Assembly (NCBI GenBank): GCA_934635385.1
Contig: CAKTZI010000020.1
Coordinates: 1,820-65,819 of the forward strand
Direction of reading: 5' to 3'
Source: an uncultured Kiritimatiellota bacterium
GTDB lineage: Bacteria > Verrucomicrobiota > Kiritimatiellia > RFP12 > UBA1067
DNA: 64,000 nucleotides
In this document: piece by piece, positions 1-64,000 of the stretch
How the letters are laid out: each line of letters opens with the position of its first letter
Numbering within the stretch: the first letter of the stretch is position 1
The notes under the pieces: model-generated
Seen by the model: the letters and a program-made list of their open reading frames with translations, nothing else
What the model was told of the DNA's origin: nothing
Databases searched by the model: none
Translations under genes and position numbers: made by a program

Positions 1-443
1 CCGTATTCGGCCACAGCCGCGATGAGGTCTGATTCCAAGTCCAGTTCAAACAAGGGCGAGATGTCGGCATTGACCAGCATGTCAATGTCGAGATGGACAA
101 TGTTGCCCGTCGCGTCGGACAGGATCTGCGGCACGAAGATCGGCGTCCACGTGAAGACGTTCCAGCGCGACCCCGCACGGTTGAGAATCAGGTCCCTGTA
201 CGGTTCGAGGAACGGCTCGACGTTGTGGTAGCGAATCTTCGCGTTGAACGAATCAACGATTGCCTGCAGCTTCGCCTTGCTCTCCGGTGAATGTCCGCCA
301 AAGCCCTCGAAGACGTTGATGCGCAGCGGCGCTTCGCCGCGATAGCTGTTCAGCAGCGACCAGACGGTGACGCGCAGGAACTTCGCGCCGTTCTCATCGC
401 AGCTAAAGGCGATATCGCGGATGGGTGTCAATGTTGATTTCAT
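1..443 (-). CDS. Glycosyltransferase family 8 (LPS glycosyltransferase-like), 5' part only; gene continues beyond window start
   Basis: Reverse-complement translation from ATG (plus-strand cat ~441-443) gives MKSTLTPIRDIAFSCDENGAKFLRVTVWSLLNSYRGEAPLRINVFEGF..., the GT8 N-terminal signature (SCDENY-like). Not in the ORF track because it is truncated at the window edge. Confidence 0.55.
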   Translation of the reverse strand, partial: MKSTLTPIRDIAFSCDENGAKFLRVTVWSLLNSYRGEAPLRINVFEGFGGHSPESKAKLQAIVDSFNAKIRYHNVEPFLEPYRDLILNRAGSRWNVFTWTPIFVPQILSDATGNIVHLDIDMLVNADISPLFELDLESDLIAAVAEY

Positions 444-454
444 TCTTAATATTT

Positions 455-615
455 AACTCCGATCCGTATTGCTCTCGCTACCGCTCCGCAGAATAGGCGA
501 CCGAAAGCAGAGACATTCGCCGTGAACGGACTGGTGTGCGATTGTCTGGAGGCTGGCTTTTGCAAAGCCAGCATGAGCCTGCGAAGCGGTAGCGAGAGCA
601 ACAATCATCGGAGTT
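455..615. repeat. Long imperfect hairpin (about 30-bp arms aactccgatccgtattgctctcgctaccgct / agcggtagcgagagcaacaatcatcggagtt) with an internal GC palindrome gctggcttttgcaaagccagc. Member of a dispersed hairpin-repeat family (see 27757, 33029).
   Basis: Inverted repeat read directly in the intergenic region between the GT8 start and the DegT stop. Confidence 0.5.
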
Positions 616-617
616 AC

Positions 618-1772
618 TCACGATCCCAGGACTTCTTTCGCCGCCGCGAGGACTTTGGGCTGGTCAGGGGCGAGGCCGCAGTAGAGCGGCAGGCGCACGA
701 GCGTGTCCGCATAGCGGTCGCAGTTGGGAAGAGTTGGGCGTTGAGGGGTGAGGGTTGGGACGTGAGTCTGGGAATACTTCTTGTAGAACGCCGACGAATG
801 GAGCGGCAGGTAGTGGAAGACCGTCAGGATGTCCCGCGCCTTCATCTGCGCAATGAAGTCCGTCCGCGTCGCCAAGTCCGGGAACAGCAGATAGAACATG
901 TGCGCATTGTTCGTCGCGGAAGCGGGAAGGTTGGGAAGGTTTGGAAAGTTTGGTAGGTTGGGGAGGTTTGAGAAGAAATCCCAGTAGTTCTGCCAAAGCC
1001 GCTTGCGCTCGGCCTGGATCTCGTCGAGGTGCTCCAGCTGCGCCCAGAGGAACGCCGAGACGATTTCCGTCGGCAGGAAGGAGCTGCCCGTATCGACCCA
1101 GCCGTACTTGTTCACTTCGCCCCGGAAGAACTCGGCGCGGTTCGTGCCCTTCTCCCAGATGACCTCGGCACGGCGCACGAAACGCGCGTCGTTGACGACC
1201 AGCATCCCGCCCTCGCCCGAGATGATGTTCTTCGTCTCGTGGAACGAGAACGTCGCCAAATGCCCGATCGAACCCAGCGGCCGCTTGCCATAAAACGAAT
1301 CGATGGCCTGGGCGGCGTCTTCGACGACGAGCAGGCCGTGGCGGTTCGCGATGTCCATGATCGCGTCCATGTCGCAGGCGACGCCGGCGTAGTGGACGAC
1401 GACAATGACCTTCGTCTTCGGCGTGATCAGAGACTCGATCTGCGTCTCGTCGATGTTCGGCTGGTCGGCGCGGCTGTCCGCAAAGACGATCGTCGCACCC
1501 TGTCGCACGAACGCGAGCGCGGACGAGACGAACGTGTAGGACGGCACGATCACCTCGTCGCCCGGCCCGACTTCCGTCAGGATCGCCGCCATCTCCAGCG
1601 CGTCCGTGCACGACGTCGTGAGCAGGCACTTGCGGAATCCGTACCGCTTCTCGAAATAGGCCTGGCACTTCTGCGTAAATTCGCCGTTGCCGGAAATCTT
1701 GCCGTCCGCGACGGCCTGGCGGATGTACTCCGTCTCCTTCCCGGTCATGTAGGGTCTGTTGAAATGTATCAC
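618..1772 (-). CDS. DegT/DnrJ/EryC1/StrS-family PLP-dependent sugar aminotransferase
   Basis: 384-aa ORF with family hallmarks: N-terminal MIHFNRPYMTGKETEYIRQAV, SCTDALEMA, VIVPSYTFVSSA, HYAGVACDMD and a FSFHETKNI lysine motif. Confidence 0.9.
   Translation of the reverse strand: MIHFNRPYMTGKETEYIRQAVADGKISGNGEFTQKCQAYFEKRYGFRKCLLTTSCTDALEMAAILTEVGPGDEVIVPSYTFVSSALAFVRQGATIVFADSRADQPNIDETQIESLITPKTKVIVVVHYAGVACDMDAIMDIANRHGLLVVEDAAQAIDSFYGKRPLGSIGHLATFSFHETKNIISGEGGMLVVNDARFVRRAEVIWEKGTNRAEFFRGEVNKYGWVDTGSSFLPTEIVSAFLWAQLEHLDEIQAERKRLWQNYWDFFSNLPNLPNFPNLPNLPASATNNAHMFYLLFPDLATRTDFIAQMKARDILTVFHYLPLHSSAFYKKYSQTHVPTLTPQRPTLPNCDRYADTLVRLPLYCGLAPDQPKVLAAAKEVLGS
924..972. repeat. In-frame hexanucleotide tandem repeat (GGGAAGGTT-like, 5 units) inside the DegT gene, encoding NLPNLPNFPNLPNLP
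   Basis: ggaaggttgggaaggtttggaaagtttggtaggttggggaggttt read on the plus strand; on the coding strand it gives the NLP x5 insertion. Confidence 0.7.
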
Positions 1773-3019
1773 TTGACGAGTTCCTTGTAAACCGCCTGCG
1801 TTTTGCGTGACATTATATCAAAATCGCACAGGGCGCGGACGCCCTCGCGCCTCGTCGGACGCCGCGCCGCCGCCACCGCGTCGAGGATCTCCGCCGCGCC
1901 GCCGAACCGCCGCAGCAGACGGACGGGCCGGTTTATCGCCAGCGCCTCGGCGACCGAAAGCCCGAACGACTCAGGCTTCGTCACGTTGCCCGAAACCACC
2001 ACGTCCGCAAGCGACAGGCACTCGGGTATCCGCTCCTGCAGTCCCGCGAACACCACGCGGTCGGCGACGCCGAGCGACGCGGCCAGCGCCTTCAGCTCGG
2101 CTTCGTAGGCGCGATGCCGCCTGTCCGCGCCGCCGACGATGACGAGCTTCGTCTGCGGCGCGCGCAAGACATCGCCCCACGCCGCATCCGGCGTGACGTC
2201 AAGCGAACACGCGAGATCGCGGATCAGGTGGTCGAAGCCCTTGAGCGGCGTGAGGCGGCCGACGGCCATGACCACGCAGTCGCCCGCCGCAAGCCCCCAC
2301 GCGCGCCGCAAGTCGGCGACAACGCCCGCATCAACCTTCGCCGGATCAAACCGCGCAAAATCCACCGCCGGATGAACAACCCGAATTTTTCCCCTCAAGT
2401 CCCCCGCGTCCTCTGCGTCCTTCTTGTCCTGTGCGTCCTTTCTCATTCCCCCGTAATTCGCGACGAGGTAGTCGGCCAGGAACTGCGACGGCGTGATGAT
2501 GCGGTCGCCTTTCGTCATCACCGCCGAATAGCGCGAGACGGAATTGGCCCCATGCGCGTAGGTGATGAAAGGGAGAGAAGAAATAATCGAATCATCGAAT
2601 GGCCGAATGAGAGAATGAGAGAATCGTCGAATCATCGAATCGAGCTTGCGCGCGAGAACGAAGAGCCACGCCGGAACGCGCGAATGGGCGCAAACCAAAA
2701 GCCCTTGTCGCGCGTCCCTCGCGTCCCCCTTGTCCTGTGCGTCCTCTCTGTCCTGTGCGTCCTGTCCGTCTCCGCCCGCGATCTCCCGCAGCGCATGCCG
2801 CAGTTTCCAGGCGCGCGCAAGGGCCGTCAGCGGATTCTTCGCCTTGAGGTCAAGCGCGACGTGTTCGCCGCCGTCCGCGCGAATCCGCTCGACGAGGCGG
2901 CCGCCCTTCGAGATGACGACCGACCGCCACCCGGCACGGACAAGCGCGCGGTTGAGGTCGCAGACGACGGTCTCGACGCCGCCCTGCTCCATCGCCGGGA
3001 CAAGATGCACGACCGTCAT
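1769..3019 (-). CDS. Group-1 (GT4-type) glycosyltransferase; likely true start MTVVHLVPAMEQGG, and the ORF-track N-terminal extension is spurious
   Basis: GGVETVV N-terminus and an E-x7-E motif (ESFGLSVAEAL) near the C-terminus. Contains two low-complexity inserts (GQDAQDREDAQDKGDARDAR and RKDAQDKKDAEDAGDL) encoded by gtcctgtgcgtcct-type tandem repeats at ~2404-2446 and ~2710-2775. Confidence 0.75.
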   Translation of the reverse strand: MTVVHLVPAMEQGGVETVVCDLNRALVRAGWRSVVISKGGRLVERIRADGGEHVALDLKAKNPLTALARAWKLRHALREIAGGDGQDAQDREDAQDKGDARDARQGLLVCAHSRVPAWLFVLARKLDSMIRRFSHSLIRPFDDSIISSLPFITYAHGANSVSRYSAVMTKGDRIITPSQFLADYLVANYGGMRKDAQDKKDAEDAGDLRGKIRVVHPAVDFARFDPAKVDAGVVADLRRAWGLAAGDCVVMAVGRLTPLKGFDHLIRDLACSLDVTPDAAWGDVLRAPQTKLVIVGGADRRHRAYEAELKALAASLGVADRVVFAGLQERIPECLSLADVVVSGNVTKPESFGLSVAEALAINRPVRLLRRFGGAAEILDAVAAARRPTRREGVRALCDFDIMSRKTQAVYKELVK

Positions 3020-3026
3020 ACGTCCG

Positions 3027-3437
3027 TCAGCCCCTTTCGCCCTGCCGCAGCTCCTGAAGCTTCGTCCGAATCGCAGCAACCATCTCAGCGGGAGCGTCCA
3101 GCCCCTTGACCGCACACTCCATCGGACAAATCCCCATCCGCGTCCGATTGGCGATCTGCGGCACGATCCGCTCCGCCGTCGCCGAAACGCCGTTCGCCTG
3201 AAGGAACGCGGCCGCGCCCGCACTCATGAGCGTCGCAAAGACCGCCCGCGCGCCACCCGCCACGCAGATCGCCGCCGCCGCGCGTCCGATCACCTTGTCG
3301 CAGACGCATGCTCCCGCCAATCGATTCGCTTCATAGAGCGACAGGAGCGGGCCAATGCCGCGCCCCGACGCCTGCGCAACGATGACACCCGCGCGCGCAA
3401 CGACAACGGACGCCCCCTTTTCAAGGAGCGTCCTCAT
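3027..3437 (-). CDS. Small conserved hypothetical protein (DUF1893-like?), 136 aa from MRTLLEKGASVVV; the ORF-track upstream extension is spurious
   Basis: C-terminal 136 aa has a protein-like composition (CPMECAVKGLD motif). The upstream 190 aa is Arg/Gly-rich out-of-frame-like sequence that overlaps the next gene. Confidence 0.4.
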   Translation of the reverse strand: MRTLLEKGASVVVARAGVIVAQASGRGIGPLLSLYEANRLAGACVCDKVIGRAAAAICVAGGARAVFATLMSAGAAAFLQANGVSATAERIVPQIANRTRMGICPMECAVKGLDAPAEMVAAIRTKLQELRQGERG

Positions 3438-3478
3438 CTCCGACAGGAGACCGGCTTCGTCCGACGATTGCGGCACGG

Positions 3479-4092
3479 TCAGAATCCCGCGTTCGCGATC
3501 ACCATGATCGGCAGATTCGACTCGCACACGAGGTTCAGAAGCCCGACCTGCAGTCCGTTCAGGCGCTGCGTCGCGTTGACGACGCCGAGCTGGCAGCCCG
3601 TCAGCTCGTCTGCAAAATTGAACACGCCCAGCTGACAGCCCGTGAAGTTCAGCGAGGCGTTCAGCGCGCCGGCCGCCCAGCCCGTGAAGTCGGACTGGTT
3701 GGCGTTCGCGACCGCGAACTGGACGCCGGCCGAGTCGGCGTTGTTCCAGTTGAGCGCGGCGACCTGAAAGCCCGTAAAGGCCGTGTCGATCACCGCCAGC
3801 GCAGCCTGAAAGCCGACCGCCGAGAAGTGCGCTAGGCCGACAGCCGCGAACTGGACGCCGACGAGATTCTCCTGCGCGCCGACAAGCGAGACGTCCAATC
3901 CTTCGACATCCGCATGCGCCCCGTAGAAACCGCCCAGACGCAGTCCGTAGACGTCGCTCGCCGCAAACGGCATCTGAACGGGCGCGCAAAGGCCCAGCCC
4001 AAGGGGCGACCACGCCCACTCGCCGTCGTCGGCTCGGACATCGTTCACAAGGCTAAGCGCGGACGCGAACGCCGCGACGATCAGGGACTTCT

Positions 4093-4096
<4 letters not shown>
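3479..4096 (-). CDS. Secreted repeat protein (signal peptide [17 protein letters not shown]; repeats of ~13-20 aa rich in Q, G, N and F)
   Basis: 205-aa ORF. Repeated segments are [36 protein letters not shown] and [20 protein letters not shown]. Confidence 0.55.
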
Positions 4097-6738
<2,642 letters not shown>

Positions 6739-6767
6739 AGGCGTGTATTATAGCATTTTCGCGCGTC

Positions 6768-7265
6768 TTACGTCCGATGGATCTTCTCGTTCGCGGCAGC
6801 GACCTTGGCTTTCAGCTCCTCCTTGTGTGCGTGGAACTTCGCGCGCAGGCCGGCATCCGCCGTGCCGAGGATTTGCACGGCCAGGAGCGCCGCGTTCGTC
6901 GGTCCCGCGCTCCCGCAGGCGACCGTCGCGACAGGCACGCCGGACGGCATCTGCACCGTCGCGTAGAGCGCGTCGAGCCCGTTCAGCGCGCCGCCCGCGA
7001 CGGGAATGCCGATGACGGGCAGAACCGTCGCCGCCGCGAGGACGCCGCCGAGGTGCGCCGCGCCGCCAGCCGCCGCGATGATGACCTTGAGGCCACGCGC
7101 CTCCGCCGTCTTCGAATACTCGATCGCGACCTCCGGCGTGCGGTGCGCGCTGATGACGCGCGTCTCGTATGCGACGCCGAACGCCTCCAGCGTGGCGCAC
7201 GCCTTCTGGACGAGCGGCCAGTCCGAATCCGAGCCCATGACAATGCCGACAACAGCCTGTTCCAT
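6768..7265 (-). CDS. purE: N5-carboxyaminoimidazole ribonucleotide mutase
   Basis: 165 aa with [15 protein letters not shown] and GGAAHL motifs. Confidence 0.95.
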
Positions 7266-7298
7266 CTTTAAGTCCTTTCTTGGTTGGATAGAGGGAGA

Positions 7299-7310
7299 TT
7301 ATACCAAAAT
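7299..7310 (-). promoter_or_regulatory. Extended -10 promoter TTTTGGTATAAT for purE, followed by RBS AAAGGA then ATG
   Basis: Reverse complement reads TTTTGGTATAATctccctctatccaaccaagaAAGGActtaaagATGGAACAG. Confidence 0.55.
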
Positions 7311-8549
7311 GCCGTGCGCGAGACGGCGGGCGAGGACGGGCAGCCCCGGATCGCGCGCCCCGCACGTCACGAAACAGCCGAAGTCTCCGCGATGCGCCGC
7401 GCACCAGTCGAACGCTGCGTCGAGGTCGGCGACAAGCTCCACGCGCGCACCCGCCGCCGCGTTCGTCTGCGCCACCGTCGCGATAAGCGCATCCGAGTTG
7501 ATCGAACGATCCGTCGTGCCGCCCGCATCGTAGACGGGCAGCAGCAGCAGGTGATCCTGCGGACGAATCGTCTCCACGAACATCGCCGCGAGCGCGTCCT
7601 TCATCTTGCGGAGCGGCGCGTAGCCGTGCGGACGCCAAATCGCGCACACCCCCTGCGGATACTTCTCGGCAAGCGTCGTCCACATCGCCTTCAGTTTCTC
7701 CGGGTTGTGCGCGTAGTCGTCGTAGACGGCAGGTTCGGGAGGTTTGGAAGGTTCGGGAGGCGTGATGAGCTGCAGACGGCGCTCGACGCCACGGAACGTC
7801 CTCATCGCGGCAACCGCATCGGACAGCTTCACGCCCAGCGCAACCGCCATGCGCACCGCCAGCTCGGCATTCTGCCGATTGTGCCGCCCCGGCACCGGCA
7901 CTTCCAAACCTTCCAAACCTCCCGAACCTTTCCTCCCGTCCACCACCGGCCCTTTGCAGTCTTTCACGAACGCATCGAAGACCGCGTCCATCTCCTCCTT
8001 CGAGTAGTGGTCGGCGGAGGCGTTCGTGACAATCGCCGCGTAGGGGCTGAAGGCGACGAGCGACCTGTCGCTCTCGTCCACCTCGGCAACGGCGTATTCG
8101 CCGCGCCCGAAGCGCACCGCCCCGTCCCAGCCCGGCACGTTCGCGCCGTTGACGCACAGCGGATCGAGGCCGCACGCGGCGAGGATGTGGCCGAGCATCG
8201 CCGTCACCGTCGACTTGCCGCACGTGCCGACGACGGCGACGAGCCTGTGTCCCGCGAGCGTGCGGGCAAGGGCCTTGGCGCGGTGCGTGACGGGGATGCC
8301 GAGTTCATGCGCCTTGCGCAGGCCGGGGTTCGCCTCCTCGATGGCCGTCGAGACGATCACTTCGTCCGTCGCGGCGTCGACTCCGCTGCCGTCGTCAGGA
8401 AAGACCTTCACGCCGAGCGATTCGAGAAAGCGGATGTTCGGCGTGTCCAATGTACGGTCGGCGCCCGTCACCGTGTCGCCTAGCTTCACAAGCGCCGTCG
8501 CGAGCGCGCTCATGCCCACGCCGCCGATGCCGATCAGATGTCGCTTCAC
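7299..8549 (-). CDS. murC: UDP-N-acetylmuramate--L-alanine ligase (GTG start before HLIGIGGVGMSA)
   Basis: GIGGVGMS Rossmann N-terminus, GTCGKST P-loop, GRHNRQNAELA and DDYAHNP motifs. It lies inside an artefactual 1094-aa ORF. Two in-frame repeat inserts, PPEPSKPPEP and GSGGLEGLE, correspond to inverted copies of a GGTTCGGGAGGTTTGGAAGG repeat at 7751-7780 and 7901-7937. Confidence 0.9.
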   Translation of the reverse strand: MKRHLIGIGGVGMSALATALVKLGDTVTGADRTLDTPNIRFLESLGVKVFPDDGSGVDAATDEVIVSTAIEEANPGLRKAHELGIPVTHRAKALARTLAGHRLVAVVGTCGKSTVTAMLGHILAACGLDPLCVNGANVPGWDGAVRFGRGEYAVAEVDESDRSLVAFSPYAAIVTNASADHYSKEEMDAVFDAFVKDCKGPVVDGRKGSGGLEGLEVPVPGRHNRQNAELAVRMAVALGVKLSDAVAAMRTFRGVERRLQLITPPEPSKPPEPAVYDDYAHNPEKLKAMWTTLAEKYPQGVCAIWRPHGYAPLRKMKDALAAMFVETIRPQDHLLLLPVYDAGGTTDRSINSDALIATVAQTNAAAGARVELVADLDAAFDWCAAHRGDFGCFVTCGARDPGLPVLARRLAHGILV

Positions 8550-8560
8550 CGTCCGCCCTT

Positions 8561-9592
8561 TCAGCCGCCGGCCTTGACGAGACAGGCGAGGCCCAGGACG
8601 AAGAGCGCGAGCATCGCGGCGTTGAGGACGTGCGAACGTTTCGGCGCGCCGGCAAACTCCTTCCAGACGAGGATGCCCCACAGCGCGGAGACGAGCGTCG
8701 CACCCTGTCCGAGCGCATAGGAGATCGCCGCGCCCGCCGTGCCCGCCGTCACGAAGGAGAGCAGCGTGCCCGTCGCCCAGATCGCGCCGCCGAGGACGCC
8801 GACGAGATGGATCGGCAGCGAGCCCCTGAACCAGTCCGCCCCGCGCACCGGCTCGCCCGCGACAGGCTTCCGCATCGCGAGCGTGTTGAAGACGAAGTTC
8901 GAGGCGAAGACACCGCACGCGAAGACGAAGAACCCCGTGTAGGGCGTCAGCTTCCCGGCGGCGGGCGCTGCCGTGCCCTGAAGGAAGGAGAGGTCGACGA
9001 CGCGATTGACGAGCGGCGAGAACCAGCTCATCAGGAGGCCCGCGACAATCGCGAGGACGAGTCCCTTGCGCGTGTCGTTCGGCGCGTCGGACGCACCGCC
9101 GCCCGCCGTCTGCTTCGCCTTGAACGCAAGCGCGTTGCAGACGATCGACGCGACGATCAGCCCCAGCCCCGTCCAGATCAGCGCGGGTTCGCCCTTGCCG
9201 TCCACGAAGTAGTTCGCGACCGTGCCGCCCACGAGCGCGAGGCCGACGCCGACCGGGAACGCGACGGACATCCCCGCGACCGCAATCGCCGCCGCGAGCA
9301 GGATGTTGGAGGCGTTGAAGACGATGCCGCCGAGGAACGGCCACGCCCACGACGCGCCGAAGCTCGCCCGGAGGTTCGCCGCGAAGCCCCACGCGCCATG
9401 CGCGCCCGTCGAGCCCAGCGTCAGGCCCGCGAGGACGGAGAAGAGGAGAAGGCCGATCACGTAGTCCCAGTAGAAGAGCTCGTAGCGCCAGCTCTTGCCC
9501 GCGAGCTTCTGGGTGTTGCCCCAGGAGCCCCAGCAGAGCATGGTGACGACGCAGAGAAGGACGGCGAGCGTGTAGTTCGAGCAGTAGTACAT
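8561..9592 (-). CDS. GRP-family sugar (ribose/glucose) uptake permease, RbsU-like
   Basis: 343-aa polytopic membrane protein (MLCWGSWGN..., 10 predicted TM helices) immediately downstream of the ribokinase. Confidence 0.7.
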   Translation of the reverse strand: MYYCSNYTLAVLLCVVTMLCWGSWGNTQKLAGKSWRYELFYWDYVIGLLLFSVLAGLTLGSTGAHGAWGFAANLRASFGASWAWPFLGGIVFNASNILLAAAIAVAGMSVAFPVGVGLALVGGTVANYFVDGKGEPALIWTGLGLIVASIVCNALAFKAKQTAGGGASDAPNDTRKGLVLAIVAGLLMSWFSPLVNRVVDLSFLQGTAAPAAGKLTPYTGFFVFACGVFASNFVFNTLAMRKPVAGEPVRGADWFRGSLPIHLVGVLGGAIWATGTLLSFVTAGTAGAAISYALGQGATLVSALWGILVWKEFAGAPKRSHVLNAAMLALFVLGLACLVKAGG

Positions 9593-9595
9593 GGC

Positions 9596-10546
9596 TTAAT
9601 AGATCTCCTCTCGGAACGGAACGGACGACTGGGCGCCGGGGCGCGTGACGGCAAGCGCGGCGGCTTTCTGCGCAAAGGCGGCGGCATCCGCACAGCCCAT
9701 CCCCTCGGACAGCGCGACGACGAACGCGCCGTTGAACGTGTCGCCGGCGGCCACGCAGTCGACGGCCTTGACCTTCTTGGTCGGATAGATCCGGTCGTCG
9801 TCGCCACAGTAGACGCCCTTCGCGCCGAGCGTGATGAGGACGTGTTTCACGCCGCGCTTCAGGAACCAGTCGCGCGCCTTGCGCGCAGACGCGGCATCCG
9901 TCACCTTGACGCCTGTCAGGATCTCGGCCTCCGTCTCGTTCGGCGTGATCCAGTCGAGCCAGAGGTAGAGCATGCGCGGCAGCTTTCGCGCCGGCGCGGG
10001 GTTGAGGACGACCGGGACGCCCGCGAGGTGCGCCGTCCGCGCCGCCGTGAGCACCGTCTCGATGGGCGTCTCCAGCTGAAGGAGGAGCGCGGCGGCCCGC
10101 TTGATGTCGGACGTGAACGGCTTGATGTCCTCCGGCGAGAGCGTGCCATTCGCACCGAGCGCGACGGAGATCACGTTCTGCCCTTTCGCATCGACCATGA
10201 TGAGGGCGGTGCCGCTCGGCTCTATCGGATCGACGACAAGCCGCGCGTCGATGCCGTCCTCCTTGAGCCGCGCCGCCGTCTCGCGCCCGAAGAGGTCGTC
10301 GCCGACCTTGGCGATGAAGACGCAGGTGCCCGGACGTGCGGACAGCCGCGCGACGGCGACCGCCTGATTCGCGCCCTTTCCGCCCGGCGTCATCCGGAAG
10401 CGTCCGCCCGAGACCGTCTCGCCCGGCACGGGGATTTTCCGCCCCGCGATCACCATGTCGGTGTTCGTGGAGCCGAGAACGACAATTTTCTTGTGGCTCT
10501 TGCTGTGGCCCTTGCGAGCAACGGTCTTTTCCTTCGCGTTTTTCAT
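9596..10546 (-). CDS. rbsK: Ribokinase (PfkB family)
   Basis: KIVVLGSTNTDMV, GGKGANQAVA and the DTxGAGD-like motif CVAAGDTFNGAF. Confidence 0.85.
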   Translation of the reverse strand: MKNAKEKTVARKGHSKSHKKIVVLGSTNTDMVIAGRKIPVPGETVSGGRFRMTPGGKGANQAVAVARLSARPGTCVFIAKVGDDLFGRETAARLKEDGIDARLVVDPIEPSGTALIMVDAKGQNVISVALGANGTLSPEDIKPFTSDIKRAAALLLQLETPIETVLTAARTAHLAGVPVVLNPAPARKLPRMLYLWLDWITPNETEAEILTGVKVTDAASARKARDWFLKRGVKHVLITLGAKGVYCGDDDRIYPTKKVKAVDCVAAGDTFNGAFVVALSEGMGCADAAAFAQKAAALAVTRPGAQSSVPFREEIY

Positions 10547-10601
10547 GATGCGGTATTATCGCATATCCAGTCCGCTTTTGCAAGTGCCGCGCGTGACGGG
10601 A

Positions 10602-10613
10602 ATTTGGTATAAT
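10602..10613 (+). promoter_or_regulatory. Extended -10 promoter TTTGGTATAAT upstream of ogt
   Basis: gggaatttggtataatcagc read directly. Confidence 0.5.
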
Positions 10614-10659
10614 CAGCGCCAGATGACGGTGAAAAGAGATGAGACAGGGGAGCCGAAAT

Positions 10660-11193
10660 ATGGTCTACATTCAAAAGTATGCGTCGCCGGTGGGCGGCAT
10701 GTTGCTGGCGGCGGATGAGATCGGGTTGACGGGCGTGTGGTTCGACGGCGAGAAGTTCTTTGCCGACAACCTCCCGCCCGAACACGCGGAGAAGGATACC
10801 CCAACGCTGGCGGAGACCAAGCGCTGGCTGGACATCTACTTCAAGGGCAAGGAGCCGGACTTCACGCCGCCGCTGCATCCCGTCGGCTCGGCGTTCCGCC
10901 TGAAGGTCTGGGACATCCTTTTGAAGATTCCCTATGGACAGACCGTCACCTACGGCTGGATCGCCCGGCAGCTTGCGGCGCGTGAAGGTCTCGCGCGGAT
11001 GTCCGCACAGGCCGTTGGCGGCGCCGTGGGGCACAACGAGATCTCCATCATCATCCCGTGCCATCGGGTCGTGGGGACGAGCGGCAGCCTGACGGGATAC
11101 GCGGGCGGCATGGATCGGAAGATTGCCTTGCTGAAGACGGAACACGTTGACCTGAGCCGCTTCTTCGTCCCGAAGAAAGGGACTGCGCTGTAA
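10660..11193 (+). CDS. ogt: Methylated-DNA--protein-cysteine methyltransferase (start taken at MVYIQKY after RBS AGGGGAG)
   Basis: Active-site motif IIIPCHRVV, then GYAGGMDRKIALL. Confidence 0.85.
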   Translation: MVYIQKYASPVGGMLLAADEIGLTGVWFDGEKFFADNLPPEHAEKDTPTLAETKRWLDIYFKGKEPDFTPPLHPVGSAFRLKVWDILLKIPYGQTVTYGWIARQLAAREGLARMSAQAVGGAVGHNEISIIIPCHRVVGTSGSLTGYAGGMDRKIALLKTEHVDLSRFFVPKKGTAL

Positions 11194-11277
11194 CGTATGC
11201 GGCTGATCGGGAACACGATCGTGTAGTTTTTTAAGGAGGCATATCGAGATGAATGTCTGTCTCGTGGCGCTTGGCTG

Positions 11278-11313
11278 CCTCATTCTCACTTTTTTAAAAA
11301 AGTGAGAATGAGG
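11278..11313. repeat. 36-bp perfect palindrome CCTCATTCTCACTTTTTTAAAAAAGTGAGAATGAGG between convergent genes (copy 1 of 2)
   Basis: Read directly. The second copy at 16212-16255 is also between convergent genes. Confidence 0.8.
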
Positions 11314-11334
11314 GTATGAGGCCAACGAGGCCGA

Positions 11335-11760
11335 TCAGCTCAACGGACGGCCGTCTGCATCGGTGTCGATTGAGCAGATGTTGACCAAGATCCAGATTGC
11401 GAGAATGGGAAAGCCCACAAATCCGATGACGATGGACGAAGGAATACACGACAAAACAAGCACCACGAGCTGGGCGACACCCTGTCCTGCACGTCCGATG
11501 TAGAAGTTGTGAATGCCAAGCCAGCCAAGGCAAAGCCCCAACAGCACATAGGCCAGACGAGACTTGTTGCTCTTGTTGAGTTCGCGCTCGTGCCGCTCGC
11601 GTTCAATGCGCTCGATTCGCGAGAAGAACTGGTCTTGACGGTCTTCGTTCGCCTGCGCCTGCGATGTCCCATTCTTATTGGCAATTGGGTTTCCGCACTT
11701 CGGGCAAGATGCCGCCTTGTCAGACACGTCCGCACCACATTCACTGCATTTGATGAGCAT
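11335..11760 (-). CDS. N-terminal zinc-ribbon + TM2-domain membrane protein
   Basis: MLIKCSECGADVSDKAASCPKCG (CxxC...CxxC), then a TM2-like hairpin AYVLLGLCLGWLGIHNFYIGRAGQGVAQLVV. Confidence 0.65.
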   Translation of the reverse strand: MLIKCSECGADVSDKAASCPKCGNPIANKNGTSQAQANEDRQDQFFSRIERIERERHERELNKSNKSRLAYVLLGLCLGWLGIHNFYIGRAGQGVAQLVVLVLSCIPSSIVIGFVGFPILAIWILVNICSIDTDADGRPLS

Positions 11761-11838
11761 TTTTGTTTCTCCTTTATTTTGTTTTTATGAGAGCAATCTA
11801 ACGACAAGCTGTAGTTCTCCCGTTATTCCAAGGGAAGA

Positions 11839-12192
11839 TTAGGGCAGTCTCTCGTAGTTCTTGATATCTTGGCAGTCTGTAAGGCTGGGTGTTCTGATTC
11901 CCATGATTTTGTGGATATCCTTGTGGAGATTCTCCGTCTGATTTCTCATGCTGAACATCTGACAGCCATTTATGCCAAGAAGAATCACAATCAGCCACAA
12001 CGCTACCTTTGACCAAGTTCCTAAACCGCCGGTTCCAATAGGCTGATTCGTCGTGTTTCCTGGAGTTAACGGTATCGTTTCCTTGGCATTTTCATTTTGC
12101 TTTTGCTCGTCTTTAAGGATATCAAACACAAACAGCAGAACTGCAAATAACACGACGCTTATTACAACAATCCAAATTAAAGTAGCATTCAT
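11839..12192 (-). CDS. Small membrane protein (2 TM), hypothetical; start taken at MNATLIW after RBS GAAGGAGAAG
   Basis: Hydrophobic N- and C-terminal helices. Lower-GC region. Confidence 0.4.
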   Translation of the reverse strand: MNATLIWIVVISVVLFAVLLFVFDILKDEQKQNENAKETIPLTPGNTTNQPIGTGGLGTWSKVALWLIVILLGINGCQMFSMRNQTENLHKDIHKIMGIRTPSLTDCQDIKNYERLP

Positions 12193-12563
12193 TAGAACTC
12201 TTCTCCTTCTTTCCTGCACAACTGTGTTGTCGCCCCTCCCCTGTGCAGGAAAAGAAAGTGGCGCGCTTCAAATCACCACGTCTTAGGATAGGCATCGCCA
12301 AACGCCCGAGTAAAAACATGCATGATGAAACGCGCCACGTGTGAACCTCACACGCAGCGCGATCACCGTATTCCGCTTTTACTCTAATCTTTGGCGAAGT
12401 TTATCCTAAAGCGTCATACGCTGATTCGCGTACGCTGCACGGGTTAGGTTGCCCATCCCGCGCATCTCCCGCTCCTCGGTTGTGGACGCGACGAAGCGCA
12501 TTCCTCCCAAGTGGGAAGCCAGCCGCCCATTGGGCGCGACCGGTCTATTTAGTCAGTTCGCTT

Positions 12564-13004
12564 CTACGGATCTCCTTTCTCTGTTTCTGCAAAAGGGTTC
12601 AACAACGGAACGCCAGTATATCGCATGTCGCGTTCGTTTCGTGTCACGACCGTCATGCCATGCAGATCGGCAATCGCAACAATCATCGTATCAATAGCTG
12701 GTCGAGGATGTCCCTCTGCAGACGTACGAGCCATGATAATCGCCCACCGTTTCGCGGCTTCTTTATCGTACGGGAGAATCCGTGCGGCAAAGGCATCCTC
12801 AACATAGATGTGAAACCAACGCTCGAAAGCCGTGCGCCGATTGGAGGGCGGCAATTTCTGAAATCCCTCACAGAGTTCTCCAATTGTCACGGCTGAAAGG
12901 TATAACTCTTCGTCTGGAATTGCGGAGAACCATTCAACCACAGAAGGATTGGGCTGTGGTTTCATCATCTCACTGATGACGCAGGTGTCGAGAAGATACT
13001 TCAT
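12564..13004 (-). CDS. vapC: VapC-family PIN-domain toxin
   Basis: MKYLLDTCVISE...VTIGEL...DTMIVAIADLHGMTVVTRN, typical PIN acidic residues. The start overlaps the upstream antitoxin by 4 nt. Confidence 0.85.
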   Translation of the reverse strand: MKYLLDTCVISEMMKPQPNPSVVEWFSAIPDEELYLSAVTIGELCEGFQKLPPSNRRTAFERWFHIYVEDAFAARILPYDKEAAKRWAIIMARTSAEGHPRPAIDTMIVAIADLHGMTVVTRNERDMRYTGVPLLNPFAETEKGDP

Positions 13005-13255
13005 GACAAATCCACTGGACGCCCCATCTCCTCATGATTCCGTTCGCAAGGCAACTCGATACCGCCAAACGGGCAACTTCTCAGAGTCTCGAACAAGGTC
13101 GCTTTCTTCGGTTTCGCCGCCTCGTAGGAACGAAGCGAGATGACGACGACGGTTTGCGCGCCATCTCGCGAGACGAACTGAGGTTCGCCCGCCCACGCAC
13201 GGTCAAAAACCGTTTCCCACGAACTTGTCGCGTCTTTTATGGCCCACGCGCCCAT
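13001..13255 (-). CDS. Phd/YefM-like antitoxin (84 aa, from MGAWAIKDA); the ORF-track N-terminal extension is spurious
   Basis: Phd-like ...AGEPQFVSRDGAQTVVVISLRSYEAAKP. ATGA overlap with vapC. Confidence 0.6.
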   Translation of the reverse strand: MGAWAIKDATSSWETVFDRAWAGEPQFVSRDGAQTVVVISLRSYEAAKPKKATLFETLRSCPFGGIELPCERNHEEMGRPVDLS

Positions 13256-13443
13256 TGGCTTTGTACTCCTTCTCTTCTTTCCCCTTGTGGCATTCATTAT
13301 ACCATATTCTTGTGAGGCCCGTGCGAGGTGTAGACACGCCGTGAGGTCATCGCAGACATGGAAAACCGCATCGCCCCATTTCTCACGCCATTTTTCTTGC
13401 GCCAGTTTTTTCGTCGTGGCGAGCGCGGATATGGTATAATATG

Positions 13444-13548
13444 CCACATATGAAAACGGGAAATCCATTTGTCATTAAGGGCTACCGTGGCCCGACGTTC
13501 TTCTGCGACCGCGAGAAGGAGACGGCGAAACTGGTCGCGGCAATTTAA
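13444..13548 (+). pseudogene. 5' fragment (34 codons) of a DUF234-type ATPase gene with its own TGGTATAAT promoter
   Basis: atatggtataatatgccacatATGAAAACGGGAAATCCATTTGTCATTAAGGGCTACCGTGGCCCGACGTTCTTCTGCGACCGCGAG... gives MKTGNPFVIKGYRGPTFFCDREKETAKLVAAI*, the canonical N-terminus of this ATPase family, then stops. Confidence 0.45.
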
Positions 13549-13818
13549 TGAATCCAACGAAGACATCTACGTGTGTAGGCCAAGCCGTGCGATGAGCTGA
13601 ACACGACAAACTGTCACCTGTATGGCAACAACAAAGGGTGCGAAAGTGTGCCGTGCCCCCTGATGTGCCGGACGTTTTGATAAACGCATATTGATTCTTG
13701 TGCTTTTTGTGGATGAAATAACGGGATTAAGCACAAGAATCGGCCTATTTTGCCAGAACCATTGACCAAATGTCATGTAAATGGTATCATTTAGTCCGTT
13801 TCCGAGAAAGGAGGCAAT

Positions 13819-15231
13819 ATGGTTGGACGTTTTGAAGAGAGAGATGAACTGAATCGGCTCTATGAGTCGGGCGAGTCTGAGTTTGTCGCCGTCTATGGGC
13901 GCCGTCGTGTCGGAAAGACGTATCTTGTTCGAGAGACGTTTGGGGATCGCTTCTCGTTTTATCATACGGGGCTTCCGAATGCGCCTAAGAAACAGCAGCT
14001 GGCGTATTTCAAGAAATCGCTGGCCGAGGCCGGCTACAAGGGTGTTCAGCCCAAGGACTGGTTCACGGCGTTTTCGGCCCTGGGTGAGACGGTCGAGAAG
14101 TGTGGGATGCGTCGAAAGGTCATCTTCATCGACGAATTGCCGTGGCTGGATACGGCGAAGTCGGATTTCCTCATGGCGTTGGAGGCATTTTGGAACGAAT
14201 GGGCTTCCGCACGCAAAGACGTCTTGCTGATTGTCTGCGGGTCTGCGGCGGCGTGGATGGTCCAGAACCTCTTTCGCAATCGCGGCGGGCTTCACAACCG
14301 CGTGACGTCACGGATCTGCCTTCAGCCCTTTACACTCGACGAATGCTGGAAATTCGCCGAGGAAAGAGGCTTGAACATGAGTCGGTCGGATGTCGCCGAA
14401 TGCTACATGGCGTTCGGAGGAATCCCTTATTACTGGCGTTATCTGGTGCGAGGCTTGAGTCTTGCGCAGAACATCGACCGCCTGTGCTTCGCCATTGACG
14501 CGCCGTTGAGGCATGAGTTCGACGAGCTTTACGCTTCGCTTTTCAAAAACGCCGAAGCCTACAAGAAAGTCGTGACGGCCCTGGCCAAGAAAAAGGTCGG
14601 CATGACGCGAAGCGAACTCCTGTCGGCGTTGGGCGTTTTCCCGACGGGACGGATGACGGAGACGCTTGAGACGTTGGAGTCGAGCGGGTTCATCCGCAGC
14701 TACCGTTCGTACGGCGCCAAGAAAAAGAATGCGATTTATCAGCTGATCGACCCGTTTACGCTTTTCCATTTCCGATTTCTCGACGCACCTTCGTCGGATG
14801 AGCATTTCTGGGCCTCGACGTTGCTGTCGCCGGCGCAAGCCGCCTGGCAAGGGCTGGCGTTTGAACGACTGTGCCTGCTGCATCTTCGGCAGATCCGGCG
14901 GGCACTGGGCATTGATGCCGTCCATGTCGAAGCGTATGGCTGGAGCTTCAAGGGCGACGAGGCTTACCCGGACGGTGTTCAGATTGACTTGATCCTTGAC
15001 CGTGCGGACAATGTCATCAACGTCTGCGAACTGAAATATGCGACAGGAAGCTTCGTGATCGACAAGGCGTATGCGTGTGCCTTGGATCGGAAAGTGACGA
15101 CGTTTGCCGGTGTGACGAAAACGCGCAAGGCCGTCCACTTGACGATGATCACGGCAAATGGACTTCTCAAGAACACCTATTCGAGCCGCATTCAGACGGA
15201 GCTGACTCTTGCGGATCTGTTCGCGTACTGA
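13819..15231 (+). CDS. AAA+ ATPase with C-terminal DUF234-like domain (ATP-binding protein of the 'archaeal ATPase' family)
   Basis: Walker A VYGRRRVGKTYL, Walker B VIFIDELPWL. 470 aa. Confidence 0.8.
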   Translation: MVGRFEERDELNRLYESGESEFVAVYGRRRVGKTYLVRETFGDRFSFYHTGLPNAPKKQQLAYFKKSLAEAGYKGVQPKDWFTAFSALGETVEKCGMRRKVIFIDELPWLDTAKSDFLMALEAFWNEWASARKDVLLIVCGSAAAWMVQNLFRNRGGLHNRVTSRICLQPFTLDECWKFAEERGLNMSRSDVAECYMAFGGIPYYWRYLVRGLSLAQNIDRLCFAIDAPLRHEFDELYASLFKNAEAYKKVVTALAKKKVGMTRSELLSALGVFPTGRMTETLETLESSGFIRSYRSYGAKKKNAIYQLIDPFTLFHFRFLDAPSSDEHFWASTLLSPAQAAWQGLAFERLCLLHLRQIRRALGIDAVHVEAYGWSFKGDEAYPDGVQIDLILDRADNVINVCELKYATGSFVIDKAYACALDRKVTTFAGVTKTRKAVHLTMITANGLLKNTYSSRIQTELTLADLFAY

Positions 15232-15300
15232 CGTCTCTTTGAGGCATGAAGCTTAGCAACGCCGCAAATGGCGGTTCGTGATGAAAGGAGGCATATCGTG

Positions 15301-15420
15301 ATGAATGTCTGTCTCGTGGCACTTGGCAGCGCGCTGGGCGGTGTCGCCACGCTGTATGTCGGCCTCTCCGTCTTCGCCAGCCTCGCCGCCGTCGGCCTCG
15401 GCTACCTGCTGACGCGGTGA
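15301..15420 (+). CDS. 39-aa hydrophobic peptide MNVCLVALGSALGGVATLYVGLSVFASLAAVGLGYLLTR with strong SD AAAGGAGG; candidate small membrane or type-I-toxin-like peptide
   Basis: Below the ORF-track size cut-off. Degenerate paralogous copies at 11249-11305 (18 aa, runs into the palindrome) and about 37384-37422 on the minus strand (MTNVCLGHLLPR). Confidence 0.4.
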   Translation: MNVCLVALGSALGGVATLYVGLSVFASLAAVGLGYLLTR

Positions 15421-15434
15421 GGGGTTGGAGTCTT

Positions 15435-15470
15435 CGGGAACACGGTCGTGTAGCTTTTTGGTATAATTCG
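15435..15470 (+). promoter_or_regulatory. Promoter-operator CGGGAACACGGTCGTGTAGCTTTTTGGTATAATTCG (palindrome ACACGGTCGTGT over the -35 region; extended -10)
   Basis: Near-identical copy at 30328-30360 upstream of another PIN gene. Remnant (ACACGATCGTGT) at 11208-11226. Confidence 0.55.
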
Positions 15471-15487
15471 CGGCAAGGAGGTGAACG

Positions 15488-15727
15488 GTGAGTTACACAA
15501 TGATGATGGAACCTGACTTGAAGCGCAAAGCAGAAGCGTATGCCGCTCGGCAGGGAATGACGCTGGATGGGATCATCCGAGCCTATCTCGTCACGATCGT
15601 CGCGCATGAGACGCGCGGTGAACGCCGTGCGCGGGAACTTCATGAATTCATCGCCTCTCAGCCTAAGCTTGAAGGGACACCGTACAAGTTCAGCCGTCAG
15701 GATGCCTATGACGAGGAGATCGGCTGA
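15488..15727 (+). CDS. Putative RHH/Arc-like antitoxin (79 aa), GTG start after AAGGAGG
   Basis: LKRKAEAYAARQGMTLDGIIRAYLV ribbon-helix-helix-like N-terminus. Stop overlaps the start of the downstream PIN gene (ATGA). Confidence 0.5.
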   Translation: MSYTMMMEPDLKRKAEAYAARQGMTLDGIIRAYLVTIVAHETRGERRARELHEFIASQPKLEGTPYKFSRQDAYDEEIG

Positions 15728-16140
15728 TGCGGTCTTTCCTCGACACGAATGTTCTTGTCTACCTTGCAGATGCGCGTGATGCGCGGAAGCAAGGCATTGC
15801 CGAAGAGTTTGTGGAGGGCGCGATCGCCGAGCGGCTTGATTGCCGAATCTCAGTTCAGACCCTGACGGAATTCACGAATGTCTGCATCAAGAAATTGAAG
15901 TTGGACAGAAGCGTCATTTCCGTGTTCTTGGATTATTTCGATGACTTGCAGATGGTCAGAACCGATTCTGAGACCGTAAAAAATGCGTTGGAAATCAAGG
16001 CTCGGTACAATATCCAGTTTTATGATGCCATGATGATTTCCGCAGCACTTGCGTCTGGTTGCGAAGAGATTCTGTCCGAAGATCTGAATGACGGACAGAA
16101 CTACGGCGGAGTCGTCGCACACAATCCATTTAAGCGGTAA
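15727..16140 (+). CDS. vapC: VapC-family PIN-domain toxin
   Basis: MRSFLDTNVLVYL ... TEFTNV ... FYDAMMISAA. Confidence 0.8.
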   Translation: MRSFLDTNVLVYLADARDARKQGIAEEFVEGAIAERLDCRISVQTLTEFTNVCIKKLKLDRSVISVFLDYFDDLQMVRTDSETVKNALEIKARYNIQFYDAMMISAALASGCEEILSEDLNDGQNYGGVVAHNPFKR

Positions 16141-16211
16141 GCGTAAAACAGGCTGGTCTCATTGAGGGCAAAGATTCTGTGTCCACCACCTGCTCTCGCG
16201 GAGAGTGTCGC

Positions 16212-16255
16212 CCCTCCTCATTCTCACTTTTTTAAAAAAGTGAGAATGAGGAGGG
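16212..16255. repeat. 44-bp perfect palindrome CCCTCCTCATTCTCACTTTTTTAAAAAAGTGAGAATGAGGAGGG (copy 2)
   Basis: Read directly. Located between the convergent vapC (+) and the chitobiase-domain gene (-). Confidence 0.8.
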
Positions 16256-16506
16256 CTGCCAAACGGCTTCTCTTATGGCATCTCGACCGTAACCTTGAAG
16301 AAACGGTGCAAGGCGTTTGTCGGGTATTCCCATGTAGGCGAATCCAACGCATCCTTGCCCCAGACTTTGTAGGTGCGAAGCGTTTTCGTGCCGCCCTCAT
16401 TAAGATCCGGCGTCCACGTCACAATCGGCGCACCGTTTTCCATCTCAATGTGCGTTTCCAGTCGCGAAGCCGCATTTGTCGGATCTGTTCCCGCAACATA
16501 TTCATC

Positions 16507-17319
16507 TTAGACCGTCAGCGTATGTCCTGCACCATCGACTTTTCCGGATTTCGCCTTGGCGGCGGCTTCAAAGTCGCTTTCGCGTCCCAGTCCGTACTTG
16601 TCGAGCCAAGCGTAAGGGACTGGCGTTTCCGTCGTGAGCGTGTGCCCTGCGTAGAAATCTGTCGTCTTCGGCAACCACTGCACCTGGTCGAGCCAGACGC
16701 AATCCGGCGGCACATAGCCTGAGTCATCCTTCTGATACGTCCATTTGAACGTATGCTTGCCCGTGCCCACGACATCCAGCACAACCTGCTGCCAGTCCGT
16801 CACGCCCGCGAGCTTCGCAATCTCTGTCGAGCCGTTGAAGAACGCCGCATAGTCGTAATACTCGCCGTCGACGCTGGGTTCGCAAGCCGTCTTCCACCAG
16901 AACGAGAGCCGCCCCGCGCCATAGACGACCGCTTTCAGCGTGGTCAATTCGTCTTCGCCTATGTCACCGCTTCGCACCGCGCGCACGCCATCATGCGTCT
17001 CGTCCGTGACGACTGTCCACGGATGCGTCTTGTCGTTGTCCGGCATGACTTCCAACAGGTTCAGTGCCGGGCCTATCTCATTCTCCTTCGTAAAGGTCGC
17101 ACAGGCAACCTCCGAGTCCTTCCAATCGTCCTTCACGGCAATCGCCTTGACTGTCGTCGTCTGGTAGATGTCAAACGGCCTCTTGTAAAGTCGCCCGTTC
17201 GTCGCATTCGGCTCGCTTCCGTCAATCGTGTAGTAGATCGTCGCGCCGTCCGTCGCGCACGACAACTTTACCGTCTGTGAAGCAGAGGCAAATGAACCGC
17301 CTTTCACCAATTTCTCCAT
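16507..17319 (-). CDS. Chitobiase/beta-hexosaminidase C-terminal-domain (Fn3-like) protein, possibly a fragment of a larger surface-protein gene
   Basis: ATIYYTIDGSEPNATNGRLYKRPFDIYQTTTVKAIAV motif. No signal peptide and no clear RBS. Confidence 0.45.
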   Translation of the reverse strand: MEKLVKGGSFASASQTVKLSCATDGATIYYTIDGSEPNATNGRLYKRPFDIYQTTTVKAIAVKDDWKDSEVACATFTKENEIGPALNLLEVMPDNDKTHPWTVVTDETHDGVRAVRSGDIGEDELTTLKAVVYGAGRLSFWWKTACEPSVDGEYYDYAAFFNGSTEIAKLAGVTDWQQVVLDVVGTGKHTFKWTYQKDDSGYVPPDCVWLDQVQWLPKTTDFYAGHTLTTETPVPYAWLDKYGLGRESDFEAAAKAKSGKVDGAGHTLTV

Positions 17320-17466
17320 GTCAAATGAGACATTTTTAACAACAGGTGAGGATTCGTGTGGTATCTGCGGCGGTTACTAAACACAGAGCGGCCTCTGTGT
17401 TTCATGAAAACAGAGACTTTCGTGCGCGACAAGGCGAACGGAGGAAATGGTATAATTCGCCCCCTT

Positions 17467-18447
17467 ATGAAAATGCTGATGGTAGTGACAGCTCTGGTTC
17501 CTTGGATGGTCGGTGCGGCGGAGGCGGCGACCGATGTCTACGCACGGGAGACGGGCGCCTTTCTCGCGGCGCGGGACGGGCGCGTACAGGCCGCGCAGAT
17601 TGCGGCCATCCGTCGGGCGACAGCGGGCGAGGCGGACGACCTCAAGGCCGTCCGAACGGCGCGGAACACGTGGGCGCCCCTGCCGGACGGCGTGGAGGCC
17701 GAGATGCTGTCGCCGACGATGCGGCTCTATCGTCCGAAGGGCGGACGCGACTTGCCGCTTCTCATCTACCTGCACGGCGGCGGCTGGGTGATCGGCGGCC
17801 TCGCGAGCTGTTCGGCGTTCTGCGGCGCGGTCGCGGCGAAGGGTTCCGCCGTCCTCGCGCTCGACTACCCGCTTGCGCCGGAACATCCGTTCCCGGCCGC
17901 GCTCAACGACGTCTGCGCGGCCTTCCGCGCGGTCGTGTTCGATCCGGCGCGCTTTGGCGCGGACCCGACGCGGGTGTCGATTGGCGGCGACTCCTCGGGC
18001 GGAAACCTCGCGCTCGCGGCGGCGCTCGTCCTGCAGAAGGAGAACCTGAAGCCGCGCTCCCTCGTCCTCTATTACCCCGTCACCGAAGCGCGGGCGGACG
18101 GTTCGGCGTCATGGCGGACATTCGCGACGGGCTGCGGCATGGACGCGGCGTTCATGGACGCGTGCCTCGTGGCCTACCTGAACGGACACAATCCGGCGGA
18201 TCCGCTCGTCTCGCCCGCCTTCGCCTCGGACGGGCAGCTGCGCCGCCTTCCGCCCGTCCACATTCTCGGCGCGGATCGCGACGTGCTGCACGACCAGGGA
18301 CTGCGCTTCGCGCGGCGGCTGGGCGCGCTTGGATGTCCCGTGCGCGCGGAGGTGCTGCCCGGCAGCACGCACCTCTTCGTCACCGTCAAGGGCCAGCCCG
18401 CCGCCTTCGCGCGCGCCGTCGCATTCGCCGCCGAGGCGATGAGGTGA
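17467..18447 (+). CDS. Secreted alpha/beta-hydrolase fold esterase/lipase (HGGG family)
   Basis: Signal peptide MKMLMVVTALVPWMVGAAEA, oxyanion motif IYLHGGGW, nucleophile elbow GDSSGG. TGGTATAAT -10 lies only ~10 nt upstream of the ATG, which is leaderless-like. Confidence 0.8.
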   Translation: MKMLMVVTALVPWMVGAAEAATDVYARETGAFLAARDGRVQAAQIAAIRRATAGEADDLKAVRTARNTWAPLPDGVEAEMLSPTMRLYRPKGGRDLPLLIYLHGGGWVIGGLASCSAFCGAVAAKGSAVLALDYPLAPEHPFPAALNDVCAAFRAVVFDPARFGADPTRVSIGGDSSGGNLALAAALVLQKENLKPRSLVLYYPVTEARADGSASWRTFATGCGMDAAFMDACLVAYLNGHNPADPLVSPAFASDGQLRRLPPVHILGADRDVLHDQGLRFARRLGALGCPVRAEVLPGSTHLFVTVKGQPAAFARAVAFAAEAMR

Positions 18448-18464
18448 TGGCATGACGACATGCT

Positions 18465-19310
18465 TTGTGCGCCAGTTTTTTCATCATGGCAGATGAGGAT
18501 GCTGAAATGAAGGAACAGAGAATCGAATCGATAGATGGCGGGAAGGCTTTTGACTGGGGGCGCGTCTCGTCCGAATACGCGAAGTTCCGGGACATCTATC
18601 CGGCGGCGTTCTACCGCGCGATCCTCGACCGGGGGTTCTGTCGAGACGGGCAGCGGATTCTCGATCTCGGAACCGGGACGGGCGTGCTGCCGCGCAACCT
18701 GTACGCATTCGGCGGCAACTGGACGGGTGTGGACATTTCGGCGGAGCAGATTCGCGAGGCACGGCGGCTGTCGGCGGAAATGAAGATTGACTATCGCGTG
18801 GCGTCGGTGGAAGAGGTGGACTTTCCGCCGAAATCGTTTGACGTCATCACCGCGTGCCAATGCTTCTGGTATTTTCGCCACGAGCAGATCGCGCCTCGGC
18901 TGGCACGTCTCCTGAAGCCGAACGGTCGGTTGCTTGTCCTTTGCATGGAATGGCTACCGTATGAGGACGCGTTGGCGGGACGCAGTGAGGCATTGGTTCT
19001 CAAGTACAGCCCGAACTGGAGCGGCGCGGGAGCAACTGTTCTGCCCATTGCGATTCCCGATTGCTACAAGAGCGAGTTTGACATCGTGGGCCACGGCGAG
19101 TTTCGTCTGCCCGTCCACTTTACGCGCGAAACGTGGCACGGGCGCATGAAAGCCTGTCGTGGCGTCGGCGCGTCGCTCGCGGCGGACGAATTGGCGGCGT
19201 GGGAGGTGGAGCATCGGCAGCTGCTGTCCGAGACAGCACCATCGGAATTCGACGTTCTTCACTACGCCGCATGGGTTGAGTTGCGCGTACGGGATTTCCA
19301 TTGTCGTTGA
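18465..19310 (+). CDS. Class I SAM-dependent methyltransferase
   Basis: Motif I ILDLGTGTGVL, VDISAEQI. Confidence 0.8.
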   Translation: MCASFFIMADEDAEMKEQRIESIDGGKAFDWGRVSSEYAKFRDIYPAAFYRAILDRGFCRDGQRILDLGTGTGVLPRNLYAFGGNWTGVDISAEQIREARRLSAEMKIDYRVASVEEVDFPPKSFDVITACQCFWYFRHEQIAPRLARLLKPNGRLLVLCMEWLPYEDALAGRSEALVLKYSPNWSGAGATVLPIAIPDCYKSEFDIVGHGEFRLPVHFTRETWHGRMKACRGVGASLAADELAAWEVEHRQLLSETAPSEFDVLHYAAWVELRVRDFHCR

Positions 19311-19401
19311 ACGCGAAAGCGCGTTGTATCGTCTTGCCCCCATTGACTGGCGGTGATTGAAATGATACACTATTCGCAAATCGCGAATGAGAGGAGCGGC
19401 A

Positions 19402-19908
19402 ATGCTGAAAGGACAGGATCTTGTTGTGCTTGCGGCGCTGATGGGGAACGAGAACGATACCTTGCATGAGCCGTATGCGGAACTTGGCAGACGCACGTGC
19501 CTGAGTGCATCAGAGACACATGCCTCGGTCAAGCGTCTGCTGGCGGCTGCTTTGCTGGGCGGCGACCGTCGGGTGCGCAAGCGAAATGCCCTTGAGTTCT
19601 TGGTTCATGGGCTTCGCTATGCGTTTCCGTTGCGTCCGCTGGGAGAAACGGCGAAGGGGCTTGCGACAGCCTACGCGGCACCTGTGGCAAGCGGGGCATT
19701 TGCCTCGACAGGACTGAAGCCCGTGTGGCGTTCGCCAGGCGGCGAGGTGTTCGGACAGGCATTTGAGCCTCTTTATGCGACAGCGCCTCAGGCGGCGGCA
19801 AAAGACAGGGGGCTGTATGATCGACTCGCCGTATTGGACATGCTGCGGGGTGGCCGCTTGCGTGAACGCCAGTTTGCGGAAGTGAAACTTGGGGAGATGC
19901 TGTCATGA
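19402..19908 (+). CDS. AbiEi-like wHTH antitoxin/regulator (putative)
   Basis: N-terminal wHTH-like GQDLVVLAALMG...SASETHASVKRLL. 4-nt overlap with the downstream nucleotidyltransferase. Confidence 0.4.
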   Translation: MLKGQDLVVLAALMGNENDTLHEPYAELGRRTCLSASETHASVKRLLAAALLGGDRRVRKRNALEFLVHGLRYAFPLRPLGETAKGLATAYAAPVASGAFASTGLKPVWRSPGGEVFGQAFEPLYATAPQAAAKDRGLYDRLAVLDMLRGGRLRERQFAEVKLGEMLS

Positions 19909-20588
19909 ATGACATTGCCGCTTCGATTGCCGTCCTGAACAAAAGGCTTGAAGGCATGCCGTTTGACTATGCATTCCTGGGCGGCTCGGTCTTGTCGCTT
20001 CTTGTCGATGATGCGACGGCTGACGCTGTTCGCGTCACGAAGGATGTCGATGTCATTGCGGACGTGCGAACGAGAAAGGATTTCCATCAGGAAGAGCGCG
20101 AACTGGAGGCGCGAGGCTTTCGGCATGACATGAGCGAAGACGCACCAATTTGTCGTTGGCTTGCGGAAGGCATCGTCGTGGATGTCTTGCCCGTACGAGA
20201 AGAAGTTCTTGGCTGGAAGTCTCGTTGGTTCGAAGAGGCGTTGCGATCCGCAGGGACAATGCAAATAGAAGACCAGCAGGTTAAGGTGATTTCAGCACCC
20301 TATTTTATCGCCCTGAAACTTGAGGCGTTTGAGGATCGTGGGAAAGGCGATTTCATTTCCAGTACGGATTTCGAGGACGTGATTTGCCTTTTCAACGGAC
20401 GGCGTTCGCTTGTGGACGAGATACTTGCGGAGCCAACGGTTGGGCGAGAAATCGCTGAAAAGTTTAAACAGTACGTGCAAGAGCCGGAACTGGAAGATGC
20501 CGTCACGGGATTTGTTCAGACCGAAACGAACCCCGAAGGTCGATTTGAATGCATCATGGATGCGGTTCGGAGGCTCGCCCGCAATTAG
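19905..20588 (+). CDS. Nucleotidyltransferase-fold protein, AbiEii/DUF1814-like toxin (putative)
   Basis: FLGGSVLSLL ... TKDVDVIAD (GS...DxD NTase motif). Confidence 0.5.
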   Translation: MNDIAASIAVLNKRLEGMPFDYAFLGGSVLSLLVDDATADAVRVTKDVDVIADVRTRKDFHQEERELEARGFRHDMSEDAPICRWLAEGIVVDVLPVREEVLGWKSRWFEEALRSAGTMQIEDQQVKVISAPYFIALKLEAFEDRGKGDFISSTDFEDVICLFNGRRSLVDEILAEPTVGREIAEKFKQYVQEPELEDAVTGFVQTETNPEGRFECIMDAVRRLARN

Positions 20589-20829
20589 GCTTGTCAGGGG
20601 CCCAGTTTGTCAAATAGGGAAGACACTCTGTAGGTAGCTTGGCGGCCAACACGCTTGCGCGCGCATTCGCCCACGAGCCGGAAAATATGGTATACTACAA
20701 GTGCTTTTGAAGGAGTAGGCTAGGCAAACTGCCGAAACTGGAGAAGGCAAGACCATAGTTCGAGAACTGATTCGGGCGTCAAGCGACTACGTGTGCGCCG
20801 ACTTCCGCGTCCACCCTCGGATACCTTAA

Positions 20830-20990
20830 ATCAATTTGCAACTGCAAAGCGATCGCCTACCGAAATGTGAGAAGTTTCAAAACGGACGATACTGTGCAGG
20901 AAGCGCAATTGCGCTTCCTCTCATTGTGTTTCCGTTTGGGCATTTCTCACAGCCTCGGTAGAAGCACAAAGGGAGGGTTTCTTTTTTGTG
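20830..20990 (+). promoter_or_regulatory. Conserved structured 5' leader (copy A), a candidate cis-regulatory RNA with a terminator/antiterminator, upstream of the zinc-ribbon operon at 21089
   Basis: Homologous to 31172-31332. Shared TCAATTTGCAACTGCAAAGCGATCG box, a covarying hairpin GGAAGCGCAatTGCGCTTCC versus GGGAACGCAtaTGCGTTTCCC, and a terminal GAAGC...GTTTC + T6 hairpin. Confidence 0.5.
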
Positions 20991-21088
20991 TGATTGCCGA
21001 GCGGTGAAAGCAACGCGCCGCATCTTTCGGTCTGCATGGATGCGCCCGTAAAGCAACGCAGACAAGAGAGAAAGGTGAAAGGTAGGCC

Positions 21089-22594
21089 ATGTTTTGCACA
21101 CAGTGCGGTCAGGAAATCAACGACAAGGCGGTCATCTGCGTCAAATGCGGATGCGCCGTCACGCCACAGGCTGCGCAGCCGATTGCGCCAGAAGTCAAGT
21201 CTGCGGACGAACTCCCTGAGAAATGGACATGGGCGTTGGCCACCGTCCCAATTATCGTCTCGTGGATACTGGCAGGGCTGTTGCCGACGGTGTTCGAAAA
21301 TAGCGACCCATCCCGGCTCGCGCACATCACGACCGCCGCGACCATCCTCCTGAATCTCATTTTCCTGTCGCTTGACGTGAAAGTCCTGAAGAAAGCGGAA
21401 CGTGACATCGAGAAGGCCTTATGGCTTGGGTTCATCTTGATCCCGGTCTACCTTTTCGTACGCGCGGCGAAGTATTCAAAGAAATACGCTCCGGCCATTG
21501 TCTGGTGCGTCCTTTTCGTGCTTGACTTGGTTGCCACAACAGATGAATTGGAAGAAAAGCAAGATTCCGCTGAGCAGAACGCAACCTATAGTCTTGAGAG
21601 CAGGGGCGTTCCTGTTGCGCAGGATACGGCGAAAACAGGCGAGATTGAAGACGTGGCTGAAACGGTCAACGAAATCACGGAGAATATCTCGCAAGAGGTT
21701 GTCCCTCCGTCGGACGTTCAAGAAGTTGTCAGTCTGCGGGATTTCGCGGTTCGTGAACCCTATCGAAGCCGTCGCATTGGTGATTTGCGAAAAGGGGCCG
21801 CCTACAAGTATGAGGCCCATCCCGGATACATGGAATCATACAAGGTGTTGCAGGTGGTGTCTGACGGATGCATTCTCGCGATCATGGATGTCGGCGATGA
21901 TCCTGACTTCTCCGAATACACACAAGCCGTTATTTTGGTCAAGACGAAGCGTGAATATGTTGATGACCAGTACCTTGAATCTGGCGTTTACGCCTATCGC
22001 GGAACTTACACATACGAAACTACGTTAGGCGGGTCGAAGACCGTTCCCCAGTTTCAAGAGGTTCGGGTAGATTCTTCACGGGAACGGAAGCCTGCGTCCA
22101 CTTCGAAAATCAATCTGAAAACCATCGTCGCCCGTGAAGACGGAAATGTGGTCGGTATGTTTGGCGTACGGCTTGGTGTTAAGGCGAAGGCCCTGTCGGA
22201 GAAAGACGTTGGGGCGATTGGCAAGCCAATTGTCGTTCCTGAATCTCAGGGTGGCGGCCTTTTGTACAGGTACGACTATCGGGGGAATCGTGGCATTTGG
22301 GACATGTTTACATTCCAAACGGAAGGCGAAGACAGCCCGGTGTTTTGCGTGGAAGCGGTTAAGTCTTATGATAACGAGGCGATGGCGTTGTCCGGCGCGC
22401 AGAGTCTTCTTGTGTTGCTGAAGAACCGTTATGGCGTTTCCATGACGAAGAATCAAATGGCAACGAAAGTCCATGCCTGGTTTCAGATCCTTAAGCAACC
22501 GCACAACACCGTCCTCGCGACTGTAAAGGTGGCCGGAAAAGAAGGAACCTACCTTTTGTCCTATTCAATGATGGCGCTTCCCCCAGACACGTGA
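21089..22594 (+). CDS. N-terminal zinc-ribbon multi-TM membrane protein with a C-terminal globular domain (501 aa)
   Basis: MFCTQCGQEINDKAVICVKCG, then 4 TM segments. The C-terminal segment YLESGVYAYRGTYTYETT is shared with the lipoprotein at 27293. Confidence 0.6.
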   Translation: MFCTQCGQEINDKAVICVKCGCAVTPQAAQPIAPEVKSADELPEKWTWALATVPIIVSWILAGLLPTVFENSDPSRLAHITTAATILLNLIFLSLDVKVLKKAERDIEKALWLGFILIPVYLFVRAAKYSKKYAPAIVWCVLFVLDLVATTDELEEKQDSAEQNATYSLESRGVPVAQDTAKTGEIEDVAETVNEITENISQEVVPPSDVQEVVSLRDFAVREPYRSRRIGDLRKGAAYKYEAHPGYMESYKVLQVVSDGCILAIMDVGDDPDFSEYTQAVILVKTKREYVDDQYLESGVYAYRGTYTYETTLGGSKTVPQFQEVRVDSSRERKPASTSKINLKTIVAREDGNVVGMFGVRLGVKAKALSEKDVGAIGKPIVVPESQGGGLLYRYDYRGNRGIWDMFTFQTEGEDSPVFCVEAVKSYDNEAMALSGAQSLLVLLKNRYGVSMTKNQMATKVHAWFQILKQPHNTVLATVKVAGKEGTYLLSYSMMALPPDT

Positions 22595-22645
22595 AGCCAC
22601 GGATGATGCGAATCAGCACGAGAAACAAGAGCATCAGAAAACCAC

Positions 22646-22990
22646 TTGATTATGTTCTGCCGACACTGCGGACACGAAATCAATAGCAAAGCGGTCCTCT
22701 GCCTGAATTGCGGATGCGCCGTCGATTCTGCCGAGCCGATGCCGGAGGCGTCAGCCCAAGCCGCCGTTCGCCCGAACGAATGGCTGGCGGCCGTCCTCCT
22801 GTGCATCTTTCTCGGCTCTCTCGGAATCCACCGCTTCTACACGAAGAACACGGCGGTCGGTGCCGCGCAGCTCGTCCTTGGGCTGCTCACCTGTGGCGTC
22901 GTCAGCTGGATTTGGTCGTTCATCGACATGATCATGCTTTTGACCGGCAGCTACACAACGGGTGACGGTCGTTTCCTGACAAAAAACTAA
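22646..22990 (+). CDS. Zinc-ribbon + TM2-domain protein
   Basis: MFCRHCGHEINSKAVLCLNCG, then WLAAVLLCIFLGSLGIHRFYTKNTAVGAAQLVLGLLTCG (TM2 signature). Confidence 0.7.
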   Translation: MIMFCRHCGHEINSKAVLCLNCGCAVDSAEPMPEASAQAAVRPNEWLAAVLLCIFLGSLGIHRFYTKNTAVGAAQLVLGLLTCGVVSWIWSFIDMIMLLTGSYTTGDGRFLTKN

Positions 22991-23015
22991 ACACAACGAA
23001 AGAGAGGTAGGTAGT

Positions 23016-23375
23016 ATGTTCTGCAAGGAATGCGGAGCCCAAATCAATGACAAGGCGGCGATATGCCCTAAATGCGGTGTGCCGGTCGCGTCGGCCAAGC
23101 CGGCCTTGGCGGAAAAGGAGAAGGTCTCGAACCACATGATCGAGGCGATCATCGTGACGCTTTTCTGCTGTCTGCCGTTCGGCATCGTTTCAATCGTCTA
23201 TGCGTCGAAGGTCAACGCGCGGCTTGCGATAGGGGATGTCGAGGGCGCCAAGGCGGCTTCACGTTTGGCCAATCGGTGGCTGCTGACGGGCGCGGGCCTT
23301 GCCGGTGCCCTTGGCCTTCTGTGGGCGGCCTTGTGCGCGCTGGGCGTGGTGAGCGAGGAAATGCTGGCGCTGTAA
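23016..23375 (+). CDS. Zinc-ribbon + CD225/dispanin-like membrane protein
   Basis: MFCKECGAQINDKAAICPKCG, then TLFCCLPFGIVSIVYASKVN (CD225-like). Confidence 0.65.
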   Translation: MFCKECGAQINDKAAICPKCGVPVASAKPALAEKEKVSNHMIEAIIVTLFCCLPFGIVSIVYASKVNARLAIGDVEGAKAASRLANRWLLTGAGLAGALGLLWAALCALGVVSEEMLAL

Positions 23376-23399
23376 AAGGAGCGCACCAAGAGGGATCTG

Positions 23400-23813
23400 A
23401 TGTCGTTTGTCCCTGCGGATCGAACGTTGTGCGACACGTCGGGCGATTCTGCTCGGCGTGCCGCGCGGCGTCCAAGATGGTGGGCGTTCATGATTGCTGC
23501 GTTCGCGCTTGCCGCCCTCGCGTTCCTCTACTTTTGCAATCCCTCCGACGTGCCGTATTTCCCACGCTGTCCGTTTCTGGTGCTGACAGGTTACCAGTGT
23601 CCGGGATGCGGGACGCTGCGCGGTATCCACAGTCTGCTGCATTTCAGATTTCGGGACGCTTGGGGCTACAATCCGTTTCTGGTCGTCTCGATTCCCCTGA
23701 TCGCGGCACTTGTGCTGTCCCCTCGCTTTCGCAGAAGCCCGCATGTGTCCAAAACGGGTCTCACGGCAATTCTCGCCTATTGGCTGTTGCGTAATATGGG
23801 GCTTGGGAGATAG
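23400..23813 (+). CDS. DUF2752-like membrane protein (CPxCG motif)
   Basis: FPRCPFLVLTGYQCPGCGTLRG plus TM helices. Confidence 0.5.
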   Translation: MSFVPADRTLCDTSGDSARRAARRPRWWAFMIAAFALAALAFLYFCNPSDVPYFPRCPFLVLTGYQCPGCGTLRGIHSLLHFRFRDAWGYNPFLVVSIPLIAALVLSPRFRRSPHVSKTGLTAILAYWLLRNMGLGR

Positions 23814-23825
23814 TGTCATTAGCTG

Positions 23826-25400
23826 GGGTCTGACACCCGTGGTAGGGTACAAGTGGTAGGGTTCGGCGGATTGAGGGGCCTGTCCCCAATCTGAACCGCA
23901 GAAAACGTCGAGAAATCGGACATTTTGAGCAGATAGCCTAAAATGAGGTATAATGTAGAACAAGTTCCTTTTTCACGGTGGAGAAGGACTTGTTCCTTGA
24001 CAACTGGCTGGATGGCATACGACTTGCAAACATGCCGACGCGCGCCTGCGCCGCGAAGCGCCGCGCGCGTCGGCATGTTCACAAGTCTTTCCGCCGGAAG
24101 CGGAAGATCCTCCCATTTGGTACAATGTGAGCTGGAGCGCACTGGCCACGGTGGCCGTGCAAAACACAGACAGACAGGAGGAACCAAATGAACGGAGAGT
24201 ATCATGCCACAATCGGCATGGACGTGAGCGACCGCACGACGAAAGTCTGCGTCATGTCCAAGGAGGGCGGCGCGAGGCGCATCCTCGAGAAGACGACGAT
24301 ACCCACGACGGGGGACGGGCTCCGGGCGTACCTTTCCGGCAAGGGCGCGGACTGGCCGGTGGTGTTCGAGACCGGCGCGCACTGCCGCTGGATGAGGCGC
24401 GAGGTCGAGTCCCTCGGCATGAGGGCGATCGTCGCCAGCCCGTCGAGGCTGCGGATGGTGACGGAGTCCGACACGAAGGACGACCGCAACGACGCGAGGG
24501 ATCTTGCGAGGCTCGCCCTCGCCGACGCGGAGCTGCTGCACCCGGTGAGGCTGCGCGGCGAGCGGTGCCAGCAGGCGCTGCGGCTGCTGAAGGCGCGGGA
24601 CATGCTCGTGAAGGTCCGCACGATGCACGTGAACGAGCTCAGGGGGTTCGCGAAGTCCATGGGCTTCAGGCTGCCGGACTGCCCCGCCAACAGGGCGCAC
24701 GCCATGGACAGGTCCGGGCGGCCCGCCGACTTCGAGGCCGTCGCCTGGCCGCTGATGGGCGTGCTGGAGACGGTGGACGTCAAGACAAGGGCCTGCGAGG
24801 CCCAGGTCCGGGCGCTCGTTCGGCGGCTGATGGTCGAGGCGGCGCAGATTGCCCTGCGAAGCGCCGCGAAGGACACGGACGCGAAGCTCAGGGGCGAGCG
24901 GATGTGCGCCAGGGGCGGCAGGATCGCGAAGAGGAAGGCCCTCGTCGCGGTGGCGCGCTGCCTCGTGGTGACGGCGGCGGCGCTCCTGAAGAGGCCCGAC
25001 GCGAAGTACGTGCCGCTGTCCGAGGCGGCCAGGCGCGAGTTCGAGGCGATGCGCGCGTCTGAGGCGTAGCCCGTCCGGAGGGAGGCTGCGGACACGGGGC
25101 GAAGACGACGGTTTCGGCGAAAAGCAAAGATGTCGCGTCGCGGGAGAGTGCGGACTTGGATTCTGCATCATCGAATGCGCCAATGAGGCAGCACCCCCGC
25201 CGACGCATTATAAGGTGCGCGGGCGACGAAAGTCCCAGAGCGCGGATAGGAGAAGGACATCACCTGCTTTCGCGGCCTGCGGAATCGCTCCGCGATGGCC
25301 TATTGACTTTTGTTCTCATAGGAGGTCTGATGCGGAAAATTCTGTGAGCAAAAAGTGTCAGACCCCAATGGTGGGGTTCGCGTGGTAGGGTTTGCGGGCG
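23826..25400 (+). mobile_element. IS110-family insertion-sequence-like element (boundaries approximate) flanked by ~45-bp direct repeats
   Basis: Flanks gtctgacacccgtggtagggtacaagtggtagggttcggcgg (23828-) and gtcagaccccaatggtggggttcgcgtggtagggtttgcggg (25357-). About 360-nt structured non-coding left arm, then a DEDD-type transposase. Confidence 0.6.
24188..25069 (+). CDS. IS110-family (DEDD) transposase/recombinase, short (293 aa)
   Basis: N-terminal YHATIGMDVSDRTTKVCVM (the IGIDVSK motif), LVKVRTMHVNELRGFAKSMGFRL, and C-terminal ALVAVARCLVVTAAALLK. Confidence 0.7.
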   Translation: MNGEYHATIGMDVSDRTTKVCVMSKEGGARRILEKTTIPTTGDGLRAYLSGKGADWPVVFETGAHCRWMRREVESLGMRAIVASPSRLRMVTESDTKDDRNDARDLARLALADAELLHPVRLRGERCQQALRLLKARDMLVKVRTMHVNELRGFAKSMGFRLPDCPANRAHAMDRSGRPADFEAVAWPLMGVLETVDVKTRACEAQVRALVRRLMVEAAQIALRSAAKDTDAKLRGERMCARGGRIAKRKALVAVARCLVVTAAALLKRPDAKYVPLSEAARREFEAMRASEA

Positions 25401-25561
25401 CAGATGTTCGGATGCGATCGCGCGGTGTAAATGTCGTTCGGGCGGATGGCCAGCAAGATCGTCTTCGGTTATGGTATACTAAGGTTGTTTCGATTGGAGT
25501 GCTAATCGAATCGAAATCGACGGGAGTTGATGCCGAATCGACGCAATGAAAGGGTCTTAAG

Positions 25562-26515
25562 ATGAACGAGAAAAACCAGCTTGTGCTATTCAAGTCGAAA
25601 GACGGGCAAGTCAGCTTGCCCGTGACGCTGGAGCGCGAGACCGTCTGGCTTTCGCAGCGGCAGATGGCGGATCTGTTCGGGAAAGACCGAACGGTCATCG
25701 GACGTCATATCCGAAATGCGATAGATGAAGGTGAGATTGACGAGAAAGTGGTATGTGCAAATTTTGCACATACCACTCGTCACGGCGCGATGGAGGGACG
25801 TACTCAGAGCCAGAATGTCATTTACTACAATCTCGATGTCGTGATTTCGGTTGGCTATCGTGTGAAGTCGCAGCGCGGCGTCGAATTCCGGCGTTGGGCG
25901 ACGTCCGTGCTGCGCGACTATCTGCTCAAGGGCGCGGCTGTCAACGAAATGCGTCTGCGTCAGCTCGGACAGGCCGTCGAGGTGATGAAGCGCGTCTCGA
26001 ACCGACTGGACGCGGAACAGGTCTTGGATGTCGTCAAGGCGTACTCGTCGGCACTCGACCTTCTGGACGCCTACGACCATCAGACGGTTGGCAAGCCAAA
26101 AGCGCGGGCGCGCTCGGTCGAGCTGACTTACGCGGACTGTCGTGCGTTCATCGACAGCATGAAGTTCGCCGAGACGTCGCCGCTTTTCGGCAACGAGAAG
26201 GACGGCTCCTTCAAGTCAGCGTTGGGCGCGGTCTACCAGTCCTTCGGCGGAAAGGATCTCTATCCGTCGGCACAGGAGAAGGCGGCGAACCTGCTTTATC
26301 TCGTCACGAAGAACCACGGCTTCTCCGACGGGAACAAGCGCATCGCGGCTGGGCTCTTTCTCTATTTCCTCCAGCGCAACAGACTGCTGCTGCGCAAGGA
26401 CGGCTCCAAGCGCATCGCCGATTCGACGCTTGTCGCGCTGACGGTCATGATCGCCGAGTCGCGTCCGGCAGAAAAGGAAATGATGGTCAACCTCGTCATG
26501 ACCTTCTTGGCCTGA
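25562..26515 (+). CDS. RhuM-family N-terminal domain fused to a Fic/Doc domain
   Basis: RhuM-like VIYYNLDVVISVGYRVKSQRGVEFRRWATSVLRDYL. Doc-type motif HGFSDGNKR. Confidence 0.75.
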   Translation: MNEKNQLVLFKSKDGQVSLPVTLERETVWLSQRQMADLFGKDRTVIGRHIRNAIDEGEIDEKVVCANFAHTTRHGAMEGRTQSQNVIYYNLDVVISVGYRVKSQRGVEFRRWATSVLRDYLLKGAAVNEMRLRQLGQAVEVMKRVSNRLDAEQVLDVVKAYSSALDLLDAYDHQTVGKPKARARSVELTYADCRAFIDSMKFAETSPLFGNEKDGSFKSALGAVYQSFGGKDLYPSAQEKAANLLYLVTKNHGFSDGNKRIAAGLFLYFLQRNRLLLRKDGSKRIADSTLVALTVMIAESRPAEKEMMVNLVMTFLA

Positions 26516-26712
26516 GAAAAGAATGTGTCTGCCCCACTCTTGTCCGTCCTGTTTGAGTCTTGCGCAGAAAACGAAAGACCCGCCGTCGGCATCGCTCGTT
26601 GCGACGGTCTCGTTTTTGGTATAATTCACTGTGCACGGTTCGCTTGTACGGTTCCGCGTTTCATGTCATGAAGCGGAGCGTATGCGACGACAGACAATCA
26701 GGAGGCAACAAA

Positions 26713-27282
26713 ATGAGGAAGAACTTTGGGCCCAAGGCGTGGCTCTATCCGATGCCGGTGCTGATCATCGGCTCGTATGACGAAAACGGAATCGCGGATG
26801 CGATGAACGCGGCATGGGGCGGCATCTCGCTCGAAGACCGCATCTCGATCTGCGTGGACGATGCGCACAAGACGACAGCGAACGTGCTTGCGCGCAAGGC
26901 GTTCACGGTACACGTTGCGGATGTGAAGAACCTTGTCGCGTGCGACTACGTGGGGTGCGTCTCGGCAAACAAGGCGCCCAACAAGTTGGCGAAGACGGGA
27001 TGGACGGTCACAAAGAGCGCGTTTGTTGATGCGCCCGTGATCGAAGACCTGCCGATGGTGCTGGAATGCGAACTCGTGAGCTACGACAAGTCCGACTGCC
27101 GGATGGTCGGCAAGATCGTCAATGTCGGCATCGACGAGTCGGTCCTGACGCCCGACGGCAAAGTCGATGTCGCGCGACTCGCGCCAATCACATTCGATCC
27201 GGTCAACCACGTCTACCATAGGCTCGGTGAAACCGTCGGCACAGCGTTCAAGGCCGGACTCGCGTTGTCCGCCCGTGTGTAA
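26713..27282 (+). CDS. Flavin reductase-like FMN-binding split-barrel protein (start at MRKNFGPK after RBS CAGGAGG)
   Basis: WLYPMPVLIIGSYDENGIADAMNAAWGG is typical of this family. Confidence 0.7.
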   Translation: MRKNFGPKAWLYPMPVLIIGSYDENGIADAMNAAWGGISLEDRISICVDDAHKTTANVLARKAFTVHVADVKNLVACDYVGCVSANKAPNKLAKTGWTVTKSAFVDAPVIEDLPMVLECELVSYDKSDCRMVGKIVNVGIDESVLTPDGKVDVARLAPITFDPVNHVYHRLGETVGTAFKAGLALSARV

Positions 27283-27292
27283 GGGTACGCTA

Positions 27293-27724
27293 ATGATGAA
27301 GTGTGTTTCTGCTTTTGTGGTTGCCGCATTGATGGCGTGTGGCGGATGTGCCTCGTCACAGATGACGGCAGATGGTCGCCGAGTTGAAAATGTTTCGTTG
27401 CGGTCAATGTCGCACAATACGCATTCGCCAGAGGTTGGCAAGATTTATGTCCACAAAGGTGGACGAACCATGAATGTGATTCAGACTTTGGAGGAGGGGG
27501 TGTTGGTGCACCCCGTTGTGGGCGAGATGGAGTTTGAATGGAGAGGTATGGCTACAGTTAATGACAAGATGACTATTTACGTTGAGACCTCGCAAAAGTA
27601 TCTTGATGACGAATTCCTGAAAGTGGGCCTTTACGAATACGTCGGACGATACACTTACACGGTCATACACGATGTCCGACGAACAGTCCGTTGGTTTCGT
27701 GAAGTCAAATCTGCGACGGAGTGA
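27293..27724 (+). CDS. Putative lipoprotein (lipobox LMACGGC) sharing a C-terminal domain with the 21089 protein
   Basis: MMKCVSAFVVAALMACGGCASS. ...YLDDEFLKVGLYEYVGRYTYTVIHD parallels ...YVDDQYLESGVYAYRGTYTYETT. Confidence 0.5.
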   Translation: MMKCVSAFVVAALMACGGCASSQMTADGRRVENVSLRSMSHNTHSPEVGKIYVHKGGRTMNVIQTLEEGVLVHPVVGEMEFEWRGMATVNDKMTIYVETSQKYLDDEFLKVGLYEYVGRYTYTVIHDVRRTVRWFREVKSATE

Positions 27725-27756
27725 TATCCTATTGCTCCGGCATAAAAAGGATTGAT

Positions 27757-27860
27757 AAACTCCGATGATTGATGCTCTCGCGCGGCCTACGAGTAAAGGC
27801 AAATTCTATTCCGCGAACATTCGCGGCAAGTTCGACGGACGAAAGCTCCAATCCCAAACC
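27757..27860 (+). repeat. Composite remnant: hairpin-repeat left arm (as at 33029) joined directly to the 3' end of the KTSC gene (as at 34663-34735)
   Basis: aaactccgatgattgatgctctcgcgcggcctacg, then aaaggcaaattctattccgcgaacattcgcggcaagttcgacggacgaaagctc, near-identical to the end of the 34068 gene (KGKFYSANIRGKFDGRKL). Confidence 0.6.
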
Positions 27861-27986
27861 TATTCCGAGGCTGCGGTTGTTTTTAACACAGAGCGGCCTA
27901 CGGTCGGGCGATGAGAGACGACAGGGAGATACGCTTCGCGCCCTCTCCTTGCCCCACGAGGCGGCTCTGTGTTTCATCATCCGTTG

Positions 27987-28856
27987 TCAAAATGCGAGTA
28001 GCCGCGCCGGCGGAAGTTTGAGCGTGTCCAGCGCCGAGAACCAGGAGTCGAGGCTGAGAGCCTTGTCGTTGAAGTTGTTCGTGCCAAGGGAAATGAGACA
28101 ACCCGATTCGCGCGCGAACTTCAAGTAGCGCGGATGCTGTTGAAACGGCGACTCGGCTTGAACTTCCATCGCGATGCCCTTTTTCTTCGCTTTCGCGAAG
28201 AGGGCTTTCAGTCGTGCGTCCGTCCAAAGTTTGTCCCACTGGCTTTCAAGCGCTTTGGGGAGATAGGTCGGGTTCGCCAAGATGGTGATGGGTTCGTCCA
28301 ATATCTGCATGTTATGCGCGAAATAGCGTTCCATCCACGCTTCGGGATTGGGAATCGGAAAGTCTTCCCAGAGTTTCTGGCCGTCCATGATCAGCGCATC
28401 CGCGAGGATGAAGTCCAGTCGGCTGCGCGTGGCCGCATCGATCTGCCGATACCAGTCGCGGTCGTTGACCTGCGCGCCCACGCGGATGAGACGACCCTCC
28501 GCAAGGCCCCTTGCGCGGGCCGCGTCGATGAAGGCGTTGAGCTTTTCGTTCGTGTCGATCTCCCAGCCGCGTCCGTGATTGGCGATGAATGCGGACGCGA
28601 TGCCGGAGGCCCGTTCGCGCGCCAACGCATTCTCGACGGTCATGCCACCGCGCAGGTGGATGTGGAAATCGCAGAGTCGAAAACCTTGGCGCAGAAAAGC
28701 CTGCACATGTTCCGTTGTCGATTCCGGATAGAGCCAGGGCGCATCGGCCCTTGTGGCGTATTCGCAACCTGGCGGCGGACAGACGCATCCCGGAAAGGCC
28801 GCGACGGCGGAACACGTTCCGAGGATGCCCAACATTTGTCGACGTGTCACGTTCAT
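27987..28856 (-). CDS. Tat-signal secreted putative metal-dependent hydrolase (289 aa from MNVTRRQMLGILG)
   Basis: Twin-arginine motif TRRQML plus AVAAFPG. FHIHLRGG metal-binding-like motif. RBS AAAGGAGAA. The 670-aa ORF-track model is an upstream artefact. Confidence 0.5.
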   Translation of the reverse strand: MNVTRRQMLGILGTCSAVAAFPGCVCPPPGCEYATRADAPWLYPESTTEHVQAFLRQGFRLCDFHIHLRGGMTVENALARERASGIASAFIANHGRGWEIDTNEKLNAFIDAARARGLAEGRLIRVGAQVNDRDWYRQIDAATRSRLDFILADALIMDGQKLWEDFPIPNPEAWMERYFAHNMQILDEPITILANPTYLPKALESQWDKLWTDARLKALFAKAKKKGIAMEVQAESPFQQHPRYLKFARESGCLISLGTNNFNDKALSLDSWFSALDTLKLPPARLLAF

Positions 28857-28958
28857 TTTCTGTTCTCCTTTTGCGGTTAAAGAAACGTGGGCATTATACT
28901 CTCTCGGACACCTGTCGATCAATAGATTATTGTCCAAAAATATTGTATAATCTTCGCC

Positions 28959-29813
28959 ATGTTCATTGACCCGAAAAAGAACTTCTGGATAGAGGAGGCC
29001 GTGCTTTCGCCGTCCGCGCAGATTCCGTCGCACGTGCATCGCGACACATGGGAACTCAACTTCACCAAGTGCGGGAACGGCGTCCGCACGCTCGGCGACT
29101 CGACGGAACCGTTTGCCTGTGGCGATGTCGTCTTGACGCCGCCGCGCGTGAAGCACTTCTGGGACTTTCGTCCGTGGAAGAAGAAATTCTGCACCTACTG
29201 CGTCTTCATTCGCGAACGCTGGATTGATGAGTTGCAGCGAGTCATTCCGACGCTCACTATCGACTTTGCGCCGCTTCTGCGCACCCCAGTCTCCATTGTC
29301 GCGCACGGAAGTCTTCGTGCGAAGGCGCGAAAGATCCTTGAAACGCTCAGCGCACAAGGCGAGTCGGAACAGTCTCTCCGCATCGTGAAACTCCTCCTTC
29401 TTTTTTCGCAGGCCTCGGAGGATGCCGAGCGCATTCGGCATCCAGCGGTGCTTGCGCCCGAAGAGCAGGCGCGTGAGGACTTGCGGCTTTATTTCATTTG
29501 CAATTACATGCGCCCGATTCGGCTTGACGATGCGGCGCGAGAATTCGGGAAGAGCCGTAGCGGATTTTGCGACTATGTGAAACGCATCACGGGAAAGACG
29601 CTTGTCGAGTGCCTCATGGAAACGCGCATGGAGAAGGCGTGCGAACTGCTTGCGACGACGACGGCGTCCGTCGCCGAAATCGCCGTGCGAGTCGGAATTG
29701 AAGATGCGGCGTATTTCTCGCGCATCTTCTCGCGGCGCATGGGCATGAGCCCGCTGGGCTGGCGCAGACGCAAGAGCAAAGACATGGCACACTGCGAAAC
29801 TTCGTTGGCATGA
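28959..29813 (+). CDS. AraC-family transcriptional regulator with N-terminal cupin domain
   Basis: C-terminal HTH RLDDAAREFGKSRSGFCDYVKRITGKT...VAEIAVRVGIEDAAYFSRIFSRRMGMSP. Confidence 0.85.
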   Translation: MFIDPKKNFWIEEAVLSPSAQIPSHVHRDTWELNFTKCGNGVRTLGDSTEPFACGDVVLTPPRVKHFWDFRPWKKKFCTYCVFIRERWIDELQRVIPTLTIDFAPLLRTPVSIVAHGSLRAKARKILETLSAQGESEQSLRIVKLLLLFSQASEDAERIRHPAVLAPEEQAREDLRLYFICNYMRPIRLDDAAREFGKSRSGFCDYVKRITGKTLVECLMETRMEKACELLATTTASVAEIAVRVGIEDAAYFSRIFSRRMGMSPLGWRRRKSKDMAHCETSLA

Positions 29814-30327
29814 GTGCCACGCTTCGCACAGAGGTATATGTAAGACCAGTGAAACTTGTCCGACTTTCGTGTCCGTGCCACGTGCGGCATTTGTACCCGT
29901 CGGCGCGGCGCAGCCGCCTCGCGCGCGACAGCCCGGAAACCAGGGCTTCAGCATGAAAAGATGATTTTTTCTCTGTGCGACAGCAGTCGCATTGGGCACG
30001 TCGTCCCGCCAGCTCGCGCTCGCGCGTCGGAACGGGAAGCTGCTCGCTCGGTCTCGTCGTTCGGGTTTGCGCTTCTCGCCGAAGACAACCGACCGACTTC
30101 AGCCTGCCGTGCCTCGGCGAGACCACGGGCTGCGGGCGAGACCTCTCCGACGCCAGCAAACCCTCGCTCCTCACTCGCGCCACTTCCCGCCCCTCCGCGC
30201 GCGACACCGCACCTTCGATCTTGTCACGCGGAGCCGCAGAGTCTTGGCTACATTGAGAAGCGCAGATCGTGGCCAAAAGTGCGACGAACTGCCAAGCAGT
30301 AAGCGAATTGTTTCTCCGCGCGGAGGC

Positions 30328-30360
30328 TCGGGAACACGGTCGTGTAGTTTTGTGGTATAA
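30328..30360 (+). promoter_or_regulatory. Second copy of the promoter-operator CGGGAACACGGTCGTGTAGTTTTGTGGTATAAT
   Basis: Near-identical to 15435-15470. Confidence 0.55.
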
Positions 30361-30427
30361 TTCGCGTGTTCCTTGGGCGGCAGCGATTCTGCCCTTGGAT
30401 GTCGTAATCAATTATGTCGTGCTTCGC

Positions 30428-30862
30428 ATGAGAGTCTATCTCGACAACTGCTGTTACAATCGTCCGTTTGATCCACAAACGGATTTGCGCATTTGTCTCG
30501 AAACGATGGCGAAGATGCGTGTGCAAGCCCTGATGAAAAGCGGTGCTGTTGAATATGCTTGGAGCGATGCCCTTGATTACGAACTCGGTCAAAGCCCGAA
30601 CTATCAAGAGCCTGACATGATTGCGCCGTGGAGAGATGGTGCCGTTGTTGATGTCGCGACAGACGATGAATTGATTGACCGCGCCGAAAAAATCCAGTCA
30701 TACGGCATCAAGGCTATGGATGCCATGCACATTGCAAGTGCAGAATCTGCTGGATGTGACTGGTTCCTGACGACCGACAAGGGAATTCTTAAGAAATTGA
30801 GAATGCTTGGCGAAATGCGTATCGCCAATCCGATTGATTTTGTCACGGAGGATGCAAGATGA
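30428..30862 (+). CDS. PIN-domain nuclease (VapC-like, MRVYLDNCCYNRPFD family)
   Basis: N-terminal MRVYLDNCCYNRPFDPQTD and C-terminal acidic residues DAMHIASAE. True start is internal to the ORF-track model. Confidence 0.7.
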   Translation: MRVYLDNCCYNRPFDPQTDLRICLETMAKMRVQALMKSGAVEYAWSDALDYELGQSPNYQEPDMIAPWRDGAVVDVATDDELIDRAEKIQSYGIKAMDAMHIASAESAGCDWFLTTDKGILKKLRMLGEMRIANPIDFVTEDAR

Positions 30863-31077
30863 CGATGATTCCCGATAATGAACTTCGGACATTGTGCTTT
30901 AATGTCCTTGTTGATCGCGTTGGCTATCTTGACACGGAGCGGTTTGTGGCTATGATAAGCCGTTCAACGGAAGACTACACGTCATGGCATCAACGCCATT
31001 TCGGCAACGGGGAATCGGCAAGGGCCCTTGGCGAGAAAATCAAGGCATTCGCCGCAACAAAGCGGCAATGTGTCTGA
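30859..31077 (+). CDS. Hypothetical 72-aa protein translationally coupled (ATGA) to the PIN gene; possible cognate antitoxin or regulator
   Basis: 4-nt overlap with the PIN gene stop. Confidence 0.35.
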   Translation: MTMIPDNELRTLCFNVLVDRVGYLDTERFVAMISRSTEDYTSWHQRHFGNGESARALGEKIKAFAATKRQCV

Positions 31078-31171
31078 CGCAATCTGATTTAAATTTTCAA
31101 AACTGCACCCCGAAAGGAACCCAAAATAACAGTTTAAGCGAGAGGCGGAAGTAACGCACCGCCAAACCAAG

Positions 31172-31332
31172 TCAATTTGCAACTGCAAAGCGATCGTCTC
31201 TGGAAACGTAGGAACTTTCGAGACTGACGACACTTAGCAGGGAACGCATATGCGTTTCCCTCCTTTTGTGTTTCAGTCAGGGCAATTCCTACGGCCTCCA
31301 GAGAAACATGAAAAGAGGGTTTCTTTTTGTGT
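31172..31332 (+). promoter_or_regulatory. Conserved structured 5' leader (copy B) upstream of the SPFH/zinc-ribbon operon
   Basis: See copy A. Terminator-like GAAAC...GTTTC + T5. Confidence 0.5.
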
Positions 31333-31423
31333 CCGATTGCCACGCGGCGAACCGGCACGGAAAGGAGGATGGCCCGTTCTCGATCCGTGAGACAAGTCAC
31401 AGGGCAGAAACAAGGAAAATTCG

Positions 31424-32578
31424 ATGGCACTGATCGAGACGTTGAAATGGGACGGCGCGCCAAACGTGTTCGCGTTCCGCTACCCCAATTGCGAGCTGAC
31501 GACCAAATCGCAGGTTGTCGTCTACGAATCGCAGGAGGCCGTGTTCGTCAAGGACGGCCAGTTCTTCGAGCCGCTGGGGCCCGGTCGCCATATCCTTGAC
31601 GCGAAGAACTTCCCCTTCCTCACGCAGCTGGTCACGGGCCTCGTGACGGGCGGCGAGTCGCCGTTCAGCGCCGAGGTGTGGTTCGTCAACAAGGCCATTC
31701 CGCTGGACATCAAGTGGGGCACGTCCGAGCCGATCCAGGTCGAGGACCCGAAGTACCACGTCATGATGCCCGTGCGGGCCTACGGGCAGTACGGGCTGCA
31801 GATCGTGGACACGCAGAGGTTTCTCGCGAAGCTTGTCGGGCGCGTCCCCGTCTTCGTGACGAAGACCCTGAGCGCCTACTTCAGGGGAATCGTCATCACG
31901 TCGGTCAAGGACCGCATCGCCACCTACTTGGTGAACGAGGCCGTCTCGGTGCTGCAGATGGGAAGCCGACTGACGGAGGTGTCGTCCTTCCTTCAGGACG
32001 AGCTGACGAAAGAGCTGCAGGACTACGGCGTCCGCGTGGCGTCCTTCAAGGTCAACTCCATCACGGCGGACGAGAGCGACCCCGCCGTGGCGCAGCTGAA
32101 GCGGGCGTTGGCCAAGAAAGCCGAGATGGAGATCGTCGGCTACACCTATCAGCAGGAGAAGTCGTTTGACGTGATGAGCCGGGCGGCGGGCAACGAAGGA
32201 GGCGGCGCCAGCGCGTCCGTCATGCAGACGGGCATGGGACTTGGACTGGGGATGGGGTTGGGCGCACCGCTTGGCGGCGCGGCGGCTGGCCTGGCGACGC
32301 ATCTCCAGCTGGACGGCGGCGAAAAGTCCGTCTGCGGCACATGCGGCGCAACGCTGCCGGCGGCGGCGCGCTTCTGCCCGAACTGCGGTACGGCGCGCGA
32401 GTCCCGCAAGGCAGAAGGCTGTCGGTGCGCGAGATGCGGGATCGAGTGGGCGAAGCCGTCGCGCTTCTGCCCCAACTGCGGACTGGAGATGACGCCCGAA
32501 AAGCGGACGTGCCCCGCGTGCCAGACGGAACTGCCTCCTTCGGCGAAGTTCTGTCCCAACTGCGGAAAGGAGGCGTGA
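31424..32578 (+). CDS. SPFH/band-7 domain protein with a Gly-rich linker and four C-terminal zinc ribbons
   Basis: N-terminal SPFH-like region (MALIETLKWDG..., ~250 aa). Linker MGLGLGMGLGAPLGGAAAGLA. Four CxxC-x10-17-CxxC ribbons (CGTCG...CPNCG, CARCG...CPNCG, CPACQ...CPNCG). Confidence 0.75.
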   Translation: MALIETLKWDGAPNVFAFRYPNCELTTKSQVVVYESQEAVFVKDGQFFEPLGPGRHILDAKNFPFLTQLVTGLVTGGESPFSAEVWFVNKAIPLDIKWGTSEPIQVEDPKYHVMMPVRAYGQYGLQIVDTQRFLAKLVGRVPVFVTKTLSAYFRGIVITSVKDRIATYLVNEAVSVLQMGSRLTEVSSFLQDELTKELQDYGVRVASFKVNSITADESDPAVAQLKRALAKKAEMEIVGYTYQQEKSFDVMSRAAGNEGGGASASVMQTGMGLGLGMGLGAPLGGAAAGLATHLQLDGGEKSVCGTCGATLPAAARFCPNCGTARESRKAEGCRCARCGIEWAKPSRFCPNCGLEMTPEKRTCPACQTELPPSAKFCPNCGKEA

Positions 32579-32580
32579 GC

Positions 32581-33033
32581 ATGTTCTACAAACGGAGCAT
32601 CTGGGCGATCGTCGCCCTCGCGATGGCGCTTGCCGCCGCCACGTTGTTTGTGGTCAGGGAGGCCCCCTACTCACGGAACTTCTGGTTGGAGCTGACACTG
32701 CTGATGGTCGCGCTCGCGGCCGCCGGATGGCAGGGGGCGTGTTCCGTCGACCATCCGGGCTCGTCGCTGCCGTTTCCGCTGGCGAGTCTGCGTCTCACGC
32801 TGCGGTATGCCGTCTTCGTCCTGCTCATGGGCGTCCCCGTCCTCCTCGACATCAACATCCGGTTCAAGTACTATGCCCTGGCGCACGGCTTCGGACTGGG
32901 GCTTTGGCTGGCCGCGCTCATCGCCCTGCGGATGGGGACGCATGCGGTCGACGAGCAGGATGCATCAGACCGTCAGCGGACAAAGGCGCAGCGCGAACAT
33001 TCGATAGATTCATCACCAGAATATTGTAATTAA
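32581..33033 (+). CDS. Four-TM membrane protein, hypothetical
   Basis: Starts 3 nt after the SPFH gene stop. Hydrophobic helices. Confidence 0.45.
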   Translation: MFYKRSIWAIVALAMALAAATLFVVREAPYSRNFWLELTLLMVALAAAGWQGACSVDHPGSSLPFPLASLRLTLRYAVFVLLMGVPVLLDINIRFKYYALAHGFGLGLWLAALIALRMGTHAVDEQDASDRQRTKAQREHSIDSSPEYCN

Positions 33034-33077
33034 CTCCGATGATTATGGCTCTCGCGCGGCCTACGGCTCGGAGTTAA
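33029..33077. repeat. Hairpin repeat ttaactccgaTGATTATGGCTCTCGCGCGGCCTACGGCtcggagttaa
   Basis: Same family as 455-615 and 27757-27792. Confidence 0.55.
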
Positions 33078-33135
33078 ATTACCATTAGAAGGAATCACTA
33101 AATTACCGAAACAATAACTCATAAAGGCGAATCAC

Positions 33136-34062
33136 ATGAAGTGCGAATACTGCGAGAACGAAATCCCCGGATCAACAGCCAACTTCTGCCCTTTCTGCGG
33201 GGCGAAGGTTGAATGTGAGACGAAGGTTGAAATGCCGCCAGCAGCCCCCGTGGAGACATCTTGGCTGAAAGGCATGTCTTGTGGTGGCGTCAGCGTGCGG
33301 TGTGGCGACGCCAAGGAAAAGACGGAGGCCCTTGTCGGTTCTGACGATTCCGATACGTCACAGGAGGAAGAGATCCGCGCGTATATCCGCGACAAACGCC
33401 AATGCGGTTGGTTTGAAAGCGTCGATGTCGTCGCATACGGCTTTGTCCCGAATTCGGGTGAGACGGTCTATGCCCTTATTCCGAACGTGATGCTGAACGA
33501 GACGAGGAGCATCCGACGGTCACACACCGCCAAGTCCGGTTCCAGCAGTTACGACTACGAAGGGCAGTCCGAAAGCAAGACTTATTACGAGTTTCAGGAG
33601 GTGACGCGCGGACGGCTGTTCCTGACGAGCAAGCGAATCGTCTTCACGGGCGGACAGCAAGTGCGCAACATCCTATTTACCGATATCGTGTCCTTTGAGT
33701 CGGACTGGCAGGCAGACGAAGGCGCCCTGCAGATTTCGTCGTCCAAAAGAACGAAAACCATGCGTTTTACAGGGGCGAGCGTCTTTCTTTTCACAACGCT
33801 GTATCAGGCACTCCGCAACGAGAGATTCCGTGCGCTTCTGGAGTCGGGGCCAGAGGATGAACTGGTCGAAAAGTTCAAGGAGATGGGACTGTTCAAGCCG
33901 AAGCCAAAGCCACAACCTCTGCCTAAACCCAAACCGGTTCAAAAGACGCCGCAGAATGACGGGGACGGTTGCGGTATTGGCTGTTTTGTATTGTTCATTT
34001 TCGGAGCTATTTTTGCACTGATTTTAATTTACGAGATCTATCAGATGGGAACATCTAACTGA
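33136..34062 (+). CDS. Zinc-ribbon + bacterial PH-like domain + C-terminal TM anchor protein
   Basis: MKCEYCENEIPGSTANFCPFCG, a PH/GRAM-like segment LFLTSKRIVFTGGQQVRNILFTDIVSF, a KPKPKPQPLPKPKP linker and a C-terminal TM helix. Confidence 0.5.
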   Translation: MKCEYCENEIPGSTANFCPFCGAKVECETKVEMPPAAPVETSWLKGMSCGGVSVRCGDAKEKTEALVGSDDSDTSQEEEIRAYIRDKRQCGWFESVDVVAYGFVPNSGETVYALIPNVMLNETRSIRRSHTAKSGSSSYDYEGQSESKTYYEFQEVTRGRLFLTSKRIVFTGGQQVRNILFTDIVSFESDWQADEGALQISSSKRTKTMRFTGASVFLFTTLYQALRNERFRALLESGPEDELVEKFKEMGLFKPKPKPQPLPKPKPVQKTPQNDGDGCGIGCFVLFIFGAIFALILIYEIYQMGTSN

Positions 34063-34067
34063 ATGGA

Positions 34068-34712
34068 ATGACTATGGACTTGCCCTCTTACACACGCGGA
34101 AAAACGACGTATTACGACACGGCGGGGCTCTCGATCAGTGAGAGTATGGCAGTTGCCTTTCAGGCCGGCTTAAAAGGGAAAGGCTTCGAAGTCTTTGATT
34201 CAACCCAGATGGACTGCCCGAAATGGGTAGAGCAGATGGTGCTGGCGCGGCGACATCGAGAGGCGAAAGCGAACGAGTTTGCCCGTGCAAGGCAAACGTC
34301 GCAGGAGGATCTCTTCAAGCCAAAGATGCTCAGGATTGATTCTGAGCCGTCGCCGCAACGAGAGGCCACAGCCCCTGCGACGCCGCCGTGGACATGCGAA
34401 TATTGCGGTAAATCGAATGACGCGCAAGAGTCCGCTTGCCGTGGATGCGGCGCGCCGAATCCGCACGGCGAAACGTCAGCCGTTGCACCGAAGAAGGTTG
34501 ACGTCTTCATGGATGCGGTGGTCTCGTCCGTCATCGCCGCCATCGGCTATGACGAGTACGCGAAGCGACTCGTCGTGCGCTTCAAGTCCGGCGCGGCCTA
34601 CGAGTACCTGAACATCCCGAAATCGCTTTACGCCGAACTGATGGCGTCCGAGGCGAAAGGCAAGTTCTATTCAGCGAACATTCGCGGCAAGTTCGACGGA
34701 CGAAAGCTCTAA
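34068..34712 (+). CDS. RanBP2-type zinc-ribbon + KTSC-domain protein
   Basis: WTCEYCGKSNDAQESACRGCGAP, and a C-terminal KTSC-like IGYDEYAKRLVVRFKSGAAYEYLNIPKSLYAELMASEAKGKFYSANIRGKF. Confidence 0.6.
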   Translation: MTMDLPSYTRGKTTYYDTAGLSISESMAVAFQAGLKGKGFEVFDSTQMDCPKWVEQMVLARRHREAKANEFARARQTSQEDLFKPKMLRIDSEPSPQREATAPATPPWTCEYCGKSNDAQESACRGCGAPNPHGETSAVAPKKVDVFMDAVVSSVIAAIGYDEYAKRLVVRFKSGAAYEYLNIPKSLYAELMASEAKGKFYSANIRGKFDGRKL

Positions 34713-34728
34713 TCCCAAAAGAAGCTTC

Positions 34729-35184
34729 TTACGCCAAACTCTTCAGCAGCGCCGCGCACCCTTCGGCAACATCGTCGTAAGTCGCGTCGAAATTGCCGGT
34801 GTACCACGGGTCGGCGATGTCGCGCGCCTTCCCGGCGAACTCCAGCAGCCGGTGAATCTTCGGACGATCCTCCGGGTAGACGAGCCGCTTCAAGTCCGCG
34901 ATGTTGTAGGCGTCCATTCCGATGAGGAGGTCGTATTCGCGCGCCTTCGCCGCCGTCAGGAGCCACGCCGCGCGCGGCGCAAAGTGAATGCCCTGCTCGC
35001 GCAGCTTGGCGCGTGTGCCCGGATGGATGTCGTTGCCGATCTCGTCCGTATGCAGCGCGGCGGATTCGATTTCGATGTCCGTACGCCCCGCGCGGCGCAC
35101 GAGGTCTTTCATGACGAACTCCGCCATCGGCGAGCGGCAGATGTTCCCGTGGCAAAGGAAGAGGATTTTCAAAGATGGCTTCAT
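34729..35184 (-). CDS. Low-molecular-weight protein-tyrosine phosphatase
   Basis: P-loop LFLCHGNICRSPMAE and a DPWY motif. Confidence 0.85.
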   Translation of the reverse strand: MKPSLKILFLCHGNICRSPMAEFVMKDLVRRAGRTDIEIESAALHTDEIGNDIHPGTRAKLREQGIHFAPRAAWLLTAAKAREYDLLIGMDAYNIADLKRLVYPEDRPKIHRLLEFAGKARDIADPWYTGNFDATYDDVAEGCAALLKSLA

Positions 35185-35245
35185 CGTCCATATTATACCA
35201 CAATCGAACGCCCGCCCATCGTGACGGGCGGGCGTTCGTCGTCTG

Positions 35246-35839
35246 TCAGGCCTTGTAGCCGCACTTCGGGCAGACGCCGTTCTTGAGGGCGATGCCGCAG
35301 AGCGGACAGCGGTCGAGCGACAGGCGGGACGGGAACGACGCCGTCGCCGCGTTGACGCCGCTCGTGAAGGTGATCTTCACGATGTTGAGCTTGTCCTTCA
35401 GAAGCTCGTACACCATCTTGATGAACCCTTCGACGGTCATCGTCTCCTTCGTGACGACAAGTCGGCATTCGGGATAGGCGGTGCAGAGCTCCGTCTTGAA
35501 CGCGGGCCCTTTCATCGTGTTCGTCGGCGTCCCGTTGCGGATGCCCTCCTTTTCGTAGACGGCGAGCACGGCCGGCAGAAGCGGATCGTCCTCGCGCAAG
35601 ACGAGCGCGTGGTCGAAGTTCTTGAGAACCTCCCAGGCCGTCTTCTGGATCTCGTTGCAGGGGAAGACCATGTTGACGCCGGGATTGACCGAATCCTCGA
35701 CCTCGATGGTCAGTCCGCCGGTGTGCCCGTGCAAGTATCGGGCCTCGCCCCTGAATCCGTAGAAGCGGTGTGCATACTGGATGTCGAGGTGCGCGACGGA
35801 GCGGATGGTGGTGCAGGTGCAGTTCTTGTTCGTGTTCAT
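35246..35839 (-). CDS. 6-pyruvoyl-tetrahydropterin synthase/QueD-like protein with C-terminal zinc ribbon (start at MNTNKN)
   Basis: RFYGFRGEARYLHGHTGGL, a CxxxHGH-type zinc site. C-terminal CPLCG...CPKCG. Confidence 0.65.
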   Translation of the reverse strand: MNTNKNCTCTTIRSVAHLDIQYAHRFYGFRGEARYLHGHTGGLTIEVEDSVNPGVNMVFPCNEIQKTAWEVLKNFDHALVLREDDPLLPAVLAVYEKEGIRNGTPTNTMKGPAFKTELCTAYPECRLVVTKETMTVEGFIKMVYELLKDKLNIVKITFTSGVNAATASFPSRLSLDRCPLCGIALKNGVCPKCGYKA

Positions 35840-35972
35840 GAGCGTGTTCCTTTCTGTGTTTTGGGTTAAGCCGGGAGAGACGTTCGCCCGATGCCGCACA
35901 GAATACACTATTGCCCACGCACCTGTCCGTTGTAATTACAACAGGATCTCACCAAGATTTTAGGGAACGACA

Positions 35973-37292
35973 CTAAAGCTCACCGAGAATCCGCGCACGC
36001 GCCGCCCTGTATTCGCGGGCGGTGATGCTCTTGGCCGCGCGTAGCTCGTCCAGCTCCTTCAGACGCGCCCCCGCGCTGCGCGGCGCGCCCCCCGCCGGCG
36101 CGGTCGGACATTCGCCGCCTGCGCCGCCGCCTCCGAACGCAGGGATCGCCGCGACGGCCCGGCGAAGCCCTGCCACGTCCTCGTGATAGTAGTGGCGCGT
36201 CATGGCCGTCGACTCGTGTCCGACGATGGACTGCACGAAGTGGAGCGGGACGCCCGCGTTCGCCGCGAACGAGACGAACGTGTGCCGCAGCGAGTGGAAC
36301 GTCGCCTCCGGCGTTCTGTGCCGGCGTCCCTCGATCTTCACGCTCGTCGTGATGTTCGCCGCCCGGAAGATGCGCGCGAGCTCGTCGCTCACCTTGCTGC
36401 GCGACTGCTGATAGAGCGCGCAGACCTGCGGCAGCACGGGCCCCGACAGGACATTCGGCACGGGAGACTGCGCGTCCGTCGGGCCGGCGGCGACACCGCC
36501 GCACGCGAGCAGGGCCGCGCCGAGCGTCGGATGGATCGGGATCGTCACGGGCCGTCCGTGCGCATGGCATCTCGTCTTCTGCGGCACGACCTGAATGACG
36601 CCCGCACCGAGATGGACGTCCGCCCAGTCAAGACGGCAGCAGTCGCCAAGGCGCAGCCCCGTGTAGATGCCAATCAGGAAGAGCGTGTGCCATTCGTGGA
36701 AGGGATGCGGGGAGGGGGAATGGACGGCGTCATCCTTCTTTCGCGCGGCCGCGAGAAGCCGCTTCAGCTCGTCGACCGTCAGCTCGCGGCGGCTGTGGCT
36801 GTCGTCGGGACGCAGCCGGACGCCCTCCCACGGGTCGTCCGCGAGCCCGGCCTTGGCCGCCAGCGTCCGGAAGATCTCGCGCAGAACGCAGACGCGGTTG
36901 TTGTAGGTCGTGCCGCAGAGGTCGGCGCGAAGGCAGGCGAGGTATTCGGCGATCATGTCCGCCGTCACGCCGCCCAGGTCCTTGACCGGCAAGTAGAAAT
37001 GCTCCATCCATCTGGCGAAGTGCATCCAGACGTGCCGCTTGCCGTCGAGCGTGGCCTTGGCGAGCTCGTTGCGGTTCGGCGACCTGACGTATTCGAGCCA
37101 CACGTCCGCCAGCGGCAGGCGCCGCTCGCCGAGTCCGAAGGGGGAGAGAAAACGCTGCAGGACGCGCTCGGCCTGGTCGCGATCCTTCGTCCGCGTCGAC
37201 CGGCAGTACCGCTTGCCGTTGATTCCAACCCGCATCGTCCAGCGTCCGCTCTTCTCGCGCTGGAGGTTGCCCATGCCCTTCTCTCGTGCCAT
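35973..37292 (-). CDS. Tyrosine site-specific recombinase/integrase with SHOCT-like C-terminal tail
   Basis: Catalytic region HSLRHTFVSFAANAGVPLHFVQSIVGHESTAMTRHYYH (the R..H..R..Y arrangement). The tail KELDELRAAKSITAREYRAARARILGE is SHOCT-like. No tRNA was found adjacent. Confidence 0.85.
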   Translation of the reverse strand: MAREKGMGNLQREKSGRWTMRVGINGKRYCRSTRTKDRDQAERVLQRFLSPFGLGERRLPLADVWLEYVRSPNRNELAKATLDGKRHVWMHFARWMEHFYLPVKDLGGVTADMIAEYLACLRADLCGTTYNNRVCVLREIFRTLAAKAGLADDPWEGVRLRPDDSHSRRELTVDELKRLLAAARKKDDAVHSPSPHPFHEWHTLFLIGIYTGLRLGDCCRLDWADVHLGAGVIQVVPQKTRCHAHGRPVTIPIHPTLGAALLACGGVAAGPTDAQSPVPNVLSGPVLPQVCALYQQSRSKVSDELARIFRAANITTSVKIEGRRHRTPEATFHSLRHTFVSFAANAGVPLHFVQSIVGHESTAMTRHYYHEDVAGLRRAVAAIPAFGGGGAGGECPTAPAGGAPRSAGARLKELDELRAAKSITAREYRAARARILGEL

Positions 37293-37406
37293 TTCTTGCT
37301 CCTTTGAAGAGTTGAACGTTACGCCTTGGCTGAAATGGCAGGATTTATTTTAGCGGCTGATCTCAGCCCCTTCACCGCGGCAGCAGATGGCCGAGACAGA
37401 CATTCG

Positions 37407-37940
37407 TCATGAGACGCCGCCTTTTACCACGAACCGCCATTTGCGGCGTTGATCGCGCGCAGAGGCGTAGGCGATGCCGATGCGCGGCGTGCGCACGTAT
37501 TTCGGTGTGTAGCCGTCGTCCTCCAGCCAGAGGTCGGTCGAATCCGCAAAGCGCACACGGTTGAACGCGCGCGTGACGTGCAGGAGCTTCGTCAGCTTGC
37601 CGGGGCCGTCCGCACCCTCCACGCCGCGAATCAACACCGCTTCGGGATGATCCTTCGGACCCGTCACGACGTTGAGCAGCTCGTGCATGCCGTAGCACAG
37701 GTAGACGTAGGCGCAGCCGCCCGCCTCATACAGGACATCCGTTCGCGGCGTTCGCCCCCGGTGTGCATGGCAGGCCGTGTCCTCCTCGCCGAAGTAGGCT
37801 TCCGTCTCCGTGATGCGCCTCCGCAGAACCGTCCCGTCCGCCAGACGGCGGCAGAGGAATCTTCCGAGCAGGCGCGGCGCCAGCGCAATCGCATCGGCAG
37901 AGAAGTCCGTCAGGCGACTGGGAACTGAAAGCGATTTCAT
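37407..37940 (-). CDS. DNA-3-methyladenine glycosylase (Mpg/AAG family), start at MKSLSVPSRL
   Basis: ITETEAYFGEEDTACHA, YVYLCYGMH and LRGVEGADGPGKL motifs. The ORF-track N-terminal 148 aa is spurious. Confidence 0.8.
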   Translation of the reverse strand: MKSLSVPSRLTDFSADAIALAPRLLGRFLCRRLADGTVLRRRITETEAYFGEEDTACHAHRGRTPRTDVLYEAGGCAYVYLCYGMHELLNVVTGPKDHPEAVLIRGVEGADGPGKLTKLLHVTRAFNRVRFADSTDLWLEDDGYTPKYVRTPRIGIAYASARDQRRKWRFVVKGGVS

Positions 37941-37954
37941 AAGCGGCAGAGAAA

Positions 37955-40675
37955 TTAGAGGCCGTGTCGTCCGAAGCCCGTGACCGCTTTTCGCAGGATT
38001 CCGAGCGCCGCCGGGACAAGTGCGGAGGCGACGAAAAGCACCGCCCAGTCCGCCGGGCGCAGGGGCACGACGTCGAAGAGCCGCCCGCCGAACGTGACGA
38101 GCGCGGCCTGTCCGAGAAGGATCAGCAGGGCGACGCCCACGAAGACGCGGCAGCCCGCGAAGTCGAGCGGCGCGCCGCCGCCGAACGTCCGCACCCGGAA
38201 GACGTTCCAGAACTGCAGCAGCACGAAGAAGGTGAAGAAGACCGTCAGCTCGTAGGTACTCAGTCCTGTCGCGGCGACGGAGGGCGGCAGCAGCAGCGCC
38301 CGGATCTCGTGGCCCCGGAGGAAGGCGAGCGCGCCGAGCAGGATGGCCGTGAAGAGCGTCCCCGTCAGCACGAGGTCGATGCACATCGCGCGCGAGACGA
38401 TGAACGCCCCGCGCGGGCGCGGACGCTCGCGGAGGACGGCCTCGGACGGCGGCAGCGACGCCATCGCCATCGCCGCGAACGTGTCCATGATGAGGTTCAC
38501 CCAGAGCATCTGCGTGACGGAGAGCGGCGACTTCGTGCCGACGAACGCGCCGACGAGCACCGTCAGGCAGGCGACGACGTTCACGGTCGTCTGGAAGAGG
38601 ATGAAGCGCTGGATGTTGCGGTAGAGCGAGCGTCCCCAGACGACGGCGCGGACAATCGAGGCGAAGGAGTCGTCGAGGATCGTGACGTCCGACGCCTCCT
38701 TGGCGACGCTCGTGCCGTCGCCCATCGAGAGCCCGACGTGGGCGGCCTTGAGGGCGGGCGCGTCGTTTGTGCCGTCGCCCGTGACGGCGACGACCTCGCC
38801 GGCGCGGCGCAAGGCCTCGACGAGCCGCTTCTTGTCCAGCGGACGCGCCCGCGCGATGATCTTGAGCCGTCCGACGCGGCGGTCGAGCGCGGCATCGTCG
38901 AGCGCGGCGAATTCAGGCCCGGTGATGAGAGCGTCGTCGCCGTCGGCATCCGTCCAGAGCCCGATCTGGCGGGCGATCTCGCGGGCCGTGGCGGGCGTGT
39001 CGCCCGTGACGACCTTCACGGCGATGCCGGCGCCGAGGCAGTCCGCGATCGCCTTCGGCACGTCCGGGCGCACGGGGTCGGCGATGCCCACGAGGCCGAG
39101 GAACGCGAGCGGACCCCGGAGGCCGGAGAGCCCGTCGGCGGAAATCGGGCTCTCGCCGTCCGCCAGCTCCCGCCAGGCAAACCCCAGCGTCCGCAAGGCC
39201 CGGCCCTGGCAGTCGAGCAGCCGCGCGCGCACGGCGGCGTCCGACGCCGCGTCCGCCCCGCAGAAGCCAAGCACGATCTCCGGCGCGCCCTTCACGTAGA
39301 GGACGCGGCGGCCCGGACGCGCGGCGGACGCCACGACGCTGGCCATGTACTTGCGCTCCGTGCAGAACGGCAGCTCGGCCTCGTGCGGCGCCCGGGCGCG
39401 GAGCGCCCGGCAGTCGAGGCCCTGCCCGTGAAGCCAGAGGAGGAGCGCGCCCTCGGTCGGGTTCCCGAGCGGTTCGGGCGCGGACGGATCCGAGAGGTCG
39501 AGGGTCGCCGTCGCGTTCGCCGCCACGCCTTCGCAGACGAGCGCGCCGAGCGTCCCCGGCTCCGCCGAGAGGCGGACGCCCGCCTCCAGCCCGTCGAAGT
39601 GCGCCTCCTGCACGCGCATGCGGTTCTGGGTCAGCGTGCCCGTCTTGTCCGTGCAGATCACGGTCGCCGCGCCCATCGTCTCGCAGGCGTGGAGGCGGCG
39701 GACGAGGAGCTTGGCCCTGAACATCCGCCGCATGCTGTAGGCGAGGCTCAGCGTGACGGCCATCGGCAGGCCCTCCGGCACCGAGACGACGACGAGCGTG
39801 ACGGCCAGCATGAGCGACTGCAGGAGGTAGGCGAACAGGTGCGCGGGCGCGGTCGCCTGCCAGACGGCGAGGGGATCCGTCCCGAAGAAGGCGGCCAGGC
39901 GGCCGACAATGACGAGCGCGGCCAGGACGTAGCTGACGCGGGAGATCGCGCGGGCGAGGCCGGCGAGCTGCTCGTCCAGCGGCGTCTTCACGGAGTCGTC
40001 GATGCGGGCGGCCGCGAAGACCCGGCCGTTCTCCGTGCCGTCGCCGACGGCCGTCACGCGCATCGTGCCGTGGCCCTCCATCACCTTCGTGCCGCGCAGG
40101 ACGCGGTTCGAGGGAAACGTCGCCTCCGCGTCGAAGGCGCGCGGATCCGTCGTCTTGCGGCAGGCCGGCTCGCCCGTGAGGGACGACTCGTCCACGCTCA
40201 GGGCGACGGCCTCCAGCAGGTCGCCGTCCGCCGGGACCTCGCACCCGGTCGCGAGCGTGACGACATCGCCGACGACGACATCCCGGCGCGGGACGCGGCA
40301 CGGGCCGCCGGCGCGGACGACGTCGACCGGCTCGTCGTCGCTGACCTGGTTGAGGATGTCGAACGCCCGCTCCGCGCGCGTCTCGAAGAGGAAGGAGAGC
40401 CCCGTCGCGAGAAGGACGGCCGCGAAGATGCCGCCCGGCTCGAAGAAGACCGCCCAGCCCGCGCCCAGGGCCAGCCGCTCGTAGAGCGCGATGCCGGCGG
40501 ACAGCGCGCCCGCGACGAGCAGGATGACGATCAGCGGATCGCCAAGGCGCGCAAGGAACTTCCGCCACAGCGGCTCGCGCGAGGGCGGCGTGAGGACGTT
40601 CGTCCCGTGTTCCGCGCGGCTGCGCGCGACTTCGGCCTCCGTGAGGCCCTTTGCTGCATCTGTCTTCTCGTTCAT
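37955..40675 (-). CDS. P-type ATPase, Ca2+-transporting type (P2); start at MNEKTD
   Basis: ICTDKTGTLTQN phosphorylation motif, VTGDGTNDAPALK hinge and 10 TM helices. Confidence 0.9.
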   Translation of the reverse strand: MNEKTDAAKGLTEAEVARSRAEHGTNVLTPPSREPLWRKFLARLGDPLIVILLVAGALSAGIALYERLALGAGWAVFFEPGGIFAAVLLATGLSFLFETRAERAFDILNQVSDDEPVDVVRAGGPCRVPRRDVVVGDVVTLATGCEVPADGDLLEAVALSVDESSLTGEPACRKTTDPRAFDAEATFPSNRVLRGTKVMEGHGTMRVTAVGDGTENGRVFAAARIDDSVKTPLDEQLAGLARAISRVSYVLAALVIVGRLAAFFGTDPLAVWQATAPAHLFAYLLQSLMLAVTLVVVSVPEGLPMAVTLSLAYSMRRMFRAKLLVRRLHACETMGAATVICTDKTGTLTQNRMRVQEAHFDGLEAGVRLSAEPGTLGALVCEGVAANATATLDLSDPSAPEPLGNPTEGALLLWLHGQGLDCRALRARAPHEAELPFCTERKYMASVVASAARPGRRVLYVKGAPEIVLGFCGADAASDAAVRARLLDCQGRALRTLGFAWRELADGESPISADGLSGLRGPLAFLGLVGIADPVRPDVPKAIADCLGAGIAVKVVTGDTPATAREIARQIGLWTDADGDDALITGPEFAALDDAALDRRVGRLKIIARARPLDKKRLVEALRRAGEVVAVTGDGTNDAPALKAAHVGLSMGDGTSVAKEASDVTILDDSFASIVRAVVWGRSLYRNIQRFILFQTTVNVVACLTVLVGAFVGTKSPLSVTQMLWVNLIMDTFAAMAMASLPPSEAVLRERPRPRGAFIVSRAMCIDLVLTGTLFTAILLGALAFLRGHEIRALLLPPSVAATGLSTYELTVFFTFFVLLQFWNVFRVRTFGGGAPLDFAGCRVFVGVALLILLGQAALVTFGGRLFDVVPLRPADWAVLFVASALVPAALGILRKAVTGFGRHGL

Positions 40676-40684
40676 GGAAGAGTT

Positions 40685-40696
40685 ATTATACCAAAA
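40685..40696 (-). promoter_or_regulatory. Extended -10 promoter TTTTGGTATAAT, 9 nt upstream of the ATPase ATG (leaderless-like)
   Basis: Reverse complement reads ccTTTTGGTATAATaactcttccATGAACGAG. Confidence 0.55.
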
Positions 40697-40784
40697 GGGA
40701 TGATTTGGCGCAAATCTGACTAAATAAACGATTTTTGACATATTTCAATAACATATAGCCACAATAACCGCATAAAGGGATGAT

Positions 40785-40806
40785 AGGGATTTGTTAGAAT
40801 AAATCC
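40785..40806. terminator. Stem-loop GGGATTTgttagaatAAATCCC in the AT-rich junction just downstream of the giant ORF
   Basis: Inverted repeat read directly. No clear U-tract, so low confidence. Confidence 0.3.
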
Positions 40807-40850
40807 CATATCACCCAAATATGCCCATGTTTCTTGTGACTTTCTTGCGA

Positions 40851-43800
40851 CTATTTGCGCCTTTCCGCGCGGATTTTCTCAATCAGTTTTGCCTTGCCGC
40901 GCTCGATGTCGGAGAGCAATGAGGCATCGACTTCATGGCCCTCCTTCTCGTCCCTCATCGCCCTTGCCTCGTCCCTGCGGATCTGCGCAATGTCGGCGGC
41001 GATGTCCTCGCGCACGCCCTCGCGCATGAGCGGATTTTCGGCAACGATGCTGTCGAGCAGAAGCCTCCTGTTCTGTTCGTCGAGAAGCTCGTCTTTCTCG
41101 ATGGCGTCGTATTCTCTCTTGGAGTCCAGGAATCGATTGGAGAGAATGGCGTAATCGTCTTTGCGGTACGTCCCCTTGCCGATGCCGAACATCGTCAGCC
41201 CCGCGCCGAGGAATGCCGTAGCCCACGCACGGTCTTCAATGCCGTTCTCGTAGATGGAATGCCCCGCATCGCGGAGCGAGATCGGCGCAAACGACAGCAA
41301 CAGTTCGGCCGCGCCGTAGTCCTGCCCTGTGTAGTCCTTCCCGGACAGTGCGGAGAAAGCATTGCTCACGAGCGGCGTGAGACGGCCCTTTGCGAAATGG
41401 GCAACCTCTCCGAACATGTCGCGCACTTTGGCCTGTTTCCCAGTAGCAGTCTCGTATGCGCCCGTCACAAGTCGGTTGCCGAGGCGCAGAAACGCCACGG
41501 AGCCGCCCGTGAGGTCAAGCTGCGTGTGCCGTATGCGTGGTGCAACGAGCATTTGCAGCCGTTTCACGGGGCCGGCATGGGCGAATTCGTCCTTCTGGTC
41601 GTCGGTCGCGAACAATGCCGTGAGCAGAGAGCCAAGTAGAATCGCGCCAAGATTCGAGCGCACGAATTCGCCGAGCCCAATCCTCGACATTGTAAGACGT
41701 TCCTTGAACGTACCCGAACCGTCCTCTTCCGCACTTGCCGTCCACGAATGCCATACCTGATACCCGATGAGCCGCTTCAACTGCGAATCGACAAGGCCAG
41801 GAGCCCAGAACACTTTGCCAAGTATGCGCCGGTTGTCCTTTGAGAGCGTGCCGGAACCGTTCATGACGTTTATCATGTCGCAAAGCATCTTCTTCTGGAA
41901 TACGGTTGCCCCGCCGGGGAAGAGTTTCGGATCGTTGACGATCGTGGAATAGAGGCTTGCGGACACGGCGTTGATGTATGTCGCATAGAGCCGGTCAGAG
42001 TTCTCTATGGACGTGCCGTAGAACGGAATATCGGTAAAGCGGAGCGCCTTGCCGCCAATCGTAAACGGCTTGTCGATTGCGTCAAACAACTCCACGCGCT
42101 CGCCGCGACTGGTCGAATCGGAAACCTTCTTCCAACGAAGCCAGCCGTTGTCCACGGCCTCCTTCACGGAAGCGTCGGAGAGAAGATCGAGTTCTATGTT
42201 CTCCGCGTTGATCCTGCTCTTGAACGCCGAAATCGTCTTTGCGAAGTTCGCCGCAACGATTTTCGGATGCGCCATGAGGATCGTACCCGTCTGGTTGCCT
42301 ACCTGCGTGAAGTCGAGCGAAGCCGTAGCCATCTTCCACACGCCGTCCACGAAACGGTAGGCATCGCCCATGAAACGGACGAACTTGGGCTTGCGGGCAT
42401 CCGCAGCTTCACGCCGCAAGTCGGCAAGCTTGCGGTGGGCCCTGTTCATCTGCTCGGCCATCGCCTCGTACCGCTTCTGCATTTCCGGCGGCATGGGCGG
42501 CTGCGGCTTCTTCTGCGGGCGCAGGTCGCCACGGACAATGCGTTCGGCAAGACGCGCAATCGCCTTTTCGCGATTTGCCATCTTGCGAGCGTTGTAGGCG
42601 GAAAGCTCTTCCGGCGTCAGGCCGAACTCGTACTTCGCCTTTTTGAGTTCGCGAATCTGGTTGCGCACCTCGGACAGCCTTTCTCGCAGAGCGTCAAGCG
42701 TGGGCGACTCGGCCCTTGGACGCCTTGCCTTCTTCGAGAAGTCGCCGGAACGCGCGCGGTCGAGATCGGCCAGCGCGTGTTCAAGTTCCCTGCCGAGAAG
42801 CCGTTCCGCAAGCTTCACGCGCTGCGCATCGGTCATCCCATGTTCAGTCCTGAAAAGCTCGTCATAGGTCTTCTGGAGTTCGTCCTTCCGCTTTCTCAGT
42901 TCGCGCAGTTCGATGTCCTCCATCACCGTGCGCTCTCGCCCGGGGATCTTCTCCCCCGTCTCGATTGCACGTTCAAGGTCTGCGATGCGGTTCTTCACGC
43001 GCGTCTTTGCGGATTCGAGGACGCCCTTCAGCCTCCGTGCGTCGCGTCCCGCATCCGGGACCTCCTTCTTGCGCTCCTGTACCTGCTTCTGCAGGTTTCG
43101 CGTCGTGTCGGACGGCTCGTCGCGCACCATGCCCGTAAGGGGCGGCATGGTGTTATTCTCGTCCATCCAGTCCATCTGCCGCTTGAGGCGAGACTGGGAA
43201 CGCAGGTCGTTCATGAGGCGCTGCGCCTCGTAGCGGGATTGCCGGAAGTTGTGGCCGAATCCCGTGAGCGCGTCGCGTACCTGATTCTCGTCCACGCCGT
43301 CCATGAACGGCGAGATGTCCTCCACGATTGCCTTGATGCACTCGTCTTCCGTGATGTCGGGATTCTCGAAGCAGTGGTATTCTCCGATTGCGCGGAGCCA
43401 CTTGCCCCAAGCCGGGTACTGCTGATCGGAAAGTCCGACAAGTGTGCCGCCGACCTCCGCAGAGCCGACCTCGATCTGGGCAAGCGCGTCGTTGTAGTTC
43501 CGCATGACGCGCTTCACCTCGTCACCGGGATTGCGCTCCGCCACCTTGCGAATCCTGTCGCCTCGTTTGATCTGCTCGACAATCTTCTCCGCCTGTGCCT
43601 TCAAACGTGCGGTGGCGAGATCCCTCCCCTCTTCGTCAAGCGTGGCAAATCCGTTGGCAATCTCCCGAATCTTCGCGTCCATTTCAGGCGCGATCTTGTC
43701 GGCACCGCCGAGGATTGCGGCCACCTGTCCCGAAATGCCGGCATACGAGAAGTCCGTCTGGTCGATGAGTCCACGGTTCGAGCGCAGCCGACGGCCAGCC

Positions 43801-46800
43801 TCCGAAGAACTCCGCGTCAGCGCAAGCCCGGTCTCGTACATGAGCGACTTCGCCTGTGCGAGCTGGGACATGGCCTCGCCATATTCGCGCGCGACCTTCT
43901 TCTGATTCTCGCCAAAGCCAGCGTCACGTTCGTCTTGGGGAATCGCATTGAACGCATCAAGCGTCTCTTTGAGTCCGTTCACGACAGACTGCGCCGCGTT
44001 TACCGCCGCCTGGCGACGGCGGAACAGGACATTGAGCGCATTGTTCTCGTAATCCGCGATGTTGCGCGGGAACTTCGCCACCGCACGGGAGAGTTTCTCC
44101 ATGTAGGACGGATTCGACAAAAGGGCCTCTGCCTGTTCCCACGCCGTCTCGTCCGGCTTGCGGACATGCTTCGGCGGTTCCATCCCTGCAGCCTTTAGGG
44201 CGGTTGCAATCTCGTCGTTCGTCATGCCGTACACCTCGCGCATGACCTGCTCCGTCGGTGTCTTGTCCTCCGCTTCGGAGTATTTCTCCTCCGCTGGCGT
44301 AAGGTTCGGCGTGTCGAAGTCAACCTGTCCGACTGAAAGCGTATCGACGCTCGGATATTCGCCCTTGCTGTTCGGTTTCAGGTGCGGGCGCAAATCAGCG
44401 GTCTTCGTCGCGGCGTTCTTCGGGCGGGCAAAGTCCTCCGCGTCCATGAGCGGAATCAGTTCCCTGACGGTCGGCGCGGAAAAGCTCTTCGCGTCACTTT
44501 CACGACGTGCAACGTACTTCTGTCCGTTTCCGGACTTCGTGATGAGCCAGTTGCCGTATGCCGCCGCCTTGCGGTTCTCGACCGCCTGAATGACGAGTGG
44601 CGTGATGGCCCGCTCCAGTTCCGCTTGGCGTGTGCGCAGCTTGACGAGTTCATCGCGCATCCCCTCGTAATCCTTCTGCAACCTGTCGGCATCGGCGGAC
44701 ATCTTCTTCGCCTGCCTGTCCATGTCGGCCAGCGAGTTCTCGTAGGCTTTCGCAAAGTCGGGCGACACCGTCTCGAATATCTTGCCCTTGAACGCCGTCA
44801 TTGCAGCCTGGGAGAAGTCGGGAAGGAAGCCGGAGTAGTTTATCTCACGCGCAACACCGATCATGGGGACGGCGATGTTGAACTTCTCATCGCCCCACTT
44901 GTCGTAGGTCAACACAAGCTCAACGCCGTTGAAGTCGCCGAGGACGGTCTTGTCGTCGCGTCCGTAGCGGTCTTTCGTAAGTTGCTTCGCCATCTGGGCG
45001 GAGACATAATCCGCCATGTCCTTCACCTTCTCGATGGATCGGCCGTCCGGCGTGGAGAGGGCGAACGGCTTTCCCTCGTTCTTCTTGCGCCACTCCTTCA
45101 CGCCCTCCTGTTCCCTTGCGAATTCCTCGCGGCGACGCGCCAGAATTCGGCTGTTCGCTTCCGCCCTGTCCTTGTTTCTCCGTGCGGACGAGAGGACGGA
45201 TTCCGTGTTGAGTTCGAGCTTGTGGACGCGCTTCTTCACGTCGATGAGCTCCATGAGCGCCTTGTTTCCCGAAGCAAGGCCCATGAGCATGTCGCGATCC
45301 ATCGCGCTTTCGTCCATGTCAATCTCACGGACGGAATCGTCACCGTGCATCACCTGGTCGATGAGCTTTGATTTCACGCCGATCAGCTGGTGGTTCTTCG
45401 TCTCGTAGGAGCCGATGTTGGCGTTGCCCTTCGTGAGGTAGTAGAAAATCTGCCCTTCCTTGTAGGTGTTGCCGAAGCGGATGATTCGTCCGATTGCCTG
45501 TTCGTCTTCGGACGGCTTCCATCCCGGATGCAGAAGGTGTATCGCCGCAAGCCGTTCCTGCACATTCGTCCCCTCGCCCATCTTCGGGCGTGATCCGATG
45601 AGCACGCGGACTTCGCCACTCCTCACCTTCGCGAACAGGGCGCTCTTGTTCGCGTCCTTGTCGCCCTTTGACTTGTCGATGTCCTGTATGATGGCGATCT
45701 CGTCCCTCGGTATTCCAGCCGTCACAAGCAGGCTGCGGATTTCCTCGTTGAGGTTATACGCACCTCTCGCATAAGGCATATCCTGACCGCCCGTAATGTG
45801 TGCGGCTATGTACTCGTCCGTGCCACCACTGGCGCGATTGAAGATGTCCGTGAAGACAAGTTGCGCACCACGCTCCGCCACCGTCTCGTCGTACACCTTC
45901 TTGATTTCGGACACGGCGCGGATGATCTTGTTGCCTCCGTCCTCAAAACCAAGCAGCCGTGGCGTGAGGCAGGCGTTCTTCGCGATTCGTGTCAACGTCA
46001 GATACTTGTTGCGCTCCTCGCGGCTCGGTGGAGTTGCCGCCTCATGCGCCACCATTTCCATGATGCGCTCCTGTGCAGGCGACATATCCACGTCAATCAT
46101 GTGGTATTTCGGCTTTGGACGCGGAATGTCCAGCTGATCGGGGTTTACGATGTCCACGACGCTCCGAAGGAGTTTCATCAGTTCCGGGATGTTCACGAAC
46201 GCCGAAACCTTTTCCTTCTCCTTTACCGTCTTGCCGTCAAGCGAGAATTCGCTTTCCGTTGTAATGCGCCCGAACGCATCCACGAAATCGTCGAAGTGCT
46301 TCAGCCCCTGCTCTTCAAGTTTGTTGGGGGCAAGGTATTTCAGCATGACATACGCCTCGACTACGGGCGCGTTGGAGAGCGGCGTGCCCGTCGCGAACAC
46401 GACACCTCGGTCACCGCCGTGCAGGGACTGGACGTACTGCGTCTTCATCTCCATGTCAACCGCCCGCTGGCTGTCGCCCTGCGAGAGTCCACCCGTGCGC
46501 CCCTGCCGCGTGGTGATCGGCATTCCCTTGAAATTGTGCGCCTCGTCCACGAAGAGCTGGTCCACGCCCAGTTCCTCGAACGGCACGATCTGGCTGTCGT
46601 GGTTCTCCGCGTTCGCAAGCTGTTCAAGTTTCGCCTCCAGCCGTTCGAGTTTCTTCGTGGCCTGATCGACTGAAATCCTCTCCCCGGCTTCGCGCATCGC
46701 GGCGATTGCCTCGATGAGGTCTCTCCGCTGCGCCTCCATGAATTCCTTCTGATACTCGTCGGACATGGCGAGCTTCTTGGAGAACGTGGAATGCTTCACG

Positions 46801-49800
46801 ACGATTGCGTCCCAGTCCCCGTTCGCCACCTGGGCGAAGAACGCCCGGCGGTTTTCCGGCTTTACGTCGGCCTCAGCCATTTTCAGGATGTTCGCGTTCG
46901 GAAACGCCTCCACAAACTCGTTCGTGAACTGCTCCAGCATGTGGTTCGGAACCACGTACATCGGCTTCTTGAACAGTCCCAAATGCCGTCCGAGAACGCC
47001 GATGGACTGCATTTCAAGCGTCTTGCCAGCGCCTACACAATGCGCAAGGCAGAGCGAACTGCCGCCGAGAACGCCACGGGCGATCACGTCGGACTGGTAT
47101 TCGCGGCCCTTCTTCGGCTTCTTGGGGTCGCCGCCCTCGAAGAGCTTGCCCAGCGCCGCCTCGCTCATTCCTGCGGCGCGGAACGGGAGGATGTTGTTCG
47201 GCAACTTGATCTCCACCATGTCCGTCATGACCGCATTGTAGCGTTCGTACATCGGCTCCGCCCACCGCTCGCTTGCCTGGATGAACTGCGAGAACGCATG
47301 GTGCAGCTTCTCCGCCGCGAGCTTGTTCCCCTCGGTGCGCTTCTCGTTGAGATAGCGTTTCTTGTCGATGGGATCGGTCTCGTAGTGGTTCATCGAGCCG
47401 TGGTTCAGGACGCGGCTAACGAACTCCTGCGGCGACCAGCTCGTTTCGCCCCACGGGTCTTCGTTCATGATGCGCCCGAACTCGACATTCCACTGCCCCG
47501 TCACCTCGTTCCTGCCCAGCATGATGTGCATGGACTCGGAACCGAATGCGTCGCGCAGGAAATCCTTCATGCAGTCCGTATCGACCCATGTCGCGCCGAA
47601 CTTGATTTCCGCATCCTCCAGCCGCACCATCGGCGGCTGCACCTTTTCAAGCGCCTCAACGTTCGCGCGGTAGGATTCTTCGCCCGCCTCGACGGCGGCA
47701 CGCGCCGCCGCAAGCTTCGCGCGGACGCGCCCGGAGAGGTATTCCCACGACGGTTCGAGAAGCCCCGTCTGCGGATTCTCGAAAGCGTCGCCGCCCTCTT
47801 TCAGTTTTCTGACGGCTTCCTCGTCACCCACGCCCAGCAGTTCCGCGATTCGCGGCACGTTGATTGCGCCGGACTCCGAATAGGAGATTACGAGCGCGTC
47901 CTTCGGCGTGTCGGCCTTCGTCGCCCGCTGTCCGCGAGAGATGACGCGCTTCGTGAAGATGTCGGACTTCACCACTTTGGGCTTTCCGCTTTCGTCCTTC
48001 ACGATTCGCTCAAGGGCAAGCAGCCTGTTCCCGTCCGCCTTGTCGAGAAGCACGAACGGCGAAATCCACTTGTCGTGAAGTGTTCCGTTTGCCTTCACGA
48101 AGGTGTCGTAAGCCTCGTTCAGCTTCGCCTGAAGCGGGGCAAGATCGGTTTCCACGGAGTCATTGTCCGTCATCTGCGCATCGATCACGTCCCGCATGGC
48201 CTTCCGAAGCGAAAGCAGCCCGCCCATGATCCTGTCCGGGGTTCGCCCGCGCTTTTTGAGTTCCTTGGAGAGCGAACGGTCGTTCGGGAAGACAATCGGC
48301 TCCAGCATCTCGCCGCTCTTGATGAACGGCTTGCCGTCCTTCATCGTGACGCTGCCCTGTCGCAGTCCCTCTGCGTCGTAGACCGGCGTGTGGTCTTGGC
48401 GCTCCGCGACCGCCGCGCTCTTCAGGAGCGCGTCCTTGTCGATGCCGTCCAGCGCACGGCCGATGGCCTTGCCTATCTCAGACGACAGGTCGCCCGGCAG
48501 CACGTCGGGCATGGAGTACTTCAGAATCGGCCCGAACTGGCCGCTCGCAATCTCCATCGTGCCGACAACCTGCTCCGGGTGGTCTTGGAAGTAGCCGTTG
48601 TATGTCAGCGGCTTCTCGATCCGGCCTTTGCGGCGCACCCATTCTTCAGTCTTGCCGTATTCCACGCCCTTCTCAAACGCCGCGTTGTCGGGACGGCCCT
48701 GCACCTTCTGGACGATCACGAGGTCGCTTGCGACATCCGTTCCCGCGTTTTCGGAGAAGAACCCGTTGGGGAGGCGCACAGCACCGACAATCTGCCCACC
48801 GTGCTCCGTGAGGAACTGGCGGAGAATCGGGCTTGTCTTGTCGAGTGTGCCCGTCGATGTCAGGAACGCCATCACGCCGCCCGGCCGCAGCTTGGCAAGC
48901 GTCTTGGCGAAGAAGTAGTCGTGGATCTTGAACATCCTGGACGACAGCGAACGGTCGTTGATCGGTACGTCCGCATACGGCACGTTGTCGATCGCGAAGT
49001 CGAAGAACCCGTCGGGGAACTTCGTTTCCTCGAACCCGCCGATGTTCACGCGCTGGTTCGGGAAGAGGGCCTTGAGCATTTCGCCCGTCAGGACATCCTT
49101 CTCCACGAACTGCCAGCTGACCGGCTTCTCGTATTCGCCGGCCGCGCTCGCGAAGTTGCCCGTTCCGGCGGACGGGCCGAGGAACCGCCCGCCTTTCACG
49201 CCGAGGCGGCGAAGGTTCTCATGCAGCGCCCGGACGAAGTAGACTGGCGTGTAGAACGCCGTCGAGGCGGAAGCCTTTGCCGACTCGTATTCCTTGTCGT
49301 TGAGAAGCTGCCGAAGTTCCCTGTGAAGGCCGTACGCGCCCTGGCTGATTCCGTACCTGCGGAGAACGCCGGGTACGCGCTCCGGCTCGCCCGCACGTTC
49401 AAGGGCATATGCGCTTTCAAGCCCATACCCGAACATGTCCTCGCGCAATCCGCCCCATCCGACGAACTTGGCGAGCGTGGCCTGCTCTTCCGGGGTCGCC
49501 GCGTAGTCCCGCGCTTTCAGGTCGCGGATGAGCCTTATCGCGTCGAGATTGTTGCGGACGCGCTGTGCCGTCTTCTTTTCGAGGATCGCGTCCTCGACCG
49601 ATTTCGTCATGACGAAATCGCGGCGCGTGGGATTCGGCTTTGTCGCGTCTGCGGCCTTGGCGGCACGCTTCTTTACGTGCGATACTCCGCCCTGATTCCC
49701 ATCTCCTGCGCGATCTCGCCCAGTCTCGCGTTCGCCATCCTCGGATACCGAGCGATTTCCGACGGGGCCATTTCCTTCAGCAGACGCTCTGCCGGAGTCT

Positions 49801-52800
49801 CCTCCCCGTACTCCTTCCGTAGTTCCCTTGCCAGCCAATCCTTCATGCTGTCCGGGAATCGCCCCAAGTCGTTCACCGACCACTCGCGCATCGGGATTTT
49901 CAGGCCGTACCCGTCCACCGGCCAGTATTCCTCCGGATTGCTCCCCTCCTCCGTCGGAGGCGGGTTCAGCCGCAACCACTCCGTGCTGCCCTCTTCTATC
50001 TGCTCCATCATTAACCTCCTTGGCTTGTGCCTCTATTATACCAAAAATGCGCTCTGCCTCTGCGTCACTCACGCGGGCAAGCCCGCGTGCGCGAGCCACG
50101 GCGTTCCAGATGTCCTGAAGAACCGGCTTCGCACGTTCGTACTTCGCCGCGTCGCGCTCGTAGATGTAGGTGGCAAGGGCCTTGAAGTCCTTGTGCCCGC
50201 TCTCGACAAGCACATCGACGAGCTTACCAACGCCCGTGACGAGTTTCCCGAACTTCTCCGGGTTGAAGTCGGGCGTGTCGAAATCTACTTGCCCGCTTGC
50301 GCCTTTCGCGCCGCCTCCTGCAACGCCGCCCGTATTGCGGACACTCGCTTCCTCTCGTTCTCGGAGGTGTCCGAGGAAATAGTTTGCGCTTTCCCTGATT
50401 CTTGCATGGTCTGGATTTCCTTTCGCTTCAAGCTGTTTAAGTGTGATTTCAGGCGCACCGTCTACGGAATTATCGTAGATATGGAGATGTATTTTATCAC
50501 CATACGCATCGGAAAGCAACCGCAGGTTCTCGCGGCTCTTCACGTGCGAGTTGGCGAACGAGAGCGGCGAGACGATATGCCCGCCGTTCTTGACGCGCTG
50601 CGCGATGCCTTCCAACGCCTGTCCGGGAGTGCGGTAGACGAAATGTATCTCCGGCTTCTGCCCATTGGCAAGAATCGCGTCTATCTGCCTCTTCGCCACA
50701 TCGAGGTTGCCGAGCGTGGAATCTATCGTAAAATCATGGCTATCCCCAATCTTCGCGGCCACGGTCGATTTCCCCGCACCGTTTCCGCCTGCAAGGAATA
50801 CTACAGTTCCATCGCCCTTGCCCTTGCGCGTCTTCAGCAGACGCTGGAACTGCGCCTCCAACCGAGGCCCAACATAGCCCGTCCTGTCAACGTGCGTGCT
50901 CCAGTCCAACCGGTTGTAGCCCGGCATGGTCTTTCGCACCTCGTCGCCGCTCACGATTGTCGAATCCACGCCCAGTTCGGGGCTGTCGAAGTCGATTGCG
51001 TCGAGCGCGGCCTTCGCCTTGCGTTCAGCCGCCTCGTCCTTCATCCTGATGGACGGGGCTTTAGACGTCTTCGGCTTGGCAACATGTCGGGATTCCCGGC
51101 TGCTTGCCGATTCTGGCCGATTCAGGGCGTTTTCGTAGATTGCAACGGAGTTCTTCCCGTGGATCTCGTCAAAGTCCTTCCAGCTCACATGCAGTTGCGT
51201 TGCATTCCTGCGTGTACCGTCGCCGAAGATGTATGCCGAATACGCATTCCCCGATGTGTCCTCATAGCCAAATGACAAGTCCCCGCCCCTGCGCAGATAG
51301 ATGGCGTGGACTTTTGCGTTTGGATTGTTCTTCCGCCATTCAGCGAAAGCATCGCCCTGTTTTTTCGTGACGGCGTTTGCGGCTGGTTCGGGCTTCGTCT
51401 CCAGCTTCGCCGTCATCACCATGCCCATCGCCGCCGCCTCCTCCGGCGTGACGCGCTTCGTGATCTTCCGGCCGTTCTCCTCGATTTCCACGGTGACCTT
51501 GTGGTGCGCGTTCTCAATCGGAACGCCGCCGACTTTGAGCGGCTTGCCGTCCTCAACAGGCTTCGCGGGCTTTTCAGTTGTTAAGTCTTTCTGAACAACT
51601 GCCGTAGCGCCCGATTTCTGCCCCTCTGTGGGCTTCGCGGCTTTTGGACGCGCCGTTGCCTCCGTTTTCTTCGAATCGCTCACAGGGCCGTTTTCGCGCG
51701 TCTGTGGTAGGGGCATAACGCCAACGATTTCAGACCTGTCGAAGGTGTCTATCGCGTTATAGTTCCAGCCGTCCCGGTAGGACACCTTCACGCGGTTGCC
51801 GTCCACGGATACGATCGCGCCGCGAATCTTCTGCCGGGCGTTGATCTCGCCGCCCGTGTCGTGCTGGATGACCACTTCCCGATTGGGCGCAATGTCACCT
51901 TCCCTTGGTACGACGTAGCCATCGACCGGCTCTGTCGTGCCGTCCTTCTTCGTGAAGACGGCGACCTTGGGAGTCACAGGTTTCGGCCTCTGCGTCCGGT
52001 TGAACAGGTCTTCGCCCTCTGCGCCGCCGAGATCCATGAGAGACTGCCCGACTTCGCCCGCGCCGCCCTTCAACGGAGCGGCCTTGCGACGCTCGATTTC
52101 CTCCTTCTCCGTCCGCTTCCGTTTTTCCTCCGCGATCTGGTCGCCCGTGACGCGCTCCAGTTCAAGGTTCTCCTTCGGGACGATGCCGAGTTCCGCGTCA
52201 AGGGCTGCCTTGTCGGCTTCGTCGAGCCGCACGGCGTTGCGCCAATACTCCGCCCTTTCGAGCGCCTTTTGGCGTGCGTCGGCGAGCTGCTTCCTGTCCT
52301 TGGGGTTCCTGATGCCAAGTTCTTTCGCGTACGCCTTGTTGAGGTCGAGTCGACCGCCCTTCTGCATGGCCGTCTGAAGGACGTTCGCAATGCGCCCGTA
52401 CTCGTTCGCCTTTTCGACGCGCTTGGCGGCGCGCTTCTCCTCCAGGGCCAGCAGCTTCAGGTCCTCTTCCGACGTGAAGAGGTCGAGCTGCATTTCCCCG
52501 CCCGTCGCTGGGGCCTTGCGGCTTTTCGCCTCTTCGGACAGTGAACGCGCCACGATGGCGAGCCTATCGCCCCGCAGTCCCTCCAGCGCCTTTTTGACGA
52601 GGATCTTCTGGACGGCTCCGTTGCGCGGATGGGCGTTCCTCGGCGCGGCCTTGGCGATGATTCCGGCCTGTTCGACCGAAATCAGCCCATCGGCTCCGCT
52701 TCCGCTCCAGTCAACTGCCGCCCGAGTGCCTTCCGTAGCACCTTCGTAAAGCTCGAATGCGAGTCTGCCCTTGCTCCGCGAGAGGAATCCGGCGGATTCG

Positions 52801-55800
52801 GCTGCGGCTCTTGACGGCTTGGCGTTTTCAAAGTATCTGACATAATCCTTTACACTTCCTTTCTCATCGATGATGTTTGAGATTGCGTCCAAATTGCGCA
52901 TGTCCTCCGGCGTATAGCCGTCCTTCTCGTAGAACAGGCGCGCCAGGATGTCCTTCTTGCCCGTCCGCTTGGCGAGGTCGAACCTGTGGCGACCCGTCAC
53001 GAGTTCCTTCGTCCCGTCCCTGCGGACATAGACGACCACGGCGTTCTCCGCGCTCTCGAAGTATTCCCCCTTGAGTTCCTGCCCCTTCACGACGCCCGTC
53101 TTCGGGTCTGCGCCCTCCTTGAACTGCGTGTCGGGAAGGGAAACGTCGCCGACGGGAACGCGCACCGGCTCCTGGTTGTCGTGCATGACGCGCAGGAAGT
53201 CGTGTTCCGTCCGCATGGCCGGGGAGATGCCGTCCGTTGCCGCACCTACATCCGGCTTTGCAGTTTTCGCGCCCGCTGCCGCCGCCGCTTCATTTCGCTG
53301 AACTTCTTGGCCTTTCGCCCGCCCGTCCATTCCGGCATTCTCGACCGGCTGTGTTTCATCGGCTCCATTCCCTGTCTCATCCTTTACCTCCGTGTTTGTC
53401 TCTTTGTGCCCTTCCACCGGGAAGAACTCAAACCTTTCGGGCGTGTCCGCACGTCCCGCCGCAACGCCGCCCTCGCCCTTCGCCGCCTCGCGCCACCGTT
53501 TCATCATCACCTTCACGTCGGCGGACGAATACGTCTTGCGCAGATTCATCTTCCGCGCCGCGTCGTTCACCTTGCTGACGAGCTTGTCGAGTTTTGACGG
53601 CTCCGCGTCAAGGTTCGCCGAGGCATAGTGCGCGAACACCTCGGCGAGATTCCCGTTCACGCCCTCCATCGTGCCGCACGTGGCCGGGAAAAGCCCGTCC
53701 ACGATCTGCCTCTTGAACGCATCGAACTCCTTTGCGCGGATGTTCTCCGCGAATTCGACCGCGCCCGATTTCCCGAACTCGCCATTCGGCCCGCCATGCC
53801 CGACGATCTCGTGCGCGAGAATGCGCGGGATGTCGCCTACCTCCTGAACGTTGTCGAGAATCACGACCGCCGTTCCGTCCGACGTGTAGAAAGCGTCCCT
53901 GTCCTGCACTGCCGGATTGAGCAGCTGGCTGGCATCGTTCAGCCCAAGGCAAGTGCCGTCCCGTGCGATGCCGTCCGCGAACGCCTGTGCTGCGTCCGCC
54001 ATCGTGTTGAAGTAGACGACGTTCTTCTTGCCGTACTTCGCCGCCCGCTCGTTCTCGATGACCTGCCGCTTGCGCTGACGGTCGAGGGCGGTGTACTGCC
54101 CCATGAGGGCAAGTTCCCGTGCTTTTTCGACGGCCTCGCCAAGCGTGGCGGCTCCGTCGCTGTCGCCCGTGTCGTTGTGGACGGAGAAAGTCCCGTCCGC
54201 CTCCTCCATGATCGTCACGCCCGTGTTGGGGTCATGCGCAAGGTTGCTGACGTTCTCCTTGCCCGTCCTGTTGTCGCGCCACTTCATCGGAACAAGTCCG
54301 GGCTTCCCGTCGGCAGTCTGCGGGAGGCTGAAGCTGACAGGTTCAACCCCGAACTCGCTCTTCATCTTCCTGGCGAGAGCCTGCGACGGGGTGACGACCT
54401 TTCCCGTCTCCGCGTCGATTGTCGGCTTTTCGGGTATGACCGCGCGTTCCGGCTGCGCGTTCGCCGCGTCGCGAAACTTTGCGTTCAGCGTGTCGCCAAG
54501 GAAGTTCGCGACGCGCGGATCGAAAAGAATGTCAGTCGCGAGCTTCGCGTCCGGCGGAAGCCCCGCCTTGTCGCACAGTTCCTGAAACTTACGCACTGCC
54601 TCTTTCGTCGGCTTCCAGTCGGGGGCGGGGGCGCGGCCTTTCGCCGCCTCGCCCGTCGTGCCCGCTTCGAAGTCCGCCGCCGGCTTCGCGTGCGCCTTTG
54701 CGGTGTCGATTCCCTCCTGGACAAACCGCTTCAGGGCCATCATGCCGTCGGGATTCAGCCTTGCCAGCAAGAGACGGCCTTCCGGCATCTTGGCGGCTTC
54801 CCGGACGACCTTCTCGTAGTCACGCGCACCCTTGACGCGGGCGTTCAGGACGCGCCCGGCGCCCATGATCGCGCCAATCGCGACACCATCGCGAACGCCT
54901 TTCAATCCCTCGATGGTGATCTCCCCAAGGTCGAGGTCGTGTCCGCTGGCGAGTTGGCGGAATGCCGTATCGCCCGCACCTTGTGCGCCCATGAGACCGC
55001 CCGCTTCAAGCGCGGCAACACCCTGGTTCAGGAACTCACGCTTCGCGTTGAACCGCCCCATTGCCTTGGAAAGCCCGCCGAACGTGAACTTCTCGACGGG
55101 CTGGACGGGGACGATGCCCTTGCCGTTCATCCAGCGGCGGAACGGCGCATAGTAGAATGCCGCCGTCATCGCACCGTCGAAGAGGGCGCTGCCGCCCGCG
55201 ATGTCCTCCGCCGCCTTGCCCGTCTTGCCGCTTTCCAACGCCGTGCTGCGCGTCTGCTGGTATGCGTCGGCGGACGACATGGCAATCATCGTCGGGCCAA
55301 GGTACGCGAACTGCGCGATGCCGGATGCCGCGCCCTCCAGCCAGTCCACCACCGCGCTTCCCGAATTGCCGACGGGTGTCTTCTCGTCCAGCCAGTTGCG
55401 GATCCGCTTCGCGTCACGTATGGCCATGTTGCCGACAGCCGTCCCCTCTCGGCCATTCTCCACCATGAGGGAATGTTCCTGGTGCATTCCCTCCTTCCCG
55501 GCTATCGGGGCTTCCCACCTGAAATACTTTTCAAGGTTCTCGCGCACGGACGGATCGCGCTTCGCCATGCGCTTTACCTTCTCGTCGATGTTCACGCGCC
55601 CCAGCCAAGCATCAAACGATTCGCCCTCCTTCTTCGCCATCGGGTCGTCGGCCATGAATGCGTGACGCGCGTCTTCGTCCACGCCGCCAGCCGCCGTGCC
55701 GACAAGGTTGATGAGACCGGCGGCCATCTTGCCCGCCGTGTTCACGACGGTGCGGGGGACGCTCCGCCATCCCGCGCTTTTTCCCGTGCGCTCACCGTTC

Positions 55801-56600
55801 CCCGCGCGATTCCCCGCGACATACGCCAATGCCTCGCGCATTTCCTCGGGCGACTTGGACTCCTTGCGGATGCGCTCGATCTGCCAGTCCTCCAGCCCCG
55901 CTTCCTTTGCGACCCCGGCAAGGGCATCCTCGTCGCTTTTTCCGTTGCGCGGCACGCGCTTGCGACCGATCGGCTGGCCCATCGTGTTGTACGCCATCTC
56001 GTCCGACTCGTCCGTGCCGCGTTTCCATTCGGCAACGGCATCTGCCGTGTCGCCGTTCGCAAGCCGCTCCATGAGCGTGATCCTGTCCGGCTCGGTGCGT
56101 TTTTTGTGCTCATAGGCAACGCCCCGGTCTCGCCTGATCTCGTCCGAAACGTCGTCCCAGTGTTCGTGAAGCCAGTCGTTCCATTTCGACTGGTTGTCCT
56201 TCATGTGGGCATCGTGGACTTCCTGCGCCATCTTCTGCGCGGAAGCCTCGTCATCCGCCATGCCCCAATGCTCGCCCGTCTCGGCGTAGTGTCGGACGGC
56301 ATCCTCCTGCGAGAGTTCCTTCCCGCCGACAACCGTCGGCACGACGGCGAACTTGCCGTCTTCATGCCGAACGAGCATGGACGATGTGGTGGAGTAGCCG
56401 TTCATCTTTCCGTCCTTGTCGCGGCGAAGGAGAACCCTGCGGCCCTCGTTGCGAAGGTTTCCGCCCCACTGGTTCTTCTCGCCGTCGGGAAGCCTTTCAT
56501 TCCCACCGTCGCCGTCCTCACAGCTCAGAGGTTCAACCTCGCCAAAATCATCCGCCGCCTCAACAGGCTCGATTTCGCCCCACTCTTCGTTGTCATTCAT
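40851..56600 (-). CDS. Giant 5249-codon ORF. A polyvalent protein (HExxH zincin motif, ParB-like, zeta-toxin-like P-loop, N6-adenine MTase, SNF2 helicase, ~1500-aa coiled-coil C-terminal region). It may really be two genes (A: 56600 to ~50050; C: 49610 to 40851) joined by a no-stop read-through across the embedded gene region.
   Basis: Strong RBS AAGGAGG 8 nt before the ATG at 56600. Motifs located in DNA: HEIVGH 53797-53814, VTGRHRF 52981-53000, GGNGAGKST 50764-50790, NVPYAD 48966-48983, SNF2 motif I GAGKTLEMQ 47008-47034, DEAH 46526-46551, QAIGRIIR 45481-45510. Strong GC3 codon bias throughout except 49611-50045. Confidence 0.7.
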   Translation of the reverse strand: MNDNEEWGEIEPVEAADDFGEVEPLSCEDGDGGNERLPDGEKNQWGGNLRNEGRRVLLRRDKDGKMNGYSTTSSMLVRHEDGKFAVVPTVVGGKELSQEDAVRHYAETGEHWGMADDEASAQKMAQEVHDAHMKDNQSKWNDWLHEHWDDVSDEIRRDRGVAYEHKKRTEPDRITLMERLANGDTADAVAEWKRGTDESDEMAYNTMGQPIGRKRVPRNGKSDEDALAGVAKEAGLEDWQIERIRKESKSPEEMREALAYVAGNRAGNGERTGKSAGWRSVPRTVVNTAGKMAAGLINLVGTAAGGVDEDARHAFMADDPMAKKEGESFDAWLGRVNIDEKVKRMAKRDPSVRENLEKYFRWEAPIAGKEGMHQEHSLMVENGREGTAVGNMAIRDAKRIRNWLDEKTPVGNSGSAVVDWLEGAASGIAQFAYLGPTMIAMSSADAYQQTRSTALESGKTGKAAEDIAGGSALFDGAMTAAFYYAPFRRWMNGKGIVPVQPVEKFTFGGLSKAMGRFNAKREFLNQGVAALEAGGLMGAQGAGDTAFRQLASGHDLDLGEITIEGLKGVRDGVAIGAIMGAGRVLNARVKGARDYEKVVREAAKMPEGRLLLARLNPDGMMALKRFVQEGIDTAKAHAKPAADFEAGTTGEAAKGRAPAPDWKPTKEAVRKFQELCDKAGLPPDAKLATDILFDPRVANFLGDTLNAKFRDAANAQPERAVIPEKPTIDAETGKVVTPSQALARKMKSEFGVEPVSFSLPQTADGKPGLVPMKWRDNRTGKENVSNLAHDPNTGVTIMEEADGTFSVHNDTGDSDGAATLGEAVEKARELALMGQYTALDRQRKRQVIENERAAKYGKKNVVYFNTMADAAQAFADGIARDGTCLGLNDASQLLNPAVQDRDAFYTSDGTAVVILDNVQEVGDIPRILAHEIVGHGGPNGEFGKSGAVEFAENIRAKEFDAFKRQIVDGLFPATCGTMEGVNGNLAEVFAHYASANLDAEPSKLDKLVSKVNDAARKMNLRKTYSSADVKVMMKRWREAAKGEGGVAAGRADTPERFEFFPVEGHKETNTEVKDETGNGADETQPVENAGMDGRAKGQEVQRNEAAAAAGAKTAKPDVGAATDGISPAMRTEHDFLRVMHDNQEPVRVPVGDVSLPDTQFKEGADPKTGVVKGQELKGEYFESAENAVVVYVRRDGTKELVTGRHRFDLAKRTGKKDILARLFYEKDGYTPEDMRNLDAISNIIDEKGSVKDYVRYFENAKPSRAAAESAGFLSRSKGRLAFELYEGATEGTRAAVDWSGSGADGLISVEQAGIIAKAAPRNAHPRNGAVQKILVKKALEGLRGDRLAIVARSLSEEAKSRKAPATGGEMQLDLFTSEEDLKLLALEEKRAAKRVEKANEYGRIANVLQTAMQKGGRLDLNKAYAKELGIRNPKDRKQLADARQKALERAEYWRNAVRLDEADKAALDAELGIVPKENLELERVTGDQIAEEKRKRTEKEEIERRKAAPLKGGAGEVGQSLMDLGGAEGEDLFNRTQRPKPVTPKVAVFTKKDGTTEPVDGYVVPREGDIAPNREVVIQHDTGGEINARQKIRGAIVSVDGNRVKVSYRDGWNYNAIDTFDRSEIVGVMPLPQTRENGPVSDSKKTEATARPKAAKPTEGQKSGATAVVQKDLTTEKPAKPVEDGKPLKVGGVPIENAHHKVTVEIEENGRKITKRVTPEEAAAMGMVMTAKLETKPEPAANAVTKKQGDAFAEWRKNNPNAKVHAIYLRRGGDLSFGYEDTSGNAYSAYIFGDGTRRNATQLHVSWKDFDEIHGKNSVAIYENALNRPESASSRESRHVAKPKTSKAPSIRMKDEAAERKAKAALDAIDFDSPELGVDSTIVSGDEVRKTMPGYNRLDWSTHVDRTGYVGPRLEAQFQRLLKTRKGKGDGTVVFLAGGNGAGKSTVAAKIGDSHDFTIDSTLGNLDVAKRQIDAILANGQKPEIHFVYRTPGQALEGIAQRVKNGGHIVSPLSFANSHVKSRENLRLLSDAYGDKIHLHIYDNSVDGAPEITLKQLEAKGNPDHARIRESANYFLGHLREREEASVRNTGGVAGGGAKGASGQVDFDTPDFNPEKFGKLVTGVGKLVDVLVESGHKDFKALATYIYERDAAKYERAKPVLQDIWNAVARARGLARVSDAEAERIFGIIEAQAKEVNDGADRRGQHGVVAAEPASDGGGEQSGGILAGGRVRPENPDARVVGERLGAIPGQHEGLAGKGTTEGVRGGDSGRASAEGNGPVGNRSVSEDGERETGRDRAGDGNQGGVSHVKKRAAKAADATKPNPTRRDFVMTKSVEDAILEKKTAQRVRNNLDAIRLIRDLKARDYAATPEEQATLAKFVGWGGLREDMFGYGLESAYALERAGEPERVPGVLRRYGISQGAYGLHRELRQLLNDKEYESAKASASTAFYTPVYFVRALHENLRRLGVKGGRFLGPSAGTGNFASAAGEYEKPVSWQFVEKDVLTGEMLKALFPNQRVNIGGFEETKFPDGFFDFAIDNVPYADVPINDRSLSSRMFKIHDYFFAKTLAKLRPGGVMAFLTSTGTLDKTSPILRQFLTEHGGQIVGAVRLPNGFFSENAGTDVASDLVIVQKVQGRPDNAAFEKGVEYGKTEEWVRRKGRIEKPLTYNGYFQDHPEQVVGTMEIASGQFGPILKYSMPDVLPGDLSSEIGKAIGRALDGIDKDALLKSAAVAERQDHTPVYDAEGLRQGSVTMKDGKPFIKSGEMLEPIVFPNDRSLSKELKKRGRTPDRIMGGLLSLRKAMRDVIDAQMTDNDSVETDLAPLQAKLNEAYDTFVKANGTLHDKWISPFVLLDKADGNRLLALERIVKDESGKPKVVKSDIFTKRVISRGQRATKADTPKDALVISYSESGAINVPRIAELLGVGDEEAVRKLKEGGDAFENPQTGLLEPSWEYLSGRVRAKLAAARAAVEAGEESYRANVEALEKVQPPMVRLEDAEIKFGATWVDTDCMKDFLRDAFGSESMHIMLGRNEVTGQWNVEFGRIMNEDPWGETSWSPQEFVSRVLNHGSMNHYETDPIDKKRYLNEKRTEGNKLAAEKLHHAFSQFIQASERWAEPMYERYNAVMTDMVEIKLPNNILPFRAAGMSEAALGKLFEGGDPKKPKKGREYQSDVIARGVLGGSSLCLAHCVGAGKTLEMQSIGVLGRHLGLFKKPMYVVPNHMLEQFTNEFVEAFPNANILKMAEADVKPENRRAFFAQVANGDWDAIVVKHSTFSKKLAMSDEYQKEFMEAQRRDLIEAIAAMREAGERISVDQATKKLERLEAKLEQLANAENHDSQIVPFEELGVDQLFVDEAHNFKGMPITTRQGRTGGLSQGDSQRAVDMEMKTQYVQSLHGGDRGVVFATGTPLSNAPVVEAYVMLKYLAPNKLEEQGLKHFDDFVDAFGRITTESEFSLDGKTVKEKEKVSAFVNIPELMKLLRSVVDIVNPDQLDIPRPKPKYHMIDVDMSPAQERIMEMVAHEAATPPSREERNKYLTLTRIAKNACLTPRLLGFEDGGNKIIRAVSEIKKVYDETVAERGAQLVFTDIFNRASGGTDEYIAAHITGGQDMPYARGAYNLNEEIRSLLVTAGIPRDEIAIIQDIDKSKGDKDANKSALFAKVRSGEVRVLIGSRPKMGEGTNVQERLAAIHLLHPGWKPSEDEQAIGRIIRFGNTYKEGQIFYYLTKGNANIGSYETKNHQLIGVKSKLIDQVMHGDDSVREIDMDESAMDRDMLMGLASGNKALMELIDVKKRVHKLELNTESVLSSARRNKDRAEANSRILARRREEFAREQEGVKEWRKKNEGKPFALSTPDGRSIEKVKDMADYVSAQMAKQLTKDRYGRDDKTVLGDFNGVELVLTYDKWGDEKFNIAVPMIGVAREINYSGFLPDFSQAAMTAFKGKIFETVSPDFAKAYENSLADMDRQAKKMSADADRLQKDYEGMRDELVKLRTRQAELERAITPLVIQAVENRKAAAYGNWLITKSGNGQKYVARRESDAKSFSAPTVRELIPLMDAEDFARPKNAATKTADLRPHLKPNSKGEYPSVDTLSVGQVDFDTPNLTPAEEKYSEAEDKTPTEQVMREVYGMTNDEIATALKAAGMEPPKHVRKPDETAWEQAEALLSNPSYMEKLSRAVAKFPRNIADYENNALNVLFRRRQAAVNAAQSVVNGLKETLDAFNAIPQDERDAGFGENQKKVAREYGEAMSQLAQAKSLMYETGLALTRSSSEAGRRLRSNRGLIDQTDFSYAGISGQVAAILGGADKIAPEMDAKIREIANGFATLDEEGRDLATARLKAQAEKIVEQIKRGDRIRKVAERNPGDEVKRVMRNYNDALAQIEVGSAEVGGTLVGLSDQQYPAWGKWLRAIGEYHCFENPDITEDECIKAIVEDISPFMDGVDENQVRDALTGFGHNFRQSRYEAQRLMNDLRSQSRLKRQMDWMDENNTMPPLTGMVRDEPSDTTRNLQKQVQERKKEVPDAGRDARRLKGVLESAKTRVKNRIADLERAIETGEKIPGRERTVMEDIELRELRKRKDELQKTYDELFRTEHGMTDAQRVKLAERLLGRELEHALADLDRARSGDFSKKARRPRAESPTLDALRERLSEVRNQIRELKKAKYEFGLTPEELSAYNARKMANREKAIARLAERIVRGDLRPQKKPQPPMPPEMQKRYEAMAEQMNRAHRKLADLRREAADARKPKFVRFMGDAYRFVDGVWKMATASLDFTQVGNQTGTILMAHPKIVAANFAKTISAFKSRINAENIELDLLSDASVKEAVDNGWLRWKKVSDSTSRGERVELFDAIDKPFTIGGKALRFTDIPFYGTSIENSDRLYATYINAVSASLYSTIVNDPKLFPGGATVFQKKMLCDMINVMNGSGTLSKDNRRILGKVFWAPGLVDSQLKRLIGYQVWHSWTASAEEDGSGTFKERLTMSRIGLGEFVRSNLGAILLGSLLTALFATDDQKDEFAHAGPVKRLQMLVAPRIRHTQLDLTGGSVAFLRLGNRLVTGAYETATGKQAKVRDMFGEVAHFAKGRLTPLVSNAFSALSGKDYTGQDYGAAELLLSFAPISLRDAGHSIYENGIEDRAWATAFLGAGLTMFGIGKGTYRKDDYAILSNRFLDSKREYDAIEKDELLDEQNRRLLLDSIVAENPLMREGVREDIAADIAQIRRDEARAMRDEKEGHEVDASLLSDIERGKAKLIEKIRAERRK
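45400..47300 (-). other. SNF2-family helicase domain of the giant ORF
   Basis: Motifs I, II (DEAHNF), III (TGTPLSN) and VI (QAIGRIIRFG). Confidence 0.75.
48400..49610 (-). other. N6-adenine DNA methyltransferase domain (DarB/Ddm-like) beginning MTKSVEDAILEKKTAQRVRNNLDAI...LAKFVGWGGL
   Basis: NVPY catalytic motif, and TGTLDKTS after the AdoMet region. Confidence 0.7.
49673..50011 (-). CDS. Embedded 112-aa gene in an alternative frame within the giant ORF, with its own promoter and SD; hypothetical protein
   Basis: TTTTGGTATAAT (50035-50046), then AAGGAGGTTAATG ATG. MMEQIEEGSTEWLRLNPPPTEEGSNPEEYWPVDGYGLKIPMREW.... GC3 bias supports this frame over the giant-ORF frame in the same interval. Confidence 0.6.
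   Translation of the reverse strand: MMEQIEEGSTEWLRLNPPPTEEGSNPEEYWPVDGYGLKIPMREWSVNDLGRFPDSMKDWLARELRKEYGEETPAERLLKEMAPSEIARYPRMANARLGEIAQEMGIRAEYRT
50035..50046 (-). promoter_or_regulatory. Extended -10 promoter TTTTGGTATAAT internal to the giant ORF (translated there as ...ERIFGIIE...)
   Basis: Read directly. Followed 14 nt later by SD AAGGAGG. Confidence 0.55.
50400..50900 (-). other. Zeta-toxin/AAA_33-like P-loop kinase domain of the giant ORF
   Basis: VVFLAGGNGAGKSTVAAKIG. Confidence 0.55.
52800..53100 (-). other. ParB-like (ParB/Srx fold) domain of the giant ORF
   Basis: VVYVRRDGTKELVTGRHRFDLAKRTG. Confidence 0.55.
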
Positions 56601-56618
56601 CCGAAAGCCTCCTTGTGA

Positions 56619-57872
56619 TTATTCCGCAACGCCACCAGCACCAACCATTTCAGGTTCGCCCTGCGTCCCATCATCGTAAACGGGAATTCGCCTTGACCGA
56701 TCCTTGTTGTATCGGTAGCCCTTCAAAGTCTTCTGCCCTTCTTTTGACGGTTTTTCGCCCTGAGGATTCTTCGCTTCACTGTCGTCTGCGCCACCGCCAA
56801 ACGCATCGGATAAAATCCGCGTAAGGGATGTCTGGAATTGCACGGCCTGATCGTCGCTGAGTTTCAGCCCACGCTTGATGTCGGTCATGTTCTTGGCCAC
56901 GGATGCCGCAAGGCGTGCATTTGCCGTGTCGTTCTTTGAACTGGCACGGGCATTCCGCCCCTGTTCTTCATCCTTGCGCTGTGCGAGGCGGTCGCGCTCC
57001 AACTGCATTCGCTCTTCGCTCATGCCGCCGCCCTTGTTCGAACCCATGAACTCCTTGACATCCCCGAAGTAGGATGTCAGCGCGGAACTTCTAATCTCGG
57101 CGTTCAGCGGATTGTCGATCTCCACGAGCGGTCGGCCAGATTGCTGGTCTATCTGCGCCTGTCCGTTGCCGTCGAGCGCGTACCTCACGAAATGCAATTT
57201 GCCGTCCGAGAACGGCTTGCCCGTCGTCGGGTCAACCGTCCCGATGTAGTTGTATTCCCGGCCCTCGTCGAGCATCCCGCCCTCCAGCAGTTCCTTGTTG
57301 AACTGGTCCACCTGCTTCCGCGTGACGATGCCGTTCTGGAGCTGTGCGAGAATGGCCATGTTGCCGTAGCTGCCCTCCATCGCGGCCTTGCGGTTCGCCA
57401 TCTGCGCGTCTTCCTCCTCCTTGAGGCGGAAATAGGAGTCGAGCTTCGCGTTTCGCTCCTCGAACGCCAGCCGCCGGTTCTCGATTTCCTGCGCATCCCG
57501 CTCCATCTGCTGCATCTTGATGGCATCGTCCCACGACTTCGCATGTTCCATGTCGCCGCGCCTGTCGGCGTATTCGCGCTTCTTCTGCGCCTGCACCTCG
57601 TCGAACTGGCGGACACCCTCCTCGCGGTTCGCCGCCCGCTCCTCCATCTGCGCGTCGAACTGACGCGCGCCCTCGGCACGTGCCGCTTCGGCTGCCGCCT
57701 GTTTTTCGTCGAACTGGCGGGCGTTCTCCTCCCGGTTCGCGTCCGCCTGTGCGGCCTGCATGTCCTGTCCGCGCCGTGCGGTCGCGGCGTTCATCGCCGC
57801 GATCGCCCTCTGGCGCTCGTCGTCCTTGATGTTCTTCCCGAAAGAGAAGTTTGCTACCTGAAAACCTGCCAT
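56619..57872 (-). CDS. Phage-module coiled-coil protein with ARQFD-type tandem repeats (scaffold or internal-virion-like), hypothetical
   Basis: Three ~48-nt DNA repeats (tcgtcgaactggcgg...) around 57590-57760. Q/E/R/A-rich. Confidence 0.45.
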   Translation of the reverse strand: MAGFQVANFSFGKNIKDDERQRAIAAMNAATARRGQDMQAAQADANREENARQFDEKQAAAEAARAEGARQFDAQMEERAANREEGVRQFDEVQAQKKREYADRRGDMEHAKSWDDAIKMQQMERDAQEIENRRLAFEERNAKLDSYFRLKEEEDAQMANRKAAMEGSYGNMAILAQLQNGIVTRKQVDQFNKELLEGGMLDEGREYNYIGTVDPTTGKPFSDGKLHFVRYALDGNGQAQIDQQSGRPLVEIDNPLNAEIRSSALTSYFGDVKEFMGSNKGGGMSEERMQLERDRLAQRKDEEQGRNARASSKNDTANARLAASVAKNMTDIKRGLKLSDDQAVQFQTSLTRILSDAFGGGADDSEAKNPQGEKPSKEGQKTLKGYRYNKDRSRRIPVYDDGTQGEPEMVGAGGVAE

Positions 57873-57884
57873 TGCCTTTTCTCC

Positions 57885-59171
57885 TTATGATGCGAACAAG
57901 TAGTAGGAACCCGCAAGCTGCGCGTACTGGTCGAACATCCCGGCGTAGTACGACCCCAGCGTGTTCTGCTGGTCGGCGACTCTCGCCGCCGCGTTGAACT
58001 CCGTGCTGTTCAGGTTGCCGGATGCGTTCGCCGCGCTGATGCGGTTCGCCGTCGCGTTGTTGACGGCGTTCGCCGCGCCGATTGCGAGGTTGCCGCTGGC
58101 CGTCGTGAGCTGCCCCGCCGCCGTGAGCGCGTTCGACTGCGCCGCCCGGAGGTTGCCCGCCGTCGCGTTCGCGTTTGCCGCCGAAACCTGAAGCTGACCC
58201 TTGTTGACGAGGACGCCCGCCGCAGAGCTGATTGCGTTCGCCCCCGCGCCCTGCGCGTTGACGCCCTGCGAGACGATGGACGCGCCGGTCGCGCCAAGCG
58301 CGTTCGCGTCCGCGACGGCCCCGCGCATGGCCTCGAAGTAGTCCTTGTTGGAACTCATGCGCGTCTTGGTCTTCATCGCCGCGAGCGCGGTGGCAAGGGC
58401 CTGTCCCGCCTGCTGCATGGTCGCCGCGCTCTGTCCGCTTCCCGCGCTCACGCCGCGCCGCGCCAAGGCCCGCTCGTTCGCCGCCATCTGAGTCTCGTGG
58501 GCCGTCCGCGTGTCGTTTGCCGCCATCGAGACGGCGAGCGAGGGGTCGAGGGCGGCCAGCACCTGCGCATACGTCCCGGCGAGCCCGCCGGCCGACTTGT
58601 CGAGGCCGAGGATCGAGAGGCCCGTGTTGATGTAGCTGTTGCCCGAATCGACGAGGCCGCTCCCCTCGCCGAACATCGTCTCGCCCATCTCCCGGAGAAG
58701 CGGCTCGTATTCGCCGAGCGCAGTCGCCGTGTTGGTGATGTCGGTGGCGTTCTGCCGGACGTCGTTCACGGAATTCGTGATGTCCGATGCCGCCGCCTTG
58801 GCCTCTTCCGCGTACTGGTTGATCTTCCCGTAGCTCTCCGTGGCGTTCTTCAGGTAGCCGTCGATGCCCGCGTCCCCGTTGATGATGCCGTCGAGGGCGG
58901 AGCGAAGCCCGGCGTTGTTCTTCTGAAGGTTCCCGTAGGCGGTGTCGAGCGTCCCCTGCGCCTTTCCGAGTGCGTCTTCCGTCGCGTTGCGGTAGGCGTT
59001 TGCCGCAGCGGCGGCAGATGCCGCCGTGTTCAGCGTGCGGGACGAGCCCCACCCGAACATGCCGCCCTCATGCCACTCTTCGAGGTTGTTGGTCGTGGTG
59101 TCGCGCCGCACGGTCGTTCCCGTCGCGCCGGTGTATCTCGTCTCGTAGACTTTTGGAAGTGTGACTGCCAT
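57885..59171 (-). CDS. Phage-module structural protein, A/N/S/T-rich (tail or internal protein-like), hypothetical
   Basis: 428 aa, low-complexity segment NAxxAxxN. Confidence 0.4.
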   Translation of the reverse strand: MAVTLPKVYETRYTGATGTTVRRDTTTNNLEEWHEGGMFGWGSSRTLNTAASAAAAANAYRNATEDALGKAQGTLDTAYGNLQKNNAGLRSALDGIINGDAGIDGYLKNATESYGKINQYAEEAKAAASDITNSVNDVRQNATDITNTATALGEYEPLLREMGETMFGEGSGLVDSGNSYINTGLSILGLDKSAGGLAGTYAQVLAALDPSLAVSMAANDTRTAHETQMAANERALARRGVSAGSGQSAATMQQAGQALATALAAMKTKTRMSSNKDYFEAMRGAVADANALGATGASIVSQGVNAQGAGANAISSAAGVLVNKGQLQVSAANANATAGNLRAAQSNALTAAGQLTTASGNLAIGAANAVNNATANRISAANASGNLNSTEFNAAARVADQQNTLGSYYAGMFDQYAQLAGSYYLFAS

Positions 59172-59191
59172 TTCTTCGGCCTCCTTTTCCG

Positions 59192-59371
59192 CTATCGGTT
59201 GGCGATGACCTGCTTCAGCTGCTGCACCTCCGTGCGCAGGTCCCGCACCTTCCTGTCATATGTCTCCTTCAGGAATGTCTGGTTCTCAAGCAGAAGGAGT
59301 ATGGCCTTCTGCACCTTCGGCTCCTTTATGCCGACGATGGAAATTGCCGCATTGAACTTCTTGGCGCTCAT
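59192..59371 (-). CDS. Small phage-module protein (59 aa from MSAKKFNAAISIVGIKEPKVQK), hypothetical
   Basis: The rest of the ORF-track model 59192-59644 is Arg/Gly-rich off-frame-like sequence. Confidence 0.3.
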   Translation of the reverse strand: MSAKKFNAAISIVGIKEPKVQKAILLLLENQTFLKETYDRKVRDLRTEVQQLKQVIANR

Positions 59372-61317
59372 TTCAGGCCCTCCATGCTTGACGCGACGGA
59401 AACGTGGTTTATCCGCGCGGCCCCCTGCACCTTGAACGCGAAATACTTCTCGATCCGCATGGCCGGAATCTGCCTCGGCCTCTGGCTTGTGATCGAGAGC
59501 GTCAGCGCGTGCGCCCCCTCCCCGAAGCACCCGTTGGGGGATGTGGCCGTCATGAGCGTCAACGTCACGGGGTACTTGTCCGAATAGATGCGCACGTTCC
59601 GCAGGACGAGGAACTGCGCCCCGACGTAGACCTTGCTCCGCCACTCGAACGTCTTAGCCTCCGCGCCGTCGTTCCACGCCTTGACAAACGAATCGCTGCG
59701 CGTGAAGTCCGCGTAGTAGGCCCCGCCGGACGCTGTGACGGTCTCCACCGTCAGTACCGCGCCGTTGGAATCGACCGGCACAAACGCGCCGTTCACCTTC
59801 CTGAACCACCCGCCGAACGCATAGCCGGGCTTCGGCGCAGCCGCAAGAACGACCTTGCGCCCGACATAGCAGGCCGCTTCCGCCACGCCACCGATCGAGT
59901 AGTAGGAGAGCATCCCCGTGGCGAATATCGACAGCTCCCCCATCGCGCCCGTGTTGCCGTCCACGAAAAGCGCCTGTACGCGGGCATAGCCCTCCGCCTG
60001 GACTTTCGTGAACACGAGCCGCACGAGCATGCTGTCGCGCATGACGAAACGGCCGCTGCGCGAGTCGGGATTGTTCGCATCGTATGTCCACACCGTGCTC
60101 CAGGTGTCGCTTTCGCTGTCGGCCATGACATCCACGCGCACGGGCGTCCAGACGTAGGTGATCCCGTCCTCCACGCTCGTCCCGTCATCGAGGACATGGA
60201 AAGCAATGTAGCGGCCGTTGCCGATCACCCACTTGTCCGGGTTCGTCAGGTTCGGTTCCGTGTCGATGGAAAGCCCGAACGCGAGCGAGCCGGACGGAAG
60301 CGAAGCCGCAATCACGTTGTCGCCGCTCTTGATGCCATAGGACACCGTAATCGTCCCGGAAGTCCGCATGACGTATTTCGCCGTGTACTTCGACGAGAGG
60401 TCGTTGCGGTTTATCGTGATCGAGAGGGCGGACGACACGAACGTGGAATCGTTCAGATACCATCCGCTGAACGTGTAGGTTTCGTCGGTGTCGTCGGCGG
60501 TCAGGGTGTAGGTCGTCCCCTTGTAGATGTTGAACGACTGCGCGGCAAGCGTCGTCACCTCCTCGTGTACGGACGCGGACGCGGCGCTCGTCAGCGTCAC
60601 CTTGCCGACCTCAACGGTCGGGTCTGTCGCGTTCGCGACGCACAGGGCGAGCGTCACCTTGTCCTTCTCCGAGATCGCGAAGTCCACGCTTGCCGCATTG
60701 GACGGCATTGCGAACGAGATCTGCGATTCGGTTATTGAAGGATCGGCAATCCCGCTTGACGTTATCGCCCCGATCGACCCGCCGAATGCCGCGACCGCCC
60801 TGACGATCACGGGCCGCGCCTCGCGAACCTGCGCGTTCCACGACGAGCTGGAGATCGACTCCTCCGTTCCGCCGTCCACCTGCACGTAGACCGTCGCAAA
60901 GGACGTGTCCCCGCTCTTCGTCACGGTCAGCGCATTCGATGTCGAGACGAGGTGCGGGACAAACGTCAGCTCGCTGTTCCCGCCAAGGACGGCCGCATAG
61001 ACGGTGTAGTAGTATTGCCCCGTCCCGCCGGCCTCCGCCGCATACTGTGCGCCGCCGGCCGTGAAGTAGTCCACCCGGTTCTGCCCGACATACGCCTCCT
61101 TGATCTGGCAGTAGACGTTCACGGATGTCTCGGCATCGAACCGCAGCGCGGCGGAAGACGGCGACACGTCGCACAGCGTCGGATCGTTCGTCGATGTCCT
61201 GATGACGCACTCGACGAGCGCGAAGTAGAGCGAAACCGTCGCGTTCGCGCCGCTCGTCATCGAGTAGGCGTACGCGCCGCCCTCCTCGTACTCTTCGAGG
61301 TTGTCCGACTTCGACAC
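59368..61317 (-). CDS. Phage-module structural protein with InlB-B-repeat/Ig-like domains (tail/baseplate or receptor-binding-like)
   Basis: VVLAAAPKPGYAFGGWF B-repeat motif. Beta-rich and S/T-rich. Confidence 0.5.
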   Translation of the reverse strand: MSKSDNLEEYEEGGAYAYSMTSGANATVSLYFALVECVIRTSTNDPTLCDVSPSSAALRFDAETSVNVYCQIKEAYVGQNRVDYFTAGGAQYAAEAGGTGQYYYTVYAAVLGGNSELTFVPHLVSTSNALTVTKSGDTSFATVYVQVDGGTEESISSSSWNAQVREARPVIVRAVAAFGGSIGAITSSGIADPSITESQISFAMPSNAASVDFAISEKDKVTLALCVANATDPTVEVGKVTLTSAASASVHEEVTTLAAQSFNIYKGTTYTLTADDTDETYTFSGWYLNDSTFVSSALSITINRNDLSSKYTAKYVMRTSGTITVSYGIKSGDNVIAASLPSGSLAFGLSIDTEPNLTNPDKWVIGNGRYIAFHVLDDGTSVEDGITYVWTPVRVDVMADSESDTWSTVWTYDANNPDSRSGRFVMRDSMLVRLVFTKVQAEGYARVQALFVDGNTGAMGELSIFATGMLSYYSIGGVAEAACYVGRKVVLAAAPKPGYAFGGWFRKVNGAFVPVDSNGAVLTVETVTASGGAYYADFTRSDSFVKAWNDGAEAKTFEWRSKVYVGAQFLVLRNVRIYSDKYPVTLTLMTATSPNGCFGEGAHALTLSITSQRPRQIPAMRIEKYFAFKVQGAARINHVSVASSMEGLK

Positions 61318-62814
61318 CTACGAGATGCCGTAATGCGCGTTCGGTTTGACGGACAGCTTGATGTAGTCCGTTCCGTCGGCGCGGAGATAGCCGGTATTGG
61401 CGAGCTGCGCACCGCTCTGCTTGCTGTACCGCCCGGAGATCGTCGCGGAACCGTTCGACCCCGCCGACGCCGTGACGGGCCATGCGTTCTGCGTGAGCAT
61501 GCAGGTGATGGCGACATTCCCCGTCAGCGTGTCAGCCGTGTAGGTGTTGCCGCTGACCGCCGTCCCGTTCACGTACCAGGATGCGACCGTCGGGGCTTCG
61601 TAGTCCGCCCGCGACGACGCGAAGTAGAACGTGTAGGTCGTCCCCTGCACGAGCGTCTTGCTCGTCGTCCCCACGGCATCGATGTAGACCTCGCCCCATT
61701 CGGGATGATCCGCAATGGAGGCCGAAATCGTGTAGGTCGATGCCGTGATGTTGAACGACGCGGCCTTTGTCAGCGCGACGATCGTCCCGTTGATGTTCGC
61801 CGCGCTGCTTCCGTAGATGGAATTCACGCCGCTTGTCTGCGAAATGAACCCGTTGCCCGTGGAGAACACGTAGCCGGACGCGCACGACGCGCTGGCTGAC
61901 ACGTTGGAGCCGTGTTCCACGTAGAGCGTTCCGCTTCCCGAAAGCGAAATCGGGGAGGCCGATGCCGTGACATAGTTTCCGGTCGAATGGTGGCGGACGT
62001 AGGAAACTGTCGAACTCGACACGCCCGTGCCCTTGTTGATCGTCAGGGCGTGTTTCTCGCCGTAGTTCACCACAAACGACGTGGCGTTATTTGTGGGCTT
62101 CGCATTTGCGGTCGTTGCGGCATTCGAAGCGAACGAGACATTGCCGTCGGCTATTTCGGAACCGTCCATCGCGATTCCGTTGTAGAAATAGACCTGATGC
62201 CAGTTCTTGATCGTCGAAGCACACGCGGTCGCGACGACCTTCACGTTCGGGAGCGATGCCGTGCTTGTGTCGTTCGTGCTGCACGTATAGCTTACCGAAG
62301 CCGCATTTGCGTCCCGCGTGGTGGAAACCGAGCCCGCGACCAGCACATCATTGACGTACAGTGCGACATTGCCAACCTGAACATTGTTCACCTTGGCAGA
62401 CGAAGCCGTGAACGTGAGCACGTAATACTGAGCGTCATAGGTCGTGGAGTTCCTGCTCGTATTAAACGTGTACCCGCCATACGACCCGCTGATCCAATAG
62501 GACGTGTTGTCCGCGAAAGTCGGATTCCAGTTGGCGTACTTCTGCTTTGCCTCATTTAATGCGTTTGTTTCAAACAGGTTTGTCGCGCTAACCTGTGTCG
62601 ATACGCTAATCTCCAAGCCGTTGGCATCGATGGAATAGGCTTTTGCCGTAATGTAGGCAGTATACCCGCTGCTCCCCTTGCTTGTGAACTGGTTGGTTAT
62701 CGTCTTGCTCTGGAAACCCGTCCCGACCTGCAGGCCGGTGTAGATGAGTCCAGCGGGCCCCATTGTGTTCAGGGCGATGCACTGCTTTGTGGAAGGTGTC
62801 AATGCCATCGTCAC
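61318..62814 (-). CDS. S/T/N-rich tail-fiber-like structural protein
   Basis: 498 aa, about 35% S/T/N/G, no TM. Confidence 0.45.
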   Translation of the reverse strand: MTMALTPSTKQCIALNTMGPAGLIYTGLQVGTGFQSKTITNQFTSKGSSGYTAYITAKAYSIDANGLEISVSTQVSATNLFETNALNEAKQKYANWNPTFADNTSYWISGSYGGYTFNTSRNSTTYDAQYYVLTFTASSAKVNNVQVGNVALYVNDVLVAGSVSTTRDANAASVSYTCSTNDTSTASLPNVKVVATACASTIKNWHQVYFYNGIAMDGSEIADGNVSFASNAATTANAKPTNNATSFVVNYGEKHALTINKGTGVSSSTVSYVRHHSTGNYVTASASPISLSGSGTLYVEHGSNVSASASCASGYVFSTGNGFISQTSGVNSIYGSSAANINGTIVALTKAASFNITASTYTISASIADHPEWGEVYIDAVGTTSKTLVQGTTYTFYFASSRADYEAPTVASWYVNGTAVSGNTYTADTLTGNVAITCMLTQNAWPVTASAGSNGSATISGRYSKQSGAQLANTGYLRADGTDYIKLSVKPNAHYGIS

Positions 62815-63950
62815 TCCCCCGCAAGATAAAGCTTGTCATTCTCCACGTCCGTGAAGACGCAGGAGCAGTAGTCATCATGCTCCGTGATGATCGGCTTGCC
62901 GCCCGTGTCGAAGTCAATCACGAACGCCCGGCGCATTCCATCCACGAGCGTGAACCAGCAGAAGAGCGCGTTGTCGTAGGCGGTCATCATGCACGACGCA
63001 GGGTTGAGCGCAGACCACGAAACCTTGTCCCAGTAAAGCCGCGTGATGACGGTCGAAGTCAGCGAATCCTCCGAGAGGACGCAGATGCCGTCCTGGGAGG
63101 CATAGTAAACCTTACCCTCGAACGTGCAGATCGAACGCGCCGAGACACAGGCCTGCTCCGAGACGATCTGCGCCGCCGTCATGCCCTCCGGGGCCGTCCC
63201 CGAAATCGCCCATGGGTAGCCCTTCGTGAGGATGAACGCCGTGTTGCCGGCCACCGCGATTCCGATTGCGAAGTCGCGGATCGTGTAGCGGTAGGCATCC
63301 GGGAAGCTCGTGGGAAGCCCCACGTCCGAGAAGCACACGCAACGCGGATTGGAGCGGAGGAAGCCGACGTAGAAGTTGCCGGGCATCTGCGTCATCCATG
63401 TCAGGTCTGCGGGCGTGGAGGTGATGTTCGGGGCCTCTTCGGAAACGCTTTCGTCGTTGATGTTGATCTTCAGTTTCGTCTCGAACGCGCCCTGCGTCCC
63501 CGCCGTGATCTTCTGCTCGCAGACGAATCTCACGGTGTCGCTCGTCTCTCCCGTCACGCTCATGTAGAGCCGCCGCGCCACGACCCAATCGGGAATCGTG
63601 TACTGCGCCGTGGCGTGGGCGACCCCGACCCAGTTGATCTTCTGGTTGTTGTTGTAGTCGAACTCGATCATGTTGCCGTCCGCGTCCGTCGCCACATTCG
63701 ACTGTCCGCTCTCGTAGCCGTATTCGTCCACAAAGGTCTGGAAGAAGTACGTGTGGCGGATCGTGTTCGGGTCGAGTTCGACGCTGTTCACGCCCTCCGG
63801 GTGGTCGTCCGTCCAGTATTTCACCTCGACGGACGGCGGAATCTCCTTGAAGAGCGGATGCCGGTCGTATGTCTTGGCATTCCGGGAAGAGACCAACACA
63901 CACGGCTGGTTCTCGCCATTCGCGTCGCTGATGCCCGTTTCGCCGGACAC
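62811..63950 (-). CDS. Phage-module structural protein, hypothetical
   Basis: 379-aa ORF translationally coupled to the downstream gene (4-nt overlap). Confidence 0.4.
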   Translation of the reverse strand: MSGETGISDANGENQPCVLVSSRNAKTYDRHPLFKEIPPSVEVKYWTDDHPEGVNSVELDPNTIRHTYFFQTFVDEYGYESGQSNVATDADGNMIEFDYNNNQKINWVGVAHATAQYTIPDWVVARRLYMSVTGETSDTVRFVCEQKITAGTQGAFETKLKININDESVSEEAPNITSTPADLTWMTQMPGNFYVGFLRSNPRCVCFSDVGLPTSFPDAYRYTIRDFAIGIAVAGNTAFILTKGYPWAISGTAPEGMTAAQIVSEQACVSARSICTFEGKVYYASQDGICVLSEDSLTSTVITRLYWDKVSWSALNPASCMMTAYDNALFCWFTLVDGMRRAFVIDFDTGGKPIITEHDDYCSCVFTDVENDKLYLAGE

Positions 63951-64000
63951 GAACAGGCGGAAGCGGTCGTCGTCGTTGATGTTGGACGGCGCGACCTGCA

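Follow-up and report, generated by a model that had tools for sequence, protein, structure and literature searches.

Positions 23946–25324 of the 64-kb window (the whole stretch of 64,000 nucleotides analysed here, whose numbering is used throughout) very probably represent a single IS1111-group copy of the IS110 family, non-autonomous and internally deleted, with a bridge RNA in its 3' arm and a regulatory leader in its 5' arm. The copy is a degraded member of the IS110 family and not an outsider, because its relatives at 80–86% identity carry the PF02371 domain with its Ser-Gly motif. The family is of an ordinary type that is common among rumen bacteria; it is found in Kiritimatiellia and Lentisphaerae MAGs from rumen and gut, and its full-length relatives measure about 1.6 kb. 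All features within the element given below lie on the + strand.

The limits of the insertion sequence, which include an AG core at each junction, were set by blastn and anchored alignment. Homology to 40 or more related copies in unrelated contexts begins at 23946 and ends at 25324, so that the left end reads AG followed by GTATAATG... and the right end reads ...CATAGG followed by AG. Collapsed contigs of relatives, 1.59–1.6 kb in length, terminate at the same points. The window element measures 1,377 bp with one core counted, and about 1,596 bp prior to a 219-bp deletion. The left core dinucleotide (23946–23947) stands before G/ATATAATG in almost every one of some 40 left junctions; TG replaces AG in two rows, one of which is a mis-called end on a truncated contig. 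The right core dinucleotide (25323–25324) follows CATA(G/A)(G/A) in all right junctions. The left target arm (LT), ...AAAATG, terminates at 23945, and the right target arm (RT), GTCTGATGC..., begins at 25325. Across the family, the shared AG is the sole duplication at the junctions. An earlier note on this DNA had placed the boundaries at 23871 and 25355, which the related copies do not support. Because the element starts at 23946 and not at 23871, its 5' non-coding arm spans about 240 nt and not the 320 nt or so previously assigned to it. The 3' non-coding arm, structured and about 255–257 nt long, had been overlooked. A short left end together with a long right end, which is a tendency of IS1111 elements and no strict criterion, is not seen in the window element.

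The two ends carry the halves of a predicted circle-junction promoter (Pjunc), with the −10 half TATAAT at 23949–23954 and the −35 half TTGACT at 25303–25308 (TTGACA in most relatives). When the right end (RE) is joined to the left end (LE), the window element reads TTGACT-17 nt-TATAAT, and the spacer is exactly 17 nt in 21/21 distinct end pairs, including one mis-called left end on a truncated contig. At the level of sequence, the ends abutting in a circle would therefore form the predicted sigma-70 promoter. The circle junction of the window copy would read ...TTGTTCTCATAGG-AG-GTATAATGTAGAAC. Subterminal inverted repeats, set in from the ends by 5 and 3 nt, are 10 bp long, within the IS1111 range of 7–17 bp. 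The left repeat, ATG(T)AGAACAA (23953–23963), is complementary to the right repeat, TTGTTCTCAT (25310–25319). These repeats covary across 20 end pairs, as ATGAGAACAA, ATGGGAACAA and ATGAGAAGCG are each accompanied by the RE variant to which they are complementary.

The transposase gene (24188–25069) encodes 293 aa, in which the DEDD RuvC-like domain is intact and the Tnp core with the catalytic Ser-Gly is deleted. The protein matches PF01548 (DEDD_Tnp_IS110; E = 2.9e-12, residues 9–154) and retains all of the DEDD residues, D12, E61, D99 and D102, which confirms both the IS110-family membership and the N-terminal DEDD motif proposed in the earlier note. No match to PF02371 (the Tnp domain) was found in this protein. 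Full-length relatives (365–368 aa, 80–86% identical) carry both domains. Against NCBIfam NF033542 ('IS110 family RNA-guided transposase'; cut-off 140 bits), these relatives score 201.8 bits and the window protein 95 bits. The blastn coordinates and the protein alignment place the junction of an in-frame 219-bp (73-codon) deletion at 24811–24812. The deleted segment, residues 209–281 of the full-length relative P0003, takes with it the helix-hairpin-helix region and the Ser-Gly. This 73-aa loss relative to full-length relatives agrees with the earlier remark that the transposase is abnormally short and lacks a helix-hairpin-helix region. In the alignment, S267-G268 of P0003 falls on the Ser-Gly of IS621, which is S241-G242 if the deposited chain has two extra N-terminal residues, and mutation of IS621 S241 abolishes recombination (PMC11208158). 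Because the 73 codons lost in frame include the catalytic Ser-Gly, the window copy is predicted to be unable to recombine on its own. Most likely it is a frozen relic. The gene is thus an internally deleted derivative without the catalytic Ser, a truncated pseudogene of the sort that the earlier note had itself listed as evidence against its reading. The dN/dS of the window lineage is slightly raised (0.25–0.34 vs 0.12–0.27). The rise is only slight, and therefore decay of the open reading frame is demonstrated no further than the deletion itself.

The predicted guide RNA is located in the 3' arm, at 25128–25263, and not in the 5' arm. This bridge/seek RNA module consists of an outer stem enclosing a target-binding arm, followed by a J1 strand, a small hairpin and a J2 strand. 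RNAalifold returns 29 pairs for the module, 10 of them with compensatory changes, and 96.9% of cells are paired vs 21–50% in a control with the partners slid. A covariance model of the module scores 132 bits at 25128–25263, its sole match in the window. The 5' strand of the target-binding internal loop (25153–25164) is the right-target guide (RTG), whose reverse complement corresponds to core plus RT. The 3' strand, GCCAATG-AG-GCAG (25179–25191), contains in order the left-target guide (LT sense), the core, and a handshake dinucleotide matching the start of LE. Family-wide, the RTG matches the flank at 131/243 positions (permutations 68 ± 7.5) and the left-target guide at 107/156 (permutations 42.6 ± 6.4), and the observed value is reached in 0/20000 permutations in either case; these tests ignore kinship among elements, with guide/target pairs de-duplicated. 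In an unbiased word test on the 3' arm, target-matching words are enriched for cognate flanks (0/2000 permutations reach the observed value).

The remaining strands of the module relate to the ends of the element. J1, CATTATAAGG (25206–25215), is the right-donor guide and is complementary to TATAATG of LE (23949–23955); it is conserved, and its covariation with LE variants is only partial. J2, GATAGG-AG-AAG (25245–25255), comprises the left-donor guide (in the sense of the RE terminus CATAGG), the core and a handshake dinucleotide. The J2 forms ATAGGAG, ATAAGAG and ATAAAAG track the RE terminus in every locus readable at both (about 25), and the 2 nt after the J2 core usually equal the first 2 nt of RT. 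Taken over about 27 independent insertions, the loops of the bridge RNA covary with the flanking target and the element ends. The RE alignment also reveals a small conserved hairpin, ATCGC-TCC-GCGAT (25284–25296), between the bridge RNA and the −35 half. Its pairing is kept in one relative (L019) as GTCGC...GCGAC, and it may be the 3' end of a longer RNA form.

At the family level, guide–flank matching is significant and AG is present at both junctions. In the window copy, the left-target guide matches at AATG+AG+G. The RTG, which predicts AG-AATCCAAGTC, matches its own right flank at 2/9 positions, which is the chance level, and the handshake dinucleotide at 0/2. A search for the cognate target that the guide predicts (CCAATG-AG-AATCCAAGT) found AG-AATCCAAGT nowhere in the window except in the guide. 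The guide and handshake of the copy agree with each other (RT = AA...), yet they differ from the actual flank. A helper element with a differently programmed RNA would explain why the right flank is unmatched to the copy's own guide. The window copy could accordingly be non-autonomous yet mobile, moved in trans by a full-length copy elsewhere in the genome, although we consider this unlikely. Nothing is missing from the ends, the subterminal repeats, the Pjunc halves or the helices of the RNA module, and a mini-IS with ends only has been mobilised with transposase and seekRNA supplied in trans (PMC11187229). However, movement needs flanks that match the seekRNA (PMC11187229), and none of the guides of about 30 relatives predicts GTCTGATGC. 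Neither a second transposase copy (sought by tblastn) nor an orphan guide RNA was found in the 64-kb window. Moreover, every contig recovered from four samples has the same allele in the same context, which suggests that the copy is fixed and immobile. The allele is present in the runs ERR7746411 and ERR7745759 and in the reads behind ERZ27286942 and ERZ28613602.

The element is bracketed by two copies of a sequence of about 45 nt, in which the earlier note saw a possible repeated target or guide-matching sequence adjoining the element. The repeats themselves are real. A direct repeat of 36 nt with 78% identity links 23828–23863 and 25357–25392, and GTGGTAGGGTT-like words occur 3 times vs 0.27 expected (0/100 shuffles reach 3). 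Their position does not fit the proposed role, as they lie outside the element, 75 nt from its left end and 30 nt from its right end, and the junctions share only AG. The left module (23824–23870) contains a 13-bp inverted-repeat arm, TGGGGTCTGACAC, and two GTGGTAGGGT(A/T) repeats; the right module (25355–25400) contains the inverted-repeat arm GTGTCAGACCCCA with GGTGGGGTT and GTGGTAGGGTT. The perfect 13-bp inverted repeat, with TGGGGTCTGACAC at 23824–23836 and its complement at 25355–25367, heads each 45-mer and had previously been missed. The 45-bp repeats are host DNA outside the element, a duplicated intergenic motif lying by chance on both sides of the insertion site.

Two other origins for these flanks were rejected. 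The 13-bp repeat, GGGGTCTGAC..., was compared by eye with the terminal repeat of the Tn3 family; agreement is limited to the first 10–12 nt, a TAAG inner end is absent, and the arms diverge past 13 bp. The idea that the right flank is what remains of a decayed IS or LE (GTCTGATG vs GTATAATG, 6/8 identical) was discarded since local alignment of either flank with a full-length element scores no better than shuffles. Exact-protein look-ups of both neighbour genes returned only filled alleles, and a metagenome scan with a 22-mer of the left flank gave a single unrelated chance match (L055) and no empty site. The predicted empty site is ...CCTAAAATG-AG-GTCTGATGCGG.

Alternatively, a small host repeat or MITE-like element, bounded by the 13-bp inverted repeat and some 167 bp long once the IS is subtracted, could have received the insertion, with the 45-nt modules as its two ends; many IS110/IS1111 elements insert into REP-type repeats in this way. 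The perfection of the inverted repeat is consistent with this. In addition, several relatives are inserted in palindromic REP-like sequence, e.g., GGCGGCGTGTCCCCACGCCGCC, and the right flanks of several related copies have TGCGGA..AAAT in common beyond the guide footprint. Nevertheless, the module was not found again in the window, the 55 fetched loci or viral contigs, and no target-site duplication is visible. The inverted part is also limited to 13 bp, the rest of the modules being a direct repeat. We therefore regard a host repeat of this kind as rather improbable, and the modules as a duplicated intergenic motif.

Domestication of the DEDD-only protein and its guide RNA, as a regulator that binds DNA under RNA guidance or as a dominant-negative inhibitor acting on related transposases, is highly improbable: the deletion is exactly in frame with the reading frame otherwise open and the DEDD residues intact, and dN/dS is below 1, but that value mostly reflects divergence older than the deletion, the 90%-identity cluster of the window protein consists of one sequence, with all recovered long contigs showing it in one context, and the other short variants (P0014, P0027 and P0035) are different, independent deletions typical of decay.

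The possibility that the 5' arm holds the bridge RNA, as in IS621, with the 45-bp repeats as duplicated target or guide-matching sequence, was the model of the earlier note and can hardly be correct. The arm is indeed long and has three hairpins with compensatory changes, and the flanking repeats exist. However, the word test that succeeded on the 3' arm detected no cognate-specific flank match in the 5' arm (6.10 vs 6.02 nt; 632/2000 permutations reach the observed value). The guide-module covariance model matches the 3' arm only, the repeats lie beyond ends fixed by the related copies, and nothing like them is found beside any relative. An Rfam scan of 23000–26200 gave only three chance-level matches (E of at least 3.5), none within the element. 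The element does carry a bridge RNA, as had been claimed, and the word test and covariance model place it 3' and not 5' of the gene.

We propose that the 5' arm is a regulatory leader and not a guide, with predicted components that include the −10 of the junction promoter, a subterminal repeat, three hairpins, an anti-Shine-Dalgarno sequence (anti-SD) and a putative internal promoter. The two strong hairpins reported earlier in this arm are both conserved and covarying in relatives. Hairpin 1, GAACAAGTTCC...GGACTTGTTC (23958–23995), lies at the predicted 5' end of the Pjunc transcript and shows compensatory changes (e.g., AU:12 vs GC:8). Hairpin 2 (24021–24087) has an invariant base, GACTTG-CA-AACATG... 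with ...CATGTT-CA-CAAGTC, and a GC-rich variable apex; its 25-nt arms (24021–24045 and 24063–24087) are 92% complementary. It is doubled in tandem in some relatives and carries no guide (no cognate target match in LE). Its interpretation as an intrinsic terminator was rejected, as no conserved U-tract follows the hairpin. The anti-SD GATCCTCC (24106–24113) pairs with the ribosome-binding site at 24175–24184. The anti-SD:SD helices have a mean of 8.8 bp in cognate and 6.9 bp in non-cognate combinations, and 0/20000 permutations reach the observed value. CCTCCTAT of the 5' arm, examined as a donor guide, does not track the RE-terminus variants and is accounted for by the anti-SD pairing. Between the anti-SD and the SD lies an extended −10, TGGTACAAT (24118–24126), where TGnTAnAAT is kept in most aligned relatives and may function as part of a putative internal promoter. 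Hairpin 3 in the 5'-UTR, GCACTGGCCACGGTGGCCGTGC (24139–24160), has three pairs with compensatory changes (e.g., CG:12 / GC:8 / AU:1).

A long 5' arm is atypical among IS1111-type elements. Hairpin 2 keeps G-U pairs that fit the sense strand only, and its apex covaries. It might conceivably be a functional RNA itself, for example a recombinase-binding or expression-control element, and not a passive leader, but the chance of this appears small. If true, the family would have in hairpin 2 another conserved structured module besides the guide, of a type so far undescribed for bridge-RNA transposons.

For an intact member of the family, we propose the following mechanism, in which the steps traced here are those visible in the sequence and the biochemistry is inferred from IS621 and ISEc11. 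The DEDD+Tnp serine-nucleophile recombinase would excise the element in circular form, and where its right end meets its left end over the AG core, a consensus sigma-70 promoter, TTGACA-17 nt-TATAAT, would arise. The structured RNA of about 135 nt encoded 3' of the transposase gene would act as the guide. One of its internal loops would pair with both target strands (left arm plus AG; AG plus right arm), and its two junction strands with the ends of the element itself. Insertion would then proceed by recombination at the AG core and leave no target duplication. In transcripts begun upstream, the anti-SD could occlude the ribosome-binding site, and the putative internal promoter would lie between the anti-SD and the SD.

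Taken alone, the window copy matters little. It is probably a dead, intergenic IS copy, and its flanking repeats and short reading frame have ordinary explanations. The IS1111-type lineage of rumen Kiritimatiellia and Lentisphaerae to which it belongs is undescribed, with at most about 35% identity to plasmid-borne IS110-family transposases in the collection searched. With its delineated 3' bridge RNA, AG core, handshake positions and about 27 natural guide–target pairs, it could provide bridge-recombinase engineering with an additional orthologue. The guide RNA system and the element class are of an already known kind, and the family-level result is modestly useful. Finding an IS110-family transposase next to a long structured 5' arm is not enough to place the guide RNA.

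Among known systems, ISPpu9 of Pseudomonas putida, as presented in the available portion of its description (PMC12288879), is an IS110-family element located in repetitive extragenic palindromes, with the Ssr9 small RNA 3' of its transposase. By that description, and not by sequence comparison, the window family resembles it in having a small RNA gene 3' of the transposase gene and relatives in repeats. ISPpu9 is described there as having orphan copies of its RNA gene elsewhere in the genome, whereas the 64-kb window has none.

IS621 (PDB ID: 8WT6; PMC11208158) differs in several respects. Its RNA lies in the left end, upstream of the gene, while that of the window family is in the 3' arm; its core is CT instead of AG; its subterminal repeats are only 2–3 bp; its target and donor loops form two successive stem-loops; and the protein similarity is weak (E = 3.6e-8, C-terminal half). 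The bridge RNA to the left and upstream of the gene that characterises IS110 sensu stricto was not found here, as the 5' arm shows no target complementarity above that of non-cognate controls. The logic of the guides is nonetheless that of IS621, with left guides in the sense of the top strand and right guides complementary to it. The 2-nt handshake positions fit the recombined product, and the DEDD residues and the Ser-Gly loop align.

The closest correspondence is with the IS1111 group (e.g., ISEc11, ISKpn4, ISPa11 and IS5075), in which the bridge/seek RNA lies in the right end and the subterminal repeats measure 7–17 bp (Durrant et al. 2024, PMC11208160; Siddiquee et al. 2024, PMC11187229). 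In this comparison, the window family differs in its transposase, whose best plasmid-borne IS110-family matches (e.g., ISMno14-like) reach no more than about 35% identity, in its AG core, and in a 5' arm that is also long (about 240 nt) and conserved. Two long non-coding regions are present in just 26 of about 350 ISfinder entries (PMC11187229). Furthermore, in the RNA of the window family the outer stem closing off the donor strands also encloses the target arm, and the window copy lacks the Tnp catalytic core. In common with the IS1111 group, full-length relatives encode DEDD+Tnp, the subterminal inverted repeats (here 10 bp) and the predicted circle-junction promoter are present, there is at family level no duplication beyond the dinucleotide, several relatives sit in palindromic repeats, and a structured RNA 3' of the transposase gene has loops that match both target arms and both ends of the element.

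An insertion sequence of the IS1111 group lies in the window; it is a degraded copy, and the element it derives from, although undescribed, is typical of the group. Its ends, set where nucleotide homology to copies in other, unrelated surroundings stops, are at 23946 and 25324 and not at 23871 and 25355, the ends implied by an earlier note. For this comparison we used the DNA of the 365-368-aa transposase relatives together with 35 more loci, drawn from genomes that represent species; most of these are MAGs of rumen/gut Kiritimatiellia and Lentisphaerae. With the alignment anchored on the conserved termini, left junctions read flank, AG, then G/ATATAATG... in nearly all of about 40 loci; only two rows have TG instead, and one of these is a truncated contig with its end mis-called. 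Right junctions, anchored in the same way, read ...CATA(G/A)(G/A), AG, then flank, without exception. Therefore, the element measures 1,377 bp, shares the AG core and is otherwise without duplication. The G+C content of the ORF is 70-74%, compared with 51-58% in the flanks. No empty site was found among the alleles retrieved via the exact proteins of both neighbouring genes, nor in a left-flank metagenome scan.

Subterminal inverted repeats of 10 bp lie at 23953-63 and 25310-19, and across the family the two repeats covary with each other. Joining the right end (RE) to the left end (LE) produces TTGAC(A/T)-17 nt-TATAAT in 21/21 distinct end pairs, which include one mis-called left end from a truncated contig. 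In the integrated state, a host TTGAGC lies 18 nt upstream of the element's TATAAT (23925-23954; 10/12 consensus matches), and therefore the 5' arm may be transcribed even without circle formation.

The 293-aa ORF at 24188-25069 is present as the earlier note described it, and its assignment to the IS110 family is correct: the protein matches PF01548, the N-terminal DEDD domain, at E = 2.9e-12, and all four acidic residues are intact. This is its only domain; the domain search returned no match to PF02371 in the window protein. The relatives recovered by protein search (365-368 aa, 80-86% identity) all carry both PF01548 and PF02371. The transposase is indeed abnormal, with a clean 73-residue gap in the alignment to full-length relatives, equivalent to residues 209-281 of one of them, P0003. 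In the DNA this is an in-frame deletion of 219 bp at about 24811/24812. Within the missing segment lie the helix-hairpin-helix region (GIG) and a QRQSGD motif, whose Ser-Gly aligns with that of the IS621 chain, S241-G242 in the published numbering if the deposited chain has two extra N-terminal residues. S241 of IS621 is the residue linked covalently in the 5'-phosphoserine intermediate, and recombination is abolished when it is mutated (PMC11208158). Against NCBIfam NF033542 ('IS110 family RNA-guided transposase', cut-off 140 bits), a full-length relative scores 201.8 bits and the window protein 95. Assemblies from four samples contain the identical deleted allele, each time with the same genomic surroundings. 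The dN/dS ratio is 0.25-0.34 in the window lineage and 0.12-0.27 for full-length copies; the relaxation of selection on the former is at most slight. Another relative, P0014 (309 aa; JGI and ENA contigs), derives from the same transposase by a separate in-frame deletion: it retains the Ser motif, but about 54 aa are missing from between the coiled-coil and the Tnp domain. Internal deletions have thus arisen more than once in this IS lineage.

Across the family, the 5' and 3' non-coding arms are both conserved. A guide RNA, as the earlier note proposed, does exist, with a covarying structure and loops that match targets, but it lies in the 3' arm and not in the 5' arm. The module is 133-136 nt long (25128-25263 in the window). 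Of the 29 pairs that RNAalifold predicts in it, 10 show compensatory changes; the share of paired cells is 96.9% and the covariation score 0.237, compared with 21-50% and 0.03-0.08 for slid partners. Inside an outer stem lie, in order, a long arm bearing an internal loop, the single-stranded donor-end guide strand J1, a small hairpin and the second such strand, J2. Searched over the 64-kb window, a covariance model of the module matches once, with 132 bits at 25128-25263, and not in the 5' arm.

The 3' strand of the internal loop, read in the DNA sense, contains the left target arm, AG and two nucleotides that usually equal the first LE bases, while the reverse complement of the 5' strand gives the core and right target arm. 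After de-duplication of insertion events, the agreement of a guide with its own flank amounts to 107/156 positions on the left (permuted pairings, 42.6 +/- 6.4) and 131/243 on the right (68 +/- 7.5), counts attained in 0/20,000 permutations. J2 corresponds to the RE terminus, AG and, usually, the dinucleotide that opens the right flank; its variants ATAGGAG, ATAAGAG and ATAAAAG track the three RE-terminus variants with no exception. LE TATAATG is complementary to J1. As an alignment-free control, we compared the longest word each arm shares with cognate and non-cognate targets. The 3' arm shares 7.31 nt with cognate and 6.17 nt with non-cognate targets (0/2000 permutations attain this), whereas the 5' arm shows no cognate excess (6.10 vs 6.02 nt; 632/2000).

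The left flank of the window copy agrees with its own guide (AATG+AG+G). The right flank GTCTGATGC matches the guide-predicted AATCCAAGT at only 2/9 positions, and the handshake dinucleotide, the 2 nt after the core in the guide loops, at 0/2. The right-flank match is equally poor in 4 or 5 of the other 26 insertion events, and the predicted target is not found elsewhere in the 64-kb window. The idea that the right flank is a decayed IS remnant was rejected, as flank-to-element local alignment does not exceed shuffles. The options left are off-target insertion, guidance by the RNA of another copy, or later rearrangement.

Both 5' hairpins reported earlier are present, at 23958-23995 and 24021-45/24063-87. 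The junction promoter's -10 and the left subterminal repeat both lie in the 5' arm, and the predicted transcript start coincides with hairpin 1. Hairpin 2 is long (25-nt arms, 92% complementary); its base is invariant, its apex variable. In loci L025, L027, L032-L036, L046 and L048 it occurs in two tandem copies with different apical stems, and these 5' arms measure 329-335 nt. 3' of hairpin 2 come an extended -10 that is conserved (TGGTACAAT) and hairpin 3. Compensatory changes occur in 15 pairs over the three hairpins, and several G-U pairs are compatible with the sense strand only. The ribosome-binding site pairs with a CCTCC-containing stretch at 24106-13; cognate helices average 8.8 bp and non-cognate ones 6.9 (0/20,000 permutations attain this). 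We infer that this pairing is a classical block on translating upstream-started transcripts, with a putative promoter between the two partners.

The flanking repeats of about 45 bp are real (36 nt at 78% identity, 23828-63 and 25357-92), but they are neither duplicated target nor guide-matching sequence, the readings that the earlier note had weighed: they are host DNA, 75 nt off the element's left end and 30 nt off its right. A 13-bp perfect inverted repeat places one arm at the head of each (23824-36/25355-67), and GTGGTAGGGTT-like words are enriched (3 observed vs 0.27 expected). Each 45-nt module (23824-23870, 25355-25400) comprises one such arm and two 11-nt GTGGTAGGGTT-like repeats. No further copy was found in the window, any fetched locus or viral contigs. 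With the IS removed, the modules would delimit a segment of about 167 bp, lying between the DUF2752 and RhuM/Fic genes; a MITE-like element and a regulatory repeat are both possible readings of the pair.

REP-like palindromes host several relatives. The word TGCGGA(A/C)(A/G)AAAT is common to the right flanks of L006, L013, L014, L018 and the window (25331-25343), 8-19 nt right of the element and past the guide-paired stretch; the insertions are independent and their left flanks unrelated. These shared flanks probably reflect a host repeat family and suggest that the preferred target is repeated host sequence. In L043:1-1902 (Clostridia MAG contig JAFPWH010000025.1), RE is followed by 20 nt (GAAATTTCGATTTCCAACGT) and a second LE, and the 11 nt preceding the latter are identical to the left flank of the contig itself; either two IS copies lie in tandem with 20 nt between them, or a repeat was assembled in wrap-around fashion.

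Upstream, at 21089-23813, four small membrane-protein genes form a run (501 aa, TM2-domain, CD225-domain, DUF2752), the first three products opening with a near-identical zinc-ribbon motif, MFCxxCGxxINxKAxxCxxCG. The gene directly downstream (25562-26515) fuses a RhuM-family N-terminal region to a Fic/DOC domain; PIN-domain genes lie near it in the longer contig L001, and this neighbourhood looks accessory or island-like.

IS1111-group elements carry the guide in the right end and subterminal repeats of 7-17 bp (PMC11208160; PMC11187229). The window element is like them in both respects, with its guide in the right end and 10-bp repeats. Identity to named plasmid-borne relatives reaches only about 33-35%, so the element is new, though of the known IS1111-group type.

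Follow-up and report, generated by a model that had tools for sequence, protein, structure and literature searches.

We identified positions 31169 to 31347 of the window, the stretch of 64,000 nucleotides from an uncultured Kiritimatiellota bacterium that was analyzed as a whole, as a member of a previously undescribed family of structured RNA elements. The element is ~180 nt long in both of the copies carried by the window, the one at 31169-31347 (copy B) and a second at 20828-21004 (copy A), and more than 100 further distinct copies were found in Kiritimatiellota/Verrucomicrobiota-type MAGs and in metagenome contigs from gut and rumen. The fold, strand, position, and noncoding nature of the element are established by the computation. 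Judging from sequence, we hold with moderate confidence that it is a new regulatory RNA acting in cis, as a leader or between cistrons; we infer action in cis and a gating mechanism, the exact mechanism with lower confidence than cis-regulation itself. The combination of a conserved 3' core with interchangeable 5' domains, a very broad range of downstream genes, and a recurrent site behind toxin-antitoxin (TA) toxins is unusual. No description of the element was found in the literature searched, and large sets of unnamed candidates (PMC8040213) could include it without a name.

Two copies in the window and relatives in other assemblies

The original prediction described a conserved leader present in 2 copies, and the repeat proved real and far beyond chance in a repeat search, by exact matching, and with a covariance model. 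The repeat search paired 31169-31259 with 20828-20918 (78%) and 31259-31328 with 20917-20986 (74%). The 24-mer CAATTTGCAACTGCAAAGCGATCG occurs exactly in copies A and B and nowhere else in the window, with 0 occurrences expected from shuffles. Covariance model R1, built from 21 distinct copies, scored copy B at 191.9 bits (E 6.5e-41, 31169-31347, 179 nt) and copy A at 189.5 bits (20828-21004), both on the + strand, and returned no third copy when run over the whole window. In pairwise alignment, the homology of the 2 copies spans ~31169 to ~31347. The extent first proposed for copy B, 31172-31332, lies inside the element, but conservation continues ~15 nt further 3', through CGAUUGCC..GCGG to the conserved 3' end at 31347. 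The window copies are ~76% identical, with many of their differences compensatory, and folding against shuffled sequence gave z = -6.6 for copy B and z = -6.4 for copy A. The whole window gave 0 matches to Rfam 15 at gathering thresholds, permissive filters (E up to 10) applied to both copies returned chance-level matches only (E at least 0.96), and no tRNA or tmRNA was found.

Scanning one genome per species for the exact 24-mer yielded 22 loci, mostly in gut MAGs titled Kiritimatiellaeota, Verrucomicrobia, or Lentisphaeraceae. Several contigs bear the titles of unrelated gut taxa, yet their genes are the same as on Kiritimatiellota contigs, and for this reason they appear to be mis-binned. 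Several assemblies carry 2 or 3 copies of the element. A degenerate pattern that avoids the 24-mer, and that locally recovers 18 of 25 known copies with 0 false matches in 200 kb, found at least 120 loci in the metagenome collection; covariance model R1 confirmed ~85 among the metagenome matches listed, at 81-202 bits, and detected 1 extra divergent copy at locus L012.

Fold, strand, and noncoding nature of the core

Alignment A5 comprises 101 distinct cores fitted to the covariance model, which favors that model's structure, and 97.4% of its cells form standard pairs, vs 41-59% after a shift of the 3' partners by 1-3 columns. Double compensatory changes occur at 35 of the 49 pairs (793 cells), and the same helices emerged, 17 of their pairs doubly compensated, when the first 21 sequences were analyzed independently with MAFFT and RNAalifold. 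All features described below are on the + strand unless stated otherwise. The small hairpin P0, UUUGC-AACU-GCAAA, occupies 31176-31189 (helices 2-3, 95-98% paired). In most copies that do not have the type I 5' context described below, P0 is replaced or overlapped by a GNRA-capped hairpin, NGCU-GCAA-AGCN, with clean covariation, the stem outside type I being UGCU-GCAA-AGCA in 29 cases and CGCU-GCAA-AGCG in 22. Type I-like copies, including both window copies, have AACU/AGCG, and the window copies can form UUUGC-AACU-GCAAA instead.

The closing helix P1 joins GCGAUCG (31190-31196) to CGAUUGC (31334-31340). In the partner-slide test it was 90.7% paired, vs 14-60% with the partner slid, and its changes are mostly one-sided. 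P1 encloses the long hairpin P2 and the purine/U-tract region. P2 spans ~108 nt (31197-31304; helices 4-8, 98.5-100% paired) and consists of P2a to P2d and an apical hairpin at 31240-31260. Its P2a stem is hypervariable and uses all 4 pair types, and its internal loops (GAAA/GCC; UUUC/GGC) are conserved to the point of invariance. The conserved U-tract UUUCUUUUU at 31320-31328 abuts a purine block, and since the 3' strand of P1 lies beyond it, the functional RNA continues past the U-tract. A hairpin of the purine block with the U-tract (P3) is weak, showing G·U-rich, one-sided variation and no double compensatory support, and was for that reason not relied upon. Neither a canonical GC-rich terminator hairpin nor a ligand-type conserved pocket was identified in the element. 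The sole terminator-like prediction was the P2 apical hairpin, which was not accepted as a terminator.

Considered alone, the reverse strand folds equally well. The paired columns of P2 and P3 contain 529 G·U pairs vs 19 A·C pairs, with G·U at columns 103-162 in 100 of the 101 sequences, and the covariance model scores the sense strand at ~190 bits vs ~37 bits for the antisense strand (37.6 for the reverse strand of copy B). On the strength of this G·U excess and of the sense-strand score, the functional molecule is the + strand RNA, sense to the flanking genes. That the core might be protein-coding or a pseudogene fragment has next to no probability: mechanical ORFs do overlap the element (31266-31433 on the + strand, 31134-31463 on the - strand), but core lengths fall in all residues modulo 3 (27/34/40), most frames contain stops, and substitutions keep base pairs rather than codons. 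The region is thus not translated, translation being one of the refuting findings named in the original prediction.

The strand bias also weighs against an element that acts as DNA, either an integron attC-like recombination site or the end of a mobile cassette or MITE carrying accessory genes to sites beside TA modules, and we consider such an element very improbable. It would suit a hairpin-forming repeat that recurs at more than 100 unrelated loci, with TA genes and highly variable genes of an accessory island as neighbors; like attC, the repeat is an imperfect hairpin, conserved in structure over sequence, beside TA modules and diverse accessory genes. However, attC folds on the bottom strand, whereas here the counts of 529 G·U and 19 A·C place the folded strand on the gene-sense side. 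Read directly in the sequence, the stem base has no RYYYAAC/GTTRRRY pair: in place of the attC R''/R' boxes it shows GUC-NNNN-GAAA ... GCCUC-NNNN-GA, with no AAC/GTT pair. Unlike attC, the element lies 5' of the gene that it accompanies, has a promoter in type I copies, and shows a sense-strand fold rich in G·U pairs.

The distribution of the copies points the same way. No arrays were seen, with 1 copy per locus even in 13-15 kb and the 2 window copies 10.3 kb apart, and the scanned island genes included no integrase. The plasmid, phage, and IMG/VR collections contained no copies, all 21 short-pattern matches being rejected by the covariance model. The divergence of the window copies, with its compensatory changes, is the opposite of what recent transposition would leave, and, unlike MITE, REP, or IS terminal repeats, the copies are not near-identical and keep a constant orientation to the downstream ORF wherever this could be evaluated. 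An adjacent transposase was recorded for 1 of 85 downstream genes and 2 of 55 upstream genes. A cassette model was rejected as well: there is no shared 3' boundary, and the sequences after the downstream genes share only orthology. The absence of matches in those collections, of arrays, and of a common boundary speaks against the mobile-element terminus that the original prediction named as a refuting finding. The closing helix and long hairpin resemble a retron msr-msd only superficially, and no reverse transcriptase family was found among the listed flanking-gene families (downstream, the 25 most frequent of 68).

Beyond the nested helices, we identified an 11-bp pairing of a CCUCUCUU-type stretch with a GAGAGG-type block beside the U-tract. 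In copy B, the 5' partner of this alternative or pseudoknot helix is the pyrimidine, anti-SD-like strand CCCUCCUUUUGU at 31258-31269, and the 3' partner is the purine, SD-like block ACAUGAAAAGAGGG at 31306-31319. The pyrimidine strand (CCUCUCUUYGU) is part of P2, located in its upper 3' arm and in an internal loop, and the complementary purine block (ACRAAGAGAGG) lies just 3' of P2. The helix is 97.0% paired in the set ascertained with the 24-mer, vs 49-72% when slid, and 98.4% paired in the 101 sequences, vs at most 66% when slid. Its covariation support comes mainly from a single covarying pair, 157/202 (CG 51, UG 28, UA 18, non-pairs 4), and is moderate, because the tracts are of low complexity and were partly fixed by the metagenome search pattern. 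The central 6 bp use nucleotides in the P2 internal loop, and a pseudoknot compatible with P2 could therefore form; toward its ends, the pairing competes with a 3-bp helix and 2 P2d pairs. By geometric reasoning, a nested version would need most of P2 to be open, and a pseudoknot version would need P2 folded back at its large conserved internal loop. The helix could equally be a static pseudoknot rather than a switch. At locus L019, the purine block is itself the ribosome-binding site (RBS) of the downstream gene (GAGAGG-UUUCUUU-AUG), whose start lies 7 nt after the block.

5' contexts and flanking genes

Three kinds of 5' context, designated types I, II, and III, precede the same core. Type I comprises copy A, all 22 genome-scan loci, and some metagenome loci, and combines an extended -10 promoter, TGnTATAAT, at a fixed distance of ~135 nt upstream with a ~125-nt 5' domain. 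This domain is structured, with a GUUCGGG:CCCYCGG helix showing covariation at 86/149 and 87/148 (RNAalifold). In copy A, the promoter and structured domain extend over 20688-20827, the extended -10 promoter TGGTATACT being at 20688-20696. Type II, which includes most metagenome copies, has no promoter and shows a conserved stretch directly after the preceding stop codon, CAAUCUCAAAUCG..AAACUG..AAUGAAAGGAA..CAGUnAAACGG..AUAGGCGGG-loop-CCCGCC, with extra GC hairpins in some copies. Type III is a small group with a promoter at -65 and a short hairpin. At locus L142, a promoter, TGCTATAAT, lies directly before the type II domain, an arrangement from which it follows that this domain can also begin a transcript.

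The original prediction treated copy B as another copy of the conserved leader seen in copy A. This holds for the core, which is type I-like in copy B (best matches to type I copies, ~80%), but the promoter and the 5' domain of copy A are missing there. We searched the window for the 5' half of copy A, for example displaced by insertion of the PIN gene, and it is present only at copy A. In its place, copy B has a diverged type II domain at 31078-31168, directly after the stop codon of a 72-aa gene, with the purine stretch GAAAGGAA at 31112-31122 and a GC hairpin at 31144-31163. A profile built from other loci only gave a single match in the window, at 31112-31180 (E 0.0075), and, for this domain, nhmmer found locus L054. 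The MFE fold suggests that the upstream GAAAGGAA pairs with the U-tract, both partners being invariant.

The sequence TGGTATAMT is a general promoter signal, with 13 matches in the window vs 0.04 expected. The nearest consensus -10 element upstream of copy B is TGGTATAAT at 30353-30361, before the pair formed by a PIN-domain protein (30428-30862) and the overlapping 72-aa gene (30859-31077). No consensus promoter was found between 30362 and 31424, a span that includes the stretch from the 72-aa gene to the SPFH gene. Copy B is therefore probably intercistronic, its core lying between the PIN pair and the SPFH gene with the nearest promoter at 30353-30361. We propose that the promoter of the PIN operon would drive its transcription and that it would set the level of SPFH-operon expression.

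TA toxin genes lie directly upstream in at least 27 of 55 cases, encoding PIN (12), HepT (7), DUF3990 (6), or AbiEii (2) proteins; DUF3990 we take to be a toxin. Other upstream genes encode nucleotidyltransferases, DUF4160, and GNAT proteins. In the window, AbiEii precedes copy A, and the PIN protein and 72-aa gene precede copy B. This upstream link to TA toxins is at least as striking as the link to downstream genes. The region of 10.6-36 kb around the copies is an accessory region of lower GC content, which also holds another PIN protein, a RhuM-Fic protein, a STAND-type ATPase, and methyltransferases.

On the downstream side, a same-strand ORF follows 99 of the 104 distinct copies, and in the remaining 5 the contig breaks off within 175 nt. 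The gap from core to start codon has a median of 79 nt, measuring 100 nt or less in 71 of the 99 copies and 60 nt or less in 27. Among the 85 downstream proteins we annotated 68 Pfam families, including SHOCT (6), DUF805 (5), DUF7560 (5), BspA-type LRR (4), FRG (4), and Band_7_1 (3), the last being the family of the SPFH gene in the window, together with several zinc-ribbon families, a sulfatase-modifying enzyme, a DNA methylase, and a transposase. Many downstream proteins have lipoprotein or signal sequences. Always in the same orientation and close to a start codon, the element does travel with different downstream genes, as originally predicted. A suggested connection to metals or zinc found no specific support, zinc-ribbon and SPFH genes being a minority of those downstream.

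Copy B precedes the SPFH (Band_7_1) gene at 31424-32578 (PF13421, 1.5e-39), whose product has C-terminal zinc ribbons. Its core ends 76 nt before the SPFH ATG (31424), and that of copy A ends 84 nt before the ATG at 21089, in agreement with the same relative position claimed for the 2 copies. Copy A is followed by genes for a 501-aa zinc-ribbon protein, a zinc-ribbon-TM2 protein, a zinc-ribbon-CD225 protein, and a DUF2752 protein (21089-23813). After the SPFH gene come genes of 150, 308, and ~210 aa (gene calls in L164 and L165), and the order PIN, 72-aa, SPFH, 150-aa, 308-aa, 210-aa is identical in 2 other assemblies. The 3' linker or submodule from the core of copy B to the SPFH start (31348-31423) shares sequence that can be seen directly: it contains GGAAAGGAGGAUGGCCCGUUC and ACAGGGCA, common to loci L006, L010, L011, and L017. 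The RBS AAGGAAAA stands before the SPFH gene at 31412-31419. An upstream ORF in the linker (GGAGGAUGG...) was rejected on inspection, its SD-AUG spacing being too short and its frame not conserved.

The general promoter consensus occurs within the core-to-start gap of just 1 of the 99 copies, which suggests that the downstream genes are transcribed through the core. This bears on the idea of an independent trans-acting sRNA that ends at the U-tract, made from its own promoter in type I or derived from the 3'-UTR of the TA operon in type II, with the downstream genes as bystanders. The strong promoter of type I copies, the resemblance of the 11-bp helix followed by UUUCUUUUU to a terminator, and the presence of multiple copies per genome would all suit such an RNA. 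We nevertheless regard it as quite improbable, because conservation and P1 pairing go on 3' of the U-tract and because there is neither room nor signal for separate promoters: all evaluable copies have a co-oriented ORF at the short median distance given above, and the L019 gene begins 7 nt after the purine block. The helix beside the U-tract, moreover, is not a compact GC-rich hairpin.

Proposed action in cis and its implications

The element is a structured RNA on the sense strand, placed as a 5' leader or between cistrons, and for this reason we read it as a cis-acting regulatory RNA. The original prediction of a cis-regulatory module fits the orientation, the noncoding nature, and the compensatory divergence of the copies, regulation itself being what we infer. 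Under this reading, the element would be transcribed within an mRNA, on the sense strand and immediately upstream of an accessory gene, and would act in cis on the gene that follows, as a 5' leader in types I and III or as an intercistronic RNA in type II and copy B. Formation or release of the 11-bp pairing would gate read-through or translation into the downstream gene. A bound factor could determine whether the pairing forms, or, alternatively, ribosomes arriving from a mini-ORF or the upstream cistron could do so. The leads to such a mechanism are the 11-bp anti-SD/SD-like pairing, the fact that it competes with the top of P2, the U-tract beside it, and the purine block that serves as an RBS at L019.

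A cis element that does not switch is a rather unlikely alternative, and it could take several forms: an RNase III or RNase E site at which the TA transcript is cut off from the downstream mRNA, whose new 5' end would be protected by the remaining structure, a stabilizing structure, an insulator against Rho or translational coupling, or a processive-antitermination RNA of the put/EAR kind through which RNA polymerase reads into the accessory gene. The long, nearly continuous hairpin is consistent with it, as are the position of type II copies between operon parts, the long surface or polysaccharide genes found downstream in some cases (MBOAT, GT, giant lipoproteins), and the span of P1 across the U-tract, which makes the read-through RNA the conserved form. 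A simple processing or stability hairpin, however, needs no invariant loops, capped P0, P1, or extra 11-bp pairing. HK022 put and the Bacillus EAR element are likewise cis-acting structured RNAs near the start of a transcription unit, with surface or polysaccharide genes in some cases, but neither resembles the element in sequence or structure, no Rfam match was found at E up to 10 beyond the chance-level ones, and the element is larger and also precedes single short genes.

The preferred reading, a regulatory RNA acting in cis, has closer counterparts among leaders. The use of one leader before many unrelated genes is exemplified by c-di-GMP-type riboswitches. Like the orphan cis-regulatory motifs and riboswitch leaders of the Breaker-lab surveys, the element has a covariation-supported 5'-UTR fold, is co-oriented with and near a start codon, and occurs in several copies per genome with different genes downstream; as in riboswitch and attenuator leaders, pairings that may be mutually exclusive involve SD-like and anti-SD-like tracts and a U-tract. 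Riboswitches usually combine a conserved aptamer with a variable expression platform, whereas here a conserved 3' core follows variable 5' domains, and the 68 downstream families show no ligand-type gene association. Unlike orphan leaders, roughly one copy in two lies between cistrons, right behind a TA toxin gene. The physical linkage to TA loci recalls the RNA components of TA systems (type III ToxI, type I antisense RNAs). However, ToxI consists of tandem ~36-nt repeats upstream of its toxin, and this element is a single ~180-nt unit downstream of toxin genes; the neighboring toxins are of types II and IV with their own protein antitoxins, and there are type I copies without a TA gene.

A plain leader model leaves the strong link to TA toxins unexplained. 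The core is modular, standing behind at least 3 different 5' domains, and it might be a portable RNA adaptor that couples TA modules to accessory, envelope, or defense-like effector genes, although we rate this as distinctly unlikely. Events in the TA operon would then gate downstream expression through the core RNA. Candidate events are ribosomes that end at the toxin stop codon and reinitiate on an MKG mini-ORF, or cleavage by a PIN or HEPN RNase toxin, and activation of the TA module would switch on the neighboring effector. If true, this would constitute a new regulatory link from TA modules to accessory genes, and the element would form a large RNA class of its own, new and restricted to PVC bacteria.

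Gut and rumen harbor abundant Kiritimatiellota and related bacteria, whose genetics has hardly been studied. Reuse of the leader before dozens of unrelated envelope, surface, and defense-like genes would point to a shared post-initiation control of the accessory genome in these bacteria. That it recurs immediately after toxin genes of the PIN, HepT, DUF3990, and AbiEii kinds is out of the ordinary and makes functional wiring of TA modules to their neighbors testable. The core is compact and modular, with more than 100 natural variants, which suits it to structural work and may make it an expression part for these organisms.

Promoters and genes of the accessory island

The extended -10 box TGGTATAMT was identified at 13 sites in the window against 0.04 expected, including those at 10605, 13432, 15459, 17448, 20688, 25472, 26617, and 30353. 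This box is clearly the general promoter signal of the organism, marking the starts of transcription units across the island. A promoter-proximal repeat, TCGGGAACACGGTCGTGTAG..TGGTATAAT, was also found at 11199-11230, 15426-15472, and 30320-30366, with PIN-domain genes lying downstream of the copies at 15426 and 30320 (15727-16140 and 30428-30862, respectively). The repeat may represent a TA promoter or operator held in common.

Three consecutive genes behind copy A of the structured RNA core begin with an identical-type zinc-ribbon module of ~24 codons, MFCxxCGxxIN.KAxxCxxCG (21089-21160, 22652-22723, and 23016-23087), joined to differing membrane domains, namely, a 501-aa protein, TM2, and CD225. 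Two directly fused segments at 27755-27858 match 33029-33065 and 34656-34719; the first copies the sequence immediately upstream of the 308-aa zinc-ribbon gene, and the second is a 95% identical copy of the final 18 codons of the KTSC gene. The fused stretch looks like what is left of a second copy of the copy B operon tail after the loss of ~1.6 kb. Elsewhere in the window, a 9-nt periodic repeat of the GTCCT.TGC type within a high-GC coding region (2392-2775) is probably a repetitive protein segment, and a single 5249-aa ORF occupies 40851-56600 on the minus strand, beyond the island.

Upstream domains of the leader

A purine-rich stretch is exposed in all 3 types of 5' domain, with the U-tract of the core as a possible partner. 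In the predicted full-length fold of copy B, GAAAGGAACCC (31112-31122) is paired with GGGUUUCUUUU (31317-31327), with the core enclosed between them, and neither side of this pairing varies.

Type II domains, which follow the stop codon of the preceding gene, carry a mini-ORF (AUG-AAA-GGA...stop) in 37 of 46 distinct examples, such as those at loci L060, L066, L093, L129, and L142. The mini-ORF would encode an MKGxxxxQ*-like peptide of 5-9 codons, and its length variation keeps the frame. The counterpart region in the window is 31100-31135; copy B is among 7 type II domains from which the AUG is missing. The mini-ORF may be a leader peptide, reached through re-initiation past the toxin stop codon.

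Variant cores and 3' sub-modules

At L117 (2834-3013), a core copy has a ~60-nt GC-rich insertion at the junction of the P0 hairpin and P1 closing helix, consistent with a structured RNA tolerating insertions of variable length. A lone minus-strand match at L043, ~5.4 kb into the reverse-complemented locus, covers only core positions 1-47 (33.5 bits) and may be either a truncated core or a 5' block that stands alone.

In a subset of core copies, including copy B (window 31348-31423) and those at L006, L010, L011, and L017, the interval from core to start codon contains a recurring 3' sub-module, GACACGGAAAGGAGAAUGGCCCGUUCGAC ... ACAGGGCA; a different sub-module, GCAUCUUUCGGUCUGCAnnGAUGC, is common to copy A and L012. 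The leader seems to be an assembly of interchangeable parts, at its 5' and 3' ends alike.

Follow-up and report, generated by a model that had tools for sequence, protein, structure and literature searches.

A giant phage-type polyvalent protein with a recurrent junction peptide at three of its module borders

What kind of protein is encoded by an uninterrupted reading frame of 5,249 amino acids placed directly behind phage virion-type genes, and what might a chain of that length do? Giant polyvalent proteins are thought to deliver ready-made anti-defence enzymes alongside phage or plasmid DNA and, to our knowledge, almost none has been studied experimentally. The gene considered here occupies 40851..56600 on the minus strand of the window (the whole 64,000-nucleotide stretch of DNA that we analysed), and its 579-kDa product adds one more to the known phage-type polyvalent proteins. 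We consider it quite likely that the gene closes the virion (late) operon of an integrated prophage, podovirus-like and related to the Bcep22/Lessievirus group. Though large, the protein is ordinary for its class, and its lineage gives two concrete handles on that class, one at the N-terminus and one at the borders between modules. All features below lie on the minus strand unless stated otherwise.

According to the ORF listing, the gene is a single frame with an ATG start, and in translation its sole stop is the terminal one. A Shine-Dalgarno sequence (AAGGAGG, 56608..56614) stands 7 nt 5' of the ATG, which bears out the strong ribosome-binding site described in an earlier sequence-only reading of this DNA; the gap of 19 nt given there is in fact 18 nt, measured to the stop of the preceding gene (417 aa, 56619-57872). 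That reading also named a fusion of several ordinary genes, with stops present in the real genome, as one result that would overturn it. An assembly artefact is ruled out by the recurrence of an identical 5,249-aa product beside the same neighbour gene on at least seven metagenome contigs, together with a 5,288-aa representative that is 93-95% identical. The two locations shown for the identical protein come from two different samples, one from ENA and one from the Logan collection. A relative, P0035, differs from the giant protein by a local swap. The description of the protein as unusually large was overstated, given that representatives of 5,123-7,428 aa have the same N-terminal domain; its size falls at the upper end of its class and is not unique.

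The modules run in the order N-terminal domain, zincin-like HExxxH segment, ParB/Srx-like domain, zeta-type kinase, N6-adenine methyltransferase (MTase) with SNF2 ATPase, and C-terminal module. Both the list of domains and the order proposed from sequence hold up under profile and structure tests, and every motif string quoted is present in the translation. Support is good for the zeta-toxin kinase, ParB/Srx-like, N6-adenine MTase, and SNF2 ATPase assignments and moderate for the peptidase. Single-sequence PDB searches with the core, with the first 2,000 aa, and with the last 1,449 aa gave nothing useful, so that profiles were needed. Searches of Pfam, PHROGs, and NCBIfam found no match in aa 1-1900 or 4200-5249, and the giant protein itself had no match to the Pfam polyvalent-protein models.

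The N-terminal conserved domain (aa 28-168, 56097..56519) has a confident structure model consisting of a small beta-sheet, a helix, a strand, and a long helix. No Pfam or PHROG family includes it and it has no fold match in the PDB, yet at least 184 viral contigs in IMG/VR encode it, and 1,242 representative giants carry it. It also matches phage proteins named polyvalent-protein-associated, tape measure, or SLT transglycosylase. This widespread, unnamed domain may flag proteins that end up in the virion and, like the junction peptide described below, could help to annotate the many giant ORFs of phage metagenomes that still lack annotation.

The zincin-like metallopeptidase candidate (aa 861-994, 53619..54020) contains the string ILAHEIVGHGG (aa 926-936), which had been read as HExxH. 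The motif is HExxxH (HEIVGH, H930-E931-x3-H935), a variant already described for the polyvalent protein class (PMC5512222), whose zincin-like MPTases are characterized by a three-stranded sheet, an HExx(x)H helix after it, and a Glu on the next helix. Moderate support for a peptidase comes from the invariant H, E, and H, an invariant downstream glutamate (E987), and weak zincin fold matches. Sequence-only matches of this segment to stathmin (coiled-coil noise), leishmanolysin (E 0.07), and M49 (E 0.31) were discarded as evidence. The ParB/Srx-like domain (aa 1148-1331, 52608..53159) carries VTGRHRF at aa 1201, in which GRHR (1203-1206) is the arginine motif. The top four PDB matches of its profile are Noc and ParB (E 0.004-0.08), aligned over ITGRHR/IIAGERR (GxxR). 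Pfam ParB_N is matched by four of seven family members (best E 7e-4), the giant protein itself falling below Pfam detection, and none of the seven matched the DdrB-ParB model at any E-value up to 10.

The zeta-toxin-like P-loop kinase cassette (aa 1877-2104, 50289..50972), with the Walker A motif GGNGAGKST at aa 1938, scores 49.3 bits against the Pfam Zeta_toxin gathering cut-off of 22.3 (E 5e-13). It is followed by a DarB-like module (aa 2113-4092, 44325..50264) composed of a winged-helix/DUF region, the MTase, the SNF2 ATPase, and a helical extension. The N6-adenine DNA MTase (aa ~2420-2700, 48501..49343) fits the gamma class, with motif I as LGPSAGTGNF and, about 60 aa later, motif IV as DNVPY (aa 2538-2542); motif IV is thus NVPY (aa 2539) and not NPPY. 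A family profile for the MTase and SNF2 parts matches M.TaqI (5e-5) and EcoKI HsdM (3e-3), and the MTase also has a match to mad2 (2e-10). The SNF2-family ATPase (aa ~3120-3760, 45321..47243) contains GAGKT (~3190), DEAHNF (3352), TGTPLSN (3404), and QAIGRIIR (3701). Pfam's SNF2 model did not match the giant protein, and Helicase_C reached 18.9 bits, under its cut-off of 23.5. The top PDB matches of the family profile, with E-values from 2.5e-14 to 1e-8, are all SNF2 ATPases (ISWI at 2.5e-14, Sulfolobus SNF2/Rad54 at 5e-12, DDM1, INO80, and RapA).

The C-terminal module (aa 4101-5249, 40854..44300) has no family assignment and is common to 12 metagenomic relatives at 48-97% identity. About 1,500 aa of C-terminal sequence had been described as rich in coiled coil. 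The region is more than coiled coil: highly charged stretches at aa ~3750-4000 and ~4500-4740 enclose a conserved module that is not coiled. A highly charged, probably coiled-coil stretch (aa ~4309-4740, 42381..43676) gives an SMC-like match to LmuB over aa 4309-4656. The sole strongly hydrophobic helix of the protein (aa 4979-4998, 41592..41666) is followed by an acidic patch (TDDQKDE), and both elements are also present in LPD38-type relatives. The C-terminal tail (aa 5146-5249, 40854..41165) aligns with the LPD38-type tail by hhalign with a probability of 98.2% (E 3e-14). Apart from these last ~100 aa, we rejected a divergent LPD38 as the identity of the module, as there was no Pfam match and the hhalign probability fell below 1% after the hydrophobic helix.

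At the family level, calling the protein DarB-like and polyvalent was right. The MTase-helicase core matches PHROG 10089, 'DarB-like antirestriction', with an E-value of 4e-299, and relatives carry LPD3, LPD38, and ART-PolyVal domains. The closeness to P1 DarB itself was overstated: the two share 25% identity (tblastn E 2e-11) in a match that spans 40% of the query core. P1 DarB likewise combines MTase and helicase in one chain, with detectable homology, and is annotated as a defence against type I restriction; it differs in being ~2,255 aa long, in consisting of the core only, and in having a gene that adjoins the portal gene. The present gene encodes one chain of >2,000 aa with several unrelated effector domains and is phage-encoded near virion late genes, just as the phage-type polyvalent proteins of Iyer et al. 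(2017) are multidomain chains of that length beside virion genes. The candidate MPTase with its HEXXXH variant, ParB/Srx, zeta kinase, and SNF2 helicase are all in common with that class, in which LPD3, ART-PolyVal, and LPD38 also occur, and the tail is shared with the LPD38 type. The differences are that the present ParB domain is nearer to ParB_N than to the DdrB-ParB model and that the middle of the C-terminal module is not LPD38.

One feature is not mentioned in Iyer et al. (2017). A short junction peptide, (V/I)xFD(S/T)P(E/D)(L/F), is placed exactly at three module borders of the giant protein, as IDFDSPEL (aa 1869-1876, 50973..50996), VDFDTPDF (aa 2105-2112, 50265..50288), and VDFDTPNL (aa 4093-4100, 44301..44324). 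The three copies compare with 0.005 expected, and 13 were observed in five relatives where 0.0125 were expected; a total of 34 distinct occurrences gives a clear consensus. The starts and ends of homology blocks coincide with the peptide, and homology with the relatives' C-terminal module begins exactly at its third copy. A degenerate DNA pattern for VDFDTPEL found nine matches in IMG/VR, a number near a rough chance estimate of a few, and only L018 among them was a true relative.

Embedded proteases, swappable effector cassettes between conserved ends, and a short recurring border peptide are familiar from MARTX toxins and viral polyproteins. The resemblance is one of analogy only, with no homology, and delivery in the present case would be by phage ejection in place of secretion or translation in the host. 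The junction peptide is a candidate self-cleavage site. In the corresponding phage 'polyprotein', the embedded HExxGH zincin would cut at the junctions before or after ejection and free interchangeable cassettes, with the N-terminal and C-terminal parts kept constant for incorporation or ejection. We regard this as a possible but rather unlikely reading. An internal peptidase that cuts polyvalent proteins into working units was predicted by Iyer et al. (2017), who did not name a processing site. If the polyprotein reading were true, the peptide would be the first processing site to be defined in polyvalent proteins and would supply a rule for cassette borders; its position at those borders, tracking the peptidase type, makes the processing hypothesis directly testable.

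The peptide may instead have nothing to do with cleavage and be a recombination scar or microhomology for cassette swaps, or else a short docking motif used in packaging or by a chaperone, which we take as a serious possibility although one that falls short of an even chance. Cassettes have clearly been exchanged at junction peptides, since P0022 and P0026 carry insertions between two copies; P0035 shows a local swap. The upstream flanks are weakly disorder-like, with a slight enrichment in disorder-promoting residues (0.65 vs 0.59). Against a scar, synonymous positions vary among the three DNA copies, which implies selection on the peptide and weakens its reading as a recombination site at the DNA level. 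The peptide is, moreover, retained in lineages as distant as P0057, and it tracks the HExxGH domain (9/11 vs 4/36, a co-occurrence that amounts to only about four independent lineages), although three HExxGH giants (P0010, P0065, and P0168) are without it. No other phage protein that we examined contains it, nor does any other frame of the ~210 kb made up of the window and related loci. A general prohead-protease site was rejected on the same absence.

The genomic setting bears on how the whole protein would be used. Upstream on the same strand (56619..64000) are genes for products of 417, 428, 59, 649, 496, and 483 aa, the last of which is truncated at the edge of the window. Two of these products, of 483 and 649 aa, match the PHROG 'internal virion protein' (phrog_511, E 4.6e-45), and the 483-aa one is a homologue of the virion-associated gp67 of Bcep22 (E 4e-22). 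As only ~12 kb of prophage upstream of the giant gene is present on the contig, head genes are seen only in a close relative; its viral contig carries portal/adaptor, major head, and virion structural protein genes upstream. Gene order is conserved in three relatives. The proposed placement of the gene after structural genes is confirmed through relatives. On the other side, an AT-rich intergenic stretch (40676..40850, no strand assigned) separates the giant gene's stop from a P-type ATPase gene of 71-72% GC and is the probable junction between prophage and chromosome. We looked for an attachment site: the window contains no tRNA, and neither a terminator nor a repeat stood out convincingly at the 40.7-kb boundary. 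The opposite end of the prophage falls outside the contig. Two related loci lie in MAGs labelled Kiritimatiellia and Faecalibacterium, bin labels that are unreliable.

The closest parallels in organization are Bcep22 gp75 (4,602 aa) and JC1 gp69 (4,515 aa) of the Lessievirus podoviruses, which are giants like the present protein and whose genes also close the virion morphogenesis operon, with divergent genes next in line. Bcep22 gp75 has the MTase-SNF2 core in common (31% identity over aa 2291-3796), and virion-associated gp67, the homologue of the present 483-aa neighbour, is encoded upstream. Outside the core nothing aligns: there is no BLAST match to the N-terminal, ParB, zeta, or C-terminal parts, the junction peptide is missing, and gp75 has an ordinary HExxH (HEAFH at aa 3552) in contrast to the HExxxH found here. 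JC1 gp69 was detected in purified virions by mass spectrometry (JC1 paper). The same paper reports that packaging of P1 DarB depends on helper proteins and that lessieviruses have no DarA, Hdf, or DdrA partners.

By analogy with P1 DarB and JC1 gp69, we infer that the giant protein would be made late, packed in the capsid, and ejected with the DNA into the next host. There the MTase-helicase core would shield the incoming DNA from restriction, and the kinase and the ParB-like NTPase/nuclease would act on host targets. More speculatively, we infer cleavage of the chain by the embedded zincin at the three junctions, which would yield fragments of ~204, 25, 220, and 130 kDa. In that case the invariant N- and C-terminal modules would serve incorporation or ejection, with the middle cassettes as interchangeable cargo.

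A late cytoplasmic protein that is never packaged and works inside the cell that makes it, for instance as a methylase of progeny DNA ahead of packaging, appears improbable to us. A chain of 579 kDa is very large for packaging and ejection, and the MTase could in principle protect DNA before it is packaged. The gene, however, stands among homologues of internal virion proteins at the end of a virion operon, its N-terminal domain matches proteins with virion-component names, and the syntenic 4,515-aa JC1 protein is found in purified virions. A further precedent is the ~3,500-aa virion RNA polymerase of coliphage N4, a giant that its podovirus encapsidates and ejects. This polymerase contains an MPTase region per Iyer et al., and differs from the present protein in its enzyme activity and in being packaged unprocessed.

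We think it very improbable that the gene encodes a host anti-phage defence protein (DISARM-, MADS-, or Lamassu-like) within a defence island. Partial PADLOC/NCBIfam matches to mad2 (2e-10), DrmD (3e-7), LmuB (1e-9), and a PLD-helicase point in that direction, as do toxin-antitoxin genes, Fic/RhuM, IS110, and an integrase in the adjacent 10-37 kb region. These matches are, however, confined to single domains, none is full-length, and they score far under family cut-offs (21 bits vs 610 for DrmD); the match to the DarB-like PHROG is orders of magnitude stronger. Partner genes of DISARM, MADS, or Lamassu were not seen next to it, the gene shares the orientation of the virion-protein homologues and is tightly coupled to them, and relatives occur on IMG/VR viral contigs.

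We give least credence of all to the reading in which a conjugative element encodes this polyvalent protein and sends it through a type IV secretion system (T4SS): the MTase-SNF2 core does have 2,122 plasmid homologue records, 705 of them on conjugative plasmids, but no relaxase, T4SS, or ArdC-N genes were seen in the window or the related loci, the neighbours are virion-protein homologues, and the C-terminal tail is common to LPD38-type proteins, which are listed as phage-only (Iyer et al., 2017).

The gene at 40851-56600 on the minus strand is genuine and intact, and encodes a phage polyvalent protein of very large size whose core is DarB-like. Its 5,249 codons run uninterrupted from an ATG start in both the ORF listing and the translation, where the sole stop is the terminal one. 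AAGGAGG lies 7 nt 5' of the ATG, and a same-strand gene (56619-57872) stops 18 nt 5' of the giant gene. The 417-aa neighbour of the giant gene was found on at least seven contigs, and in both places shown, which come from two different samples (one from ENA, one from the Logan collection), an identical 5,249-residue product adjoins it. A library of representatives at 50% identity also contained a protein of 5,288 aa with 93-95% identity to the giant protein. This recurrence in two samples, together with the near-identical representative, rules out an assembly chimera or artefact. An exhaustive profile search found the N-terminal domain in 1,242 representative proteins (E up to 0.001), including giants of 5,123, 5,196, 5,288, 5,304, 5,704, 5,744, and 7,428 aa, so the description of the protein as unusually large in the sequence-only reading was overstated.

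In P0035, the representative 93-95% identical to the giant protein, a local replacement of about 95-125 aa stands against residues 1541-1635 (window about 51696-51980), a segment that looks SH3-like in the giant protein and helical in P0035; the replacement shows very recent cassette-level mosaicism. Another relative, for which the best local identity is 76% and the shared core is about 80% identical, has its giant gene apparently split near aa 3860 into P0001 (3,698 aa) and P0026 (1,867 aa). P0001 ends '...KVKDMANMSPRR' where the giant protein runs on, and P0026 begins just after. The two appear to be on one contig, each listing 26,428 bp as its longest, and the split could come from a frameshift or a sequencing error, or reflect a genuine two-gene arrangement.

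All motif strings quoted in the sequence-only reading were found in their expected places, with one correction: the peptidase string ILAHEIVGHGG contains HEIVGH, which is HExxxH rather than HExxH. When Pfam was run on overlapping 1,500-aa pieces, the proposed zeta toxin was the sole match above a curated cut-off (Zeta_toxin, 49.3 vs 22.3 bits, E 5e-13), with Helicase_C below threshold. Residues of about 2260-4195 match PHROG family 10089, 'DarB-like antirestriction' (E 4e-299), as well as PHROG DNA-methyltransferase and helicase families. We searched PDB sequences with a core profile built from five sequences (the giant protein, Bcep22 gp75, P1 DarB, and two metagenomic giants). SNF2-family ATPases topped the list (ISWI 2.5e-14, Sulfolobus SNF2/Rad54 5e-12, DDM1, INO80, Snf2, and RapA), and the methyltransferase segment matched M.TaqI (5e-5) and type I HsdM subunits (3e-4 to 3e-3). 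PADLOC contributed matches to a MADS methyltransferase (2e-10) and the SNF2-like DrmD (3e-7). On these results together, the N6-adenine methyltransferase and SNF2 assignments hold. Segments of Vibrio and Shewanella phage proteins share about 40% identity with the ParB candidate (aa 1148-1331). The four best PDB matches of its seven-sequence profile were Noc and ParB (E 0.004-0.08), aligned across ITGRHR/IIAGERR, and four of the seven members individually reached Pfam ParB_N, in keeping with the ParB/Srx proposal. None of the seven matched the Pfam DdrB-ParB model, and the segment is therefore filed as ParB/Srx in general.

The closest relatives of the core among isolated phages, with 30-33% identity, are giant proteins encoded by podoviruses of roughly 60 kb, such as Ralstonia Gervaise-type, Burkholderia Bcep22-type, Erwinia PEp14, and Klebsiella SopranoGao phages. 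Bcep22 gp75 (4,602 aa) is the last gene of a virion operon, followed by a terminator and divergent genes, and does not align with the giant protein outside the core. In metagenomic relatives that share the N-terminal part, the Pfam polyvalent-protein domains LPD3, ART-PolyVal, and LPD38 replace some of the giant protein's cassettes (exchangeable modules). On these comparisons, the giant protein is a polyvalent protein of the phage type, built around a DarB-like core. The interpretation as a polyvalent DarB-like protein was essentially right at the level of the DarB family (PHROG 10089), whereas P1 DarB itself is only a distant match (25% identity, E 2e-11). The domain combination is new, in a class where new combinations are the rule.

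The gene context is that of virion genes, as the sequence-only reading had proposed in placing the gene after phage-like structural genes. Six tightly packed same-strand genes lie upstream. A 483-aa product, truncated by the window end, matches a PHROG 'internal virion protein' family (4.6e-45) and is homologous to the virion-associated gp67 of Bcep22 (E 4e-22); the C-terminus of a 649-aa product weakly matches the same family. The upstream gene order is kept beside three giant relatives. A 44-kb IMG/VR contig carries a giant gene that is 86% identical to this one over the N-terminal domain. In the 10 kb that come next upstream of it are the end of a portal/head-tail adaptor protein gene (3e-11), a weak match to a major head protein (6e-4), and genes for a virion structural protein (4e-24) and for a protein with a tail or decoration domain. 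The 649-aa gene (59368-61317) carries Listeria-Bacteroides repeat (Flg_new) domains. Its syntenic counterparts in relatives share these repeats and range in length from 568 to 866 aa, so its product may be a receptor-binding or surface-exposed virion protein. About 2.7 kb past the window's right end, upstream of the virion genes on the same contig, a 147-aa gene (L001 704-1147) encodes a protein with Pfam Tad2-like (PF11195), a family known for anti-Thoeris activity in phages; it would be a second anti-defence gene of the same prophage.

The prophage most likely ends just after the giant gene, given the 175-nt AT-rich spacer there, the high-GC ATPase gene and the glycosylase gene after it, and then an integrase and a low-GC island. 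Of these two genes (37407-40741), one (71-72% GC, GC3 0.93) encodes a P-type cation ATPase and the other a methylpurine-DNA glycosylase; both are presumably native chromosome between two mobile elements. Past them, a tyrosine integrase (35973-37292) borders the island (10500-37300; 42-62% GC vs 66-72% in the flanks), which holds several PIN toxin-antitoxin pairs, a STAND-like ATPase, an IS110 transposase, Fic/RhuM, and an AraC regulator and looks like a separate integrated element adjoining the prophage. In another sample, the Logan contig ERR7745759_13825 breaks about 230 nt past the giant gene's stop (window about 40620), which lends weak support to the boundary; the integrase is on a separate 2.1-kb contig of that assembly, and the two fit a picture in which strains differ in whether they carry the prophage at this junction.

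In the mechanism that we infer as the most likely one, the giant protein would be synthesised late, packaged, and ejected together with the DNA. The methyltransferase-SNF2 core would shield the incoming genome against restriction, as P1 DarB does, for which shielding was shown by genetics. The kinase and ParB-like domain would act upon host targets, and cleavage of the chain at its junctions is possible. The most serious alternative, a late phage protein that stays out of the virion, seems improbable to us; in phage JC1, a relative of Bcep22, a 4,515-aa homolog was found by mass spectrometry in CsCl-purified virions. A host defence protein is less well supported: PADLOC and NCBIfam models do match, but partially, in single domains, and far below cut-offs, and there are no adjacent partner genes. 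A protein of a conjugative element is unlikely because no conjugation genes were seen in the window or related loci.

The junction peptide, [VILMA]xF[DY][TS]Px[LFIM], is one of two parts worth follow-up. Three copies occur in the giant protein (aa 1869, 2105, and 4093) vs 0.005 expected from shuffling, and 13 in five relatives together vs 0.0125. They delimit four parts, namely an N-terminal one of 204 kDa that contains the putative zincin and the ParB domain, the zeta cassette (25 kDa), the DarB-like module (220 kDa), and the C-terminal module (130 kDa), and homology to different relatives begins and ends exactly at these three sites. The C-terminal module starts at the peptide in six of six further relatives, two of which have extra cassettes between two copies. 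The same cassette types follow the peptide in distant giants, and a distant 5,744-aa protein has eight copies. The consensus from 34 distinct occurrences is (V/I)-x-(F/W)-D-(S/T)-P-(E/D)-(L/F/M)-x-P. The three copies differ at synonymous DNA sites, and no other reading frame of the window or of six related loci, head and tail genes included, contains the peptide. Among proteins of at least 1,500 aa, HExxGH is present in 9 of 11 with two or more copies (both exceptions being C-terminal fragments) vs 4 of 36 without, an association (Fisher 2e-5) inflated by relatedness, as there are only about four independent lineages. The peptide is thus non-random in number and placement, and is a candidate site of autoprocessing by the putative embedded peptidase; it is also possible that it is a cassette-swapping scar or a docking motif. 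The polyvalent-protein paper makes no mention of such a junction (Iyer et al., 2017), and a text search of the literature gave nothing relevant. Three other giants with the same N-terminal domain (P0060, P0072, and P0041) are without the FD(S/T)PE(L) junction and have other short recurring inter-module peptides, such as '(Y/F)(A/S)P(V/I)EPL' and 'RRAFGED'; junction peptides may differ between lineages.

The C-terminal module (aa 4101-5249) is without annotation and is shared with 12 relatives at 48-97% identity. It includes a charged, SMC-like stretch and a strongly hydrophobic helix, the only one in the giant protein, with an acidic patch after it; helix and patch also occur in LPD38-type relatives. 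Over its last ~100 aa the module shows homology to the tail of these LPD38-type proteins (hhalign probability 98%), and we rejected LPD38 as the identity of the module's middle. As the ends of these proteins are constant and the middle variable, the terminal modules may serve incorporation or ejection.

The other part worth follow-up is the unnamed N-terminal domain (aa 28-168), for which a confident model was predicted (pLDDT 89.8, pTM 0.78). Ten small proteins consisting of little besides this domain had no Pfam match, and nine family members had no PHROG match except one marginal one (E 0.007). Among predicted structures, the model matches those of uncultured-phage proteins (E 4e-6 to 6e-4), including one named polyvalent-protein-associated, and more weakly those of a tape-measure protein (E 5.5e-3) and of an SLT transglycosylase protein (E 0.035). 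At least 184 IMG/VR contigs, many of 37-64 kb, encode the domain. It is a mobile, independent domain, since it lies near the C-terminus of the 7,428-aa P0046 (residues 7105-7248) and its ~70-residue core makes up nearly the whole of the 100-170-aa proteins P0087-P0152, which have the signature GNIDLxxRP...IPTVVxG...TGEHLG.

Follow-up and report, generated by a model that had tools for sequence, protein, structure and literature searches.

A putative small gene nested out of frame in the linker of a giant DarB-like polyvalent protein gene

Background

Genes nested out of frame within others are considered rare in bacteria and dsDNA phages, and they are dropped by annotation pipelines. In Bacillus subtilis, the small gene comS lies within the very large multidomain gene srfAB in a distinct frame, and both products are functional (PMC12915044). 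An embedded Rz1 gene has been mentioned for the phage group of JC1, a related phage with a giant DarB-like protein that mass spectrometry found in its virions (PMC9144972). Polyvalent proteins and the DarB methylase-helicase dyad have been described by Iyer et al. 2017, where they are treated as single-frame polypeptides, and the words overlapping, frameshift, promoter and TnpV are all absent from the text of that paper (PMC5512222). The locus presented here lies in a 64,000-nt stretch of DNA (the window), where a preliminary description drew attention to a small ORF within a very long one.

Results and discussion

The giant ORF

The giant ORF and its recognizable parts are as follows.

40851..56600 (-): giant ORF, 5,249 codons, 15.75 kb in one frame, predicted gene of a polyvalent, DarB-like anti-restriction protein
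50469..50735 (-): Zeta_toxin (P-loop kinase) domain of the N-terminal block, giant aa 1956-2044 (Pfam PF06414, E 1.4e-12)
50013..50294 (-): conserved ~94-aa helical domain of the giant protein (alignment A3)
44445..49622 (-): DarB-like methylase-helicase module of the giant protein (phrog_10089 'DarB-like antirestriction', E=0, 1028 bits)

The frame spanning 40851-56600 on the minus strand contains no internal stop, and it is open over the small ORF as the preliminary description had claimed. Full-length relatives were found at loci L008 and L006, with 5,272 and 5,382 open codons, respectively. The match of the methylase-helicase module covers positions 1568-3245 of the 4647 in the phrog_10089 profile, and tblastn matched it to phage and plasmid genes for DarB-like, N-6 methylase and SNF2 proteins. 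As a giant multidomain protein of phage/conjugative type in which an adenine methylase and an SF2 helicase are fused, the ORF product is assigned to the polyvalent class, an assignment that rests on phrog_10089, the tblastn matches, the Zeta_toxin domain, and the PHROG internal-virion-protein genes that adjoin the ORF on its upstream side. It would be one real gene of a prophage-like element, whose giant product, judging from this context, may be a packaged virion component that is ejected together with the DNA.

The modules on either side of the small ORF are fused in L008 and L006, with a Kinase-PolyVal domain in the part of L008 that corresponds to the Zeta_toxin domain of the window; Pseudomonas plasmids have a separate upstream gene for a zeta toxin family protein. 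The ~94-aa helical domain (AF2 block-mean pLDDT 66-80) accompanies the nested slot at loci L019-L021 and L023, and its last ~15 codons also form the promoter and Shine-Dalgarno (SD) sequence of the nested gene. The -10 and SD motifs co-occur with the nested ORF, and in L022, where the domain is present, the ORF and both motifs are missing.

Anatomy and start signals of the nested ORF

The overlap region contains the following features.

50035..50046 (-): extended -10 promoter-like element TTTTGGTATAAT, transcript start predicted near 50028
50015..50021 (-): SD sequence of the nested gene, AAGGAGG, which the giant frame reads as K-E-V
49673..50011 (-): putative nested +1-frame gene, 112 codons followed by TAA, predicted to encode an acidic (pI 4.7), helical, folded orphan protein ('family 1')
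49674..50012 (-): giant-frame reading of the overlap, a ~113-aa G/R/A/E/D-rich linker, predicted disordered and stop-free
49611..49673 (-): giant-frame coding resumes (KKRAAKAADATKPNPTRRDFV), conserved across loci, with no SD ahead of the ATG at 49610

The small ORF lies wholly within 40851-56600 on the same strand, in the +1 frame relative to the 5,249-codon ORF, so that the two form a nested pair. Both signals previously noted for it were located: the ATGATG at 50011-50006 that opens the 112-codon ORF, and the extended -10 element TTTTGGTATAAT. The ORF stands behind TGGTATAAT and AAGGAGG, the latter 3 nt from the first ATG and 6 nt from the second. The real start is probably the second ATG, at 50008, giving a protein of 111 aa, because homologues of the small protein begin at MEQIEEG. 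No -35 element was found at the nested-gene promoter, and the promoter-like element is by its sequence of the extended -10 type only.

The motif TGGTATAAT occurs 11 times within the window against 0.02 expected, and the copy at the nested gene is the single one inside the giant ORF. Other copies lie directly 5' of start codons, some at leaderless distance. The preliminary description had assigned the motif to purE, ogt, the esterase and the P-type ATPase; the copy checked against the ORF map was that of the P-type ATPase, and it does precede its gene. Among 17 embedded variants at related loci, TGnTAYAAT is found 23-29 nt ahead of the ATG in 14; the -10 is degenerate (AAGACAAT) in one clade, L007/L009/L011, and in L023 it is retained at another position. 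All 17 embedded variants have an SD-like motif, as does a free-standing copy (L024/L025), which belongs to a second small-protein family found in the same slot elsewhere.

A +1 shift near the internal SD could also produce this arrangement by recoding, with the N-terminal block ending in the small protein at the TAA stop of 49673-49675. The SD is strong and lies a few bases ahead of the frame junction, and SD-stimulated +1 shifting has a precedent in prfB. However, the bases between the SD and ATG vary in sequence and in length (3-9 nt), no slippery or hungry codon is conserved, and an ATG at initiation distance is kept in every variant; the free-standing copy carries the same SD and ATG without any upstream frame, and the small frame of the window contains a TAG seven codons upstream of its ATG. 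A programmed +1 frameshift site was rejected for want of a conserved shift-prone codon context and for the small-frame stop upstream, and recoding is considered very unlikely.

Coding signal across the overlap

Over 50000-49700, the GC1/2/3 values of the giant frame are about 0.8/0.6/0.43 as compared to 0.64/0.42/0.77 gene-wide, and the normal coding signature is therefore found in the small frame. This agrees with the host-like G/C third-position bias first reported for the small frame, and the giant frame over the small ORF, described there as G/R/A/E-rich and non-coding-like, has a low GC3 and is predicted disordered (AF2 block-mean pLDDT 26-42, flanks 57-80). When the window is compared to L008 and L006, substitution periodicity changes to the small frame exactly across the overlap. 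An independent pair of Pseudomonas plasmids, L110 and L111, exhibits periodicities of.33,.17,.62 before the nested ORF,.55,.29,.19 inside it and.23,.14,.58 after it, the big frame thus having coding periodicity upstream of the nested ORF. Identity in the small frame exceeded that in the giant frame in all 21 of the 21 pairs compared.

Giant-frame coding resumes with KKRAAKAADATKPNPTRRDFV at the stop codon of the small ORF, earlier than the MTKSVEDAIL sequence from which it was originally thought to resume. The proposal that MTKSVEDAIL is the N-terminus of a separate gene is also not sustained, as no SD precedes it and its Met is absent in a sister lineage.

The small protein is represented by ~11 sequence variants in independent assemblies, with 40-95% identity and conserved motifs, and its AF2 model has a pLDDT of 84.5 and a pTM of 0.71, from only 6 sequences. 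The conserved motifs, the identity by frame, the periodicity switch and the confident fold point to selection on the protein of the inner frame. A lack of conservation in the 112-codon frame combined with a conserved giant frame would have spoken against the nested gene; the opposite is seen, with the small frame conserved as a protein and the giant frame over the overlap conserved as 'no stop' only. It is highly improbable that the small ORF is untranslated and that its conservation reflects a constraint on the nucleic acid or the linker peptide: it is the small frame and not the giant one that conservation, GC3 and substitution periodicity follow, the predicted fold is confident, SD and ATG are kept in all variants, there is no Rfam match, and the free-standing copy has an intact small ORF and a decayed other frame.

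Maintenance of the open giant frame

The -1 frame is open by chance in 7-38% of 112-codon windows of this GC-rich gene, so that an open giant frame at a single locus is by itself weak evidence; the comparative data carry the case. No stop occurs in the giant frame over the overlap in the 17 embedded variants, which comprise two small-protein families. Synonymous resampling gave probabilities of no stop of 0.004-0.048 per locus, values that overstate independence when pooled since the embedded variants share ancestry. At-risk codons ending in T number 0/712 in the overlap, versus 6.1% in the flanks. In the free-standing copy, 2/39 such codons end in T and the corresponding frame contains two stops. 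Because embedded copies stay open and the free-standing copy has two stops, both frames appear to be maintained by selection.

The preliminary description left two options: two genes joined by accidental read-through, or a promoter-plus-gene unit overprinted in the linker of a true giant polyvalent protein. In the first, two big genes would flank a small one, and either misassembly or an inconsequential chance read-through would account for the lack of a stop. Alternative open frames are indeed common at 61% GC, and RefSeq annotates the small and large genes separately in related plasmids. Orthologues should then have a stop where the upstream module ends; none of the 17 embedded variants with readable flanks has one, and this rules out assembly error. 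The same open frame is found in 17 independently assembled variants, down to 40% identity of the small protein, and T-ending at-risk codons are wholly avoided except in the free-standing copy. The downstream block has neither an SD nor a conserved start, the big frame of the plasmids is open for 184-255 codons upstream of its annotated start, with coding periodicity in L110/L111, and the nested layout is also found in relatives whose upstream zeta-toxin gene stands separate. An artefact or accident is thus most improbable, and the second option fits the evidence: the small ORF is, on these sequence comparisons, a genuine nested out-of-frame gene in the linker of the giant gene, with dual coding, conservation and signals all evident.

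The same slot in other phages and plasmids

A survey of 80 DarB-like methylase-helicase loci in IMG/VR viral contigs, with nested-ORF starts chosen automatically, found a credible +1 nested ORF in about 57 and none in 23. These ORFs end at most about 170 nt ahead of the methylase match, and a few overlap its start. The codon-usage log-likelihood ratio (LLR) favours the nested frame by up to +0.9 per codon, and the best of 151 control ORFs scored -0.19. Forty-five nested ORFs cluster as the TnpV family (PF14198), and 19/50 slot occupants match PF14198 (best E 5e-12). Unannotated nested copies were examined directly in the cultured phages BcepIL02 (gp70), Pavtok (gp27) and Itty13; about ten further cultured phages have homologous ORFs under a single large CDS, and in 21/21 phage records with a match, the matching region is covered by one large annotated CDS, mostly named DarB-like. 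A +1 nested ORF upstream of the methylase module was also found in three Proteobacterial plasmids. In existing annotations, either the small gene is missing or the big one is cut short. The position of the slot, just upstream of the methylase module, is constant in phages and plasmids of several phyla, and by this comparison the window is one instance of a widespread nested-gene slot, not a local oddity.

The window protein has no Pfam match at E <= 0.01, PF14198 included, and hhalign shows no resemblance to TnpV or the remaining slot occupants (probability <= 1.7%; 0.2% against the TnpV cluster). Membership in TnpV was rejected on the missing profile match and the hhalign result, and the protein is classed by sequence as an orphan family in the TnpV slot, a different or unrecognisably diverged occupant. 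A function common to both is only an assumption because of this lack of similarity, and fold and family searches returned no match hinting at a biochemical function.

Proposed role of the nested gene

The best explanation of the whole, which we regard as likely, is one giant DarB-like gene plus a nested gene, with both frames selected, in a widespread architecture. The ~113-residue linker would join the N-terminal effector block to the methylase-helicase block as a passive disordered tether, and the +1 frame of its DNA would be a second, independent gene for a folded, acidic protein of 111-112 residues. Its host-type extended -10 and strong SD would be written into the final codons of the preceding domain, and we infer that the protein could follow an expression schedule of its own, through a separate transcript, internal initiation on the long mRNA, or both. 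In the small frame, selection would act on the amino acids of the protein; in the giant frame, it would act to keep stops out. The window would thus hold a local form of an architecture in which a +1 small ORF, usually TnpV, lies immediately upstream of the methylase module.

The retention of the slot position across phyla suggests that the small protein works with the methylase-helicase, perhaps as a regulator, inhibitor or chaperone. Instead, the nested gene could be moron-type cargo, an exchangeable accessory cassette (e.g., anti-defence or lysogeny-expressed) for which the linker is a safe landing site, with no tie to the methylase-helicase. Morons are defined as independent transcription units (PMC3594210), and the own promoter is matched here by TGGTATAAT, a host-type motif that is over-represented in the window and retained by most variants. 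The slot is shared by at least two families that do not strongly resemble each other, behind a homologous promoter/SD string, the free-standing copy has the same cassette in unrelated DNA, and family-1 proteins are small and acidic. Against this, the slot is constant across phyla and mostly filled by one superfamily, TnpV, which resembles partnership and not random cargo, and no terminator follows the ORF. Moron-type cargo is rather unlikely, and we think unrelated cargo less likely than partnership with the methylase-helicase. More tentatively, DarB-like genes may generally be two-gene units in which a TnpV-type or analogous small protein, its gene locked in the linker, is an obligatory partner of the methylase-helicase, serving as inhibitor, chaperone or timing switch; nesting would keep the pair inseparable by recombination and allow a schedule unlike that of the late-expressed giant protein.

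The nested gene of the window has unusually clean evolutionary signatures, its host linker belongs to one of the largest phage/plasmid protein classes, and the arrangement recurs across phyla. The giant DarB-like genes of BcepIL02, Pavtok and Itty13 probably conceal an unannotated gene, and the RefSeq starts of many plasmid 'helicase-related' and 'N-6 DNA methylase' genes are probably truncated. Disordered linkers can, on this evidence, act as slots for second genes. The arrangement offers a testable handle on DarB-type anti-restriction and on the uncharacterised TnpV family; the obligatory-partner reading, if true, would give this 30-year-old orphan family its first functional context.

Comparison with known systems

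As in comS/srfAB, a small protein gene lies wholly inside a giant multidomain gene in another frame. comS is not known to have a promoter of its own and has not been reported as a conserved slot with exchangeable occupants; unlike comS, the overlap in the window coincides with an inter-domain linker, has a promoter-like element and recurs across phyla. The Rz1 gene of phage spanins, the classic case among phages, is likewise wholly embedded out of frame in Rz, but the genes and functions are unrelated, and Rz is small whereas the host here is a virion protein gene of 14-16 kb. The Rz1 and Rz products cooperate, as the two products of the window may. Phage morons are similarly independent promoter-plus-gene units in a late/structural region, and the window type also has a free-standing copy. 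Morons are generally located between genes, usually with a terminator, whereas the unit of the window occupies part of a coding frame that has to remain open, and the minus strand over 49300-50400 showed no terminator. The TnpV (PF14198) ORFs nested in DarB-like genes, a state not described in the searchable literature, have the same slot, size range, SD plus ATG and open host frame, and differ in that the window protein has no PF14198 match. The giant protein itself resembles the class of Iyer et al. 2017 in being a giant multi-effector with a methylase-SF2 helicase dyad and with zeta/kinase modules swapped between relatives.

A nested reading frame in the DarB-like gene

The gene for the polyvalent DarB-like anti-restriction protein is a single giant ORF, inside which a second ORF lies in the +1 frame immediately upstream of the methylase-helicase module. 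The preliminary description had proposed a promoter, a Shine-Dalgarno (SD) sequence and a 112-codon alternative-frame ORF here, and all three were located in the window sequence where it had placed them.

56600 to 40851, minus strand: giant ORF, 5,249 codons, stop-free
50046-50035, minus strand: TTTTGGTATAAT, preceding the nested ORF
50035-50033, minus strand: TAG closing the small frame upstream of the nested ATG
50021-50015, minus strand: AAGGAGG (SD), preceding the nested ORF
50011 (ATG) to 49673-49675 (TAA), minus strand: nested ORF, 112 codons, +1 frame inside the giant ORF

The SD lies 3 nt from the first ATG and 6 nt from the second; since homologues begin with MEQIEEG, 50008 is a likelier start than 50011. 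Neither a -35 element nor a terminator was found for the nested ORF at this locus. The proposed switch of GC3 between frames also held when position-specific GC was computed over the overlap: read in the giant frame, GC1/2/3 over 50000-49700 is ~0.8/0.6/0.43, versus 0.64/0.42/0.77 gene-wide, and the pattern is that of normal coding sequence when read in the small frame.

The motif TGGTATAAT occurs 11 times in the window against 0.02 expected, and only one of the 11 copies is inside the 15.75-kb ORF. Start codons follow directly 3' of the copies, in several cases so closely that the mRNA would be leaderless; the one position checked against the ORF map is that in front of the P-type ATPase gene, already remarked on in the preliminary description.

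7298-7306, 10605-10613, 13296-13304, 13432-13440, 15459-15467: TGGTATAAT outside the giant ORF
17448-17456, 26617-26625, 30353-30361, 35192-35200, 40685-40693: the remaining TGGTATAAT copies outside the giant ORF

By this distribution TGGTATAAT, often with a T-run in front, is clearly the promoter motif of this host, and the presence of an ATG within 0-10 nt of it at several sites suggests leaderless mRNAs. Two of the promoter regions (15430-15467 and 30325-30361) share a near-identical longer string, gggaacacggtcgtgtag(c/t)ttt(t/g)TGGTATAATtcgcg, possibly a regulatory or mobile repeat.

Conservation of the small protein

Homologues of the nested product (family 1) were recovered as separately called proteins of 107-129 aa. 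The sources of related loci were a MAG of Faecalibacterium sp. CAG:74, metagenomes and one IMG/VR contig. The ~11 distinct variants are 40-95% identical, acidic (pI 4.05-4.67) and retain the motifs WPVD.YG.KIP..EW.V.DLG.FPDS; in all 21 pairs compared, identity was higher in the small frame than in the giant frame. AlphaFold2, given six sequences only, predicted a helical fold for the small protein (pLDDT 84.5, pTM 0.71); the giant-frame reading of the linker, at comparable alignment depth, gave block-mean pLDDT values of 26-42, with 57-80 in its flanks. Family and fold searches detected no relatives of the window's small protein, and a search of the plasmid collection with it returned no match. 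The small frame thus appears to encode a real protein, and an ORF that merely stays open and untranslated is unlikely; a structured RNA was also considered, and no Rfam match was found. One further ORF, L005 3594-3905 on a low-coverage metagenome contig, was set aside as a 5'-truncated copy joined to unrelated DNA, probably through chimeric assembly or decay.

Maintenance of the giant frame across the overlap

Wherever the flanks could be read, the giant frame has no stop within the small ORF and joins the blocks on either side without a shift; two full-length relatives have 5,272 (L008) and 5,382 (L006) open codons. Synonymous resampling with the small protein held fixed predicted 2.8-4.6 stops, with a probability of no stop of 0.005-0.048 per locus. 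The -1 frame is open in 7-38% of 112-codon windows of these GC-rich genes, so that a single locus proves little alone. The pooled pattern is strong: at-risk codons (those followed by AA, AG or GA) ended in T in 0 of 712 cases, compared with 6.1% for this context in flanking sequence and 10.1% for the ORFs' codons in other contexts, although the relatedness of the variants means that such P-values overstate independence. Substitutions in the flanks concentrate on the third position of the giant frame. Within the overlap all three positions change at about equal rates, and the one that tends to change least is giant-frame position 3, which is small-frame position 2.

Giant-frame coding, with a conserved KKAAKKAADSTKPNP.RRDFV and normal GC3, restarts exactly at the small-ORF stop. 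The earlier placement of the methylase N-terminus at MTKSVEDAIL (ATG ~49610) was not upheld, as no SD precedes that ATG and the downstream block is therefore without a start of its own. These comparisons indicate that the giant frame, too, is maintained through the overlap; an assembly artefact or accidental read-through, which would make the open frame incidental, is unlikely.

A GC-periodicity scan of the giant ORF convincingly flagged only the nested-gene junction at 50 kb, and further nested genes elsewhere in it were not convincing. The giant gene is also overlapped by antisense and alternative-frame ORFs as long as 1,494 aa (46791-51275, plus strand, and many others); such long ORFs are typical of GC-rich coding DNA and are no evidence of genes. 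In L006, positions 6172-7251 (giant codons 1061-1420) have weak GC3 periodicity (0.59/0.40/0.46) and no long alternative-frame ORF, and may be a recent acquisition or a low-complexity module.

A second family at the same junction and a free-standing copy

The conserved 94-aa domain just before the overlap served as query against viral contigs. At the same junction, sister giant genes carry a different +1 ORF of 122-132 aa (family 2), across which the giant frame is again open.

L020 6284-6652, L021 6284-6655, L023 6293-6691: nested family 2 ORFs (later also found in L026-L028)
L024 2071-2469, L025 534-932: free-standing family 2 copy, from two samples

The family 2 ORF is preceded by TGGTAYAAT or TCGTATAAT and an SD, in a string homologous to the family 1 promoter/SD. 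The two families have no similarity in any frame, and the idea that they are frame-shifted versions of one another was rejected, as tblastx and blastn gave low-complexity noise only. The free-standing copy carries the same TGGTATAAT/GAGGAGG cassette and ~55 nt of upstream-domain coding sequence in otherwise unrelated flanks, next to a divergent upstream gene, and so seems to derive from a giant gene by copying. Decay is evident in its -1 frame, which has two stops and T-ending at-risk codons at the background rate. Locus L022 has the same upstream domain and no nested ORF; neither the -10 nor the SD is present there, although the encoded peptide is similar (AERIFSAIE vs AERIFGIIE). Among 17 embedded variants, 14 have a TG-extended -10 at 23-29 nt before the ATG (degenerate in one clade) and all have an SD-like motif. 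Recoding by a +1 frameshift, in place of separate initiation, is unlikely; no conserved shift site was found among the variants.

Host gene and element context

[quoted passage not shown] Neither half of the protein matched any sequence of a solved structure. A Zeta_toxin domain (window 50469-50735) lies in the N-terminal block, where L008 has a Kinase-PolyVal domain, and the two proteins are 20-35% identical over giant aa ~1880-2100 and 70-95% identical in the flanks. Modules thus appear to have been swapped around a constant nested gene. A role for the small protein as antitoxin to the adjacent zeta-toxin is weakened, as L008 keeps the small protein but has Kinase-PolyVal.

62814-63950 and 59371-61317, minus strand: ORFs upstream of the giant gene matching PHROG 511, 'internal virion protein' (E 4.6e-45 and 8.5e-5)
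35976-37292, minus strand: phage-type integrase, just past the giant-gene 3' end
37410-38384, minus strand: methylpurine-DNA glycosylase, just past the giant-gene 3' end
37958-40741, minus strand: P-type ATPase, just past the giant-gene 3' end

The PHROG 511 matches, one of which also carries Listeria-Bacteroides repeat domains, point to a putative prophage structural or ejection module. These neighbours, together with relatives on IMG/VR contigs, give the element a prophage-like appearance, and the giant protein resembles a polyvalent protein as described by Iyer et al. (PMC5512222), one that is packaged and then ejected. Mass spectrometry detected the DarB-like protein of the related phage JC1 in virions (PMC9144972).

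Nested genes in other DarB-like loci

A scan of IMG/VR with the methylase N-terminal region yielded 80 DarB-like loci (GC 29-69%) at 33-43% identity, except L029, the L008 contig itself, at 87%. In 68 of the 80, the +1 frame stays open for 70 codons or more in a run whose end lies between -400 and +60 nt of the methylase match, and in about 57 of these 68 the run looks like a real protein. The chance of such a run is 0.0005-0.03 at loci of 37-47% GC. When codon-usage likelihood was trained separately for every locus on the methylase region of that locus, the nested frame came out ahead by as much as 0.9 per codon, and none of 151 control alternative-frame ORFs within the methylase region exceeded -0.19; positive-scoring candidates are all in frame +1, none in +2. 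Forty-five nested proteins form one BLAST cluster, the TnpV family PF14198, which is matched by 19 of 50 tested occupants of this slot at E <=0.01 (best 5e-12). TnpV genes also occur free-standing, as in the Tn4451 type. By hhalign, several small clusters and family 2 are weakly tied to TnpV (probability 27-80%; 50% for family 2), and the window's family 1 has no link to TnpV or other slot clusters (<=1.7%). The nested arrangement therefore appears to be general among DarB-like genes.

Cultured phages and plasmids carry similar nested genes, the phage ORFs being unannotated; JC1, LASTA and VvAW1 are further cultured phages of this layout.

L112 1727-2050 (BcepIL02): TnpV-like +1 ORF with SD, just upstream of the methylase module
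L113 1511-1828 (Pavtok; 32014-32328 of MH426726): TnpV-like +1 ORF with SD, just upstream of the methylase module
L114 1400-1723 (Itty13): TnpV-like +1 ORF with SD, just upstream of the methylase module
L109 2487-2825: nested small gene, RefSeq plasmid NZ_CP116247
L110 2406-2711: nested small gene, RefSeq plasmid NZ_KY270855
L111 2346-2651: nested small gene, RefSeq plasmid NZ_CP034782

BcepIL02 gp70 and Pavtok gp27 are each annotated as one giant CDS; the Itty13 record has opposite-strand CDSs over the nested region, which looks like misannotation. The Pavtok nested protein has homologues in 21 phage records, at 47-86% identity except in the two records of Pavtok itself; the hosts are Erwinia, Klebsiella, Pseudomonas, Agrobacterium, Vibrio, Sinorhizobium, Ochrobactrum and Microcystis. 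In all 21, one large annotated CDS, named DarB-like in most, covers the matching stretch.

The RefSeq plasmid annotation does include the small gene, under the name 'TnpV protein' or 'hypothetical', and sets the start of the large gene ('helicase-related', 'DEAD/DEAH' or 'N-6 DNA methylase' in these three) after it. The large frame is open for 184-255 codons upstream of that start, the offset is again +1, and comparison of the Pseudomonas plasmids L110 and L111 gave a periodicity of [.33,.17,.62] before, [.55,.29,.19] inside and [.23,.14,.58] after the nested ORF, a coding periodicity of the large frame being present already ahead of the small gene, so the annotated starts are probably truncated and the small gene nested there too. 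The two Pseudomonas plasmids have a separate zeta-toxin family gene upstream; the window's lineage appears to have fused more modules onto a unit already containing the nested gene.

Possible function and comparison with known nested genes

The sequence comparisons show dual coding, in which both frames are under selection and the translation signals are conserved, together with a promoter-like element. Because the slot is fixed across phyla, the small protein would be made independently of the giant protein and would work with the methylase-helicase. The main functional rival is that the slot holds a moron-like cargo cassette, a possible though rather doubtful reading that is favoured by the turnover of occupant families, the free-standing copy and the nested gene's own predicted promoter.

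The polyvalent-protein paper (PMC5512222) does not mention overlap, promoter, frameshift or TnpV, and a literature search found no paper describing the nested arrangement, the searchable literature being incomplete and an earlier description possible. Out-of-frame nested genes of the same kind are known in comS within srfAB (PMC12915044) and Rz1 within Rz (PMC9144972). New to the present case are its host, the linker of a polyvalent virion protein gene; a predicted internal promoter encoded in the last codons of a domain; the turnover of occupants within a fixed slot; and its wide spread across phages and plasmids.
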